DNA from: Mobula birostris | Taxonomy: Eukaryota | Reading direction: 5' to 3' | DNA: 64,000 bases | Assembly (NCBI RefSeq): GCF_030028105.1 | Contig: NC_092374.1 | Coordinates: 186,156,638 to 186,220,637, forward strand | Shown: piece by piece, positions 1 to 64,000 of the stretch | Numbering within the stretch: position 1 is the stretch's first letter | How the letters are laid out: every line of letters starts with the position of its first letter | Translations under genes and position numbers: made by a program | Notes under the pieces: generated by a model | The model's input: the letters and a program-made list of their open reading frames with translations, nothing else | What the model was told of the DNA's origin: nothing | Database searches by the model: none

Positions 1-3000
1 GGGGGTGTACGGCACCAACCTCATCAACGGCAAGCAGACATCCCCTGTAGAGAAACACACAAAATGGGTGGTTCTCTGATCTTGGCAATTTATTTGCAAA
101 CGTTTCGTCACTATATGCGGATATATCATTAGTGCGCTGTTAACTTGTGGTGTGTCCTTCTTCTGACTTTTAATGGCAGTTGGCAATCCAATTTAAGGTT
201 CATTACAGCCACCAACGGGACTGGATTGTGATGTGGAGATTTGGGAAATAAAACCCAACTAGTTCTTTATCAACTGAAAACTAAATGACCCCAAAATGCC
301 CTATAGATTGTAAATAATGAAAGTCAATATTGTGAATTGAATTAAAAATCACTTCCATAACTTAATAAAGTTTTTAGATAAAAACAGTCAACCCCCAAAG
401 CTAGAAACGCAGCCTGCACTTGCTTTCTTTCAACCTTGTTTGTAAAAGAATGTGTTCAATTGTTGTTTCATAATGGTGATAAAACCTACACACCCCTCTG
501 AAGGGTCTTGGCCTGAAATAGCGACTGTACTCTTTTCCATAGATGCTGCCTGGCCTGCTGAGTTCCTCCAGCGTGTTGTGTGTGCTGCACCACAGAGTGC
601 TGTTTCCAACAAGATAAAAGGAATAATTAAGTATTGTATGCCTAAGTCAAGTCAATATAATTCCTTCCCTTGTCTTGCCCCCCTCTCCCATCAACCCAAT
701 AGTTTTGTGTATTCTGTAAAGGTCTCTCCCCTTATGCCCATTATCCCACAAGTTTTGCCATAATCCCCTAATTCTTAGCCCCACCAACCCCTTAGCTTCG
801 AATTTGCTAAGTGGAAGGTCTCTATCCGCAGATGAACTTTTAACAGCTTTTTTGGCCAAACAACAACCCCGTTCATTCTGCTCGACATCTCTATCTATGT
901 GCAGGGACCCACAAGCAGCAGGCATCAACACCAATACCTTGCATATGAAACAAAGTGTGAAGAGCTTCCAGCAGTAAGTCTGACCTACTGCTAGAAGGAC
1001 CTGTTTTAAGACTAGTCAAAACTGAAAAAGAATCTGAACTAATTATAACTCACAAGGGCAGATTTCCCCCACCCACTGTAAGCCCATAATGACGACAACC
1101 AGCTCTACAGTATATACTGATAAATGGCCAGTAAAACATTTCTTTATTGTTACCTGTAATGCAGGCACAAAAACAGCCACACCAACATTCCCTGTTAAAT
1201 CAGTAAAAATGGTTAACATAAACAATAAATTTCCTTAACACTCAGGTATATCAAGACCTTTGGACTTCATTAAATAATGCAACATAAAATAAACTAAAGC
1301 CATTGGAAAAAAAACACAGCGGGGTTACCGGAAAAAAAAACTGCACTGGGACATATTGTGTAATCCAACAATCCCATTTTCCTAGTGTGATGAAAAACAT
1401 GCTTCTTGTGGTGTTCTCAACAGTCCTCAAACATTTTTAACAGGGTGATCATTCCTTTGCCCCCTCAAATTAATCCAGTATGTTAACAACAGCTTCAACC
1501 TCCTCAGCTGTAAGGATAATTGTCCCATTTCAACCAGTAAAGCTGCCTTTCCACACCACAACACAGTCTTAAAACCCATGCTTGTATCACATCCAAACAT
1601 TTTAAATTTGAAGATGAAGCTGATCCATAAGCCACACAGCCATAATCAAGTACAGATCTAATTAAACAAATATAAATGGTCAGAGATTTTCGTGCAGCAG
1701 CCCAAGAATACCCACAGACACCCAAGGATATTTAACGCCCCTTTACATTTGTCAATTATCTTACTGATACGGTGCTTCTTTGTTAGCTATATCCACCCAC
1801 ATGCTGAGAAATCAGCACTGACACTTCAAGAGTTTACCATATAATTTCAAGTTAAGTGCAGGTCTATTGATCCTCTTTGTAAAACACACAACTTGTGTTT
1901 TAGCTACTGAAAGCTTAAAGCCCCATCTATTTGCCCACTGTTCGACCTTATTAATCACTAATTTCATCCTATATACAGCTAAATTGAAATTACCACCTCT
2001 GATCCATAAAGCTCTATCATCTGCAAAGAGTGATTTACCCACCCCAGTATCACTTTCAGAGAAAATATCATTAATCGTAATACAAATTCTGCCTTTTGGG
2101 GCCCCATTCTCCATCTCATAGAAGACCTTAGCCTACTCTTACCTGCATAGACCGTCCAAATAAAAACTCAAAAAATTATATAGCCTTCCTCTCACTCCTA
2201 ATTTCCATAATTTAATCAAAAGACCCTCCCTTCATAAAATATCATATTCTTTTTCTATATAAAAATACTACTATTGCAACTTCTTTATTTAACTCTGCTT
2301 TCCTAATATCTTCCAAACAAAACAACTCGGTGTCATTCTCCCTTTCTGAAATCCATTCTGATAAAATGCTATATCACTTCTTTTTCAGAAATATAATTCA
2401 ACCCCTCTATTACTATATCTTTCATAAGTTTACACAAATGGGGCATTAGTGATATTGGTCTATATCTAGAAGGATCTGACAGGGTGTTCCAGGTTTTAGA
2501 ATAGGCAATACCACTACCAATTTCAATGGGGGTCGGGGGAAGAAGATGACCTAAACTCCAAATAAGATTCAAACATTTTAATATTATCTCAAGAGAGTTG
2601 TCAGCCATATGTTTAAACATGCAATAACACGTCATCCTTTCCTGGACAAACAAGAGAAAATCTGCAGACGCTGGAAATCCAAGCAACACAGTTGATGTTC
2701 CGGGCTGAAACCCCTGTTGCTCATCCTTCCCTGGAGCCTTCATACCTGTACCATTAATAGCTTTCTTAAATTCACACAAAGAAAACTACATCACTAATAC
2801 TATCATTGCTACAGCTGGCTTCCATCACATCAGGGTATTCACTAAGAAACTTATCCTACATAGTCGAGCCTCCTCACTTACATTATCTTGATCATGAATT
2901 GCAGTAAATGACCAAGCCAGTAACTCAACCTTTTCTTTCAGTAACAATTGTATCAGCTTCTTTAATCAATACTGGAATGTTATTAGCCCTATTAATCCCC

Positions 3001-4099
3001 AAACATCTTCAAGTTTTATACCCCTTCCAATTCTATCATAATATGACATCCAGTAAGCCTTCACTCTTAAAAAGGTCACTCTCGGAGAGTGATACTTCTT
3101 AATTTTCTCAAATGACTTATTTCTCTCCCCAATTGACTCTGCACACTCCTCAGTCCGCCATGGTATAGCTGTTCTCCCATTAATGCCCTTTCTAATAGGA
3201 ATCACTTCCACCGCAGTTTGATGAATAATATGACACGACCTTTCATTACAGAAATCCACATCATCCTCAACATTCAGCCCTGACAGATGTTCATCACATA
3301 AAACCTTAAACTTCTCCCAATTTCCTTTACCAAAATTCCACCTCCTACAACTGGTTTTCTGTTCCCTATATAGATCCAAACACAAGCCTATAAATATTGG
3401 AAAATAATCACTCCTCAATGTTTAATCTTCCATTACATCCCACTCACTCACTCACGCCAGAATGTTCAAAACTAAAGTTAAATCTACGGCAGCTTCAAAA
3501 CTATTATGAATATTAAATCTCATACCCCTCCCATCAGTAACACACAAGATGTGAAATATCTAAAAATTTTTCTACAATCAAACCATTACCATCATTCTGC
3601 AAACAACCCCACAGTGGACTATGTGCATTAAAATCCCCACACCATACAACCCTTAGCCAGAGCTACATAAGCTTTCCAGGAATTCAATCAAGCGCTTTCC
3701 ACAAGGGTGTAAAAATTTACCACTTTCATTCCCCTACCTGTTGAATCAAATACTTCTACTACAAGTGCCTCATATACTTCATTTACATCCACAACTCTGT
3801 TCTATCCCCTTCCTTATACAACTTGCAAAACCACACCCTCTACCAACTAATCTATCATGCCCGATTACAATATAATCCTGCAAGGAAAAACTTGAATGTA
3901 AACAACCAGGTTTCTTGAATACATATAATATCAGCTGGATTTGTTTAAATCAGAAGTAAACTTCTTAAAGTCTTGACCATTAGAAACCAGGCTTCTCACA
4001 TTCTATTGCAATAACCTTATAACCATTATGTACCTTCACAAGGAGACTGAAATACAGACACTCCAACCATCAGAGCTTCATTTACAGCTTCCCACACAA

Positions 4100-4455
4100 C
4101 ATAGAAACATAGAAAACCTACAGCACAACACAGGCCCTTCAGCCCACAAAGTTGTGCCGAATATGTCCCTACCTTAGAAATTATTAGGCTTACCTATAGC
4201 CCTCTATTTATCTAAGCTCCATGTACCTATCTAAAAGTCTCTTAAAAGACCCTATTGTATCTGCTTCCACCACCGTTGCCTGCAGCCCATTCCATACACT
4301 CACCACTCTCTGAGTAAAAAACTTACCCCTGACGTCTCTTCTGTACCTACTCCCCAGCACATTAAACCCGTGTCCTCTTGTGGCAACCATTTCAGCCCTG
4401 GGAAAAAGCCTCTGACTATCCACACAATCAATGCCTCTAATCATCTTATACACCT
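4100..4455 (-). mobile_element. CR1/HER1-like LINE 3' end nested in the Nimb-like element
   Basis: YKMIRGIDCVDSQRLFPRAEMVATRGHGFNV...FFTQRVVSVWNGL is a CR1 ORF2 C-terminus, followed by a (ctatgttt)n-type tail. Confidence 0.9.
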
Positions 4456-4616
4456 CTGTCAGCAGCTGTACTCAGATACTTTTCATCAGCTTTCACAATA
4501 ATTTTAATTTTCTCAGTACGACTAGATGTCTGAGCAGTACAATTCATCATATCCATTATAAACATTACAAATTGCATTTTATCAACCAGTAAAGTATCTT
4601 TAGTAAGAGAAGTATG

Positions 4617-5843
4617 TGCCGACCCCTTCTCCTTCTCCTTCTTGCAATTCCTCCATCTCCATCTCCGCCGCATCTGCTCTCAGGATGAGGCTTTTCATTC
4701 CAGGACAAGGGAGATGTCCTTCTTTTTTAAAGAAAAGGGCTTCCCTTCCTCCACCATCAACTCTGCTATCAAACGCATCTCCCCCATTTCACACACATCT
4801 GCTCTCACTCCATCCTCCCACCATCCCACTAGGAATAGGGTTCCCCTGGTCCTCACCTACCACCAGCCTCTGGGTCCAACATATTATTCTCTGTAACTTC
4901 CGCCACCTCCAGCAGGATCCCACCACTAAGCACATCTTTCCCTCCCCCCCCCCCCCGCTTTCCACAGGGATTGCTCCCTACGCGACTCCCTTGTCCATTC
5001 GTCGCCCCCATTCCTCCCTACTGATCTCCCTCCTGGCACTTATCCTTGTAAGCGGAAAAAGTGCTACACATGCCCTTACACTTCCTCCCTTACCACCATT
5101 CAGGGCCCCAGACAGTCCTTCCAGGTGAGGCAACACTTCACCTGTGAGTCGGCTGGGGTGATATACTGCGTCCGGTGCTCCCGATGTGGCCTTCTATATA
5201 TTGCCGAGACCTGACGCAGACTGGGAGACTGCTTGCTGAACACCTACGCTCTGTCCGCCAGAGAAAGCAGGATCTCCCAGTGGCCACACATTTTAATTCC
5301 ACATCCCATTCCCATTCTGACATGTCTATCCACGGCCTCCTCTACTGTAAAGATGAAGCCACACTCAGGTTGGAGGAACAACACCTTATATTCCGTCTGG
5401 GTAGCCTCCAACCTGATGGCATGAACATTGACTTCTCTAACTTCTGCTAATGCCCCACCTCCCCCTCGTACCCCATCCATTATTTATATACACACATTCT
5501 TTCTCTCACTCTCCTTTTTCTCCCTCTGTCCCTCTGACTATACCCCTTGCCCAAACTCTGGGTCCCCCCCCCCCTTGTCTTTCTCCCTGGGCCTCCTGTC
5601 CCATGATCCTCTCATATCCACTTTGCCGATCAACTGTCCAGCTCTTGGCTCCATTCCTCCTCCTCCTGTCTTCTCCTATCATTTTGGATCTCCCCCTCCC
5701 CCTCCCACTTTCAAATCTCTTACTAACTCTTCCTTCAGTTAGTCCTGACGAAGGGTCTCGGCCTGAAACGTCGACTGTACCTCTTCCTAGAGATGCTGCC
5801 TGGCCTGCTGCATTCACCAGCAACTTTGGTGTGTGTTGCCGAC
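4617..5843 (+). mobile_element. 5'-truncated Penelope-like element: RT C-terminus, GIY-YIG endonuclease and pseudo-LTR with hammerhead ribozyme
   Basis: LRRICSQDEAFHSR, RVPLVLTYH, CxxCP, VIYCVRCSRCGLLYIAET, VATHFNSTSH, LEEQHLIFRLGSLQPDGMNIDF*. 7-bp duplication tgccgac at 4617-4623 and 5837-5843. Confidence 0.9.
5741..5776 (+). ncRNA. Type I minimal hammerhead ribozyme with intact core
   Basis: agtc-CTGACGA-aggGTCTCGGcct-GAAAC-GTC-gact: stem I agtc/gact, stem II agg/cct, palindromic stem III ACGT. Predicted cleavage after C5772. Confidence 0.8.
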
Positions 5844-6910
5844 ATATACCCTCTGACTCCACATTCTGTTCTCTGGCTGACAACACTTTATCAACATTTG
5901 GTTTAACTTTTTGCAAGGCCTCTGCATAAGACACATTCAACTGTACTTTAACCTGTTGAACTTCAGCTGCCTTCTTAAGGATTTAATATCCTCTATAAGC
6001 TGCACTATGTTCTCCTCCACAAATACATTTAAACTTTACACCTTCACAATCTTCATATTTATGTTCCCCACCACACTAACTACACCTTAGTTTCCCACAG
6101 CATACTGCCGCAACATGCCCAGACCTCTGACATTTGTAACATCTAAGCAGGCGTGGAATACAAGCTCATACATTATGACTAGCATACCCCAAACTTTAGC
6201 AGGGAGCTTCACTTCCTGATATCAACATAGATAAACTATCCATCCATTCTTTCCCCATTTCTGACTACTTGCAATCTCTTTACCATCTTAACCCTGCCTC
6301 CCAATAGATGAGATTTCACCTCTTCTATCGAAATTTCCACAGGAACACCCGTTATAATACCCCTAATACCTCTCTTTCTTTTCATGAGGCAACATAGACA
6401 TTTTTTTTACCAAGTAACGTTTTCAATCGTAACGCCTTCTCACACTGTTTTTTCTTTTGTTATCCTTACAAACGATTAACCTAGTCCCTCCTCTAAAAGT
6501 ACGAGTACAATCTATCTTCCCTTATGGCCGGTTTTAATTCTGTAGTTAATTTCATGGAATTGATAGAGGGCGGCTGTTCCGGGTCAAATTTAAACACTAA
6601 CTTGAAGTCTTCTTTCCTATTTTCCCCCAAATATCCCGCCTTTCCTCTCTATCACTTGGAATCATTCCAATTATTGTGTGTCTTTTTTTCCGTTTTCCAG
6701 ATCTAGATTCAACTTCACTCCAAACCCCTGCCGCCAATCCGCACTCACCTGAACCCTCCATTTGCGATTGCTTTTCCATATCCTCCCCGCTACCGGAAAC
6801 TACACTATCTCCCAACATCCCCACGCCATTCACAGCCAGCACCACCAACGACCACTCCTCGAGTCAAACCAGAACCAGCAGTTCAAGCCTTGCAGTGTGT
6901 CGTCTGAATG

Positions 6911-6950
6911 CTTCGCCTTTATATACTTATCAATCAGCTGATTGGTCGTC
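6911..6950 (-). promoter_or_regulatory. TATA plus CCAAT promoter-like motif upstream of the Nimb-like ORF1
   Basis: - strand reads gacCAATCAGCTGATTGataagTATATAAAGgcgaagcattcag. Confidence 0.4.
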
Positions 6951-8454
6951 ATTACGGAAAGTCAGTTGTGATGTAGAAAGATCTCATCGCGGATTGCTTT
7001 ATAATTATGTAAACACCAAACATTGGGAGGACACACCACAATTTTACAGCGCACTGATGATGTTTCCTGGTATGGCGATGAAGCCTTTGGAAGTGATTTG
7101 CCAAGATCGGAAAACAACTCAACCCAACCGTTAACCACGCGAGCTACACTTTTCTGAATTATTTCCGACACACAAAATGCTGGAGGAACTCGGCGGGTCA
7201 GTCAGTGTCTATGGATATGAGTAAACAGTCGGTGTTTCGGACCGAGACCCTTCATCAGGACTGGAGAGAGTTAACGCCAATGAGAAGGTCCGAACCGATC
7301 GCATGACAATTCTCCCTTCTGTCGAAACTTGAGGGTCATTCTACTTAAACGAATGAAGTAAAGTGGGGATACTAAGTGCGGCCAGCTGCTTCGTTCAGCT
7401 CTGCTCGATATGATCAGTGAAATATTTCATGTTCAATCAGTAATGTATCTGCCGGGGGGATTCCAGAGTCGAAACGCTGCTTCAGGACTGATAGTGAAGA
7501 GTGGAGAAAGTCGGTATAAGGACGGGAGGGACAGAGGACAGACAGGAGTCCGGGCGGGGGGTGGGGGGTGGGAGTTGATAGAGTGGGGAAGGTTGAAAGA
7601 TGACGGGAAGTATGCGTCAGAAAGGGGAGGGGAGCAGGGAGGAGTTGAGAGACTGACTGGTGCATGATAGATGGAGGCAGGTAAAAAGTGGATCTAATTG
7701 GGAAGAGGATGAGGGTGAAGACTGGAAACACCAATTGGAGAGAGATAAATAGGAATACAAAGGCTACCAGTGCCGGACTCCACTACCAGGAACCATTGGG
7801 GGAGAGGTAGTACCAATGTTTCACGTGACACAGACCATGCCAACCCACCCAAGTGCCCAGTCTGCGTCCCTGGTCACTCTGACCTCTGAGAGCCAGGATC
7901 CAGCCCTCTACAACTCAGCCCCCACCCTCATGTGCAACTCTGGCCCACAGTGCAGTCCCCAATCTCTACAATCAATTTCACCCCACAAATTGCCACCTCT
8001 ACGAAACCCAACCAAAAGCTGGCCTACTTGTAGAAGATCTCCACCCCATCATCCTGTACGTATCTTCTGTAACAGTCCCTTTCTCCTCCCAAGCACCTTG
8101 CTCCCTCTTCCACCCCTCACTGCGGCTAGTAGCATTTCCCTATCCACAGATGAGAAACTCCTTGGCATGTTTTACCTTGTTAAATATTTTATAAATGTAA
8201 CATGTTTGAGTTGGACTTTGAGGAAGCAATGTTCATTAAGAAATTTCCTAATCTTTCTTCAGAAAACACAATACCACCTCTAGTTTAAATACCTACCCCA
8301 CCACCACCACCACCACCAACAACAAAAACAATAACCTACATGCTACCAGACAATGAAGTGAATTCTCCTCTCTTTTACGCAACCCGAGTTGACGCCGCTG
8401 TAATAACCCAGGTATCCGGGACTAACCTGCGGTCAGGAGAGGGCCGCTGACAGT

Positions 8455-9720
8455 AAGACTATTAGACCACAAGATATTGAGCAGAATTAGGCCATTTGGC
8501 CCATCGACTCTGCTTCACTATTTCATCATAGCTGAACCATTTTTCCTCTCAACCCCAACCAGCTGCCTTCTTCCCGTTTTCCTTCATGCCTTGACTGATC
8601 AAGAATCTGTCAACCTCTTCCTTAAATATATATAAAGTCTTGTCCCCCACAGCTGCCTGGGGCAAAGAATTTCACAGATCCTGGCTAAAGAAATTCCTCC
8701 TCATCTCCATTCTAAAAGGATACCCCTCCTGTCTGAGGCTGTGTCCTCTGGGCTTACACTCTCCCACCATAGGAAATATCCTCTCCACAGCCACTCTGTC
8801 AAGGCCCTTCACCATTCGATAGGTTTCCATGAGGACACCCCACATTTTTCTGAATTCTTGTGAATATGGGCCCAGAGCCATCAAACGTTTTTCATATGAC
8901 AAGCCATTGAATCCTGGAATCAATTTCCCAAACCTCTTTTGAACCCTCTCCAGTTTCAGCATATCCTTTCTAAGATAAGGGGCCCAAACCTGCTCACAAT
9001 ACTCCAAGTGGGGCCTCACCAGTGCTTCATAAAGTCTCAACATTACATCCTTGCTTTTATATCCCAGACCTCTTGAAATGAATGCTAACATTGCATTTGC
9101 ATTCCTCACCACAGACTCGACCTGTAAATTAACCTTTAGGGAATCCTGCACAAGTCCCTTTGCACCTCAGCTGTTTTTTGTATTCTCTCTCCAATTTGAA
9201 AATAGTCAACCCTTTCATTTCTTCTACCAAAGTTCATGACCATACTCTCTCCAATACTGTATTCCATCTGCCATTTCATTGCCCATTCTTCTAATGTGTC
9301 CAAGTCCTTCTGTAGTCTCTCTACTTCCTCAAAACTACCTGCCCCTCCACATACCTTCATATCGTCTGCAAGCTTTGCAATGAATTCGTCAATTCCATCA
9401 TCCAACTCATTGATATTAGACGTAAAAAGAATTGGTCCCAACACAGACACCCTTGGAACACCCTAGTCACCGACAGCCACCAGAAAAGGCTCATTTTATT
9501 CCCACTCTTTGTCTCCTGCCAACCAGTCACTGCTTTATCCACGCTAGAATCTTTCCTGTAATACCAAGGGGTGGTAGCTTGTTAAGCGGCTTCATGTATG
9601 GCACTTAGTCAAAGGCCTTCTGAAAATCCAAGTATACAACATCCACCGATTCTATCCTGCTCGTTATTTCTTCAAAGAATTCCGACAGATTTGTCCCGCA
9701 AGATTTTCCATTAAGGAAAC
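8455..9720 (-). mobile_element. CR1-type LINE 3' half (RT and C-terminal region), decayed
   Basis: SVLGPILF...IAKLADDMK, LVRPHLEYCEQVWAPYLRKD, RGHSLR motifs and a CR1 3' tail. Confidence 0.9.
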
Positions 9721-11027
9721 AATAGAATCAGAATTTATTCGCAAATTGTGCCCAGTTGCGACTCAACTTGTCCAATATACCGACTCTATGTTGGCAGTAA
9801 TATCACTCAACTTACTGAAGCATTTGTCCGGAAGTGTCTATGTGGTTCGTTAATAAGTAAAACGGTGTATGCACTGGAGTTGAATCCAGGCGCTAATTTT
9901 GGAGCAGGAGATAGCGGGCGTTTTGGTGGAGATAAATTTCGATCCCATTTTTTCCGTCGGTATTTCAAATTTCACATTCATTCTCTCACTGGCATCAAGC
10001 ATGCATAGCTGTTTCTGGCGACGATCAGAGCACAGTTTCAGATACTGTACTGGAGAAGCAGTTAACCGCAAGCAACGCTCCACGCCTTCTCGGGACCAGT
10101 TAATGCAGCCTTGTAGTAAGTAGGTCATGCTCGCAGGAAGAAGCTTGACCTCTACAGTGGCCGACGTCCGTCCCAATCTGCTTGGAGGAAAGATTGGCTG
10201 CTTCGAGGTTGTAGAACAAATGTTTAATCCTTCGAGCTAGATCGCAAGGTTCTCTACCGATTCCATCGAAATTCCTTCAAGTCTGTGCTTCGTTCTCGTT
10301 ATCCAGATTTCTTTTGAGCTGAATGGTGAGAGATGCGCAGACTGGAACTTGCGAAACTCTTCACGGGGGTAAAAAAAAAAACATGATCTTTTGCAAAGAT
10401 AGTACATCCCTGGCCTGAGCTGAACAACAGCAGTATCATTTCCTATAGTGGGACCAGAGGGCACAACCTCAGAATAGATAGACGTCCCTTTAGAACAGAA
10501 ATGAGAAGTAATTTCTTCAGCCAGTGAATTTATGGTATTTATTGCCACAGACGGCTTGGAGGCCAAGTCATGGTATATATTTAAAGTGGAGTTGCTATGT
10601 TCTTGATTTAGTAAGAGTGTCAAAGGTTACAGAGAGAAGGCAGGAGAATGGGGTTGTGAGGGAGCCATCATAGAATGGGCCGAATGGCCTAATTCTGCTC
10701 CCATCTCTTATGGAGACTGCAGAGAGAAACAAGAGACGGCAAATGCTGGAACCTGGAGTAACACACAAACTGCTGGAGGAATTCAGTCCATTGTCCATTG
10801 CCCTCTGGAGACCTGCTGAGTTCCTCCAGAGCTTTCAGACCATAAAAACATAGGAGCAGAGTTAGGCCATTCGGTCCATCGATCTGCTGCGCCATTGCAT
10901 CATGGACGATTTATTATCCCTCTCAATCCCGCTCCCCTTCCTTCACCCTTTGTGCGTGGCTCGCTTCACACAGACGCGGCTGCGCTGCTGAGTGTTTTCA
11001 GCGTTGTCTGTTTTGATTCTTGTCAAC

Positions 11028-11096
11028 ATGGTGGAGTGTAACAAGATTACGGGGCATCGCGCTGGTGTGTACTTTCCTCCGGAGTGTCTCAGGGCG
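11028..11096 (+). CDS. Possible first coding exon of the Ig-receptor gene (MVECNKITGHRAGVYFPPECLRA), or a 5' UTR exon with an upstream ATG
   Basis: ATG in strong Kozak context (gtcaacATGG) and consensus donor GCG|gtgagt at 11097. It ends in phase 0 and is in frame with the next exon and its ATG at 11512. Lies in a CpG-rich region. Confidence 0.45.
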
Positions 11097-11490
11097 GTGA
11101 GTCGACGGATGGTCCGCTTATCGGCTTGCTCCGCCGGGGGAGGTGTGAATGCTCAGCTCCTCAGTCCAATACGCAGCTGTCACTGCCGCCAGACTCTGAT
11201 CACCACCCATTGGTCCTCTCAAGCACCACCTTCACTCATCTACCGACTACTCCCCCGTCGGTCTGTTTTTAACTCTTCAAACGGGTACCAGGATTATTGC
11301 CCCGTCCTGATGAAGGGTCTCACTGTTGATTCATGTCCATAAGATGCGGCCTGACCTGCAGAGTTCCTCCAGCATTTTGACTGTGTTGTTAATGGTAGGT
11401 TGTTGAGACAGGAATCTCACCCGCTCCCTGTACCCGAGACTGGATGAGCATCAGTACGGAAAACTCCGTGAACTCAACGTCCCTCCGCAG

Positions 11491-11578
11491 TTTAACACAT
11501 CCCGCAGCACCATGCGGTCCACAGAGGCTCCTGGAGTGTGCGGTCTCGCTATTTTCGTTTACATCTCAACAATTACCG
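11491..11578 (+). CDS. Leader/signal-peptide exon (MRSTEAPGVCGLAIFVYISTIT-A)
   Basis: Acceptor ccctccgcag| at 11490, cagcaccATG at 11512, hydrophobic core GLAIFVYISTIT, and a phase-1 donor ACCG|gtgaga that matches the phase-1 V exon. Confidence 0.8.
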
Positions 11579-12217
11579 GTGAGATTCTCCGCGGTTAATG
11601 ATCGGAATTCTGTGTTGTAGTGGTTATTTAGGATGCAAGCATGTTAGACGAATTATTTGGGATAACCCGTCGGTTCCACATGCCGTTCAGGAAAGTTGAT
11701 CTGTAACTGTCTCAGTTCAGACCTCGGGTTCGTGTAAACAACATGACGACTGAGCGGCCGACCTGGAAAGCCGGCAGCGACTCGATGGGCCGATCTATTC
11801 CTGTGCTGTCTGATTCGAATCAGTATCGCTGCTGGCCGAACCAGAACTCTTCGAGATCACTTAAGGCCGATTTTCCCCGGGTTGGTCCCGGTCTTGTTCC
11901 ACAACCTCCCAACCCCGGCGCTGTCCACCAGTCAGTGTATAACGGTGACGGGAAGGTACAGAACTACCGCTCTGGTTGGTCCTTCCCGGGGACAGGTGGG
12001 TTGTAGCAGTGGATGCCCCGGATAGGGGGTGATGTTTGGAGAACTCAGTGGCTCTCAGATCTCTCATTACACCCAAGAACTTCGCGCGGTGGTGAGATGC
12101 GTGAAACACGGACAAAGTTTATTTCAGTTAGTTACATTCTGCAGCCCCAACAATACTTGTGTTTACTGTTTAAATGTCGCCACTTTATATTATAACAATC
12201 CCCATCTCCACCTTTAG

Positions 12218-12601
12218 CCGCTCTAACACTGAGGGTGCATCAGGACAGAGTGAATGGAACCGCCGGCCAGTCCGTGCTCCTGCCCGCCTTTTACGCAGTC
12301 CCGGACCCACACGGTTATCTGCGGATCACATGGACCAGAGCGGGGAATGTTCTTGCAAAATACACCTGCTTCTTGTTCCAACACTGCGAATCCGGTCAAA
12401 GTCACCCCTTCATCTTTGTTTCCAGCGACTTTAAACACAGGATGCAGCTTTTCCCGGAGAACGCTTCGCTGTTACTGAGAGATTTACGGATCAACGACAG
12501 CGGAATTTATGAATTGGCCATTAGCCACTCTATGGGAACGAGAAAACGCAACTTGACCTTGGTGGTTCGGCCTGACGCTGGGAATGGAAAAGAGCTCGTG
12601 G
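12218..12601 (+). CDS. Ig V-set domain exon, CD2/SLAM/CEACAM/HEPACAM-like N domain
   Basis: Acceptor cctttag| and donor GTGG|gtaggt; 384 nt, phase 1-1. Motifs include VNGTAGQSVLLP (A'/B strands), ITW (C-strand Trp), RMQLFPENASLLLRDLRINDSGIYEL (D-E-F strands with DxGxY) and NLTLVV (G strand). Four N-glycosylation sequons (NGT, NAS, NDS, NLT). Confidence 0.9.
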
Positions 12602-13744
12602 GTAGGTTCCACATTGGGCGCATTGTCGGGGCAAGCGCCAGTTTTTGTGGGCGATCTCTCCGTAACCTTTGATGCCCTTCTATCAAGAATCTGTCAACCT
12701 CCGCTTTGAAAAAAACACCCACTGACTTGGCCTCCACCGCCGTCTGTGGCAATGAATTCTACATATTCACTACTCTAACTAAAGAAATTTCTCCTAATTT
12801 CTGTTCTAAATGAACATCCCTCCATTCTGAGGCCATGCCCCCGGTTCTAGTCCCCTCTATAGGGAACATCCTATCCACGTCCTCTCTATCTAAGCCTTTC
12901 AATATTCAGCAGGTTTCAGTAAGACTCCCCAAGTTCCTGCGAGTACAGGGCCCAGAGCCACCCAAACGCTGCTCATACGCGGGGTCACTCTCGTGAACCT
13001 CCTCTGCACCCTCTCCAGTGGCAGCATACCCTTGCTTAGACATGGGGCCCACGACTGCTCGCAGTACTCCAAGTGCGGGCTGAACAAGGCCTAGTAAAAC
13101 CTCAGTTTATCTGTTGAATCCCGCTGGACTTGCCGTCGACTACATTTATGATTTACTTTCCGAAGATTAGATGCGCATTTAGTTCACTATTTCGTAGCCT
13201 ACATCCACACAACAACAATCTCCAATTAGACAGTTGTTCCATTCAGAGAGAGTTCCGGTCCCCTCTCAGTCAGAGATCACAGGTGGATGCAGGCGTGTCC
13301 AGAGTGGGCCGCCTGCGTTGACGGAAAAAACCGAGTTACGCTTCGGGTCAGATCAGGGAACTGTTGTGGATAAAATAGGGTTTCAGGTGCAGGGAGGAAG
13401 GTGGGGGAGAGGGCCGAGTTCTGTGGTGCGGCGGAAGGCTGAAAGATGTCAAAAGACGGTGTGAACATTTCCGGCCATTATACTGTAGTTTCGTTTTCTG
13501 CTAATTTAGGTTGTTTCTCTGTCACTCTCGAATGTGTTGAGGGCACTGATTCTGCCAGGGATCCAGATAAATCCGGCAGATGAAGTGTAATGCTGCGTAT
13601 GCGATATCAAAAGGCGGGCTGTCACCTTACTGGGGAGAGGCTGAAAGTAAGAATGAGGATTATATTTATTATCACTGATGTCTGACATGCCAGAACGTGA
13701 ATGAGAATTGGAATATATAGCCAATTGCCATTCACATTTCGCCA

Positions 13745-14200
13745 TGTCGGACTATGGCCCCTTCTACAGTCACGATGAAGCCACTCTCAGGTTGGAAGAC
13801 CAACACTGCATTCCGTCGAGGCGGCCTCCAGCCTGACACCGTGAACATTGATTTCTCCCCTCTCCCCATTCTCGCTCTCCTCTCACCTCTTCTCTTCTCC
13901 TTAACTTCATATCACTTTCTCTGTTGTCCCTGTTCCTTCCTTTTCTTTCCATGGCCCACTCTCCTCACCTATCAGATTCCTTCTTCTACAGCCTTTTCCC
14001 TCTTCCACCTATCATCTCCTGGCTTCTTACCTCATCCACACATCCCATCCCAACCACCTTCCCCCTCACCTGCCAGCTTGCACTTCCCTCCCCCACCTTA
14101 GTATTCTGTCTTCTTACACTTTCCTTCCCAGTCCTGAAAGCCCAGAAGGTCGACTGTATTTTCCCCTCTATAGATGTTGCCTGAAGGGCTGAGTTCCTGT
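13745..14200 (+). mobile_element. Penelope 3' fragment with degenerate pseudo-LTR
   Basis: Similar to 5350-5800 (gatgaagccactctcaggttggaagaccaacac..., CT-rich tract, cagtcctgaa...gtcgactgta). Confidence 0.8.
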
Positions 14201-14832
14201 CCTGGTGGGCACTGACAAATGACTGAACCCAGGTGCAGAGGAACGACAGACTCCCCTGTCAAGACAGAAACAGGAGTTTATTCATAGGCATTCCAACAGA
14301 ACATCGATGATTTGACCAAGCGACACTGCGAGATGATTCATCCTCAAAATACAAGGACCCCACAATAAGTGCTAATTGGGAGTCCACTTTAAATCATCCA
14401 CAGTACATGGAAAGCCTATGCCAATCAAAATAAACTTGACAAGATTACACAGAAAGCACAAGGGATTCAAGACTTCAGATAAAAACAACAATGAATGAAT
14501 ACAGTTACAGAGGTCTGTGGGGTTCAGGACAGTTCCTCCATCATTTTCTAAGTGTTGCTTAAGATCAGGGAGGTTTCGTTACTGCGGCCAAGGTGTTGAT
14601 GAGGTCACACCTAGGGTACTGTCCACAGATCTGGTCGCCTTACCCAAAACAGGTTTTAGTACCATTGGTGGGAATACAGAGGAGATCCACGAGGCTAACT
14701 CTGGGGGTGAGATGCTAGTCCTGTCACGATGAATATATACAGTAAATGGCAGGGCCTTTACATTCTGATGTACAGAGATATCTTGAGATGCAAGTCCCTA
14801 GCTCCCTGAGAGTAGTAACACAAATAAAGAAG

Positions 14833-14982
14833 ATGTACATGCCGACATTAGCTGGGGTGCTGAGTATAAATGTCAGGAAGTCATGTACATGCCAACGTTA
14901 GTTGGGGGGCAGAGTATAAATGTCAGGAAGTCATGTACGTACCAACATTAGTTGGGGGGCAGAGTATAAATGTCAGGAAGTC
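14833..14982 (+). repeat. Three tandem copies of a 50-bp unit inside a CR1 fragment
   Basis: Unit atgtacatgccgacattagctggggtgctgagtataaatgtcaggaagtc repeated at 14833, 14883 and 14933. Confidence 0.9.
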
Positions 14983-15209
14983 GTGTTGCGGTGGTGTAAG
15001 ACTTTGGTTCGGCCACAGTTGGAGCATTGTCTGCAGCTCTGGTCACCACATTGTGGGAAGGAAGTGGAGGCTTTGGGGAGGGTGCAGAGCACGTTCACAG
15101 ATTGGTTCATGGGTTAGAGCATTAGCGATAAGTACAGGTTGGATAATCGTGGATTGTTTCTTTAGAGCAATGTTGGGGGTTGGGTGGGGGGGAAGTTAGG
15201 TGCACAATA

Positions 15210-15700
15210 AGGCAGGGAAATTTGTCCTACTGTATCCATCATCAGTGGACTCCACCACACAAGCCATGCTCTCTTCCCACTGCTGCCATCAGGAAGAAGG
15301 TACAGGAGCCTCAGGTCTCACAGTACCAAGTTCAGGAACAGTTATTACCTCTCAACCATCAGGCTCTTGAAGCAGAGGGGGTTAACTTCACTGCCCCATC
15401 ACTGAACTGTTCCCACACCTATGTGCTCACTATCAATGAGTTTTCATCTCACGTTCTTGATACTTATTGCTTATTATTATTTATTATTATTATTTCTTTT
15501 TTCTTTTGTGTTTGCAGTTTGTCGTCTTTTGCACATGGGCTGTTTTTCTGCCCTCTTGGGGGCTGTCTTTCATTGATTCTGTTACGTTTCTTGGATTTAC
15601 TGAGTATGCCCACAAGAAAATGAATCTCAGGGTTCTATATGCTGACATACAGTGATTGTAATTTGATAAAAAATATACTTTGAACTTTGAATCCATTATT
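15210..15700 (+). mobile_element. Rex1/Babar LINE 3' end (similar fragments near 18000, 19400, 20450, 22040, 26100, 27310, 58860 and 63170)
   Basis: Encodes the HALFSLLPSGRRYRSL...RFRNSYYPSTIRLL-type C-terminus, followed by the shared 3' UTR. Confidence 0.8.
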
Positions 15701-16769
15701 AGGGAGTCCCATCACCCAGGACATGCTCTCTTCTCATTGCTACCATTAGGGAGGAGAGCCTGAAGGTACACACTCAATGATTCAGGAATAGCTTCTTCCC
15801 CCATCAGATTTCTGAATATGTAATTTAAAAAAATATATGTACTGAAATTTACAGCTTCTATTATTATGTATTACAATGTACTGCTGTCGCTGAACAACCA
15901 ACTTCACAATATATGCCAGTGATATTGAACCTGATTCTGATTTGCACTTGTTTTACCAACTTCATCAGAGTCACACGTACTATCGTTTCTCTCGCCTCAG
16001 TACGTAAGGAGCATCCTTTATATTTAACTGGACACTAACTGATTGGTTGAACGCAAGTGTTATTTTATTAATTGCATACGATGCAGATACTTCCCCTCCG
16101 GTTGATTGAGGAGTTCTGATGAAGTGTTAAGGGATGCACATCGATGATGTGTAACTGTAGAAATGCATGGGAGCTGCTCTGTAGAGTCTGGTTAATATAT
16201 AACCATCACCATGTGCAGTGAGATTTTAATTCATCACAGCACTCTAGCACTCGTAAAAGATTTTTGAGCATTTCTCAAGCCCCTCCTACATTTGCCTTTC
16301 CTTGTCACTGTCTTGACCCTCCTTTGGTAAGAACTACAATGCCCCCTGTGCTCAGGTTCACTGTTTCTTTGGCAATGTCGTCAGTCTCATCTTTGTCCAT
16401 TTTAAAATGTGGCACAACTGTAATCTCTCCCCAGAGTCAGGACAGCCAGCTTTCTAAATCAGACTAACTAGCTGCTGTGTGAAGAGTGTACAGTAGCACA
16501 GGAACCGCAGGTACTGAGATGGTGTGCTAACTCCCATCTGACTAATAGCAACAAGAAACAATAATGGGGTTGTCTTTCAGTGCTCAGGCAGTGGCAAATA
16601 CCTGGGGAGTTACAAAAGTGATATCAGAGAAAGACACAGGTTTAATGTATATAATATGATATTTAATTTATTTATTGGGATAAATAAAATATTGTATTAG
16701 ATACACTAAATCTGTCTCTCCCTCTGACATAAACCTCCATAAATGCTGCATGGGGTAGACCCTTTGAGC

Positions 16770-16972
16770 CAAGCTGCCCAGCAATCCCCCAATTTAATCC
16801 GAGCCATTTAACCTACCAACTGGTACCTTTGGACTGTGGGAGGAAACCAGAGCATCTGGAGGAAACCCACGTGGTCTTGGGGAGAACATACAAACTCCTT
16901 ATAGGTAACAGTGGGAATTGAACCTGGGACACCTGTACCATAAAGCGTTGTGCTAACAACTACGCTACTGTG
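16770..16972 (-). mobile_element. tRNA-derived V-SINE (HE1-like); further copies at about 27870-28070(-), 42590-42790(+), 48890-49160(+), 49700-49935(-), 51640-51950(-) and 63880-64000(-)
   Basis: tRNA-like head (tagcgtagttgttagc...ggttcaattccc) and V-domain core gtgggtttcctcc...ggtttcctcccacagtccaaag. Confidence 0.8.
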
Positions 16973-17547
16973 TTTAATATGATAGAATGGGAGGTTAACT
17001 AAACTTGGGTTGTTTCCTCAGGGGCGGAGGAGGCCAAGGGGAAACTTGATAGACTTTTATGAGGTTGCGAACAGCGAGATAGCTTAAACAGCTGGTAACT
17101 TTATCCCAGGGTCGAAATGTCTAATGCAAGGGCATGCACTTGAGGTAAGAGGGATAAAGTTCTATAGAGATATGCAGGGCAAGTTTTCTTTACACAGGAT
17201 TATGGTGAAGGCAGATTGTGGTGATTAAGAGGCTCATAGGAGGGGTACATGAATGTGCAGAAAATGGGGGGATATGAACCTTAAGGGATTAGATGTAATT
17301 AGCTGAATTACTTAAAGCACAACTTTGTGGGCCAAAGGACCTGTTCCTGTACTGTACTGTTCAATGTTGTTAGTAACAAGCGTGTAAGTAATTCAATAGT
17401 TTACTCATGTTTCTGTCTGTAATATTGAAGTCTAAATTCAAAGTGGTAATGCGATTGAAACTCCAATTTTTCACACCTTCCTTGAATCAATATGTTGGAA
17501 TGACAGTCGTTATTGATGAAGTGTCTAATGTATTATTTGTTTCACAG

Positions 17548-17644
17548 GTACAGACAAGAAACAAATGCCAGCCATAGCTAACATTCGATATGTTAGCCTT
17601 GTTCTTATTTTTATCTTCTTGGGTTTTACTGTGAAAACACAGAG
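17548..17644 (+). CDS. Stalk plus transmembrane exon (GTDKKQMPAIANIRYVSLVLIFIFLGFTVKTQR)
   Basis: Acceptor ttatttgtttcacag| and donor CAGAG|gtaagc. Phase 1 in matches the V exon; phase 2 out. Open in the required frame, with a hydrophobic stretch followed by basic KTQR. Confidence 0.75.
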
Positions 17645-18653
17645 GTAAGCAGTGATCGTGTGACACTCTCTCAATGGCCTTCAGTACATTCTGAATAGAG
17701 GGACGTCCATTTAGATAGAGATGAGAAGGAACTTCTTTAGCCTGGGAGTGGTGAACCTGTGAAATTTCTTGCCGCAGGTAGCTGAGGAGGCCAAGTCATT
17801 GGGTATATTTAAGGTATAGGATGATAGATGCCTGATTAGGCAGGGCATGAAGGAATACGGGGAGAAGACAAGAGACTGGGGCTGAGAGAGAAATGGATCA
17901 GCCATGGTAAAATGGCCGAGCAGACTCTATGAGCCAAACGGCCTAATTCTGCTCCTATATCTAAATGGTCTTATGGTCTTCTACAGCTGTGTGGCAGATT
18001 GACTGGTTGTATCACGGTCTGGTATGGAAACACCAATGCCCTTGTACGGAAAAACCTAAAAAAATAGTGGGTACAGCCCAGTCCATCATGAGTAAAATCC
18101 TCTTCCACCATTGAACACACCTACACAGAGCATTGTCGCAGGAAAGCAGCACCCATCATCAAAGACCCCCACCTTGCAGCAGCCTCAGGAGCTGTACCAC
18201 CAGCTTCAGGAACAGTTATTACCCCTCAGCCATCAGGCTAATGAGCCAGAGGGGATAACTTCACTCGCCCCCCCCACACAACTGGACTCACTTTTAAGGA
18301 CTTTTCATCTGATGTCCATGATTGTATTGCTTATTTATTTGTTGTTATTATTTCCCTTTTTCCCTTTCTTTTTGTATCTTCACAGTTTATTTTTGCACGG
18401 TGGTTGCAATCCCTCCTTTTGGGTGTTGCCATTGATTCCCTCTGTTGTGCTTCTTGTATTTACTGTGAATGGCCACAAGAAAAGCAATCTATATGGTGAC
18501 ATGTACTGTATGTGCTTCGATAATACATTTACTCTGAGCTTTGAATTGCCTACAGGCAACATAAATTAAGTAATGGAAGTAATTTCAATGTCGTGCATTA
18601 CTCAGCCATAAGATGTGTCAACTTCAAACTTTTTATCTGTTATCATCATTCAG

Positions 18654-18705
18654 AAGTTATAAAGAGCAGAACAATCCCCTCTCTCTTCTGGTTAGCACTG
18701 TCTAG
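18654..18705 (+). CDS. Alternative candidate short terminal exon (RSYKEQNNPLSLLVSTV*)
   Basis: Acceptor ttttatctgttatcatcattcag|, open in phase 2, followed by non-repetitive sequence. No independent support. Confidence 0.2.
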
Positions 18706-20740
18706 CTGTGGCTTCAGTAACTGCATCACACATAGACCAGTAATTGCTTGTAATGGTGACAGTGGAACAGTGAGCTTGACCCAGAGCTAGACAGTGAAAA
18801 TAAGCAGGAATAAGAAACTAGAGACCACAGTGTTCGAGACCTTTCCTTCCATGTATGGCTGCTTGTGTGTAAGGGTTTTGATTTTGGACACCGTGCATTG
18901 TGGGTTTGATAACTGATCAATGATAACTGCTTTTTGCATAGTAGGGGAATTAAGGGTTATGAGGAAAAGGCAAGGTAAGTGGAGAGGAGTCCATGAGCAG
19001 ATCAGCCATGATCTTATTGAGTGGTGGAGCAGGCTTGACAGGCCAGATGGCCGACTCCTGCTCCTATTCCTTACGTTCTTATCAATGTCAGTGCTTTCCT
19101 CATTAGGTTGTGGGCGATCTCAGCAGGAGGCAGAGGAGGGAAATGCCCCTCAAGCAGACTGGGTAAGTTAAGACATTTGTATTGAAATTGGTTTATTATT
19201 GCACCATGTACCAGGGTACAGTGAAAAGCCTCTCTTGCATACTGTTGATACTTTACGCAGTGCGTTGAGGAAGAACAATGTAAAACTATAGCAGAATGCA
19301 GAACAAAGTGTAACAACTACAGAGAAAGTGCAGAGCAGGTAAACGATAGGGGCGATAGGGTGCAAGATCATAACGAACTAGAGTGTGAGGCATACTCCAT
19401 CTTGTGGTACGAAAGATCTGTTCGAGATTCCATTAACAGTGAGATTGCTGTTTTTTTTTGAGCTTGGTGGCCCACGCTTTCAGCTTTTGTCTCTCCTGCC
19501 TGATGGTCAGGTGGGAGGGGTGGGAGAGCACGTCGGGGTGGGTGAGGTCTTTGATAATGCTGGTTGTTTTACTGAGGCAGAGGCTATTGAGGGGAGGCTG
19601 GTTTCCGTGACACACTGAGCTGTGTCTACAACTCTCTGCCACTTCTGTGGTCATGTGCAGAGCAGCTGCCGAACCAGGTAGGATGCTTCCTATAAGAATC
19701 GGCAAGAGTTGACTTTGTGGATGGGAAGTGAATTGCTTAAACTGCTTTTTTTTTGCAGTTTGGATTTGAAATTCCCAAACCTGCTGTTCTCCTGGCATTG
19801 CCGAACCCCTGGGAATAAGCAATTCCCTCTCCTCCCAGGATATCAGCTGTGGAGTCCCAGCACCCACGTTGACTGAGTTGACCCTGTGTTGAGATGGAGA
19901 GCTGTCAGTGTGAGGCTGAACTGACCACAGTGCCTGCTTGTATATTTAACACTGACCATAAAACACAAAACCGTACAGTGCACGAACAGGCCCTCTAGCT
20001 CACAATGTTGTGCTGAACTGACAGAGCTAATGTCACCATCCCTTCTGCCCGGACGTGCACCATATCCCTCCATTCTCTGCATTAAGAATCTCTTTAACAC
20101 CTCTGTCCTACTTTCCTTCTGTGACAGAGCATTTCAGGCACCCATCACTCTCTGTGTAACAAAATCTACCCCGCACATCTCTGTAAATAAATACCATTCT
20201 AGTGTTAGGCATTCTGACCCAGGAGAAAGATACTGGCTCACAGACAAGAGAAAATCTGCAGATGCTGGGGAATCCAAGCAACACACACAAAATGCTGGAG
20301 CAACTCAGCAGGCCAGGCAGCATCTATGGAAAAGAGTACGGTCGATGTTTCAGGCCGGGACCCTCCAGCAGGACTCCTGATGAAGGGTCTTAGCCTGAAA
20401 TGTCGACTATACTCTTTTCCAAAGATACTGGCTGGCCATTCTTTTTATACCTATCGTAAGGTTATATGAGAGGAGGACTCCTTTGGAGTCTGTGGAGATT
20501 CAGCATGACATCCAAACTTAGATAAACTTCTATAGATGTGTACTGGAAAGTATATTGACTGGAGCATGGCTTGATATGGAAACACCAATGCCCTTGAATG
20601 GAAAATCCTACTAAAGGTAGTGAATTTGGCCAGTATACTACAGGTAAAGCCCTCCCGACCATTGAACACACCTACATTCATCATCAGAGATCCCCACCAC
20701 CCAGGTCATGGTCTCTTCTTGCTGCTCCCATCATGTAGAG

Positions 20741-21383
20741 TAGTGGTCGCCAACCTTTTCAAGCCCAAGATCCCCTACCTTGGCCTTAGTGAAAGGCAAG
20801 ATCCACCTACTAATCGTTTAGACATACGCATGCGCACTGGGCAGAAAAGACCCAAAGTAAGACCCCGCAACCCGGAAACAACCTCTCTTTACAAACAGCT
20901 TTCTGTAGCGGGAGTATTGTTATATAACTATTATCTGAATCAGTATTACTTATTTTATAATGCTCACATTACAACACCTTTAATTCTATGTTTCACTATT
21001 TAATTTTATTTCAACATGAAAAATAAAGGAATAAAAATTGACTGTTGCACTCAGTGTGATGACTGGGGCTGAATACTTTCTGCTAGTTCCCTGAAATTTG
21101 GCTCATAACTACAGACAGCCAGTCTGAGACAGTCTGTGAGGTGTCTGTCAGTAAAACAGCTCCTGTACTCAGTGTTGTAATATGAGCATTACAAAGATAA
21201 GTTAATGCCAATTAGGATAATGGTTATATAGCAATACTCCCGCTACAGAAAGCTGTTTGTAAAGAGAGGTTGTTTCCAGGTCGTGGGGTTTTACTTCTGG
21301 TCTTTTCTGCCCGGTGCGCATTTTTCATTTTTTTTCAGGATCTACTGGGAAAGTCTCAAAGATCGACTGGTTGGCAACCACTA
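20741..21383. mobile_element. Non-autonomous hAT-type DNA transposon
   Basis: TIRs tagtggtcgccaacc / ggttggcaaccacta and an 8-bp TSD (atgtagag at 20733-20740, acgtagag at 21384-21391). Interrupts a Rex1 3' end. Confidence 0.85.
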
Positions 21384-24300
21384 ACGTAGAGGGTACACGA
21401 GCCTCAGGGCTCACACCACCATGTTCAAGAACTGTTCCTACCCTTCAACCATCAGGGATAACAGTACTCACTTGCCCCATCATTGAACTGTTCCTACAAC
21501 AAGGATCTCACTTTAATCTCATCATCTCGTCATTTATCGCTATTTATGTATATTTGCATTTGCACAGTTTGTTGCCTTCTGCACTCTGGTTGATCTTTTA
21601 TTAATGCTGTTATAGTTGCTATTCTATAGATCTGCTGAGTATTCCCACAGGAAAATGTATCTTAGGATTGTATATGGTGACATATAGTACTTTGATAATA
21701 AAATTTACTTTCTAAACTTCTATCAGGCTTCCCCTCAGCCTTTGCTGCTCCTGTGAGAATAACCTAAATTTGTCCAGCTTTGTCCTCAGAGCACATGCTC
21801 TCTAATCCAGGTGGCACGTTGGCTGGAAATGGGTGGGGTGGATCACAGGGGCGGAAAGGTCCGGGTGAAGGGAGATTAGGGAGGGAGGCGGCCCCAGAGG
21901 GAAAGAACCCTCATTGGCAGAAACAGAATGGGCAGATGGGGAGGGAGTGTCTTCCATCACCTTTACAACACCCCTGTGCCCACTTAAAGTTCACAGTAAA
22001 TTTACTAACAAAGTATGTAAATGCCACATGCTACCCTAAGATTCATTTCTTTGTGGGCGTTCACAGCTGAACAAAGAAATAATATAGAATCGATGAAAGA
22101 CTACACACAAAGACTGACAAACAACCAATCTGCAAGACAAATTGTGCAAATACAAAAAATAAATAAATAACATTGAGAACGTGAGTTGTAAAGTCCTTGA
22201 AAGTGAGTCCATAGGTTGTAGAAGCGGTTGAACGTTGAGATAAGTGAAGTTATCCACGTCAGTTCAGGAGCCTGGTGGTTGAGTCTGTGCTGAACCTGGT
22301 GGACTGAGATCTCAGGCTCCTATACCTCCCTCCCGCTGGCAGCAGTGAGAAGAGAGCAGGGCATGATTGTGGGGTTGTTGATGATAGATGCTGCTTTCTT
22401 GTTGCGGTGTGCTCCTTGTAGATGTGCTCAATGTGGGGGAAAGTTTTGCCTGTGATCACACTTTCTGATCACACTTTGCACAATGTGATCAGGAACCTAG
22501 ATTATTGTAACCAAATTGAAATAAACCCCAATTGTTTGGTGACAATTGATTTCTTTGCCTCTCCTACAATGAAATAGTGGCACCAAGGCTCTGGAGAGAC
22601 GAGATCTGACCTTTAGCTACAGCTTATGTTCACTCAAAGCCTGGTGCTGTGTACAGCAGAGATAGCAACACCTCAAAGCATAGAAGTGACAGAGGGAAGC
22701 ATGGGTGAATTGAAGTGGCTGAGTGCGCTTCACTGCAGAACCTGAATAGACAGGTTTAACCACAACGTTTCAACGTCTCTCGTTAGTAATCTATTTTTAA
22801 GATCTGACACTCTGGGACACATTTTTTTTTATAAAATAGAACAAATCTGTTCCTGGTCACTTTCAACACAAGTTCAGCAAATGATTATATCCCCTGCAAA
22901 TTTAGCTCAGTCACAAACAGCATGGCTAATTTAACCACAGATATCTAAATGGTTCATGAGCCTATTAACATGATCTCACTATTCCTTTTTTGCATTATTT
23001 GCTTAACTTTGAAAATCATGGTCATTGCCACAAAACAGCAAACATCACAATGTATGTCACTGGTAATAAACCTGGTTTTGATTCTGGTTCAGGAAGAGCC
23101 AAGAATTGGGACTGATAGGGTGCAATTTCCATCACCAGAAACTGCAGGGAAGACTATCTTGAACCAGACCCCACACGTTCCATTAGAACGACACTGCACT
23201 AATTTGAACTGAACTGAATGAAACTGAGCATTCCTGGACTGTTTCAAAGACTGTGCAGTTTGATGTTTAATATCCTCTGTGTTATCCGCTCATTTTTGCC
23301 GTTTGCTTGATTTGTTCTTTTCTTTTGCCCATTGGGTGTTTGATGTTTTCTTTGAATGGGTTCCATGGTGTTTCTTCGTTTCGTGGCTGCCTGTGGGAGG
23401 ATGCATCTCAGGGTTGTGTACCTCATACATACTTCGATAATACATGTACTTTTGAAATTTTGACTTTGAACGTAGGTAGAACAATGGTCAGTACGGGACA
23501 GGAACAAGCTCTTCAGCCCGTGATGGCTGTGCCAAACATGATACCACATTACACCATTCCCTCCTGCCTGCACATGATCGATATCCTCCCATTCTCGACA
23601 CATTAGTGTGTCCACCTTCAATCTCTGGAACAGCACCATCTGATCTGCTTCCATCACTACCCCTGGCAGCATGTTCCAGGCACTCACCACTCTGTATGTA
23701 AACAAAAATACTTAGCCCACACATCGTCTTTAAACTTTTCTGCTCTCATTTTAAAACTCTGCTCTCCAGTGTGCATCATTTCTATAATGGGAAATAGATT
23801 GTGGCTGTCTATGCTGTCTATGCCTCTTATAATTTTATAAACCTCCAACCAGTCTCCTGTCAGCCTCTGACACTCCCTGTTCATTCAACCTCTTCTTACA
23901 GGTCATACCCTTTAACCAAAGCAGCATCCTGGGAAATGGCTTCTACACCCTTTCCACAGGCTCCACACTCTTCCTGTAATGAGATGACCAGAACTGCACA
24001 CAATACTCTAAGAAGAACACAGGCAAAGTTTATATAACTGCATCATTCCTTCCTGATTCCTTTACTCTGTATGCCTAGTGATGAAGGCAACCATGCCCCA
24101 CAGCTTTTTACCACTCTGCAAGTTGCATTGCCACCTTCAAGGAGGTTTGGATTGATTTAATCATCGACAAATGAAAGCCTAGTAGTTCACAGAATGTTCA
24201 GTAAAGGAATAAATGTTGTGTTCACTCACACGGCTTAACCCCCAGGATATTACCCATGTTAATCAGTTCATACAAAATGATCAAAGCCAGGGGAACAGTA

Positions 24301-25395
24301 TCAAAATTTCACTCCTGACTGAAGGTTTCAACTTTTCAAAGGTTTCAAGGGTACATTTCATGTCAGAGAAATGTATACAATATACATCCTGAAATTCATT
24401 TACTTTGCAGACATCCATGAAAACCGAAGAGTGCCCCAAAGAATGAATGAAAGTTAAATGTTAGAAACCCAAAGCCTCCCCCCCCAGCTCCCCCCATCCA
24501 TACATAAGCTGCAGCAAAGCAACGACCCTCCTCCCCCAAAGGCAACAAAAGCATCGGCACCTCCACCGAGCACTCAAGCGTGCAGCAAAGCATCAATAAA
24601 ATACAGACTTGCAGTATCCCAAAGACTACTCGTTCACCCAGTAATTTGACATACCACAGGCTCTCTCTCTCCCTAATAAGGGAAAAAGAGGTGTCCCCAT
24701 ATTCACAGCGAGAGGGGAGACATAACAAACAACTCGCTGATTAACAATGTCAAAAGTCTGTTGGTGTTGCTTTTTCCGAGCTCTGTGCCCAAAGAACTCG
24801 GGGCTCTGAACACGCAGCCAGCAGCCAGCTCGCTGCTTACGATCTTCCGTTTCCCATGATACACCAGTTTCTGCAGCGACACCGACCTCGCGTCCTCTCG
24901 CCTCCAGAGCCACAAAATCCTGGAACCCTGAAGGTGCACTAGTTCTGTAGGCCCTGTCCTTGGCATATGGAATAGCAGCCAGTCGTGAGACCCCAAGAGT
25001 GGATCCCATTCCCACAAGGAACCGAAGTCAGAATCAGAATCAGGTTTATTATCACTGGCATGTGTCATGAAATTTGTTAACTTAGCAGCAGCAGTTCAAT
25101 GCAATACATAATCTAGAAGAAGAGGGAAATAAAATAAAATAATAATAATAATTATTATTATTATTATTTATTATTTACTTATTCCCGGTAACTCCAGTTC
25201 AGGGTCTTCAAAAGAACCTTGAAAGGGAAAAATAAAGATATTAAAGATAGACAATGAGCTGTTTCCAAGGATGCAAGCAAAGCAGTCACCGTTATCTGTC
25301 AACTTTAAAGTCAAAGTAAATATACAAACAAAGTAACACACATCAAAGTTGCTGGTGAACGCAGCAGGCCAGGCAGCATCTCTAGGAAGAGGTAC

Positions 25396-25430
25396 AGTCG
25401 ACGTTTCAGGCTGAGACCCTTCGTCAGGAT
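25396..25430 (-). ncRNA. Type I minimal hammerhead ribozyme: core intact, stem I shortened
   Basis: - strand reads tc-CTGACGA-agggtctcagcct-GAAAC-GTC-gactg. Confidence 0.7.
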
Positions 25431-26374
25431 GTGTGTTGCTTGAATTTCCAGCATCTGCAGAATTCCTGTTGTTTGCGATATAAACAAAGTACATGTGGTT
25501 TGGTTGGTTGGCATCCATCTCTCTCAAAGGACAATGGGTGATGACTATCATCATTACAAGCCTGGTTGGAAGGTATGGAGATCCTGAGATACCCAGTCAT
25601 CAAGATCCCCCTCTCAGCTTCACCCGTGTAGTCCAAAGGAAAGCTTATGAAGCAATACGTTTGGGACCAGATTGGCTGCAGGAGCTGCTGGAAGGATCTT
25701 CAGTGATGTCCAGCTGCCACAGGGCTCCACTCCAGATTTGCTGTCCGAGTTTACTCCCATAGCCTTCGTCTCTCCCAAGGTTGCCCACAAGGCAGTGGGG
25801 CTACCTACCCATAGCTGGGATCCACACACCGGTGCAGGGGCCAGACCTCCTCCCCGTCCTCTGTAGTTCAGCCTGAGTCCGAAAGGAGTTCAGTTTCTGT
25901 GTGTCGCCAGCGAGGAGGCACAGCATGAGGCTTGCTGTTGGAGAGGCAGGGAGAAACTTACACATGCAGCTCTCCTTTTCACAAGACTGCTAGTCAGTGG
26001 TGGAAACTGAAAGCGAGAGCGACAAGCACTATCCACTGCACTACCACACTAGATGCATCACAACAACCATTTTGACATCAAAATGCATATATGACACCAT
26101 ATATTACATTGAAAATAATTTTCTCACAGGCAATTACAGGAAAAATAAAAAAGTACAATGGAATTTATGAAAAACTATGTATAAGCAAAGACTGATAATC
26201 AGCCAATGTTTAAAAGATGACAGATCGCGCAAATAAAAATATCAAATAAATAAATAATATTGAGAACATCAGTCATAGTGTCCTTTGACGTGAGTCCATT
26301 GAAGAACAGGTTCAGAGATGAGGTCAGTGAAGTTATCCACACTGGTTCAGGAGCCTGATGGTTGTCAGGTAATA

Positions 26375-27287
26375 CAATGGATTCTGATTAATTGGGCCAT
26401 CGGTTAACCAGGGCAGCTACTTTCTTGGGATAACTCTTAAAGAACAAAACTAAATCAAGAAAATAGCCGGGATTTCCTTCATTTATTTGGGACACTCTGC
26501 TGCTTAAGTGGCTCAGGAGACTGTTGCTGAACAATTCCTAATTTGTATCAGTCACATGCATATCGCCCGCCATTAGACACTGCACTGTGCTTAGAGAAAA
26601 CCATTTTAAAATAGCGTCACTTGCATGTGTCAGTGTTCAAAAACGTTGGTTTCTGACAGGGATAGCTGCTGAGTAGTAAGCAGTAAGATAATTCAGAACT
26701 GTTTTGCTCACTGCTGTTTTAAGCTTTCAAGCTCAAGGGTGCCAGAAATGGCCAGGAGTGAAAATGAAATGATTTCACTACTTCAACAAGTAATGAAGAA
26801 TTTGAAGGCTTCGACAATCATCTTGAATGGTGCAATGAAAATAAAGATTTGAAGGATGCAATCGTCAAAAGCATCATTTGGAGGCAGTCCACTATCTATA
26901 CTAGTGTCTGCGGTGATTTTGTTCAATTACAGTCAATCAAAATAACTTTGCAAATGAATTCCTCTGTCATTAACTATTAAGAACTAATACACAGTTTTAC
27001 AACACACATCAAAGTTGCTGTAGAGGCAGTCCATTGTCTACACTAGGTGTCTGCACTCATTTTGTTCATTTACAGTCAATCAAAAGAACACAGCATACTG
27101 GATGAATTCCTCTGTCGATAACTACTAGGCACTAATGCAGAGTCTTATATACTGTAGTAGGTTTTGTAATGTTCTAATTTGTTCTGTATTTCATTTAAAT
27201 ACAAAATTTCACTTGAACGGAAGTGAGCCGCTTAATTGGGCCAAAATGTACTGGTCCTGATGTGTCCCAATTAACCGTAATGCACTG
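26375..27287. mobile_element. Non-autonomous Tc1/mariner (Tigger/pogo-like) element
   Basis: Imperfect 22-bp TIRs caatggattctgattaattggg / cccaattaaccgtaatgcactg flanked by TA. Interrupts a Rex1 3' end. Confidence 0.75.
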
Positions 27288-28329
27288 TAACTGCTTCTGT
27301 ACCTGCTGCCTGATGTAGTAGCGAGAAGTGAACATGGCACTTGATGATGTGGATCTTTGACGATGGGTGCTGCTTTCTTGTGCCCGCACTCCGTGTAGGT
27401 GTGCTCAATGTGGAAAGGGCCGTGCCTGTGATGAACTGGACTGTAGCCACCTCTTCCTATCGACTTTCCTATTCCTGTGGCATTTTGCAACCAGTTAGGA
27501 TACTCTCAACTGGTCACCTATAAAAGTTTGTCAAAGTGAAACTTTTCTCAAGAGTGACCAAATGTCCAACGAATTGAGGACTACCATGTGGGTCTAATGG
27601 GCAGTGACTTCAGCAGCCTGACAACGAACTGGTCTACCGGTCTCTGAAGGGCGGATGGGATAGGGGTTGCTCAGTCTAGACCTATGTTCAATCGGAGTTA
27701 GTCTCTTTCAATGATCACAACACCAGGGTGAAGAATAATGCCACAAAGACCTCTTCATTTCTCCCATTTTTAAAGAGAAAGGTTAGATGTATCTGTCACC
27801 TGTACATCAAAACATTGAAACACTTGGTGAAAGATGTGTTAGGGAACAGCCCACAGGTGTCACTAAACTTCTGGCACCAACAAAACATACACACAACTCT
27901 CTAACCACAACTCGTATGTCTTTCTAATGTAGGAGGAAACCAGAGCACCCAGAGGAAGTACATGCATTCTCGTGGAGAATATGCAAACTCCTCACATGCA
28001 GTGGTGGGTACTGAACTCTGATTTTACAGATTTTACGTTGTGCTAACTGCTCGGCTGCCATGGCGTCCCGTTGCCTCTCCCACTCTCAGCCCATTTCTTG
28101 GGATTTAATTCCCTCTGACCACCTTCGGCAATGGGTAACATCCTTCTTCAGGAAACAGCAGCTTCCCTTCCACGTTAACTACAGCTCTCTTTCTCTTTCC
28201 AAGGTGCTGCCTGACACAGAACATCCAACAGTAGAGTCTCTTGTGTCCCTTCAGTTCACAATGTTGTGCTGGCCTTATAATGAACCTAACCCTTCTCCAC
28301 TTTTCTATTGTCTATTTTCTCCTTGTTAG

Positions 28330-28565
28330 CACGTGGCCAAGTGGTTAATGCATTCATTTAGTGATCTGAAGGTCGCTAGTTCGAGCCTTAGCTGAGGCAA
28401 CGTGTTGTGTCCTTAAGCAAGGCACTTAACCACACATTGCTCTGTGACGACACCAGTGCCAATCTGTATGGATCCTAATGCCCTTCCCTTGGACAACATC
28501 GGTGTCATGGAGAGGGGAGACTTGCAGCATGCGCAACTGTCAGTCTTCCATACAACCTAGCCCAG
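28330..28565 (+). mobile_element. tRNA-derived SINE with a CORE-like domain
   Basis: A box tggccaagtggtt, B box agttcgagcc, followed by gtccttaagcaaggcacttaacc. Confidence 0.65.
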
Positions 28566-28841
28566 GCTATATCGGTCTCTACCACCACCCCTGGCAGGGA
28601 TTTCCACACACCCACCACTCTTTATGTAAAAAAAAATTACCCCTGTCTTGCTGATTTTCCGGAACATTCTTTGAGATTTCCGGCACCTGAATTTCCTTGC
28701 TGTTAGGTAGGCAAGTGGATAATGTTCAACCCACACTGTGGGGTGTAAGTATGAAATATGATAATTCATTTCAAAGTGCAACTGAGAGAGATCAAATGCA
28801 TTTCATTTTAACCATCTCTTGTGACCTGTTTTGTCTTAAAG

Positions 28842-28908
28842 TGGCTCCAGAATTCATCGAAGCTCAACCCAGCTGTGGAATTTGCTGAGAGGAAGTCACG
28901 GGAGCTGA
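28842..28908 (+). CDS. Probable cytoplasmic-tail exon ((SGS)RIHRSSTQLWNLLRGSHGS*)
   Basis: Two acceptors 9 nt apart (ttgtcttaaag| at 28841, gctccag| at 28850). Phase-2 frame is compatible with the TM exon; stop TGA at 28906-28908. Homologous to the exon-like segment at 49571 (-), which supports exon status. Confidence 0.5.
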
Positions 28909-29799
28909 CAGGAAGGACAATGCGGATTACAGATAACACAATACAGACTGTGGTCGGTTTCAGATAGTGAAGAGACGATCGGGAGCTCATGAGGACATTG
29001 TTTATGCAGAAGCAGAAGGTATGGAACAAGCATGTTGAATACAACCATTGGAATATGTACCATCAGAACTGGAGCTACCATACCCAGTGACTTCGGATTG
29101 CCCTTTCAGTTCCGTGTTCCCATGAGATTCCCGGGTTCTTTGAATCCAGTGTGTGTTGCTCTGGGGTAGAACATTCCAAAGGCCAGCACTCTCCAAGGGA
29201 AGAAACTTCTCTACATCGCAACTCCTGGTAATCGAGGCACTACCCTGAGACTACACCCCAGAATGACGAAGCTCTCCCCACGTCCAGCTCAGGTTGCTGG
29301 CTGCGATCACTTCTCCTGATGCTTGGAGGATACAGAAATACACCTGACTCCAGGACTGAGATATTGTGCCCGTGGACACCATCTCTGAGACAATGACTAA
29401 ACACACCCTGGTTCACCAGGTGTGCCCTCACCAAAGCTCCTCGGGAGATTCACCAAGGTCCCCAGCCTCCATCCTCTCACCGTCTTGGACTTGTGGCCAT
29501 TGAAGAGCCGGTAGACCGAGCCCCATCCGTACAGGAATGTCGTAGCATGGTGTTCAGTCACCTGCTGTGGAAGAATGAGGGTCATGACGGGGTGGGGGCT
29601 TCAATGAAATCCGGTAGTTTCTACTGAGTAGTTTCTACTGCTACAGGTGAAGAGACACTGCCACTTATCTTGGTGTGTCTCCCGGCTCTGCACGATGGAG
29701 CTTGTCCTGATCTCCTGGGCAATGCTTATACGGTCAGTATCTCTCTGCTGCTGATGCACACAATGCAAGTGACTTTGCTTGAGCTGAGATCACCGCCTG

Positions 29800-30545
29800 T
29801 GAACAACACACACAAAATGCTGGAGGAACTCAGTCCTTCCAGGCGAGGCAACACTTCACCAGCAGATTCGTTGGGTCGTCTATTGTAGCCGGTGCTCCCG
29901 AAGTGGCCTCCTCTACATTGGTGAGTCCTGATGTAGACTGGGGGACCCACTTTGTCGAGGACCTTCACTCCCTCTGCATAAAGCAGGATTTCCCTAATTC
30001 CAGTCCCTTTTCCCATTCTGACATGGCCTGTGCCATGATGGGTTCACTCTCTGTTTGGAGAAGCAAGTCCGCATATTCCAGCTGGGCAGCCTCCAACCAG
30101 ATAACATGGACACCAATTTCTCTAACCTGATAACTTTTCCCCGTCCCCTTCCCTCTTCCATCCTCCACTCAGGCTCCTTTCTCACCTCTCCTCACCTATC
30201 GTCTCCGACCTGTGCTCCTCCTCCTTCCCTTTCTCTACTCTCCTGTCCCATGAGATTGCGTCTTCTTCAGCCCGTTATGTTTTCTACCTATCACATCCCA
30301 CCTTCCCTCCCCCACCCACCTACCTTCCTGCTCACCGGCTTCACCTGCCACCTGCCAGCGTGTACACCTTGCCCTCTCCCCAGCTTCTCATTCCGGCTCC
30401 TTCCCTCTTCCTTTCCAGTCCTGATGAAGGGTTTCAGCCCTTGAATAAACACATTGGCTGTTTATTCATTTTCATAAATGCTGCCTGACTTGCTGCACTC
30501 TTCCAGTATTCTGTGTGTGTTGCTCTGGGTATCCAGCATCTGCAG
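29800..30545 (+). mobile_element. Penelope GIY-YIG and 3' fragment with truncated hammerhead
   Basis: RQHFT..VVYC..CSRSGLLYIGES, FQLGSLQPDNMDTNF*, then cagtcCTGATGAaggg. Confidence 0.8.
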
Positions 30546-30829
30546 AACCTCGTGTGTAGCATTCTCTCTGAATAAAATAAAGTAAAGAAAATTTGTCGGA
30601 AGATCCAGGGATCAGGAGATCTGGTTACATCTGGAAGGTGGAGGTGGAATGATCTGCTGCGGAGTGCGGGGGGCGGGAGGGGGTGGGTCCTTGCTAAATC
30701 CTCTGGAGGCCGAAAAATACAGACTGTCTTGGGAATAGAGGACTGTGTATGTGCATGGGTGGGAGGAAGGAAAGCGGCTTGTGTTTTCTATTGAAACTCA
30801 GCAGGCCAAGCAATATCTATGGAAAATCA

Positions 30830-32540
30830 GAATCAGGTTTATTATCACCGGCATGTGACTTGAAATTTGTTAACTTAGCAGCAGCAGTTCAATGCAATAC
30901 ATAATCTAGCAGAGAGAAAAAATAATTAAAAAAAAATAATAATAATAATAATAAATGAACAAGTAAATCAATTACATACATTGTTTATTAAAAAAGTGAG
31001 GTAGTGTCCAAAAATTCAATGTCCATTTAGGAATCGGATGGCAGAGGGGAAGAAGCTGTTCCTGAATCGCAGAGTGTGTGCCTTCAGGCTTCTGTACCCT
31101 CCTACCTGATGGTAACAGTGAGAAAAGGGCATGTCCTGGGTGCTGGAGGTCTTTAATAATGGACGCTGCCTTTCTGAGACACCGCTCCCTAAAGATGTCC
31201 TGGGTACTTTGTAGGCTGGTACCCAAGATGGAGCTGACTAGATTTATAACCTTCTGCAGCTTCTTTCAGTCCTGTGCAGTAGCCCCTCCATACCAGACAG
31301 TGATTCAGCCTGTCAGAATGCTCTCCATGGTACAACTATAAAAGTTTTTGAGTGTATTAGTTGACATGCCAAATCTCTTCAAACTCCTAATGAAGTATAG
31401 TCACTGTGTTGTCTTCTCTAAAACTACATCGATATCTTGGACCAGGTTATACCCTCAGCGATCTTGACACCCAGGAACTTGAAGCTGCTCACTCTCTCCA
31501 CTTCTGATCCCTCTATGAGGATTGGTATATGTTCCTTCGTCTTATATTTCCTAAAGTCCACAATCAGCTCTTTTGTCTTACTGACATTGAGTGCCAGGTT
31601 GTTGCTGCGGCACCACTCCACTAGTTGGCATATCTCACTCCTGTACGCCCTCTCGTCACCACCTGAGATTCTACCAACAATGGTTGTATCATCAGCAAAT
31701 ATGTAGATAGAATTTGAGCTATTTCTAGTCACACAGTCATGTGTATATAGACTAGAGCAGTGGGCTAAGCACACACCCCTGAGATGCACCAGTGTTGATC
31801 GTCAGCGAAGAGGATACGTTATCACCAATCCACACAGACTGTGGTCTTCCGGTTAGGAAGTCGAGGATCCAATTACAGAGGGAGGTCCTCTGCAACTTCT
31901 CAATCAGGATTGTGGGAATGATGATATTGAATGCTGAGGTATAGTCGATGAACAGCATCTTGATGTAGGTGTTTGTGTTGTCCAGGTGGTCTAAAGCCGT
32001 GTGGAGAGCCATTGAGATTGCGTCTGCTGTTGACCTATTGTGACAATAGGCAAATTGCAATGGGTCCAGGTCCTTGCTGAGGCAGGAGTTCAGTCTAGTC
32101 GTGACCAACCTCTCAAACCATTTCATCCCTGTCGATGTGAGTGCTACCGGGCAATAGTTGTTAAGGCAGCCCACATTATTCTTCTTAGGCACTGGTATAA
32201 TTGTTGCTTTTTTGAAGCAAGTGGGAACTTCCCCTGTAGCAGTGAGAGGTTGAAAATGTCCTTGAATACTCCTGCCAGTTGGTTGGCACAGGTTTTCAGA
32301 GCCTTACCAGGTACTCCATCAGGACCTTCCACCTTGAGAGGGTTCACTCTCTTTATAGACAGTCTAACATCGGCCACTGAGAGGAGATCACAGGGTCATC
32401 AGGGATCTTCACAGCTGTAGTTGTGCTCTCTCTTTCAAAGCATGCATAGAAAGCGTCGAATTCATCTGGCAGTGAAGCATCGCTGCCATTCATGCTATTG
32501 AGTTTCGCTTTGTAGGAAATAGTGTCTTGCAAACCCTGCC
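30830..32540 (-). mobile_element. Rex1/Babar LINE, 5'-truncated (RT region to 3' UTR)
   Basis: [63 protein letters not shown]. Confidence 0.9.
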
Positions 32541-33759
32541 AGAGTTGCCGCGAATAAACAATCGACGTTTCAGGCCGTGACCCTTCATCAAGACTGAGGA
32601 GGGGTCTTGGACCGAAATGACGACTGTTTACTCTTTTCCACAGATACTGTGGTCTGCTGAGTTCCTCCGAAATTTTGTGTGTATTATTTTGATTTCCAGT
32701 ATCTGTAGATTTTCTGGTTTGTTTTGCTATTGTTGTTTTGCTGCGTTTCTGCTGACCATGGGTGGTGCTGCAATGCATTGCGACACTTACGGGCTGGCCC
32801 CAGAACACCCTTGGGGAGTGTTGGTTGTTAAAGCAAACATGCATTTCACTGTATGTTTTGATGTACACGTGATAAATAAATCTAACTCTTGAATCTTGCA
32901 TCGTGCTGCTATCTGCTCCATCTAGTGGTTGAAGCGGGATCTGCAGGCTGGGGCGAAGCAGGAGCTGAGTGTGTCAGACAGAAATAGTCTAGGTGTCTGG
33001 TCTGGATTCTGAATCAGTCTAGAGTAGAGATAGCTCTTCTAATACGAGAGGGCATGAATTTAAAGAAAGAGGACGTTAAGAGGAATTTAAAGAAAGAGAA
33101 AGAGGACTTTCTCTTTACATTGGAAGTTGTGGGTGCATTGTCAAGGAGTACGTTGAGAGGCTTCAGATAGGTGCGTGGAAATGCAGAGAATGGGATATGA
33201 AGGCAGAAGGGATTAGTTTAATTGGTGTAGTTCAGCACAACATTGTGAGTCCAAAGGCCCGCTCTTGTGATATACTGTTCTATTATTGAATAAAGATTTT
33301 CAACCATCACAAAACAGCCTTTGTCTCACGACTCCGCACCTTTCCTCTCCTACTCGTCCCCATCAGCCCAGATTTCCCTTCTTCACCCGGTTCCGCCTCT
33401 CACCTACCCCACCCCTCCCTCTCACCTCTCTGTTCTGATGCAGGGTGTCAAACTGAAATGACCCCCCCACACCCCACATCCACAAATGCTGACTGTCTGG
33501 CAACTGCTTTTTGCCCTGAATCTTCAATAGTTCCAGCAGAGTGGAAGACAGTAAATTGCTTAAGCAAGGAGGGAGAATGAAAACGGGGGAGTGTAGACCA
33601 GTCAGCCAGTGATAGTGGAAATGCCAGGAGCTGCTACTATGGTTTTGTAATCAGATTGGACAGAGTGAGATGAAATTATGTTTGAGAACGATTTGGGATT
33701 ATAACAGGCAGAGTAGATATCGGCATAAATAAGATGTCCTTTTTCCCCAGCGCCAGGGA

Positions 33760-35440
33760 GTCGAGGGCAAGGGTTTAAGACCATAGAGGATGAACAGGTT
33801 CTTACACTGAGCACACATGATGTACAGCGCACGCTGCAGGGGGTCAATCCACGAAAAGCTGCAGGCCCAGATGGGGTTCCAGGGCGGGTACTTAAAGACT
33901 GTGCTGAACAACTGGCTGATGTATTTATGAGAATTTTCAATCTGTCTCTATCTCAGTCAACAGTCCCCAAGTGCCTGAAGTCAGCCATCATAGTGCCTGT
34001 CCCGAAGAAACAAACATCAACAATTTGAATGACTATTGTCCGGTTGTCCTCACACCAACAATAATGAAGTGCTTTGAGATGATTGGTCCTCTCCCACATT
34101 AAAATCACTATCCCTGCTACACTGGACTCTCACCAGTTTGCCTATAAAGCAAACAGGTCCGCGGAGGATGCCACCTCATTAGCTCTTCACTCTGTCCTGA
34201 CACACCTGGAGAGAAAGGGCGCATACGTGAGGATGTTGTTTGTTGATTAGAGCTCTGTTTTTAATACTGTCATCCCCAGCAAGCTCATCTCCAAACTCCA
34301 CCATCTAGGCCTCAGCTCATCACTCTGCAACTGGGTCCTGAATTTCTTGTCAGAGCGTTCACAGGCAGTGAGACTGGGCCCTCACCTGTCCTCCACTACT
34401 ATCCCGAACACTGGTACACCACAAGGTTGTGTATTGAGTCCCATACTCTGCTCCCTCTTCACTTACGACTGCGTACCTGCATTTAACCCCAATACAATCG
34501 GCAAATTTGCAGACGACACAACAGTGATCGGGTTGATCTCCAACAGAGACGAATCAGGGTACAGAGTGGAGGTACAGAACTTAGTGAGCTGGTGCTCAGA
34601 GAACAACCTGGCTCTTAATACAGCAAAGACTAAGGAGCTAATTATCAATTTTGGGAAGTCACGGGATGACCAGTACGCTCCAGTCTACATTAACGGAGAC
34701 ATAGTGGAGAGAGTGTCCAGTTTCAGGTTTCTGGGAATACATATCTCAGAAGACCTTACATGATCCACTAACACCACAACAATAGTTAAGAAGGCACAGC
34801 AATGCTTGTTTTTCCTCAGGACGCTGAAGAAAGCTGGTCTACCTGAACAGATGCTGGTGATCTTTTACCGCTGCACCATAGAGAGCATCTTAACATACTG
34901 TATTTATGTGTGGTACCTCAGTTGTACAGCAGCTGATAGGAAAGCACCTCAGCAGGTGGTCTCTAGCGCACAGAAGATCATCGGGACACAGCTCCCAGCC
35001 CTGGAGGACACCTACAGCTCTCGCTGCCTAAGGAAAGCTACAAGCATCTGTAAGGACAATACACACCCATGCAATCATCTGTTTGAACTTCTTCCATCTG
35101 GCAGACATTATAAGATTTTATATGCCCACACTTCTAGACTGAAAAATAGCTTTTTCCCAGAGCTATAATTGCTCTGAACCAATCGATCAAGCATCATCCA
35201 TAAATTTGTTATATTGCTACTTTAATACTGGATTTATGGCTGTCATGCATCTGAGTTGTGCTTTTGTACTGCTGGACATTGCTTGTACTGGCTGGTTACT
35301 TGATCTTATTTATTGTTTATTTATTTTATTTGTTGTTTTATAGCATTGAGTACGAGAGTTGCAAACTCATTTTCGCTGTGTTGGTGCCTGACAAGTTGTA
35401 CTATGCGATGACAATAAAGATATTTCATTTCATTTCAAGG
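33760..35440 (+). mobile_element. Rex1/Babar LINE (different subfamily), 5'-truncated
   Basis: [50 protein letters not shown], then an aataaa and (tttca)n tail. Confidence 0.9.
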
Positions 35441-35596
35441 TGAGAGGGGAAAGACTTAAAAGGGAAGTAACACACACACAAAGTGCTGGCGGATCTCAGC
35501 AGGTCAGGCAGCATCTGTGGAGAGGAATAAGCAGCCGACGTTTCAGCACGAGACCCTTCATCATTTCCAGCATCTGCAGAATGTCTTGTATTTAAT

Positions 35597-35930
35597 AATA
35601 AGAGGAATAGATAGAGTGGACAGTCAGCGCCTCTTCCCCAGGGCACCACTGCTCAATACAAGAGGACATGGCTTTAAGATAATGGGTGGGAAGTTCAAGG
35701 GGGATATTAGAGGAAGGTTTTTTACTCAGAGAGTGGTTGGTGCGTGGAATGCACTGCCTGAGTCAGTGGTGGAGGCAGATACACTCGTGAAGTTTAAGAG
35801 ACTACTAGACAGGTATATGGAGGAACTTAAGGTGGGGGGTTATATGGGAGGCAGGGTTTGAGGGTCGGCACAACATTGTGGGCCGAAAGGCCTGTACTGT
35901 GCTGTACTATTCTATGTTCTACGTTCTATG
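35597..35930 (+). mobile_element. Young CR1 3' end, same subfamily as the copies at 41547 and 43105
   Basis: IIRGIDRVDSQRLFPRAPLLNTRGHGFK...; (ctatgtt)n tail. Confidence 0.9.
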
Positions 35931-37649
35931 TTTAAAAGAGGATCAGTTTCTCACAGAGGGTTGTGGCTATGAAGAACAATCTCCCAGGGGATGTGGTAAA
36001 GCTAGGATTAAAAGGCACTTGGACAGATAAGTGGAAAGGAAAGGGTTAGGGGGATTTGGGTCAAACATGGGCCAACGGAACCACCTCATGACAGGTAACG
36101 TACAAGTTGCGCCGAAGGGGCCCATTTCAATGCTGTATAACTGACTATGACCTGTACCGAGATTTTTGATGCACCCGGTGACACGTTAGGGAATAGCAAA
36201 CAACCTTAAAGTGGACTATATTGTTGGTGTTTACTACATGGATTAGGTTAACAGACAGGAAAAGAAAAGAGTTGATTAAGATGGTCACAGCTTCTTCCCC
36301 ACTGGAATCAGTCTCCTGAACCAATCACCTTCCCTCCCCAGTGGTACTACCACATTCACTCACTCACCTCTTGTTTACTCCTCTGCCCTCACCGGTATTT
36401 TTGCACTGCAATTTTGGTTGCATTTTTGCAATATTTCTTTATTATTGTTGTATTTATTATTTTTATATTATTACCATATATAATGTTTACTGTGTGATGA
36501 GCTTCACGTAAGAAAGGAATTTCACTTCACCCCAGTTTATATGACGATAAACTAATCTAAGCTAAGGTCATCATTATCATTACGTACTGTGCTGTATGAC
36601 GTGGGTGATCGTGGTCTTTCCATGACCATGATTGATCTTGGCAAATTTTTTGACACAAGAGGAAAAATTGCTTTCTTCTGAGCGGTGACTTTACAAGACA
36701 GGTGACCCCAGCCTTAATTGATACTCTTCAGAGCTTGTCTGTCTGGCGTCAGTGGTCGCATAACCAGGACTTGTGATCTGCACCATCGGCTTTCATGGCC
36801 TGCTCCCATGGCTTCACATGACCCTGATCCGGGGGTCGAGCAGGTGCTACACCCTGACCTACAGGTGAGTGGAGGGAAGGATTGCCTTACTCCGCCTCTG
36901 GTAGAGACATATCTCCACCCCACCTCCCTAAGTTAAATTAAAACCCACAAAGTGCTGGAGGAACTCAGCAGGTCAGGCAGCAGCTATGCTCAGGGATAGA
37001 GAGTCGAGATTTTGGGCCAAGACCCTTCAGGATGAAGGGTTAGAATTAGAAGCATCTCAGCCTGAAATATCGACTCTTTCTCCTTCTCCACAGACGCTGG
37101 CTGACCTTCAGCATTCCTCCGGCATTGTGTGCATTTACTCTGGATTTGCAGCTCCAGTTTTGTGTGTGTTGCTTTTCTGCAACAGTGCTGAGCTTCTGAA
37201 ACAAAATGCTTTATTCAGGCCTGTCACCTGGAATGCTGGGCAGCAATCTGAGTGAGAGCTCAAAGAGACTCGACTGACCCAACAAACTTCCAGCAATTGA
37301 GAGTATTCACATTACAACAGTTACGATGTGGACTCGACAATAACTCAACAGTAATCCACTTCTCTTTGCAGTATTCAACCTTTGTAATATCGCTGTCGGG
37401 GTTGCCTCTAATTGCCCGGCAAATAGCACTTAGCCTTCCTTTTCAGACACACATCAATGTTTCCATTCAAAGTTCAAAGCAAATTTATTATCAAAGTACA
37501 TAAATGTCACCTTACACTTCCCTGAGATTCATTCAATATTCAGAAGGACAGATCAGCAACTACGTCAACAGAACAAAACAAGATCAAACAGCAAAACAAG
37601 TCCCCCTTCCACACACCCCAGGAGAGGCCATCCCCGAGCCTCTAGTTCT

Positions 37650-38170
37650 CTAGTTCTGATCACCTCACTACAGGAAGGAGGTGGAAACTATAGAAATGCA
37701 GAGGAGATTTACAAGGATGTTGCCTGGATTGGGGAGCTTGCCTAATGAGAATAGGTTGAGAGAACTCGGTCTTTTCTCCTTGGAGCGACTGAGGATGAAA
37801 GGAGACCTGATAGAGGTGTATAAGATAATGAGAGGCATTGATCATGTGGATAGTCAGAGGCTTTTTCCGGGGCTGAAATGGCTAGCACAAGAGGGCATAG
37901 TTTTAAGGTGCTTGGAAGTAGGTACAGAGGAGATGTCAGGGGTGAGTTTTTTTTGCAGAGAGTGGTGAGTGCGTGGAATGGGCTGCCGGCAATGGTGGTG
38001 GAGGCAGATATGATAGTGTCTTTTAAGAGACTCCTGGATCAGTACATGGAGCTTAGAAAAATAGAGGGCTATGGGTAACCCTAGGTAATTTCTAAAGTAA
38101 GCACATGTTCGGCAGAGCGCTGTGGGCCAAAGGGCCTGTATTGTGCTGTATGTTTTCCATGTTTCTATGT
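37650..38170 (+). mobile_element. CR1 3' end
   Basis: QRRFTRMLPGL...RMKGDLIEVYKIMRG; CR1 tail. Confidence 0.85.
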
Positions 38171-38409
38171 TTCCTCGGCTCCAGACTCTCAGATTTGCAG
38201 ACCAAACCACAGACGTGACCTTTGGGCCTCTGGCTCTGGATGTGACTGGGTTCTCTTATTTATGGTCTTGGTTTTTGTTGTGTGACCCGGTTTATACTGT
38301 GATCAGCTCTCTCACCCTCATAGACCAGTACAGCACAGGAGCAGGTCATTTGGCCCCACACCAATGTGCAGAACCAAATAAATCAGTAAACAAATGAGCC
38401 TCCCTTAAG

Positions 38410-39300
38410 GGAGCTTGTCAAAGGTTTCACTAAAACCTATATATGCAATATCTACACCCCTGCATTTATCAATCACCCTTATTACCTTGTCAAAAAAACT
38501 CAATTAAGTCAGTAAAGCCCTGCTGGCTTTCCTTAATTAGGCCATGCTTTTCCAAATGCTCATAAATCCTATCCTGAGAATTCTCTCCAGTAACTTGAGA
38601 TTGCCGGTCTATAGTTTCTAGGATTATTCCTGGTTCCCCTCTTGAACAATGGAATAACATTAGCTACTTGTCAGTCCTCTGGGAACCTGCCTGTGGCTAG
38701 AGAGGACATAAAGATATTGGTCAAGACCCCAGCAATCTCTTCATTTGCCCCTCTCAATAACTCAGCACATATCCCATCAGGCACTGGAGATTTATTCACC
38801 TTAATGTTCTTTAAGAGACCCAAAACTACCTCCTCATTTACCTGAAAATGCCCCACATTATTAACACCGATCTCCCAGTCCTCCATGTCCTTCTCCTTGG
38901 TAAATACTGTACTCATTAAGGAGCTCACCACATCCTTTGCATCCAAGCAAATGCTCCTCCCTTTATCATTGAGTGTTCCCACCCTCTCCCCAGTTTTCCT
39001 TTTCCTCTTGATCTATGTATCAAATGCCTTGGGATTCTCTTTAACCCTACTCACTAGTGACTTTTCCTGGCCCCTCCTGGCTTTCCTAGTTCCCTTCTTG
39101 AGTACTTTTCTGGCTTCTTTCTAATCCTCAAGGGCTATTTGATTCTAGCTACCCAAGATTTATGTACGTTTCTTTTTTTTTCTTGACCAAATTCATTACC
39201 TCTCTTGACATCCAAGGTTCTCTTGCCTTACCATCCTTGTCCTTCCATCTGACTGGAACATCCTTGTCCTGTACGCCAACCCTCTCCACTTGCCAGATGT
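38410..39300 (-). mobile_element. CR1 ORF2 internal fragment
   Basis: LNDKG..C...VFTKE, IKVNKSPVPDGI, FMSSLATG..PED on the - strand. Confidence 0.8.
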
Positions 39301-39899
39301 GGATGTTTAAGAGGTCTGGATAGGTACATGGATGGCAGGGGGATGGAGGTCTATAGTCCTGGTATAGGTTGATGGGAGTAGGCTGTTTAAATGGTTTGGC
39401 ACGGACTAGATGGGGTGAAGAGCCTGTTTCTGTGCTGTACTCTAATGCTCCCGTAATTTGCCCTGCCCCAGTTCAATAATCTCCCAGAAAATCCATGCTT
39501 ATCCTTATGCATAGATATCTAAATCTTAAAGACTTGTGGTTACTGTTCCCTAATCTTAGCCTGCATTCTAATCTCCCTATGTTTGTCTCTGCTCCAGCTA
39601 GCTATGCTTGTAATCCAAACACTTCCCTCGTTTAGTGACAGCCCTGCTTTTCTAATCTGACCTTTAAACCACCTCCACTATGGTCCTATTTTCCCAACAT
39701 CCCTTTCCAGACTGTACCTATCTGCTCAGTGCTGAACCCAGCCGGTATCCAGCACCACCCCTCCTCCTGTCTGAGCTGTCTGGTGGTAGGAAGTGTGGAT
39801 GGGGGGAGGGTAAAGCGCGTCATTGGGCAGGGAAGGGACGGGATTGGTTTAGGTGTGAGCTCAACACATTGAGGAAAATCAACATCGTGTTCGAGCCAG

Positions 39900-40075
39900 A
39901 GAGAGACGTGGAGAGAGTTTACGTAGGTGTGTGAGGGTGAGAGGAATAAAGTGAGTGGGACAGAGTTAGAGGGAGAGAGGAAAAGTTATAGAGAGAATCT
40001 GAGAGTGAGAGGGAGAGATAGAGAGAGGAAATTATAGAGATGGAGAAATGTGGAAAGCGAGTTGAAGAGAGAACA
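39900..40075. repeat. GA-rich low-complexity tract
   Basis: Degenerate (GA)n sequence. Confidence 0.8.
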
Positions 40076-40321
40076 ATGTCTCAATATCGCCCCCAGGTGG
40101 ACACTCTCAGCGCTCCATTAGTCCCTTGGCATTCCATTGTAGGTTTCCGCAAATAAAACCCTTAACACCTATTATTGAACTCCAAAAACCTAAACACAAA
40201 AGCACGCTACAAATCTTTACGTAATAATGTCATCACGTCAGACCAGTCTCTAAAATGAACCCCCCAACTCATTGTCGGTGGTTGTGAATTATAAACACAA
40301 AATAATCTGCAGATGCTGGGG

Positions 40322-40361
40322 TCAGTCCTGACGAAGGGTTCCGGCCCGAAACGTCGACTGA
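40322..40361 (+). ncRNA. Type I minimal hammerhead ribozyme, best-preserved copy
   Basis: tcagtc-CTGACGA-aggg-ttccgg-ccc-GAAAC-GTC-gactga, with a 6-bp Watson-Crick stem I. Confidence 0.85.
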
Positions 40362-40799
40362 TCTTTTCCACCGATGCTGCCCGACCTGCTGAGTTCCTCC
40401 AGCGTGTCGGTTGTGAATTATAAACGTCCTCCCAGTTCTCTCTCTCTCAACTTGCACTACTGCTGTTATGTCTATTTTGTTGTTTATGTATAATTTATGT
40501 TAAATTTATTTTAAGTCATATTTGTCATGTCTGGAATGTAATATGCTCCTGTGCAGAAAGCTGATTCTTATGGTACGTGTATCCCCTGTGTACGGGTAAC
40601 CCTGACAGTAAACCAGCCGCAAACAACAGGAAATCTGCAGCTCTGGAAATCCGAACAACCCACACGAAGTGCTGGAGGAAATCAGCAGGCCAGGCAGTAT
40701 CTCTGGAAAAGAGTTTATCCACCAGCCTCACCCACTACCAGTTGCGTTGTTCCAAAATTAACACAAAGTTTAAAAGACAGTTTGTCTTTGAAAAAGCTA

Positions 40800-41490
40800 C
40801 AATGACTTGCATTTATTGTACCCCGCAATCACGATCTAGAATTAATTTATTCCAGTGTTATAATTTCTCAAAATTTGCCCTCCCCATTTCCTTCCTCTCG
40901 CCCGCTGACTGGGTTCATTTCGTTCTCCTTTGTGGACAGGGTTGTAAATACCCTCCTGGTGTAGGAGCCACGTATCCGTTTTTTGCCTTCTGTATTGTAT
41001 TAGGTGTTGAGTGTTTCCTTGGGGTAATTTTTCACGCGGGTTGGGGCGTGGTAGAAGCGAATGCGTGTAGTTACTTATTCACACTTTGTTTTAGTTTGTT
41101 GGATTAGTCTTGTTGAGTCAGAGGCAACCGGGGAATATTTTTAATTGACCACTGGGATCGCCAATTGGAACGCTTATTTCGTTACTTTTTATTTACGATT
41201 TTTGTTAAATCGCTAATTCAGTGTTGTTAGCATTTTATCACTAAAAGATTGTTCGTCTTTGCTGGTTTCGAAATAAACAATCGAACGTACTTTCCCCGAT
41301 TTGGAAGCGGGTCATACAGTGTCAATTCCCGTAATCCGCGGCTTGCGTTTGTTTTCAAGGAACCGCTGCACCAGCGTTTAAAGGGAAGGGCGCTTCCCCG
41401 TCCCTACGTCGTTCCTACAGCCTGGGAAGCATCACATCCAGACGGGGGATTGTTCTGTTCCTAGTCCTGTCACAGATCCGTGAAATTTAA
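40800..41490. promoter_or_regulatory. Second CpG-enriched non-repetitive island
   Basis: Locally high CpG density; no recognisable repeat. Confidence 0.35.
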
Positions 41491-41546
41491 AAAAAATAAA
41501 CAGCAGACACTGGAAATCTAAAATATTCAGCAGGTCAGGGAAGGGA

Positions 41547-42075
41547 AACTTGGAGTACTGTGTCCAGTTCTGGTCGCCTCACTATAGGAAGGATGTGGAA
41601 GCATTGGAAAGGGTACAGAGGAGATTTATCAGGATGCTGCCTGGTTTAGAGAGTATGGATTATGATCAGAGATGAAGGGAGCTAGGGCTTTAGTCTTTGG
41701 AGAGAAGGAGGATGAGAGGAGACATGATAGAGGTGTACAAGATAATAAGAGGAATAGATAGAGTGGATAGCCAGCGCCTCTTCCCCAGGGCACCACTGCT
41801 CAATACAAGAGGACATGGCTTCAAGGTAAGGGGTGGGAAGTTCAAGGGGGATGTTAGAGGAAGGTTTTTTACTCAGAGAGTGGTTGGTGCGTGGAATGCA
41901 CTGCCTGAGTCAGTGGTGGAGGCAGATACACTAGTGAAGTTTAAGAGACTACTAGACAGGTATATGGAGGAATTTAAGGTGGGGGGGTTATATGGCAGGC
42001 AGGGTTTGAGGGTCAGCACAACATCGTGGGCCAAATGGCCTGTACTGTGCTGTACTATTCTATGTTCTATGTTCT
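41547..42075 (+). mobile_element. Young CR1 3' end
   Basis: HLEYCVQFWSPHYRKDVEALERVQRRF-type sequence through to the tail. Confidence 0.9.
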
Positions 42076-43104
42076 ATAAGCACGTCAGGCCCCAGTTCCA
42101 ACGCTGCCTCTACTTTGTCAGGAACCCAATTCATGGTTTGTGCCTGCAACGGGATGCCAGGGGTCGGAGTTGGAGGTGACAGTGACGACATTGTTGAACG
42201 TGTAGAAGGAGATGGAGGCAGATGGAAACAAAACCAGCTCCTCACTGACCTCAAGACCTGTGTTCCCCCGTTCGCTTCCTTCCAAACCGTGCTCGCAGTG
42301 TGAGAGTGGGAGCAGTGGTCAGCCACTTGGCCCCTCGAGTTACCCTAACGTTCAGCAGCGTTCACCTTGGCCTCAGCACCATTTCCCTCTCTGTGTCTGT
42401 TGATTAATTTGTAATTTCAATGCCTGTTATTCTTATCCTTGAGTATACAGTACACCCTATCCTCGTTAAATGTGCCTTCAGACTATGCAAATTCACAGTT
42501 ATGCGAGGAACCTACAGTATTCAATAACCTCACCTCGGTCCATAAACCTAGGAACAGTACCTCATTATAAGGTGGAGCACAGTAATGTCGCAATTCGTGC
42601 AACGCTTCACAGTGCCCAGCGATCGGAATATCAGGGCTCAATACCCACTGGAAGGAGTTCGTCTGTTCTCCCCGTGACCACGTGGGTTTCCACGGGGTGC
42701 TCTGATTTCCTCCCACATTCCAAAGACCTCCGGGCTAGTGAGTTGGGGGCGTGCTATGTTGGTGCAGGAAGCGTGGCAGCAGGCCAGTGCAGCCTCAGTC
42801 TGTGTTGATCGTGGACGCAAAACAACGCATCTCACTGTTAATTTTGGTGCACATGTGGCAAGTAGAGGTAATCCTGAAAGGATTGTGATCGTTTGCTGGG
42901 ATTACTTATTTATAGTAATTTGTATGTCTTGCGCTGTACTGCTGCCAGAACGCAACAAAGTTCACGGCCCATGTCAGTGATAATAAAGGTGGTGGTGATT
43001 TTGAGGGCTGCACTCTGCCGACAATTTAAACGTGTCATTGCCTCCAGTGGGCGTGCTCTCTTCTTGCTATTGCCAAAGGGCAGGAGGTACAAGAGCTTTA
43101 GAAC

Positions 43105-43670
43105 ATCGAATAGAACAGAGAATAGTATAGCACAGTACAGGCCCTTCAGCCCACAATGTTGTGCCGACCCTCAAACCCTGCCTCTCATATAACCCCCCAC
43201 CTTAAATTCCTCCATATACCTGTCTAGTAGTCTCTTAAACTTCACTAGTGTCTCTGCCTCCACCACTGACTCAGGCAGTGCATTCCACGCACCAACCACT
43301 CTCTGAGTAAAAAACCTTCCTCTGATATCCCCTTTGAACTTCCCACCCCTTACCTTAAAGCTATGTCCTCTTGTATTGTGCAGTGGTGCCCTGGGGAAGA
43401 GGTGCTGGCTATCCACTCTATCTATTCCTCTTAATATCTTGCACACTTCTATCAAGTCTCCTCTCATCCTCCTTCTCTCCAAAGAGTAAAGCCCTAGCTC
43501 CCTTAATCTCTGATCATAATGCATACTCTCTAAACCGGGCAGCATCCTGGGAAGTTTCCTCTGTACCCTTTCCAATGCTTCCACATCCTTCCTACAGTGA
43601 GGCGACCAGAACTGGACACAGTACTCCAAGTGTGGCCTAACCAGAGTTTTATAGAGCTGCATCATTACCT
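43105..43670 (-). mobile_element. Young CR1 3' end, inverted relative to the 41547 copy
   Basis: ORF 43171-43794 translation LVRPHLEYCVQFWSPHCRKD...RLLDRYMEEFKVGGYM. Confidence 0.9.
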
Positions 43671-43899
43671 CGCGATACAATGGGACAGTCTGGTTTGCGG
43701 GTCTTGGATAGGAGGCAGAAATGATCAGAATCAGGTTTAATATCATTAGCATGAGTGATGAGATTTGTTGTTTTGTGGTAGGAGTACATTGCAATACATA
43801 ATTTTAATAAACTATAAATTACGATAAGAAATGATATGTATTTTGTGAAGTAAATCAACTAGGTAGGAAAAAAGGGAGCAAAAAAAAAGGGAAGTAGTG

Positions 43900-45030
43900 G
43901 ATATGAGTTCATTGTCCATTCAGAAATCTTATGATGGTAGGGAGGAAGACGTTCCTAAAACATTGAGTTTGAGATAATTATGTCTTCAGGCTCCTGTCCC
44001 TCCTCCTCGATGGAAACTATGAGAACAGGGCATGTCCTGGTTGATGGCGATCCTTCGTGATGAAAGCTGTCTTTCTAAGTCATCGGCTTTTGAAGATGTG
44101 CTGGATGCTGGGGAGGCTGGTGCCCATGATGGAGCTGGCTGAGTTTACAACTTTCTGCAGCTTTTTCTGGTCCTGTGCAGTGGCCACTCCATACGAGATG
44201 GTGATGCCACCAGTTAGAATGATGCTCTCCACAGTACATCTGTAGAAATCTGTGAGTCTTCAGTGACATACCAATTCTCTTCACACTCCTGTTGTGCCTT
44301 TGTATTTGGGCCTAGGTTAGATCCTCAGAGATGGAGACACCCAGGAACTTGAACCTGCTCATCCTTTCCACTTCTGATCCCACGATGAGGCCTGGTGTGT
44401 GTTCCCTCGTCTTACCCTTCCTGAAGTCAACAATCAATTCCTTGGTCTTACTGACATTGAGTGCAACATTGTGGCTACACACCACTCAACAGACTGATCT
44501 ATCTCGCTCCTGTATGCCTCCTCATCAACATCTGACCTTTTGCTAACAGTAGTTGAGTCATCATCATATTTATAGATGGAGTTTGAGCTGTGCCGAGCCG
44601 CACAGTTGTGGGTGTAGGGAAAGTGCAGCAATGGGCTAAGCACACATCCCTGTGGTGCGCCAGCATTGATCGTCAGTGAGGAACAAATGCTATTTCCGCT
44701 CTGCATAGACTGTGGTCTTCCAATGACAAAGTAAGGATTCAGTTGCAGAGAGAGGTGCACAGGCTCAGGTTTGGAGCTTGTTCATCGGTACTGAGTGTGT
44801 GATGGTGTTGAGTGCTGAACTGTTGTCGGTAAACAGCAGCCTAATGCAGGTATTGCTATTGTTCAGGTGATCCAAGGCCAGGTGGAGAGCGTGTGAGTTT
44901 GAACCTCCTGTAGCCTGTTGTAGAGATAGCAGACTGCAGTGAGTCCAGGTCATTGCTTAGGTGGGAGTTGATTTCGGTCAAGATGAACTTCTCAAAGCAC
45001 TTCATCAGAGTAGATGTGAGTGCAACTGGG
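43900..45030 (-). mobile_element. Rex1/Babar LINE fragment
   Basis: [35 protein letters not shown]. Confidence 0.8.
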
Positions 45031-45529
45031 TGATAATTATTGAGTGCGGGCTAAGGGAATTATGAGGTTGGTGGCAGTGAATGGGAGTTCTCCAGAGTTG
45101 ACAGGTTGATGGGGTGGTTCAGAAGGTGTATGGCATGCTTGCCTTTATTAGTCGAGGCACTGAGTTCAAAGGTCAGAAAGTTATGTTGCACTTTTACAAA
45201 ACTCTGGTTAGGCTGCATCTGGAATATTGAATATATTTCTGGTCACCCCAATACAGGAGAGATGTCGAGGTTTAACAGGATGCTACCTGGATTAGAGGGC
45301 ATGTGTTATCACAAGCGGTTGGACTAACTTGGGCTGTTTCCTCTGGGTGAAGGGAAATCTGACAGATGCATATGAGATTATGACAGGCATAGAAAGCGTA
45401 GTCAGACAATACCAGAGTGCATGCTGTACATTTGGGTAAATTGGAAGGAGATGTGAGGGGAAGTTTTTTTACACAGAGATTGGTGGATTCCTGGAATGTG
45501 GCACCTGGGGTAGTGGTAGAGGCAACTAC

Positions 45530-46010
45530 ATAGAAACATAGAAAGCCTACAGCACAATACAGGCCCTTCGGCCCACAAAGCTGTGCCAAACATGTCCTTA
45601 CTGTAGAAATTACCTAAGGTTACCCATAGACCTCTATTTTTCTAAGCTCTATGTACCTATCCCGGACCTTAAAAGACCCTCTCGTATCTGCCTCCACCAC
45701 CACTGCTGGCAGCCCATTCCACGCACTCAGCACTCTCTGAGTAAAAAAAACTTACCCCTGACATCTCCTCTGTACCTACTCCCAAGCACCTTAAACCTGT
45801 GCCCTCCCCGTGTTAGCCATTTCAGCCCTGGGAAAAAGCCTTTGACTATCCACACGGTCAATGCCTCTCATTATCTTGTACACCTCTATCGGGTCACCTC
45901 TCATCCTCCGTCACTCCAAGGAGAAAAGGCTGAGTTCACTCAACCTATTCTCATAAGGCACGCTCTCCAATCCAGGCAACATCCCTGCGAATCTCTTCTG
46001 CACCCTTTCT
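45530..46010 (-). mobile_element. CR1 3' end
   Basis: Same subfamily as 4100-4455. Confidence 0.85.
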
Positions 46011-49000
46011 TTACCCTCATAATTTTACTGTTGCTGAAGTCCTTTTCTAGCAGGATATTTTTCTAGCACAGGCAGATACAAAATGCTCACATTAAACCTC
46101 TGCCTTGCCAGAGCAGGGGTCCCTAAAGTAACCCTACATTGAGTTCAAAGTTGACTGGCAACTTCTGCAACGCCACTGGTGCCAAACCGTATCAGCCTCT
46201 GCTGTTCCTCTGGATTCATCAGCAGCGTGGAGAGGAGGAGCCTATGACATGGGCAACAGCTTGCCGTCCGTCTCATACTGCCCGAGCTTGTGTATCACGG
46301 AGGTAGCTGGCACAAACATCCATGGTCAACCTCGACCAGAGGAGAGGCTCAAAAGTTTACTTCACCTTATGTTTATCTTCATTTTGCAATGTATTGTGCT
46401 GCTGTTGGAAAAAGCTAAATTTCATTATACCCTGTATATGTAGGCCCATGACAATAGTAAACTTGAACATATCTCTCCTCTTTGGTTTCTAAGCAGCCCC
46501 ACCTTTCTTCTTGCTATACATTTACTATTTATGTGCCAAAAGAAGACTTTTGGATTCTATTTATGTTCGCAGTGAATCCACTCTCATGCTCTCTGTTTGA
46601 CTCTTTTATTTCCTTTTTCACTTCCTCTCTAATCTTTCAGCATACAGCATAGATCTTGTATTTTTCACTGTCAGACACTCACTTCATATGCACAATTTTA
46701 ACTGCTTTATCTGGTGCTTCTGGCTTCGGTCACGTGGACCTTTACTCCTTGTGAGAACATGCCTAGACTGCACCTGAACCATTTCCTCACAGGCAGAGTG
46801 GGACATTCACCCTTCATCAAGATTCTGGGGCTGGTTTACTCTCCTGTACTTTTTAATATCTTGTGATTTGTGTATCTTTGTTTTGAATGAAAACTACTCT
46901 ACAGTGCTCCAGAGTAGAAGATTCTGAAAATGTACCATCCTCTGAGTAAGAAACCAGGAGCCAGTCTAGTGAATCTTGACTGCACTCCTCTATGCCAAAT
47001 GAATTTATGTTTTGGATAAGGAAATCAAAACTGTACACTAAATTCTAGATGCAATCTCACCAAGGCACTATATAATCAATACTCAAATTCTCTTGCAATA
47101 AAGGTCAATATATTTGCCTTCATAACTGCTTGCTGCATCTGCGTGCTAACTTTGATTGATTTGTAGGCAAGTACATCCAAATCCATTGAACATTAAGATT
47201 TTCCATTAATTCACCTTTGAAAACTCTTTTGTTTATGAAGCTAAATGGATGGCCTCCCATTACTGTGCCCTATATTCTGGTTGCTTTGGCCTTGCTCTCT
47301 CACTTAGCTTGTATATGTCCACTCTTTCCCATAGATGCTGCCTGACCTGCTAATTCCTTCTGTGTTTTGTGTGTTGCTTGGATTTCCAGCATCTGCAGTC
47401 TTGTGCTTGTGATTTACTTCTGCTCACTGCCTGTTAATTAAATCTCAGTCCACACCAGTACATTAGACCCAGTTCCGTGTGCCCTGACCTTAAAGTCCAA
47501 CCTCCCTGGTAGGATCTTTTAAAAATCTAAGCAAGTCACATCCATTGGTATCTCTTATCCGTTGTATTAGTGAAGTTCTCAAATAACTCCGATAAATTAG
47601 TGAAATATGGTATTCCTCTCAGAAATCCATGCTGACTTTGTTCAAACTTATTATACTCTTCCAGTCGTTCCATTACTACATCCTTCATTATAGACTTCAC
47701 AGCACTTCCCTTACCACTGAGACTAAGCTAACAGTCAGTAGTTGGAGACACAATAGACTGTGGATGCTAGAATCCAGAGTAACCCATAAGATGCTGGAGG
47801 AGCAGCATCTGTGGAATAAAATGAGCAATCAATAGTTCCCTGTTTTTCTCTCCCTCCTTTTTTCAACAGTGGGGTCACATTTTCTGCCATCCCGTCTGCA
47901 GGGACCATTCCAGGATCTATGGAGTTCTGAAAAATTATGATCAATGTATGCACTGTCACTTTTGAAAATTCTGTGATGTACATCATTGGGTCCTTGTGAT
48001 TTATCAGTCTCACCAACCTCCCCAGTATAGTGCTTTTATTAATTTCCTTCAGTTATGTAATCTTCTTGGTTCTTTGGTATTTCTGGTGGATTTTCATGTT
48101 TGCTTCCATTATGGGACTTATAACGGAAATCTAGATAGGCACACAATGTGAGGAAAATAGAAGGAGATGGACATGGGGTAGGCAGAATATGTTAGTTTAG
48201 TTGGCATTTGATTGCTAACATAATTGGTTCAGCACAACATTGTGAGCCAAAGGGAATATCAAACGTGGGTTTTTTATACAGAGAGTGGTGAAATGTCCTG
48301 TCAAGGGTAGTGGTAGAGGCAGATACATTAGGGCTATCGAGGAAACTCTGAGATAGGCACATGGATGATGGAGAAATGGGGACAGGGGGCTATGTGTGAG
48401 GGAAGGTGCAGATTGATCTTCAAGTAGGTTAAAAGGTTGGCATAATCTCGTGGGTCGAGGGGCTTGTACTGTATTGTCGTGTTCTATGTTGTACGTAACT
48501 ATGTGGACATGTGGGATGGGGCATTAGTTTTGTTGAGGAACAGAAGATTCACACACACAAATCTGTTGTCAGGTCAAACAGAAATATATTATTTTGACCG
48601 ATATTTCAACTCAGGCAAACAAGGTCAATTCCGTACTGGTGTGATTCCCACATCCTTCCTCTGACAGTCAAAAGTCAATAGTGAAACAGGAAATAAATAT
48701 AACGGCAATTTCAACAAGCTGCAAACCAAGTTTAATATTCACAGTTATGTGCACACAGTAACAACAGTAATTCAATTGTGCGTTTGGATGTAGCATTTAA
48801 TAGACATAATCAAAGTCATCATTTTGACATATCATTAATTGGACATCATTTAGATGATCATCTGTAATAGAAATATTTTTAAAAGACACTGTAACATGGT
48901 GGTAGCTTTACAACATCAGGAATCACTAATGGGAGCTTGATCTTTGCCACTGTCTGTCAACAGTCTGTAGGTTTCTGCCAAGTGCTCTGGCTTCCTCTCA

Positions 49001-49396
49001 CATTCTGTGGATGTACGGGTTAGGGATAATGAGTTGTAGGCATGCTATGTTGGTGCCAGAACTTGCAGGCTGCCCCCAGCGCATCTAACATAAAAAGATA
49101 AACATCGCAATTCACTGTATGGTTCGATATTTCAGTCGACACTTGACAAATAAAGTTCATCTTTGAGATTGTTAATCTTTAATAGATATATCACTTAGGC
49201 ATAATATTATTCACAGGAATGGGCTTTAATGACAGCTTTATTTTTGTACGTTTAAATGTATCGTATAGGATTCATTCAAACATCCGCACATGGAGCTGTT
49301 AAAGTCATATCAGTAGTGGGTCCACTATGGTGAACAAGGATGGTATTGCTTTGTTTCTTCACTACAGTAACAACTGCAATTCATCAGTTTCCTTAC

Positions 49397-49571
49397 CAAA
49401 CCACGGTCCAACAGAAATGGGGAAATCGATATCTTGTGCTTATTTCCCAAACCAAATCTTATCATATTCCGCGTTCTCTTCAGGATTTTCCACCTTCTTT
49501 CTGTTCGTTCCTGTAATGCCCTGTGATGCCCTCTCTGTATACCACACAGCCGGGCAGTTTGCCGATGAATT
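49397..49571 (-). CDS. Exon-like segment homologous to the receptor tail exon, in inverted orientation (paralog or orphan exon)
   Basis: Acceptor ttgatttcatctcag| and donor TTG|gtaagg. About 44/66 ungapped nucleotide identity (by eye) to 28851-28916. Phase-2 frame is open throughout; frame 0 ends ENAEYDKIWFGK*. AATAAA on the - strand at 49237-49242. Confidence 0.5.
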
Positions 49572-52500
49572 CTGAGATGAAATCAAATAAGCCTCATTAC
49601 AATTTGAACTCCCAATACGCCAAAGTGTTTCACAGGACAGTAAGGAAGGAATACAAAGCGATTGATGTGTGAAAACTTGCTTATTTATTTCATTTAGAGA
49701 CACAACGCAGGATGGTCCTTCTGGCCCAAAAAGCCTCATCACCCAGCAACCTAATCGCAGGACAATTCACATTGACCAATTAACTAGTTTGTCTTTGAAT
49801 GGTGGGAGGAAACCTGAGCACCCAGAGGAGCCGATGCAGTTCACAGGGAAAGCATACAAACTCCTTACAGGTGGCACCAAATTGAACTCCAAATTCTGGA
49901 ATGACCCAAGCTGTAATCACGTCGCGCTAACTGCTACGATGTGCTTAAAGAAATAGGTTTAGAAGCTTCTTAACGGAGGAAAATAGAACACCATGGCACA
50001 GCACAGACCATTCAGCTTACAATGTTGTGCTGAGGTAATTTAACCTTTCCCTCACATATATCCCTCCATTTTTCTCTCAGAAAGAGGTAGACAATTTTCG
50101 ACAGAAACCCAGAGTTTAGCCCTGGCCAGCAGAAGGGCAATTGTCAGTCCATTAAAATAGTGATTTCAGAAGGAGGCCGGGATTGGAAACCCCATAGCTG
50201 GAGAAGGTTGAAGAGTAAGGAGAGCAGAAGCAATCGATAAATCTGTAAACTGGATGGACTACTTAGCATTGACTGAGCCACCGATATCAGACATGATATA
50301 ACTGCTCTCCAACCGGTCAACCATGAACAGTCCTCCACTAAAATCTGGCACTGGGGTCTGAATTGGAAGAGCTGTCCCACTGCCTAGTCAGAGAACAGAA
50401 CACCCTGGCTGAGCCAACCTGACATTGTGCCACCACAGTCCCCACATATCCCGTGACCCACCAGAAGATGGCAGCAGATTACTGTACAGGTGGGTCCTCA
50501 AGTGTTGAATTGGGACCTACGAAGTCCCAGCGTATCAGCAAGAAAACCTAAACACGAGGAATTCTGCAGATGCTGGAAATTCAAGCAACACACATCAAAG
50601 TTGCTGGTGAACGCAGCAGGCGACGAAGGGTCTCGGCCCGAAACGTCGACTGTACCTCTTCCTAGAGATGCTGCCTGGCCTGCTGCATTCACCAGCAAAT
50701 TTGATGTGTGTTGCTTCAGCAAGAAAACCTTCCTGCTTGCCACCCGCTATCCTCCCTCAGCAGATAATTCAGCCTCCTCCTAGCTGGAAGAAACACCAAC
50801 ACTAGTAAGGACACCAGACGTATGCTTCCACATGGTCCTCTGGTACTGTGACCGTGGCCCTTTCAGTTTGCTCAGTTACAGTTTGTGATTCTGAATTGTC
50901 AAGTTTGCGGGACTTGCCAGGGAAGGTAGAGTGATACTACTCTCCCATGGTATGACGTCTGGAACCAGGTGTCAATCTTTTTCAAGAAATGTTGACTACT
51001 TATCACTTTCCATAGACGCTGCTTGACCTGATAAGTTCCGCCATTAAAGGATTGGCCATTCAATACTGAGTTAAGATTTCTTCAAAGTGTGGCAAAGTCT
51101 GGAAACTCTCCACCCAAAGGGGCCTTGACATTACATTTCGGTTAGAGATCGATAGATTTTTGAACATTAAGGGAATGGTGGCTATGGGTTTCACGCCTGA
51201 AAATGGCACTGATCAGCCGTGAATGTGAAGACTGACGATTTATTGACCCTGATGGGGTTCCCCTCCCGATAACTGAGCTGCTGCATGTTACTAACGTCCT
51301 TAGGCGAGGGCTGACAATTATATTTATTTATTTGTTTGTTTAGGGCAGAGATGAGGAGGAGCTGCTTTTCTCAGATAGTGGTGAATCTGTGGAATTCTCT
51401 GCCCAATGAAGCAGTGGGGGCTACCTCAGTAAATATATTTAGGACAAGGTTGGATAGATTTTTGCATAGTAGGGGAATTCAGGGTTATGGGGATAAGGCA
51501 GGTAGGTGGAGATGAGTCCATGGTCAGATCAGAAATGATCTTACTGAATGGCGGAGCAGGCTCAATGGGCCAGATGGCCTGCTCCTGCTCCTATTTCTTA
51601 CGTTCTTATGTATAATGTTTATTTATTTTATTTAGAAATACAACACAAAACAGGCCCTTCCAGTCCAACAAACTGCAGCTCCTAGCAACCCACCTATCAC
51701 AGGACAATTTACAATGACCAACTGACCTACTAACTGATATGTCTATGGAATGTGGGAGGAAATCAGAGGACCCAGAGGAAACCCACACAGTCATGGCTAG
51801 AGTGTACAAACTCCTTACAAGGGCCACTGGAATTGAATTCTGAACTCAGAAAAGCCTGAACGTACACACTCCTGAGAGAGGCCACCAGAATTGAACGCCA
51901 AACCCCCAAAAGTCCAAAATGATTAGCATTGTGCTAACTGCTACACTACAAGTATGTCCATGACTGAATGAGCAAAGCCTTTATCTCACCACCCACACCA
52001 TCATGGCTGCTTTAGATCAGTTCAAGGTTGCTAACCGTCTTGAGAACATGGAATACCTCTGCCAAGTTCACAGGCAGTAACTTTGCAGAGTGTTTTATGG
52101 GCTTTGTTATCCATACCTCCATACCTCCTCCTTCCCTTCTCCCACCCCCCCAGCGTGGTTGCAGATGCCCTCCCCGATACTCCGCAAAGACAAAGACAAA
52201 CGTGGGGAGTTGCACTCAGAAGCCATGGCATATACAGTTTAATGACAATGCAACGGCAGTGCCAGGAAATGTTGAGTAGAGGGATCTGGAAGTACACGTC
52301 CATAATTCCTTGAAAGTGGCATCACAGGTTGATAGGGTGTTGAAGGGAGATTCTGGCACATGGGCCTTCATAAATCGATGTCCTGGTATAGGGATATCAT
52401 GCTGAAATTGTATAAGATGTTGGCTAAGTCTAATTTGGAGTATTATGTGAAGTTTTAGTCACCATCCTACAGGAAAAGTATCAATGAGTGAAAGAGTGCA

Positions 52501-52949
52501 GAGGAAATTTACAAGGATACTCCAGGACTTGAGGACCTGAGGGAAAGCTTGAATACATGCAGGTTCGATCTTTATGCCCTGGAGTGTAGGAGAATGAGGG
52601 GAGATTTGATAGAGGTATACACAATTAAGAGGGCAATAGCTAGGATAAATCCAAGCAGACTTTTTCCACTGAGGTTGTGTGAGACTAGAGCTGGAGGTCA
52701 GGGTTAAAGGTGAAAGGTAAAATGTTTACGGGAAACATGGGGGGAACTCAGGGTGGTGAGAGTGTGGAATGGGCTGCCATTGAAGGTGGTGGATATGGGT
52801 TCGATTTCAATATTTAAGAGAAGTTTGGATAACTAAATAGACGGGAGGGGTATGGAGGGCTAAGGTTGATGGGAATAGGCAGAATAATAGTTTGGCATGG
52901 AATAGGTAGGGCTTGGGGCCTGCTTCTGTGCTGTAGTGCTGTATCGCTC

Positions 52950-55230
52950 GATTAGGATAATGAGTGTGCAAATGTAAACCTGACTCAGTGACGGGGCAGG
53001 TACAGAGCAGAGTGAAGGTGGCTCAGTAAACACTCTGATGCTACAGATATCAGTGACCAAACATGTTGGAGGCCCCTTGCCGAAGACCTTAGGAGCAGAA
53101 TTCGGCCATTTGGCCCATCGAGTCTACTCTGCCATTTCACCATGGCTGATCCAATTTTCCTCTCAGCCCCAATCTCCTGCCTTCTTCATGCCCTCACCAA
53201 TCAAGAATCTATCAAATTCTGCCTTAGATATACATAAATACTTGGCCTCCACAGCTGCTTGTGGCAAAGAATTCCACAGATTCACTACTCTCTGGCTTAA
53301 GAAATTCCTCTTCATCTCCATTCCAAAAGGACGTCCCTCTATTCTGAGGCTGTGCCCTCTGGTCAGATTCTCCCACCAAAGGAATCTTCTTCTCCACATC
53401 CCCTCTATCATGCCCTTTCACCATTCATTAGATTTCAAGGAGGTCACCCCTCATTCTTCTGAGTTCTGGTGAATACAGGCCCAGAACCTTCAAATGCTCT
53501 TCATATGACAAGCCATTCAATCCTGCAATCATTTTCGAGAACCTCCTTTGAACCCTCTCCAGTTTCAGCACATCCTTTCAAAGATAAAGGGCGTTCTTGC
53601 TTTTATATTCTAGTCCTCGTGAAATGAATGCTAACATTGCATTTGCCTTCCTCACCAGAGACTCAATCTGAAAGTTAACCTTTATGGAATCCTGCATAAG
53701 GACTCCCAAATCTCTTTGTAATTGAGTATTTTATATTTTCTCTCATTTAGAAAATAGTCAACCCTTTCATTTCATCTACCAAAGTGCATGACCGTACACC
53801 TCCCAACACTGTATTCCATCTGCCATTTCTTTGCCCATTCTCCTTATCTGACTAAGTCCTTCTGTAGCCTCTCCACTTCCTCAAAACTACCTGCCCCTCC
53901 ACCTATTTTCATGTCATTTGCAAACTTTGCAGCAAAGCTATCAATTCAATCATCCAAATCATTGATATATAATGTAGAAAGAATTGGTCCCAACACAGCT
54001 CCTTGTGGTACACCACTAGTCACTGGTAGCCAGTCAGAAAAGACTCCCTTTATTCCCACTCTTTGCCTCCTACCAATCAGCCTCAGCTTTATCCATGTCT
54101 ATCCTACTTACTACTTCTTCAAAGAATTCCAGCAGATTTATCGGGCAAGATTTTCCTTGAGGAAACCATGCTGACTACGGCCGATTTTGTCACGTGTCTC
54201 CAAGTACCCTGAGACCTCATCCTTAATAATCAGCTCAACCACTTCCCAACCACTGAGGTCAGACTAACTGGCCTATTGTTTCCTTCCTTCTGCTTCTCTG
54301 CCTTCTTGAAGAGTGGAGTGATATTTGCAATGTTCCTATCTTCCGGAACCATTCCAGAATCTAGTGATTCTTGAAAGATCATTACTAATGCCTCCATGAT
54401 CTCTTCAGCCACCTCTTTCAGAACCCTGGGACGTACACCATATCTACTTTCAGACTTACCTACTTTCAGACCTTTCAGTTTCCCAAGAACCTCTCCCTAG
54501 TTATGGTAACCACACACTTGACGCCCCCCGACACTTGGAACTTCCATCTTACTGCTACTGTCTTCCACAGTGAAGACTGGTGCAAAGTGCTTATTCAATC
54601 CATCCACCATTTCCTTGTCCCCCATTTCTATCTCTTCAGCATTGTTTTCCAGCGATCTGATATCCACTCTCGTCTTTCTTTTACACTTTATATATCTGAA
54701 GAAATTTGTGACATCCTCTTTAATATTATTGGCTAGCTTACTTTTGTATTCCATCTTTATCTTCTTAATGACTTCTTAGTTGCATTCTGATTGTTTTTAA
54801 AAGCTTCCCAATCGTCTAACTTCCCACTAATCTTTACTCTATTATATGCCCTCTCTTTGGCTTTTATGTTGGCTTTGACTTCTCTTCTTAGCCATGGTTG
54901 TGTCATCTTTCCTTCAGAATACTTCTTTGTCTTTGGGATGTATATATCCTGTGCCTTCAAAATTACTTCCAGAAATTCCAGCCATTGCTGCTATGCCATC
55001 ATCCCTGCCAGTGTTCTTTTCCAATCAATTCTGGCCATCTCCTCTCTCATGCTACTATAATTCCCCTTATTCCACAGTAAATACTGATATATCTGCCTTT
55101 AGTTTCTCCCTCTCAAATTTCAGGGTGAATTCAATCATAGTATGATCGCTTTACCCTTAGGGTTCTTTTACATTAAGCTCTCTAATTGATTCTGGTTCAC
55201 TGCACAACACCCAATCCAGAATAGCAGACT
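52950..55230 (-). mobile_element. Long CR1 ORF2 fragment (endonuclease end to 3' tail, with deletions)
   Basis: PEDRNIANITPLFKK..NNRPVSLTSVVGK, YKSKLANNIKED, RGHSLRIEG..WNSLPQ. Confidence 0.85.
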
Positions 55231-55249
55231 CATGGCAACCTGGGTGCAG

Positions 55250-56110
55250 GGTGCACTACCTCAATGACTACCCCAGTAGCATTCATATCTACTGTGATGA
55301 AGTGCTTTGATTTGTTGGTCCTGGCTAGAATTAAGTTCAGCCAGTGCAAAGACCTGGACCCACTGTGACTAGTCTACCACCCCACCATATCTACAGTGGG
55401 CACAATGTCACTGGCTCTCCACTCAGCCTTGCACCACATGGACAACAACAAGACTGACGTCAGACTGCTGTTTATCGATTGCCGATCAGTGTTTAGCACC
55501 GTCATCCCCTCAACACCAATCAACAAGCTTCAAAGTCTGGGCCTCTGTTCCTCGCTCTGCAACTGGATCCTTGACATCCTCATCGGGAGGCAGTGCAAAA
55601 TATGCTCCTTGATGGTAATTTACAAGGGTGCTCCTCAAAGATGTGTGCTTTGCCCTCTGCTCTGTCCTGCATACACTCATCTGCAATGCCTCCCGATGAG
55701 GATGAGGTTAGACAAACATCTCAAACATCATTTATAAATTTGAATCACAAACAGGGGAAAGTCTCCGGCTGAAACATTGACTGTGTACTCATTTCCATAG
55801 ACACTGCCTGGCCTGCTGAGTTCCTCCAGCATTTTGTGTGTATTACCATCTATAAATTCACTGATGACACATGACTCCTGTCAATTCCTACAAATACGCC
55901 ACAGAAAGCATCCAAATTTATCAGAACTTAGTGTAAGCAATTGCTCTGCCCAAGACTGCAAGAAACTACAGGGACCTCTGAACGCATCATGAAAATCAGT
56001 CTCCACTCCACTGACTCCATCTACACTTCCTGCTGCTCTGGGAAAGTAGCCAACATAATCATCACACCTTGGACATTCCCTCTTCTCCTCTCTTTGTTAG
56101 GCAGAAGATC
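55250..56110 (+). mobile_element. Rex1/Babar fragments interrupted by a Penelope pseudo-LTR fragment
   Basis: SLALHSALHHMDNNKTDVRLLFID...GAPQRCVL; cggctgaaacattgactg...cctgctgagttcctccagc at about 55765-55840. Confidence 0.7.
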
Positions 56111-56199
56111 CAAAAGCTTGAAAACACAGACCAATGGACTTAAGAGAGAGACATGTTCAGGAGAGGGCGAAGGTTCACTCAGTAACTGCTCTGTGAGCG

Positions 56200-56900
56200 T
56201 AGTCTAGCGTTGCCACTGTCTGATAGGCGCTCTGAAGTCTGGGACCCACCAGACTGCAGACCTCGGATTTGGATGAAGAATCGGCTGGGTGCAGTCAGTA
56301 GGTGAAGCAGCATCATTGGGGTTTGCGGTGGGTGAGATGCCGGCGTATTGTGGTAAAACCTTGCATCAGCACTGGAAGTGAAGTGGTGAGGTAACGAGTA
56401 TAGAGGAGAAGTGGAGGAGTGCAACAGGGGTCAGAGGTGACTGGTGGGGGGGGAATGGGAGTGGGTGAATGATAATGGGAATATTGAGATAGGTAGGGGA
56501 AGGGGGAGTCTGTGGATGCTGGAAATCTGGAGCAACACACAAAATACCGGAAGAACTCAGCTGGTCAGACATCATCATGGAGGGGAATAAACAGTTGATG
56601 TTTCGAGGCAAGATTGTTCATCAGGGCTGGAAAGGAAGGGGGGGGCAGAAGCCCAAATAAAGGGTGGGGGAGGGGTGGAACACAAACCAGCAGGTGATAG
56701 ATGAGACCGTGAGGGGAATAGTGGGTGGACGGGGTGTGGGGATGATGTAAGAAGGAGGGAGGTGATAGGTGGAAGAGGCAAAGGGCTTAAGAAGACAGTG
56801 GACAGTGGACCTTGGAATATGGTGAGGGAGGTGGGGAACCAGAGAGAGGTGTTGGGTAGACTATGAGTGTGGGGAAAGAGAAGGGGTGAGAGGGTAACCA
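56200..56900 (-). mobile_element. Penelope 3' or pseudo-LTR fragments
   Basis: Reverse-strand CT-rich tract followed by ccagccCTGATGA...GAAACatcaactg. Confidence 0.65.
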
Positions 56901-57089
56901 GACTCTGGAATGAGAAAAGAGAGAATGAGTGGGGTAGGGAGGGGGAAGGAAGTATTTGCCTGATGGCAGGGTATAGAGAGAGTAGAGCAATTGGGGAAGC
57001 CCACATCCCTGAGTTTTGCCAGTGCTGATTTTCAGCGAGATGAAGATGTGATTTCCAATCTGCACAGACTGTGGTCTCCCAGAGAGGAA

Positions 57090-58850
57090 ATCATAAGTTA
57101 TAGCAGCAGAGTTAGGCCATTCAGCCCACCAAGTCTCCTCTGCCATTTCATCATGGCTGATTCACTATCCCTCTCAATCCCATTCTCCTGTCTTCTCATA
57201 ACCTTTGATGTCCTCGCTCATCAAGAAACTATCAATCCCTGATTTAAATACAAATTGGCCTCCACAGCCATCTTTGGCAATAAATTCCACAGATTATCCA
57301 CCCTTTGGCTGAAGAAATTCCTCCTCATCTCTGTTCTGAATTGATATCCTTCTAGCCTGAGGCTGTGCCCTCTGGTCCTAGGTTCACCCACTACCGGAAA
57401 CATCCTCCTCATAACCACTCTATCTGGGCCTTTCAATATTCAATAGGTTTCAATGAGATGCCATCACATTCTTCTAAACTCCAGATAAATACAGGCCTAG
57501 AGCCATCAAATGCTCCTCCTATGTTAACCCTTTCATTCCCAGAATCAATTTTGTGAACCTCCTCTGAATCCTTTCCGATGTTAACACATTTTTTCTCAGG
57601 TAAGGGGCCCAAAACTGCTCACAATATTCCAAGTGCAGTCTGGTCAATACTGTATGAAACATCAGCATGACCTATGTATTTGCTTTTATATCCTAGTCCT
57701 CTCAAAATTTCCTCATCACCAACTCAGCCTGGAAATTAACCTTTTGGGAATTCTGCACGAGGACTGCCAATTCTGATTTTTGAATTTTTCTCCCTGTTTA
57801 GAAAATAGACTATGCCTTTATTCCTTCTATGAAAGAAGCTTGACCGTACACTTCCCTACACTATAATCCATCTGCCGCTTCTTTGTCCATTCCTTCTGCA
57901 GATTCCCTACCTATCTTTGTTTTGATTACAAACTTGGCAACCAAGCCATCAATTCCATCATTCAAATCATTCACATATAATGTGAAAAAAGCGGTCCCAA
58001 TACCAAACCCTCTGGAACACCTCTAGTCACTGGCAGCTAACCGAAAAAAGGCACCCTTTATTTCCACTCCTTGCCTCTTGGAGTTAGTCAATGCTCGATC
58101 CATGCTAGTATCCATGTAATACCATGGGCTCTTATCTTGTTAAACAGCTTCATGTGCAGCTCCTTGTCAAAGTCCTTCTGAAAATAAAAGTAAACAGCTT
58201 CTACTGATACTCCACTGTCTATCCTGTCTGTTATTTCCTCAAAGAATTCCAACAGATTTGTCAGGAAAGATTTCCCCTTAAGGAAACCATGCTGACTTTG
58301 GCCTACTATATCATGTGTCTCAAGCATCGCGAAACCTTGTCCATCATTGATCGTGTGGATAGCCAGAGGCTTTTTCTCCAGGGCTGAAATGGCTAACACA
58401 AGGGGGCATAGTTTTAAGGTGCTTGGAAACAGGTACCACGGGAATGTCAGGGGTAAGTTTTTCAGACAGAGAGTAGTGGGTGCATGGAATGCACTACCAG
58501 CAATGGTGGTAGAGGCAGATACAATAGGGTCTTTTAAGAGACTCTTAGATGGGTACACGGAGCTTAGAAAACTAGAGGGCTATGTGGTAGGGAAATTCTA
58601 CGCAGTTTCTAGAGTAGGTTACATGGTCGGAACAACATTGTGGGCCAAAGGGCCTGTAATGTGCTGTAAATTTCTATGTTCTGTGTTATAAAGACGCCAA
58701 CATTTTCTCAAGCACTGAATTAGGCAAACTGGCAAAATACTTTTGAAGCGTCCACCATTTCTTTGCCTCCATTAGTACCTCTCGAACATCATTTTCTATA
58801 GTCTGATATCCACCCTTGCACCTCTTTTTCTTTTTCCATATCTGAAAAAG
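57090..58850 (-). mobile_element. CR1 fragment containing a nested, oppositely oriented CR1 3' end (about 58345-58685, +)
   Basis: GQSQHGFLKGKSFLTNLLEFFE on the - strand; NTRGHSFKVLG..WNALP on the + strand. Confidence 0.8.
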
Positions 58851-60334
58851 CTTTTGTTCAAAGTTCAATGTAAATTTATTATCAAGGTACATACATGTCA
58901 CCCTACACAACCCTAAGATTTGTTTTCTTGTAAGCATACTCAATAAATCCATCATGGAATAACAACCATAACAGAATCAATGAAAGACCGCTTAGGTGCT
59001 CAAACAGAGTGCAAAAGACAACAAACTGCAAATATGAAAAGAAAATAAACTAATTATAAATAAATACGCAACAAGAACTGACAACATGAGATGAAGAGTC
59101 CTTGAAGGCGAGTCCATTGGTTGTGGAAACATTTCAATAATGGGGCAAGGGAAGTTAAGTGGTTATCCCCTTTGGTGTGATGGTTGAGTGGTAATAACTG
59201 TTCCTGCACCTAGTGATGTGAGTCCTGAGGCTCCTGCACTTTTTTCCTGATGGCGACAGTGAGAAGAGAGCATGCCCTGGGTGGTGGGAATCTCTGGTGA
59301 TGGATGCTGCTTTCCTGTGACAATGTTTCATGTAGACGTGCTCAATGGTGGGAAGGGCTTTATCCGTGATGGACTAGGCTGTATCTACTACTTTTTGTTG
59401 GATTTTCTATTCAAAGGCATTGGTGATCCATGATGCAGCCAATCAACATACTTTTCACCATACATCTGTAGAAGTTTGGCAAAGTTTTAGGTGCTGAATC
59501 TTCACAAATTCCTCAGGAAGCAGAGGCCCTGCCAGGCTTTGTTCATAATGGTACTTACGTGCTGGGCCCTCTGAAATAATAACACCCAGGAATTTAAAAC
59601 TGCTGACCCTCTCCACCTCTGATCCTCTGATGAGGACAGGCTCATGGACCTCTGGTTTCCTTCTCCTGAAGTCAATAATCAGCTGTTTGGTCTTGCTGAC
59701 ATTGAGAAAGAGTTTGTTGTTATGGCACCACTCAGCCAGATTTTCAGTCTCCCCCCTCTTGAGCGAGGGCAGAATACTCTCTATTAACAAGGCATGTCCT
59801 ACAGCCCTGTTATCTGTGATGTGTGACACCGACAAAGAAGCTTTATGTGCTTCTGATTGCAACAATAACTCAGCCTATCAGAGATATTCCCTTTGTTCTA
59901 AAGATTCAAAAATTCAAAGTACATTTATTATGAAAGTGTATGTGCAGTATACAACCCTGAGATTCATCTTCCTGCAGACAGCCATGAAACAAAGAAGCAT
60001 CATGGAACCCATTCCAAAACAAAATCAAACATCTAATGCACAAAAATTGAACAAATTGCGCATGCAGCAAAAACTGCAGAATATAAAACATCAAACCTCA
60101 ACGTCATTGAAACAGTTGAGGAATCCTCAGTTTAGTTTAGCTCGGTTTAATTTAATGCTGTATCATTCATTGGTTGCAGGCTGCAGAGACAGCCCGCCCC
60201 AATCTAAACCAACCAATACAGAAATAGAAAAGGGGTAACCAGACATCAGAAACATATACAATATGAACGGCAGAGTCCAACCCCCTAACTGCATCAATTA
60301 AACCTTGCTCAAAACCCAGGACTCCAGCACCATC

Positions 60335-60465
60335 NNNNNNNNNNNNNNNNNNNNNNNNNNNNNNNNNNNNNNNNNNNNNNNNNNNNNNNNNNNNNNNNNN
60401 NNNNNNNNNNNNNNNNNNNNNNNNNNNNNNNNNNNNNNNNNNNNNNNNNNNNNNNNNNNNNNNNN
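60335..60465. other. Assembly gap (131 N)
   Basis: Run of N bases. Confidence 1.
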
Positions 60466-60899
60466 TTCTTCTGGGAGCAAGGAGCAAGAGCGAGAGAGAG
60501 ACTAGTCGAATGCAGGCACCTTCCTCCCGCAGTAGTGAGAGCGAAGGAGAGAGACCCGGTCAAACGCAGGCATATGGCACTGAGCACCTGCTCATTTCAT
60601 TGATTTCAATCTGACTCGATGGTTTAATTGGTGGGATCAGCGAGAAATGGAATCGATCGTGGGCTCACGTCCCACATCCACGTCTCTTGTCGTCCAGACT
60701 ACGCACTGCACCTAAGACCTCACTAAACTCCCTTGGAGACAGGAAACACCAGATCGCTCCATCAGCCCAAAAGCACACCAGCAAAATGTAAATCACAGGA
60801 TTCAGTAGTAGCAGAATCACATTTGAAAGAAGAAGAGGAAGAAAAAGAAGCAGCTTTGTGAACTGTCTGAAGGATGTCATCTTTGGTCATGTTGTTCAC

Positions 60900-61700
60900 T
60901 GGCACCATCTTCTTCAAATGCAATCCCATAACTGCTCACCTGTCTGCAATCTTTGTGGTCCTTATCTCTGGGGTCTTGCTCTTGTGCCTCTGCCTGTATG
61001 CAGGTAGCAGAAGAACAGCCAAATGATCAGATTTCCCAACACGCAGTCTGGGCATGGAACAGAGGCATTCCTTACCTTAGTATAGCAGTGGTCTAGTGTG
61101 CTGAAACCCCTGGTGCTGCAGGTTATGTACTGATGATAATTGTGCAGAGATTTCTTCAAACAAGCCTGAATGAAGTTCCTGACTATTATTTAAAATGTGT
61201 AGTGACGGCAGACTTCCTGGGTGCCTGATTAACTTCAGCTTTTGGCAGTATGTAAACTGCAGTCAGGATCATGGAGGTACTCTTGTAGAATGGTTGGCAC
61301 TTAATTGTTCGATATTCCAGGTCAGGGGAATAAGAGTATGACAAAACTGCCACATCCAAGTGCTACAAAGAGCTTATCATGAATTACAAATCCCCACCTT
61401 TTGTCTTCTCCAAATCAGCTGTTCAATCCATACTGAGTATCGAGAAGCCTTTGGGTCTTGCCAAAGCATCTGGTGTGTCTAGAGTGAGCCATGTCTCCGT
61501 GAAACACAGAATGCTGCAATCCCTCATATCCCTCCGATGCAGCAATCTTGCCCCTAGGTTCTCAATATTGTTCTCCACTGACTGTACCTTTGCTAACAAG
61601 ATGCAGGGTAGAGGGTGTTTCATTCCTTTGCACTTTAACCTGGCTTGGAGTCCTCTCCAACTCCATCTCTTCCAGCTATGGTGATGTACCTTCATCTACT
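60900..61700 (-). mobile_element. Rex1/Babar endonuclease-region fragments
   Basis: ILLAKVQSVEN..., CFTETWL, TCSTRG.STLDHCYT. Confidence 0.75.
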
Positions 61701-64000
61701 TAAATGTCCCATACCTGCATGCTTGAGAGTGAAGTCCGGCAAATCCTTCAAAAGATCGTGAAATTGCTTACTGAAATGAATTTGCTTAAGACAGATCAAT
61801 AGTATGTTGCCTCAAGGGAAATTGCAGTGAGAGTAATTCAAAAGAGGCATATTTACAAGCTTCGAAAGCAGCCTGCAAAACCTCGCCATGGTTCACCAGC
61901 ACCGTCTTGCACAAGGCAATAAATTCAACCTGAGAACATGGACATCCTAAGGGGAAGATTATTGCAGTCCATGTGCTTCACCTCTTACCTCTCTGTAGGT
62001 ATGTTATAAGATTAAGAATGTTACAAAACTATCAAAACACCCAGAAATGTAAATGTACTCAATGGCAGTGCTGGTGGTGGGGGCGAGGGGACTTTGGGCT
62101 GCATTCACTTTTTTGTAGGCTTTTCCGTTTAAGGGCATTGGTGTTTCCATACCGGGCTCTGATGCAACCAGTCAATATACTGTCCGCTGCACAACTATTG
62201 AAGTTAAAGTCTACCTGTTGCACCAGAGCTCTAGAGCTTCATTCCTGCCTTTCTGAGCGTTTAAGCTTGAGTGCTGTGTCAGGGGCATGCTTTGATATCT
62301 TTGCAGTATTGTTTACCCCATTCCAAATAGGTGACTTGTGAATAATTTGCATTTACGTTGAAAATACAGCAACTTCATGTTAAGAATTAAATATTAGTGA
62401 GGACCCTAATGGGACTAGGTTTTAACATCAAATTAGAGTTAAGATCAGAAAATGCTGGAAACGCTCAGCGAGTCGGGTAGCATCCATGGAAAGAGAAGCA
62501 GCGCTAACGTTTCAGGTCAGAGACCCTTGGTAAAAGTGAGACAACAAGTTAGGTTTAAGTCAGTGAGGATGGGGGAAGGAATGCAAAGGACAAAGGGAGA
62601 ATGTCTGACAGGGTTAGCTCATGATCGCCATGGTGCTAAGCTGTGTGGCTGATAGATTATTAGCTGCTGTTAGAGAATGAGAGAGAAAGCAAAGAAGGGA
62701 ACGGTGTAAAGGCCGTGAAATTTGAATTTCATACTGAGTCCAAAGACTAACGTGCTAAGTTAATGTGAACCAGCTGTGGTAAACTGATGGAAGAGCATTG
62801 AAAGTTAACAATGTAGGAACAAATTGACATTTCAGGTGCGGCTGCCACAAGTACAAAGAGACCATGCCTATCTTTGTACTAACTGATTTCTATCGGTAAA
62901 CTCACACTTTAACTTAGCACAATATACTTTTTCATTTTTTGAGGTAAACTTTATGCACCTTGTAACATTTATTTCCTGTGAAGTTGAAGCTGCAAATAAC
63001 CTTTTCCTTAATGATAACAAGACTTAGGAGATGGTTATCAATTTCAGGAGAACTCACACTTCTCTTTACAGCGGCAGCACAGCAGTGGAAACCGCAACCT
63101 CTCATGGCCCCAGAATACATCCTACACCCTACACAATCTAGAAAGTTCAGCAATACCTGTCCCTTGTGAGGAGGCTGAAGAGGGATGGACCATGCACCTC
63201 ACTACTCACAGGCTACAGATGCATAGCAGAGAGTATCCTAACAGACGGCACAGACACTGCACTGCGGCAGAAAGGGAGGCTCTGCAACAGCAAGTCAAAC
63301 TGCCCAATTCACTGGCACGAGCTCATCTGCCATCAGGGACAGAAAGGTGCCAGAAAACGGCCAGGAATATCCTGAAGGACCGCTTGCCCCATTCCTATCA
63401 GGGAGGAGGCTACATAACATACACGGCAGGACCACCAGTCTCAAAAGCAATTTGCTTTCCCCAAGCTGTAAGGCTGAACCTTCACATACTAACCAAACCC
63501 CCTACTTTATCATTTCCTGTCAGTCTCCTTACGTATAGACACTCTTGTGCCTAGTGTTATTTTATGGACATACAATCAATCGATCTATATAAGCTAATGT
63601 GTATTTATATTCCTCTATTATTGCGTTTTTTATCTAATTGTGTGTGTTTTTGTGCTGTGTCAGATCTGGAGCAACAATTATTTTATTCTCCTACACATGT
63701 GTGTACTGGGAATGGCACTAAACAATCTTGAATCTTGAATCTGCTTTTAACCCGGTTGTATCTCTTGCAGTAACCACCCAGGCACATTTTCACTTGACAC
63801 GCTTCCGTGACCACACAGAACACCACTGCTTGCTGCACCTCCTCAGAGTGGATTACATTAGCTTCATTTGTCACATGTACATTGAAACATAAAGTGAAAT
63901 ATGTAGCTTGCATTGGAGAAGACTGGGGCACCAGGAGGAAATCCACACAGTCGAGTGGCAAACATACAAAACACCTGAGAGACGGCAGTGGCAATTGAAC

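Follow-up and report, generated by a model that had tools for sequence, protein, structure and literature searches.

In the manta ray Mobula birostris, a spliced gene encodes a small receptor of the cell surface with a single antibody-like domain. This receptor probably represents the activating type of a paired immune-type receptor family, so far unstudied, of sharks and rays. The gene lies in a 64,000-nucleotide stretch of genomic DNA, referred to here as the window. Its predicted product is a small type I membrane glycoprotein with a split leader, a single disulfide-less IgV domain, a short stalk, a transmembrane (TM) helix bearing Arg164 and a tail free of signalling motifs, and it belongs to the arginine-bearing class, which we call type B, of an elasmobranch multigene family. 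We put at about 0.5 the probability that this type B member acts as the adaptor-coupled activating counterpart of the long-tailed receptors of the same family.

Gene structure and transcript evidence

The exons for the leader, the V domain and the TM segment are genuine. Exon 1 (11436–11578, plus strand, the 5′ limit being a minimum) contains 5′ untranslated sequence and the leader; its coding part begins at the ATG at 11512 and contributes 22 residues plus 1 nt. This ATG, in the context caccATGc, is the first in frame downstream of a stop near 11404, and the exon ends at the donor ACCG/gtgag. The leader is 56% identical to residues 1–25 of P0008. Exon 2 (12218–12601, plus strand) encodes the end of the leader and the Ig V-set domain, as indicated by Pfam, AlphaFold2, identity to family members and contigs from sequencing run X1. 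Exon 3 (17548–17644, plus strand) encodes a short stalk and the TM helix, and is defined by a junction in X1, the TM alignment and hydropathy. The borders of 11512–11578, 12218–12601 and 17548–17644 all follow the GT-AG rule, and splicing across them regenerates the protein proposed in the initial annotation.

Splicing through the TM exon is observed in a transcript-like assembly. A 343-nt Logan contig from X1 joins 12600 directly to 17547, so that the predicted junction 12601/17548 is seen directly. Its alignment ends at 17641, the genome being left at or just before donor 17644, and the 147 nt that follow are unlike 17645–17699. Read-through of this donor (AGG TAA, yielding 183 aa) is rejected for the X1 transcript since the contig departs from the genome at that point. 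A second contig, of 345 nt, ends at 12217/12218, its other 143 nt being unlike intron 1, from which it follows that the acceptor at 12218 is a splice boundary; the acceptor side of the proposed junction 11578/12218 is thus supported, exon 1 itself lying outside the stretch compared. X1 contigs cover exon 2 at 12217–12418 and 12500–12600. The depth is low (2–3.5), with matches from one run only, and the contigs are 98–99% identical to the window. The differences at 12284, 12290 and 12295 all change the amino acid and are clustered; the contigs may derive from another allele, from a sister species or from a paralogue almost identical to the window gene, and it is this clustering that makes a close paralogue or sister species a possible source.

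A tblastn search of the window revealed no further V or TM exon, including any of the neutral class described below, so that the gene can have no alternative TM exon. An Rfam scan of the window gave nothing at gathering score. An annotated protein for the gene was absent from two database searches whose length ranges cover it.

An elasmobranch family with two transmembrane classes

The architecture had been described at first as unusual. A family search returning 427 HMMER matches reveals instead that the gene is one member of a large, annotated but unnamed and uncharacterised elasmobranch multigene family, whose automatic names include 'HEPACAM2-like', 'A33-like' and 'uncharacterized'. In the literature searched, we came upon no paper that deals with this family, with LOC771657 or with charged-TM adaptors of sharks. 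The genes are multicopy within single species and clustered, and some encode tandem V domains. Relatives occur also in ducks and chicken, with one gull model fused to TMLHE, and short forms with an arginine in the TM segment occur in frogs and birds as well.

Two TM classes can be distinguished. Type A proteins have a neutral 'I-P-P' TM segment and long tails with tyrosine motifs (VEYDKI, VLYTEI, VDYAQI or VEYATV), several of them canonical ITIMs. Type B proteins have an 'I-R-Y' TM segment and decayed tails; I/A/L/V-R-Y replaces the I/L-P-P of type A, while the rest of the TM exon can be aligned. The type B set in our TM alignment comprises P0015, P0016, P0019, P0022, P0159, P0158, P0006 and the window gene, with Rhinoraja, Hemitrygon, Scyliorhinus, Stegostoma, Heptranchias and Mobula as sources. 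Where type A tails read VDYAQI or VEYDKI, Heptranchias type B has TEFAHI and Stegostoma TEHARI; in Rhinoraja a deletion fuses the TM exon with the last exon (locus L001), and the Hemitrygon tail is frameshifted. Comparison of these sequences indicates that the ITIM-bearing tail decayed independently within the arginine class.

A long-tailed member adjoins the window gene. The exon at 49440–49571 on the minus strand is the last coding exon of a convergent neighbouring family gene, and in tblastn it is 100% identical to residues 248–290 of P0155 and, in a second frame, to residues 267–296 of P0010. These are isoforms X3 and X2, respectively, of an M. birostris 'uncharacterized protein' of type A, with a neutral TM segment and a long tail whose terminal motif, AEYDKI, is one residue off the ITIM consensus. 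The V domains of type A relatives and of the window gene are 70–71% identical.

The transmembrane arginine and its likely role

The best 21-residue hydropathy window spans residues 159–179 and places Arg164 (codon CGA, 17586–17588) at its sixth position, in the outer third of the TM segment and about six residues from the outer face, a depth in the bilayer that is predicted only. The TM peptide reads as first quoted, and the description as a type I membrane protein that has a single V domain, and an arginine in the outer third of its TM segment, stands. The N-x(1-2)-R motif to which attention had been drawn is not conserved; only R-Y is, sharks having A-K-I-R-Y. The arginine is invariant in the alignment, being present in all eight arginine-class proteins, which come from seven shark and ray species.

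In the proposed mechanism, the buried arginine would pair with an acidic TM residue of a dimeric ITAM adaptor of CD3-zeta/FcR-gamma or DAP12 type. In that case the protein would be the activating partner to the long-tailed receptors, and its closely related V domain would engage the same or similar ligands. An arginine in the upper TM segment couples KIR-type receptors to FCER1G (PMC8102735), and in KIR, LILR and Siglec pairs adaptors usually dock through a charged TM segment (PMC2832619). The features that mark such receptors are found together here: a type I Ig protein, a conserved TM arginine, a motif-less tail and ITIM-bearing relatives nearby. The layout is shared by activating KIRs and KIR2DL4, LILRA, Fc-alpha-RI, NKp46, GPVI and OSCAR, all of which are type I Ig proteins with an arginine in the outer third of the TM segment and a motif-less tail. 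Also shared is an origin from clustered ITIM-bearing relatives by decay of the tail. These receptors differ in that their ectodomains are built of C2 domains of the leukocyte receptor complex, where the window gene has one disulfide-less V domain in the style of HEPACAM or CEACAM, and in that their TM motif is N-L-I/V-R, where type B conserves R-Y.

The activating reading is strengthened because the Arg-Tyr class is conserved in seven species while the tails decay independently, and because long-tailed relatives with tyrosine motifs and near-identical ectodomains adjoin. The proposal of a candidate activating receptor thus gains support from comparative sequence data, although it is weakened in that the N-x-R motif is not conserved and the named adaptor is uncertain; its tail model is incomplete. 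For the adaptor, the uncertainty arises because cartilaginous fish yielded no FcR-gamma in a 2014 survey (PMC4016189).

Arginine is followed by a hydrophobic core of only 15 residues, so that its side chain could snorkel to the interface rather than be buried. This lends some weight to a signalling-null decoy, which would bind the ligand of the long-tailed relatives, or a pathogen that they recognise, and transmit nothing, only diluting or diverting engagement, its arginine sitting at the interface without a partner. The tail is motif-less in all splice models, and single-N-domain, TM-anchored, ITIM-less CEACAM derivatives of turtles have been proposed as decoys (PMC13278318). A decoy function leaves unexplained, however, why the TM Arg-Tyr pair should be invariant across the shark-ray divergence when the tail decays differently in each lineage, and we regard it as rather unlikely.

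Cytoplasmic tail

The TM exon of the window gene is 97 nt long and ends in phase 2, whereas it is 99 nt long in the other arginine-class genes (in Rhinoraja it ends ...CACAGAG/gtaagc); the 2-nt loss at its end is derived. As a consequence, both cytoplasmic exons fall out of the ancestral frame. The first of these, a 56-nt candidate exon 4 (19107–19162, plus strand) with splice sites cattag/GTTGTG and GACTGG/gtaagt, has its homologue in the first cytoplasmic exon of the family (G/V-C-K-x-x-Q...D-W). In tblastn it matches the tails of P0016, P0013, P0006, P0008 and P0155 with E down to 9e-4, and it is read outside the ancestral frame after the phase-2 TM exon. The candidate terminal coding exon occupies 28851–28908 on the plus strand, 28842 being an alternative acceptor. 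Its homologue is the last exon of the family (P0155, E=0.004; P0015, E=8e-4), and the nearest AATAAA is at 30444. A tail exon entered in the ancestral N-S-S frame straight from the TM exon was rejected, inspection of the sequence by hand revealing no permissive AG acceptor.

With exon 4 skipped, the stop is at 28906–28908 and the protein has 201–204 aa; with exon 4 included, the stop is at 28886–28888 and the protein has 213–216 aa and a different tail. The junction from 17644 to 28842 or 28851 was not seen among the X1 contigs. Four of 13 sampled words of 28842–29010 are present in X1, so this run represents part of the segment; the proportion agrees slightly better with inclusion of exon 4. 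The initial annotation was therefore correct in its leader, V and TM exons and incomplete in its tail, where the 56-nt exon had been missed. Its short tail without a tyrosine signalling motif nevertheless holds in every splice model translated. The predicted tail is 22–37 aa long; ITIM, ITSM and ITAM are absent from all six splice or read-through models, and tyrosine is wholly absent from five, the sixth having a lone terminal Tyr.

The shortened TM exon, found in no other type B gene that we examined, and the lack of protein annotation count against the activating reading. They raise the question of whether, in Mobula, this type B copy has recently become an unprocessed pseudogene that is still transcribed, as do the low transcript depth and the replacement by Phe of a Ser nearly invariant in the family. 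Against this, the reading frame is open through the leader, the V exon of 127 codons and the TM exon, the splice sites are intact, and a correctly spliced transcript exists, from the window gene or a near-identical copy. The frameshift touches only the tail, already functionless in all type B relatives, and the 'A-F-Y' created by the Phe is found too in domain 1 of P0006. We consider a pseudogene unlikely.

The V domain

Pfam recognises the product of exon 2 as a V-set Ig domain (E=1e-8), and AlphaFold2 folds the V exon as a beta-sandwich with a pLDDT of 86. The canonical B–F disulfide is absent, with Pro and Leu at the two canonical Cys positions; the domain has four N-x-S/T sites, and Cys73 and Cys79 are in the C′–C″ region. 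It is 53–71% identical to elasmobranch family members, with a dN/dS of 0.34 against Rhinoraja, and the V domains of the family cluster by lineage rather than by TM class, as is typical of paired receptors.

A CD2/SLAM-type ectodomain had been suggested, but the nearest named proteins by fold are others: the top Foldseek matches are VSTM5, HEPACAM2, HEPACAM and CXADR, with TM-scores by query of 0.69–0.74 for the first three, to which the domain is 22–25% identical, no closer than to CXADR. In a phmmer search of the PDB, CEA (E=6e-4) and CEACAM6 (E=7e-4) are matched, LRIG1 scoring better and PVR similarly. VSTM5 shares the layout of a single V domain, a TM segment and a short tail. Orthology to it is rejected on an identity of 22%, equal to that with HEPACAM and CXADR, and on the multiple copies in single species. 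HEPACAM and HEPACAM2 have an extra C2 domain and long tails, unlike the window gene, and are rejected because the V exon is joined directly to the TM exon in the X1 contig, with no C2 exon. None of the three is multicopy with one class marked by a TM arginine and another by ITIMs, and nothing suggests one-to-one orthology.

That the gene encodes a non-immune adhesion or morphogenesis molecule of VSTM5/HEPACAM type, with homophilic V contacts, is improbable: the fold matches, led by the 200-aa VSTM5, and the NCBI automatic name 'HEPACAM family member 2-like' of its relatives point that way, but identity is low and CXADR equally close, and a multicopy, clustered family with tandem-V members, canonical ITIM/ITSM motifs and two TM classes has the signature of immune-type paired receptors rather than of a single-copy conserved adhesion gene.

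Relation to CEACAMs and wider significance

Several likenesses to CEACAMs are apparent. In both, the IgV N domain lacks the disulfide and shares an exon with the last part of the leader, the ...P-E-N-A-S-L-L-L... of the window gene resembles the CEACAM motif P-N-A-S-L-L-I, and the paired genes in opposite orientation recall CEACAM1/CEACAM3-type pairs. Activating CEACAMs, in contrast, carry their own ITAM (PMC2110893, PMC2832619) where the window gene has a charged TM segment. Moreover, CEACAM genes are reported absent from Galloanserae (PMC13278318), whereas the present family has members in ducks and chicken. Frog relatives appear to lie on a presumptively identified chromosome other than that of the lipe–bcl3 ceacam locus (PMC5112662). 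The window contains no LIPE, BCL3, ATP1A3 or PAFAH1B3 gene. The relatives in CEACAM-lacking Galloanserae and the gull model fused to TMLHE speak indirectly against membership of CEACAM proper, which is improbable.

Under pressure from pathogens, pairs of activating and inhibitory receptors have arisen repeatedly. To our knowledge, almost nothing has been established about such pairs in cartilaginous fish, the oldest jawed vertebrates. It is possible, and we suggest it tentatively, that the family is an ancient paired-receptor system, unnamed in the literature searched, that predates the shark-ray split, has a HEPACAM/CEACAM-like V domain and is seemingly absent from mammals; a switch from Pro-Pro to Arg-Tyr in one TM exon would have given rise to the activators, the ITIM tails then decaying lineage by lineage. 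On this view, with FcR-gamma reported missing from cartilaginous fish, the arginine would need CD3-zeta, a DAP12-like chain or some other, undescribed adaptor as its docking partner. The mechanism is a textbook one and databases already list the family as 'uncharacterized', so the finding is moderately surprising. The locus nevertheless provides a concrete, testable case, with an invariant arginine, ITIM tails decayed differently in each species and a long-tailed partner adjoining. It allows us to ask which ITAM adaptor was used by charged-TM receptors at the root of the jawed vertebrates, and whether CEACAM-like V domains took the adaptor route before the built-in ITAMs of mammalian CEACAMs.

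A further parallel lies in the first cytoplasmic exon, 56 nt long, the skipping of which shifts the frame of the last exon in isoforms X2 and X3 of the neighbour. The long and short forms of CEACAM1 arise through a 53-bp exon, which the 56-nt exon of the neighbour resembles.

Exon structure and predicted protein

Splicing and translation of the segments 11512–11578, 12218–12601 and 17548–17644 on the forward strand, joined to a terminal exon starting at 28842 or 28851, gave a protein of 204 or 201 residues, respectively, with GT–AG at all borders. The leader, V and transmembrane (TM) exons and the 201–204-residue product proposed in the initial annotation were thus reproduced, and we conclude that the gene is real and that the core observation was correct. 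The initiator Met at 11512, in the context caccATGc, is the earliest in-frame ATG downstream of a stop near 11404. Exon 2 contributes 127 codons, in which Pfam identifies an Ig V-set domain (E=1e-8); from a 16-sequence family alignment this domain is predicted to form a β-sandwich with a mean pLDDT of 86. Neither canonical Ig cysteine is retained: the B strand has Pro at that position and the F strand has Leu. The most hydrophobic 21-residue segment spans residues 159–179, AIANIRYVSLVLIFIFLGFTV, in which Arg164 occupies position 6 and is followed by 15 apolar residues and no more. This predicted placement of the Arg in the outer third of the membrane matches the FcR-gamma/zeta geometry.

The tail required revision. 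A 56-nt exon at 19107–19162, bordered by cattag/GTTGTG and GACTGG/gtaagt, had been missed; it is matched by the tails of family members and is the counterpart of the first cytoplasmic exon of the family, (G/V)CKxxQ...DW. The 97-nt TM exon ends in phase 2 (CAGAG/gt) rather than in phase 1 as in all other examined genes of the Arg class (e.g. CACAGAG/gtaagc in Rhinoraja, KTQRG in Scyliorhinus), so that the ancestral tail frame is unreachable. Inclusion of the 56-nt exon is predicted to give the tail KTQRLWAISAGGRGGKCPSSRLEFIEAQPSCGIC and a protein of 213 residues; its omission gives KTQRIHRSSTQLWNLLRGSHGS, as first proposed. Although the exon model was incomplete, the description of the tail as short and lacking a tyrosine motif stands, since the predicted translations contain no tyrosine signalling motif in any splice model.

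Transcript evidence

Logan contigs from one public sequencing run (X1), its type guessed as RNA, include two that match the exons at 98–99% identity and lack the introns. The first, of 343 nt, joins 12500–12600 directly to 17547–17641, confirming the 12601/17548 junction, and continues for 147 nt that do not match 17645–17699. The transcript therefore exits the genome at or just before the predicted donor at 17644, and the onward junction to 28842–28851 is a prediction. A 183-residue read-through product (AGG TAA at this donor) is excluded for the X1 transcript. The second contig, of 345 nt, spans 12217–12418 and extends for 143 nt without a match to intron 1, which establishes 12218 as a splice boundary; the exon 1 side of the 11578/12218 junction we infer from the size of the contig and from paralogue gene models, the 6-kb stretch read being without exon 1. 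X1 also contains four of 13 sampled words from 28842–29010, about the expectation for a contig reaching ~88 nt into that exon, and this leans, not decisively, towards inclusion of the 56-nt exon.

The contigs differ from the window at 12284, 12290, 12295 and 12562. The first three differences, clustered within 12 nt, replace Pro with Leu, Phe with Ser and Ala with Thr, and the latter two changes move towards the family consensus. Because of them, the source of the contigs may be a different allele, a sister species or a paralogue of almost identical sequence; the cluster itself could reflect gene conversion, an allele or such a paralogue. Separately, intron stretches at 12700–13100, 13700–14100, 15100–16100 and 16700–17100 show depths in the thousands in all four runs at 90–95% identity, and appear to be repeats abundant in several organisms and possibly transcribed.

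Two transmembrane classes and tail decay

The TM exons of the family are homologous along their whole length and diverge at one site, which reads I/L-P-P (S-A in one Pristis protein) in type A members and (I/A/L/V)-R-Y in type B. None of the eight type B sequences lacks the Arg, and they represent seven species spread over hexanchiform, carcharhiniform and orectolobiform sharks and rajiform and myliobatiform rays. The N-x-R motif initially proposed did not hold across the class, as sharks have Lys in place of the Asn preceding the Arg.

Type A members have long tails bearing tyrosine motifs, among which VEYDKI, VLYTEI, VDYAQI and VEYATV are canonical ITIMs. Type B tails have been disrupted by a different route in each lineage: Tyr to Phe in Heptranchias (TEFAHI), Tyr to His in Stegostoma (TEHARI), a frameshift inside the first cytoplasmic exon in Hemitrygon, a deletion in Rhinoraja that has fused the TM and last exons, and a 2-nt loss in the present gene. 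At the Rhinoraja longicauda locus (L001:13996–14244), a homologue of the family last exon lies within ~15 nt downstream of the donor AGAG/gtaagc, and the annotated protein reads through; the intervening introns and cytoplasmic exon seem to have been lost in a genomic deletion. The V-domain tree groups sequences by lineage and not by TM class, placing the window sequence with the Rhinoraja type B gene (support 81/85). The V exons of this gene and its Rhinoraja counterpart give a dN/dS of 0.34, at a saturated dS of ~1.1. A conserved charged TM segment, decayed tails and ectodomains similar to those of clustered long-tailed relatives together amount to the classic anatomy seen in the activating members of paired receptors.

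Short-tailed relatives in frogs (P0083, P0120 and P0183) carry an Arg at the outer boundary of the TM segment or slightly within it (...AVRGTCAAIF...), as do those in birds (P0001, P0002 and P0004; ...TRIPCC...), which also have Gln and His within the TM segment. These proteins may share the activating design outside elasmobranchs.

Putative mechanism and alternatives

The best-supported reading of this anatomy and conservation is that an ITAM adaptor dimer would engage Arg164 through an acidic residue in its own TM segment, and that the protein would thereby serve as an activating counterpart of the long-tailed receptors. The comparative TM and tail data strengthen the original proposal of an activating receptor; docking and signalling we infer. 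Macaque KIRs with a TM Arg pair with FCER1G, not DAP12 (PMC8102735), and a 2014 survey did not find the gamma chain in cartilaginous fish (PMC4016189). Candidate adaptors would be CD3-zeta, a DAP12-like chain or, should newer genomes contain it, FcR-gamma. Such a mechanism would be a familiar one; what is new is that the family has no name, how old it is, and the question of which adaptor serves an Arg-TM receptor in cartilaginous fish.

Alternatively, the protein could be a decoy that does not signal, a role suggested for CEACAM derivatives of turtles that consist of N domain plus TM (PMC13278318). The less likely reading that the gene is a young transcribed pseudogene has in its favour the 2-nt lesion, low read depth and the lack of annotation, its own annotated protein not being found in searches with length ranges covering it. 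Least likely is a VSTM5/HEPACAM-like adhesion molecule: fold comparison of the V domain places VSTM5, HEPACAM2, CXADR and HEPACAM nearest, at an identity of only 20–25%. The gene is not orthologous to HEPACAM or VSTM5.

A frame switch in the neighbouring gene

The last 30 residues of P0010 ('uncharacterized protein isoform X2 [Mobula birostris]') are encoded at 49572–49483 on the reverse strand with 100% identity. Two annotated Mobula isoforms translate the last coding exon of this type A gene, 49440–49571 (reverse strand), in different frames, according to whether an upstream 56-nt exon, outside the window, is included or skipped. With the 56-nt exon, isoform X3 (P0155) ends in NSSANCPAVWY...AEYDKIWFGK; isoform X2 omits it and reads EFIGKLPG... 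/ EFIGKLPGCVVYREGITGHY... from the same last exon. The terminal motif AEYDKI is one residue off the ITIM consensus. The long and short forms of CEACAM1 arise from a 53-bp exon, and the switch of frame by a short cytoplasmic exon is similar in the two genes.

Family membership and relationship to CEACAM

An exhaustive HMMER search returned 427 relatives. The closest, at 53–71% identity, are elasmobranch proteins from Hemitrygon, Hypanus, Pristis, Rhinoraja, Scyliorhinus, Stegostoma, Heptranchias and both Mobula species, named 'uncharacterized', 'HEPACAM family member 2-like', 'hepatocyte cell adhesion molecule-like' or 'A33 antigen-like'; those at 35–40% are from birds, turtles, alligator and frogs. 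An Rfam scan at the gathering score gave no match across positions 1–64000, including 40280–40425.

By sequence, the nearest PDB entries to the V domain are an LRIG1 Ig domain, CEA/CEACAM6 and PVR. Features in common with CEACAM are an N domain that lacks the disulfide, a leader split between exons, a short cytoplasmic exon that switches the frame, and genes in opposite orientation. Membership of CEACAM proper is unlikely, because ducks and chicken, from which CEACAM genes are reported to be missing (PMC13278318), have relatives, and because a frog relative is suggested to lie on a chromosome other than 7, which carries the Xenopus ceacam genes in the lipe to bcl3 interval (PMC5112662). Activating CEACAM members have their own ITAM (PMC2110893, PMC2832619), whereas the receptor described here has a charged TM segment.

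Upstream of the skate family member, L001:1–3169 of Rhinoraja longicauda encodes a 760-residue multi-Ig protein with I-set, Ig_3 and faint Ig_CD22 matches. In two gull models (P0199 and P0201, Rissa tridactyla), a family member is joined to TMLHE (trimethyllysine dioxygenase), a hint that the bird cluster neighbours TMLHE and lies outside the CEACAM locus.

What the first reader, a model, noticed from the sequence alone, without database searches (positions are those of the whole stretch)
40280..40425. A 112-bp insertion that is little more than an intact hammerhead ribozyme, flanked by a perfect 17-bp target-site duplication
Seen: ggttgtgaattataaac at 40280-40296 and 40409-40425 brackets a short reverse-complement tail, a complete type I hammerhead and about 45 nt of downstream pseudo-LTR. 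Established: Penelope-like elements carry minimal type I hammerheads with a palindromic stem III that are thought to work as dimers, and non-autonomous hammerhead retroelements (retrozymes) exist in other eukaryotes. Inference: this is a discrete retrotransposition product smaller than typical retrozymes. It suggests a ribozyme-centred mini-retroelement class in this lineage, mobilised by Penelope RT and GIY-YIG endonuclease.
Basis: partly seen in the sequence, partly recalled or inferred. Interest (0 to 1): 0.75.

Follow-up and report, generated by a model that had tools for sequence, protein, structure and literature searches.

The report
Short Penelope retrotransposon stub with hammerhead
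This is a real 112-base insertion flanked by a 17-base duplication, but it is the shortest ordinary product of an abundant Penelope-like retrotransposon of this ray genome, carrying that element's usual minimal hammerhead ribozyme, and is not a new kind of ribozyme-based mobile element.

Summary
An exact 17-bp repeat (40280-40296, 40409-40425) brackets a 112-bp insert. The insert holds a 23-nt inverted "tail", an intact minimal type I hammerhead (40320-40363, no helix III) and 45 nt of downstream sequence.

The hammerhead-plus-3' module occurs about 25 times in this 64-kb window. In longer copies it lies directly downstream of a decayed GIY-YIG endonuclease reading frame, so it is the 3' end of a Penelope-like element (PLE).

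The insert has the published PLE insertion signature in miniature: two arms head-to-head, the optional tail on only one arm, and a variable TSD. That fits the finding that PLE protein cuts and extends both DNA strands from two adjacent start sites.

The same architecture occurs on a 745-bp copy that reaches into the endonuclease frame. Two short copies are about 97% identical to the module of a long copy. No tandem units exist.

The site is occupied in a second organism about 3.5% diverged; no empty allele was seen.

One detail is unexplained. In 7 of 9 head-to-head events the junction sits at the hammerhead's upstream edge.

This scan reached the same verdict earlier on other DNA of this genome (s1-145545, s1-145291, s1-145277).

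The parts
40280..40296 (.). Left copy of the 17-bp target-site duplication. Its last 4 nt (AAAC) could also be the end of the inverted tail.
   Evidence: exact, only two occurrences in the window.
40297..40319 (-). Inverted 'tail': the reverse complement of the family's long-form 3' terminus (CCAGCATCTGCAGAT..TTGT). Read as a 23-nt cDNA primed from the top-strand nick at the distal start site.
   Evidence: One search aligns it with ten long-form ends in the window. joints 40324/40407 'opposite strands' occur in all four runs.
40320..40363 (+). Minimal type I hammerhead. It has helix I (8 bp), core CUGACGA, a bulged A, helix II (4 bp plus tetraloop), GAA, the palindrome ACGU in place of helix III, and C17 at 40355. 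The predicted cut lies between 40355 and 40356.
   Evidence: The features match the min-HHR description in PMC4209133.
40364..40408 (+). 45 nt of the module downstream of the ribozyme. It ends in the GT-rich run where short-form copies end (the proximal start zone).
40409..40425 (.). Right copy of the 17-bp target-site duplication.
   Evidence: The right junction lies inside contigs of organism A (exact) and organism C (records 7 and 31).
4690..5841 (+). Comparator: a long 5'-truncated copy of the same family. It holds a decayed PLE reading frame with the GIY-YIG endonuclease (frameshift and stops), a C-rich 3' UTR, an intact hammerhead at 5745-5772 and a short-form end. The 5' limit is approximate.
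29802..30546 (+). Comparator: the same head-to-head architecture on a long copy. A short-form inverted arm (29802-29853) abuts a direct arm that starts inside the endonuclease frame and ends with the tail.
50550..50715 (+). Comparator: a 166-bp short copy with a 15-bp TSD (50535-50549 and 50716-50730). A 73-nt inverted long-form arm is joined to a direct short-form arm that starts 2 nt inside the hammerhead core.
25336..25481 (-). Comparator: a 146-bp short copy with a 10-bp TSD, a 44-nt inverted tail arm, and an intact hammerhead with a short-form end.
35469..35591 (-). Comparator: an older short copy with a 27-nt inverted tail joined at the hammerhead edge. Its TSD has decayed.

Best explanation
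The insert is a single, extremely short integration product of a Penelope-like retrotransposon (PLE) of this ray genome. It is a by-product, not an element in its own right.

Inferred mechanism: the PLE endonuclease made staggered nicks 17 bp apart. Both free 3' ends primed reverse transcription on element RNA. The top-strand end started at the distal start site and copied only 23 nt, giving the inverted tail. The bottom-strand end started about 35 nt upstream in the GT-rich run and copied 89 nt, through the hammerhead to its upstream edge. The two cDNA ends were joined at a 2-nt overlap (GG/CC), and gap repair produced the TSD.

The hammerhead is simply the part of the element's terminal repeat nearest the start sites, so any copy longer than about 90 nt carries it. 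As a lone motif without helix III it is not expected to cut itself.
For: Shown:
- The TSD and insert anatomy are as described.
- The module recurs 32 times in 64 kb.
- Longer copies continue upstream into a C-rich UTR and a GIY-YIG endonuclease frame. The frame matches fragments that carry PF01541 at E=6e-19.
- Copies end at two discrete sites about 35 nt apart, a short form and a long form with the tail.
- In all 6 head-to-head pairs where both arms end at a canonical site, one arm is short-form and the other long-form. Chance is 0.016 if the arms were independent.
- The same architecture occurs on a 745-bp copy.
- Short copies 25429 and 50622 are about 97% identical to the module of long copy 5742.

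From the literature:
- PLE protein cleaves and extends both strands and starts reverse transcription at two adjacent internal sites whose interval is the 'tail'. Ribozyme mutants do not change insertion (PMC11167929).
- Head-to-head inverted terminal repeats, with the tail on one arm and a TSD, are typical of PLEs (PMC3846280, PMC8557442).
- Most min-HHRs are solo and are ascribed to truncated PLEs (PMC4209133).
Against: - The direct arms do not stop at random. In 7 of 9 head-to-head events the junction lies within about 8 nt of the hammerhead's upstream edge. Plain random 5' truncation does not predict this.
- No reverse-transcriptase domain or full-length PLE lies in this window.
- The two-primer model is inferred from anatomy and from work on a lizard PLE. 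It was not tested on this element.
- Two palindromic hammerhead-to-hammerhead copies (20255-20437, 32552-32709) fit snap-back self-priming better than double priming.
Confidence: 0.75

Rival explanations
1. One reading: a distinct, self-propagating class of hammerhead-headed mini-retroelements of about 100-180 bp. It would have its own short template RNA that starts at the ribozyme and would be mobilised in trans by PLE proteins.
For: Starts of short copies cluster at the hammerhead's upstream edge (7 of 9 junctions). At least four TSD-flanked short copies of 112-181 bp lie in one window. Earlier notes report more elsewhere in this genome.
Against: Short copies carry nothing upstream that could act as a promoter. 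They share a subfamily with a long copy. The architecture is shared with a 745-bp copy. Cores decay freely. There are no tandem units. The clustering is equally explained by a fixed 5' end of the parent element's own RNA.
Confidence: 0.12
2. A solo monomer of a non-LTR retrozyme. The unit would be cut out of a tandem transcript by the hammerhead, circularised, reverse-transcribed and inserted.
For: Retrozymes with type I hammerheads exist in vertebrates, including a cartilaginous fish, and solo monomers are common (10.64898/2026.07.22.740005, PMC7229834).
Against: The insert does not begin or end at the cleavage site (40355/40356). Its two parts are inverted, not permuted or tandem. No tandem array of the module is in the window. 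The 3' ends coincide with the PLE-type two-site pattern.
Confidence: 0.04
3. Not one event: two nested or adjacent insertions, or capture of stray cDNA fragments during double-strand-break repair, with the 17-bp repeat arising from repair.
For: Junction microhomologies (GG/CC in the middle, AAAC at the left end) are also typical of end joining.
Against: One TSD encloses both arms. The same arm pairing, short-form plus long-form, recurs in 6 of 6 pairs. Both outer ends sit at the family's canonical ends.
Confidence: 0.05

Closest known systems
Canonical endonuclease-bearing Penelope-like elements (Penelope/Poseidon/Neptune type): insertion units with head-to-head inverted pseudo-LTRs, an optional 30-40-bp 'tail' and a TSD (PMC3846280, PMC8557442, PMC11167929)
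   Same: A minimal hammerhead in the terminal repeat. A GIY-YIG frame upstream in longer copies. Two discrete 3' ends separated by the tail, with the tail on one arm only. Head-to-head arms, heavy 5' truncation and TSDs of variable length (10-17 bp here).
   Different: The unit here is extremely small: arms of 23 and 89 nt, no coding sequence and no direct partial tandem. In this lineage the head-to-head junction sits right at the ribozyme's upstream edge. In Schistosoma, opposite-strand hammerheads were reported 100-700 bp apart (PMC4209133).
Minimal hammerheads (min-HHR) of metazoan PLEs (Cervera and de la Pena 2014, PMC4209133)
   Same: Type I topology. A full catalytic core. [quoted passage not shown] A G10.1-C11.1 pair. 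A palindromic 15.1-16.1 stretch (ACGU) with no loop, implying action as a dimer.
   Different: Helix II is short (4 bp plus a tetraloop), against 6-8 bp in the Schistosoma families. Helix I is 8 bp in this copy, partly by accident of the junction; it is 5 bp in the family.
Animal non-LTR retrozymes (PMC7229834; preprint 10.64898/2026.07.22.740005)
   Same: Non-coding, carries a type I hammerhead, presumably depends on PLE proteins, and occurs as solo monomers with TSDs longer than 4 bp.
   Different: Retrozymes are head-to-tail tandem units (about 170-400 nt of RNA) with a ribozyme in every unit, and they give circular RNAs. This insert is a single unit with an inverted arm, does not end at the cleavage site, and has no tandem relatives in the window.
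L1 'twin priming' 5' inversions
   Same: Both nicked target strands prime cDNA synthesis, giving an insertion whose 5' part is inverted relative to its 3' part and is flanked by one TSD.
   Different: In L1 the second primer anneals internally by chance homology. Here the two starts are the element's own two specific start sites.

Membership tests
Penelope-like element (insertion product) | Family copies encode the PLE protein (reverse transcriptase plus C-terminal GIY-YIG endonuclease) upstream of the terminal repeat | tested here: met
   The endonuclease part is met. Long copies 5742, 30418 and 14139 read through the GIY...YIG, R, H, E and N motifs and a preceding C-x-x-C cluster. The piece 5148-5447 matches fragments carrying PF01541 and has an Atlas lead to GIY-YIG. 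Pfam gave no direct hit on the decayed pieces. No reverse-transcriptase domain was seen in the window.
Penelope-like element (insertion product) | Optional 30-40-bp 'tail' present at the end of only one of two inverted arms | tested here: met
   The inverted 23-nt tail lies at 40297-40319, and the other arm ends at the short-form site. The same asymmetry holds in 6 of 6 canonical pairs.
Penelope-like element (insertion product) | Target-site duplication of variable length flanking the whole unit | tested here: met
   17 bp here. Other short copies in the window have 15, about 10 and 13 bp.
Penelope-like element (insertion product) | Direct partial tandem forming pseudo-LTRs around a reading frame | tested here: not met
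   This copy has no reading frame and no direct repeat of the module. It corresponds to a solo terminal piece, not to a full PLE unit.
PLE-type minimal hammerhead (min-HHR) | Conserved core C3-A9, G12-A14, A15.1-U16.1 and H17, with an open helix I | tested here: met
   Read directly at 40328-40355. The predicted fold keeps helices I and II.
PLE-type minimal hammerhead (min-HHR) | Extra nucleotide between 9 and 10.1, a G10.1-C11.1 pair, and palindromic 15.2-16.2 with little or no helix III | tested here: met
   A at 40335, G40336-C40347, and ACGT at 40351-54. A double-hammerhead pairing of two copies can be drawn at -30.5 kcal/mol, but it is less stable than other predicted folds.
PLE-type minimal hammerhead (min-HHR) | Self-cleavage, as a dimer or with protein help | not testable with these tools
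   This needs in vitro transcription of monomer and dimer constructs.
Rfam hammerhead families (type I, II, III, HH9, HH10) | Match to a curated covariance model | tested here: not met
   There are no matches at the gathering score in the whole window or at E<=10 in 40150-40800. Those models expect a helix III.
Non-LTR retrozyme | Head-to-tail tandem units, each with a type I hammerhead | tested here: not met
   TRF finds one unrelated 50-bp array only. The module hits show no clean head-to-tail repeats.
Non-LTR retrozyme | Expressed as unit-length linear and circular RNA | not testable with these tools
   No RNA run holds the stretch, and the single reads call went on DNA contigs.

The most novel reading that the evidence does not exclude
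The pile-up of junctions at the hammerhead's upstream edge, together with the strict short-plus-long pairing of arms, may mean that the ribozyme region has a structural role in integration. One option is that it marks the fixed 5' end of the template RNA: the conserved pyrimidine tract plus CCAGTCC just upstream looks like an initiator or a 3' splice site. In that case, internal initiation on the 5'-proximal terminal repeat would routinely yield 'solo' stubs. The other option is that the dimer-forming minimal hammerhead holds two template RNAs together, so that the two cDNAs of one event meet head-to-head at the ribozyme.
Probability: 0.2. Interest if true: 0.55.

Novelty: new member of a known kind. 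Interest (0 to 1): 0.27.

Why it matters
By itself this is one more decaying copy of a very common repeat. Its value is as a clean natural example of how Penelope-like elements integrate. It has intact ends, a perfect TSD, and two arms that start at the two start sites seen in vitro for a lizard element. Many such stubs in one genome could be used to read the integration mechanism from sequence alone. They could also address why copying so often ends at the ribozyme's edge, and so what the still-unexplained PLE hammerhead is for.

Tried and rejected
- Rfam scans at the gathering score and at E<=10 found no hammerhead. This is uninformative for a motif that lacks helix III.
- Pfam on ten long ORFs found only an immunoglobulin V-set domain. 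The 1-kb repeats near several copies are therefore receptor-gene paralogues, not PLE coding sequence.
- Pfam on the decayed endonuclease pieces found nothing.
- Empty-site search. All available runs are Logan contigs broken at the repeat. No joint skipping 129 bp was listed, organism D was uninformative and organism B had too little data. No paralogous empty site lies in the window.
- A possible tandem pair at 56626/56372 proved to be one good copy plus a degenerate remnant with no repeated unit.
- Hammerhead cleavage as the source of copy ends is rejected. Only two truncated copies (40716-, 47317+) start near the cleavage site, and none end there.
- An ATG inside the core as the ORF start, as in the lizard element, is rejected. 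The copies with an intact core, including the young subfamily, have ACG there, and the ATG of the more decayed copies looks like CpG decay.
- I built only a profile of the 120-nt non-coding module, to locate copies.

Full report
**1. Observation**

GGTTGTGAATTATAAAC stands at 40280-40296 and again at 40409-40425, and nowhere else in the window even with two mismatches. Shuffles give 0.01 matches. A rough expectation for any exact 17-mer repeated within 200 bp in 64 kb is 7e-4.

The 112 bp between the repeats (40297-40408) break down as follows:
- A 23-nt stretch (40297-40319) that is the reverse complement of the family's long 3' terminus.
- Helix I: GGTCAGTC at 40320-40327, paired with GACTGATC at 40356-40363.
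- The core CTGACGA at 40328-40334, then an extra A at 40335.
- Helix II: GGGT, loop TCCG, GCCC, at 40336-40347.
- GAA at 40348-40350.
- The palindrome ACGT (40351-40354) where helix III should be.
- C17 at 40355.
- 45 nt that end in a GT-rich run.

Every conserved hammerhead position is present. The predicted fold keeps helices I and II (-22.1 kcal/mol, z = -2.5). It also pairs part of the core with the helix III region, which would be an inactive form.

A two-copy "double hammerhead" can be drawn at -30.5 kcal/mol, but it is less stable than other predicted dimers. Rfam finds nothing, even at E<=10; its models need a helix III.

**2. What the module is**

Earlier notes of this scan place the window in a manta ray. 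A profile built from the copies finds 32 matches in the 64 kb, roughly 25 insertion events.

Four copies share several hundred bases of upstream sequence: 5742+, 30418+, 14139+ and 56626-. Three more have the same C-rich upstream look.

In 5742, 30418 and 14139 that upstream sequence translates, with frameshifts and stops, into the C-terminal part of a GIY-YIG endonuclease preceded by a cysteine cluster. Pfam does not score the decayed pieces. The piece 5148-5447 matches short predicted proteins, two of which carry PF01541 (E = 6e-19), and the protein atlas points the same way.

The hammerhead module is therefore the 3' end of a Penelope-like element (PLE). The order is endonuclease frame, about 330 nt of C-rich untranslated sequence, the hammerhead, then 70 to 105 nt. 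No reverse-transcriptase domain lies in this window. The 1-kb repeats near some copies are immunoglobulin-type receptor paralogues.

**3. Two 3' ends and the tail**

Copies end at one of two places. The short form ends in the GT-rich run. The long form runs about 35 nt further, through CCAGCATCTGCAG, to a terminal TGTTT.

This matches the published "tail", a 30-40-bp optional extension (PMC8557442, PMC3846280). In vitro, a lizard PLE protein starts reverse transcription at two adjacent internal sites whose interval is the tail, and it cleaves and extends both DNA strands (PMC11167929).

In the insert under study the tail is on the left and inverted, and the right arm ends in the short form.

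**4. The same architecture elsewhere in the window**

Nine events have two arms head-to-head. In all six where both arms end at a canonical site, one arm is short-form and the other long-form:

| Event | Short-form arm | Long-form arm |
|---|---|---|
| 25336-25481 | direct | inverted (44 nt) |
| 29802-30546 | inverted | direct (745 bp) |
| 35469-35591 | direct | inverted (27 nt) |
| 36937-37153 | minus-strand arm | plus-strand arm |
| 40297-40408 | direct (89 nt) | inverted (23 nt) |
| 50550-50715 | direct | inverted (73 nt) |

Single copies split about 5 short to 4 long, so six mixed pairs out of six has a chance of 0.016. The arms of a pair were therefore made together.

TSDs are 17, 15, about 10 and 13 bp. 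One of these events, 29802-30546, has a direct arm of 745 bp that starts inside the endonuclease frame. The architecture is thus not special to ribozyme-sized copies.

Two TSD-flanked short copies (25429-, 50622+) are about 97% identical to the module of the long copy 5742, so short and long copies come from the same source. Only three copies in the window keep an intact core. There is no tandem arrangement.

**5. Most likely mechanism (inferred)**

- The endonuclease made staggered nicks 17 bp apart.
- The top-strand end, whose last bases AAAC can pair with the RNA's terminal GUUU, primed at the distal start site and copied 23 nt.
- The bottom-strand end primed in the GT-rich run and copied 89 nt.
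- If both primers sat on one RNA, the distal cDNA would soon run into the proximal priming complex. That would explain why the inverted arm is so often just the tail: 23, 27 and 44 nt in three copies.
- The two cDNA ends were joined at a GG/CC overlap, and repair filled in the TSD.

Two palindromic hammerhead-to-hammerhead copies (20255-20437, 32552-32709) have inverted arms that end inside the module. They fit snap-back self-priming better, a possibility already discussed for PLEs (PMC3846280).

A lone copy of this ribozyme should not cleave. Single min-HHRs showed no activity in vitro (PMC4209133), and the lizard PLE hammerhead needed protein and was dispensable for insertion (PMC11167929).

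**6. What remains odd**

In 7 of 9 head-to-head events the junction lies within about 8 nt of the hammerhead's upstream edge. The exceptions are at about -590 and +63 relative to the core. For junctions spread evenly over the module this has a chance of 7e-5.

Plain random 5' truncation does not predict that. In the long copies a conserved pyrimidine tract followed by CAG (CCAGTCC) sits exactly there. It resembles a 3' splice site and also an initiator.

In Drosophila virilis Penelope an intron ends at the 5' edge of helix I (PMC4209133), and transcription starts 46 bp upstream of that intron (PMC2377424). I cannot decide among three options: a fixed 5' end of the template RNA, a preferred template switch at the ribozyme, or a role of hammerhead dimerisation. 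An earlier follow-up in this scan noted the same clustering (s1-145545).

**7. Age and empty site**

Only Logan contigs were available.
- In organism A, probably the source of the window, a contig covers 40380-40696 without a difference.
- In organism C, whose flanks differ by about 3.5%, a contig covers 40378-40714. That is 31 nt of the insert, the right TSD and the flank.
- The site is therefore occupied in both, and the insertion predates their split.
- No joint skipping the 129 bp was listed in any run. Organism D was uninformative and organism B had too little data.
- At about 1.75% change per lineage, 0.6 changes are expected in the 34 TSD positions, so a perfect TSD is unremarkable.
- Contigs from other copies that align from 40325 onward carry loose upstream ends reading ...CTCTTCTTTCAGTT. 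This is the long-copy type of upstream sequence (table 7).

**8. Comparison and novelty**

The insert passes the tests for a PLE insertion product: endonuclease in the family, tail on one arm, head-to-head arms, and a TSD. It also passes the tests for a PLE-type minimal hammerhead.

It fails the defining test for a non-LTR retrozyme, which is tandem units each with a ribozyme. It is also not a full PLE unit, since it has no reading frame and no direct pseudo-LTRs.

Solo min-HHRs ascribed to truncated PLEs were described in 2014 (PMC4209133). Animal retrozymes have since been argued to be non-autonomous PLE derivatives, with units as short as 51 bp and many solo monomers (10.64898/2026.07.22.740005; PMC7229834).

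This scan has already followed up the same kind of insert on other DNA of this genome with the same verdict (s1-145545, s1-145291, s1-145277). My analysis was done independently on this window and agrees.

**Verdict:** a real and cleanly preserved, but ordinary, member of a known kind. Interest is low to moderate, carried by the unexplained stop at the ribozyme edge.

**Limits**
- The sample is one 64-kb window.
- No RNA data could be laid.

Noticed in passing
window 5700-5744, 30375-30420, 56627-56670 (-), 14100-14140: A conserved pyrimidine tract plus CAG (CCAGTCC) lies directly upstream of helix I in all long copies. It looks like a 3' splice site and also fits an initiator consensus. In D. 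virilis Penelope an intron ends at this same position relative to the hammerhead.
   Followed up: partly
window 25336-25481, 29802-30546, 35469-35591, 36937-37153, 40297-40408, 50550-50715: In every head-to-head pair with canonical ends, one arm is short-form and the other carries the tail (6 of 6, chance 0.016). This is a sequence-level echo of the two start sites seen in vitro.
   Followed up: yes
window 20255-20437 and 32552-32709: These are palindromic hammerhead-to-hammerhead copies whose inverted arm ends inside the module, which looks like snap-back. In 20255-20437 the arms differ mostly at CpG sites, and a 13-bp repeat (AAAGATACTGGCT) may be a TSD or part of the arm.
   Followed up: partly
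window 40140-40271: A different high-copy repeat lies immediately left of the target site. Its summed contig depth is several hundred times that of the unique flanks in three organisms. It was not identified.
   Followed up: no
window 40634-40716 (-) and 47317-47398 (+): Two 5'-truncated long-form copies start within a few nt of the predicted hammerhead cleavage site. They are the only candidates in the window for templates that had been cut by the ribozyme.
   Followed up: partly
window 56284-56372 (-): A degenerate second hammerhead remnant lies 254 nt downstream of the 56626 copy on the same strand. It may be a relic of a partial tandem, but no repeated unit is detectable.
   Followed up: partly
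window 8468-9544, 12663-13082, 53090-54069, 57092-58105: These are roughly 1-kb repeats at about 67% identity. One ORF, 12235-12672, is an immunoglobulin V-set domain. They are paralogous receptor-gene segments rather than transposon sequence.
   Followed up: partly
window 14833-14986: A 50-bp tandem repeat of 3.1 copies at 91% identity. It is the only tandem array TRF reports in the window.
   Followed up: no
window 39900-40075: A purine-rich GA/GAGAG low-complexity tract lies upstream of the locus.
   Followed up: no
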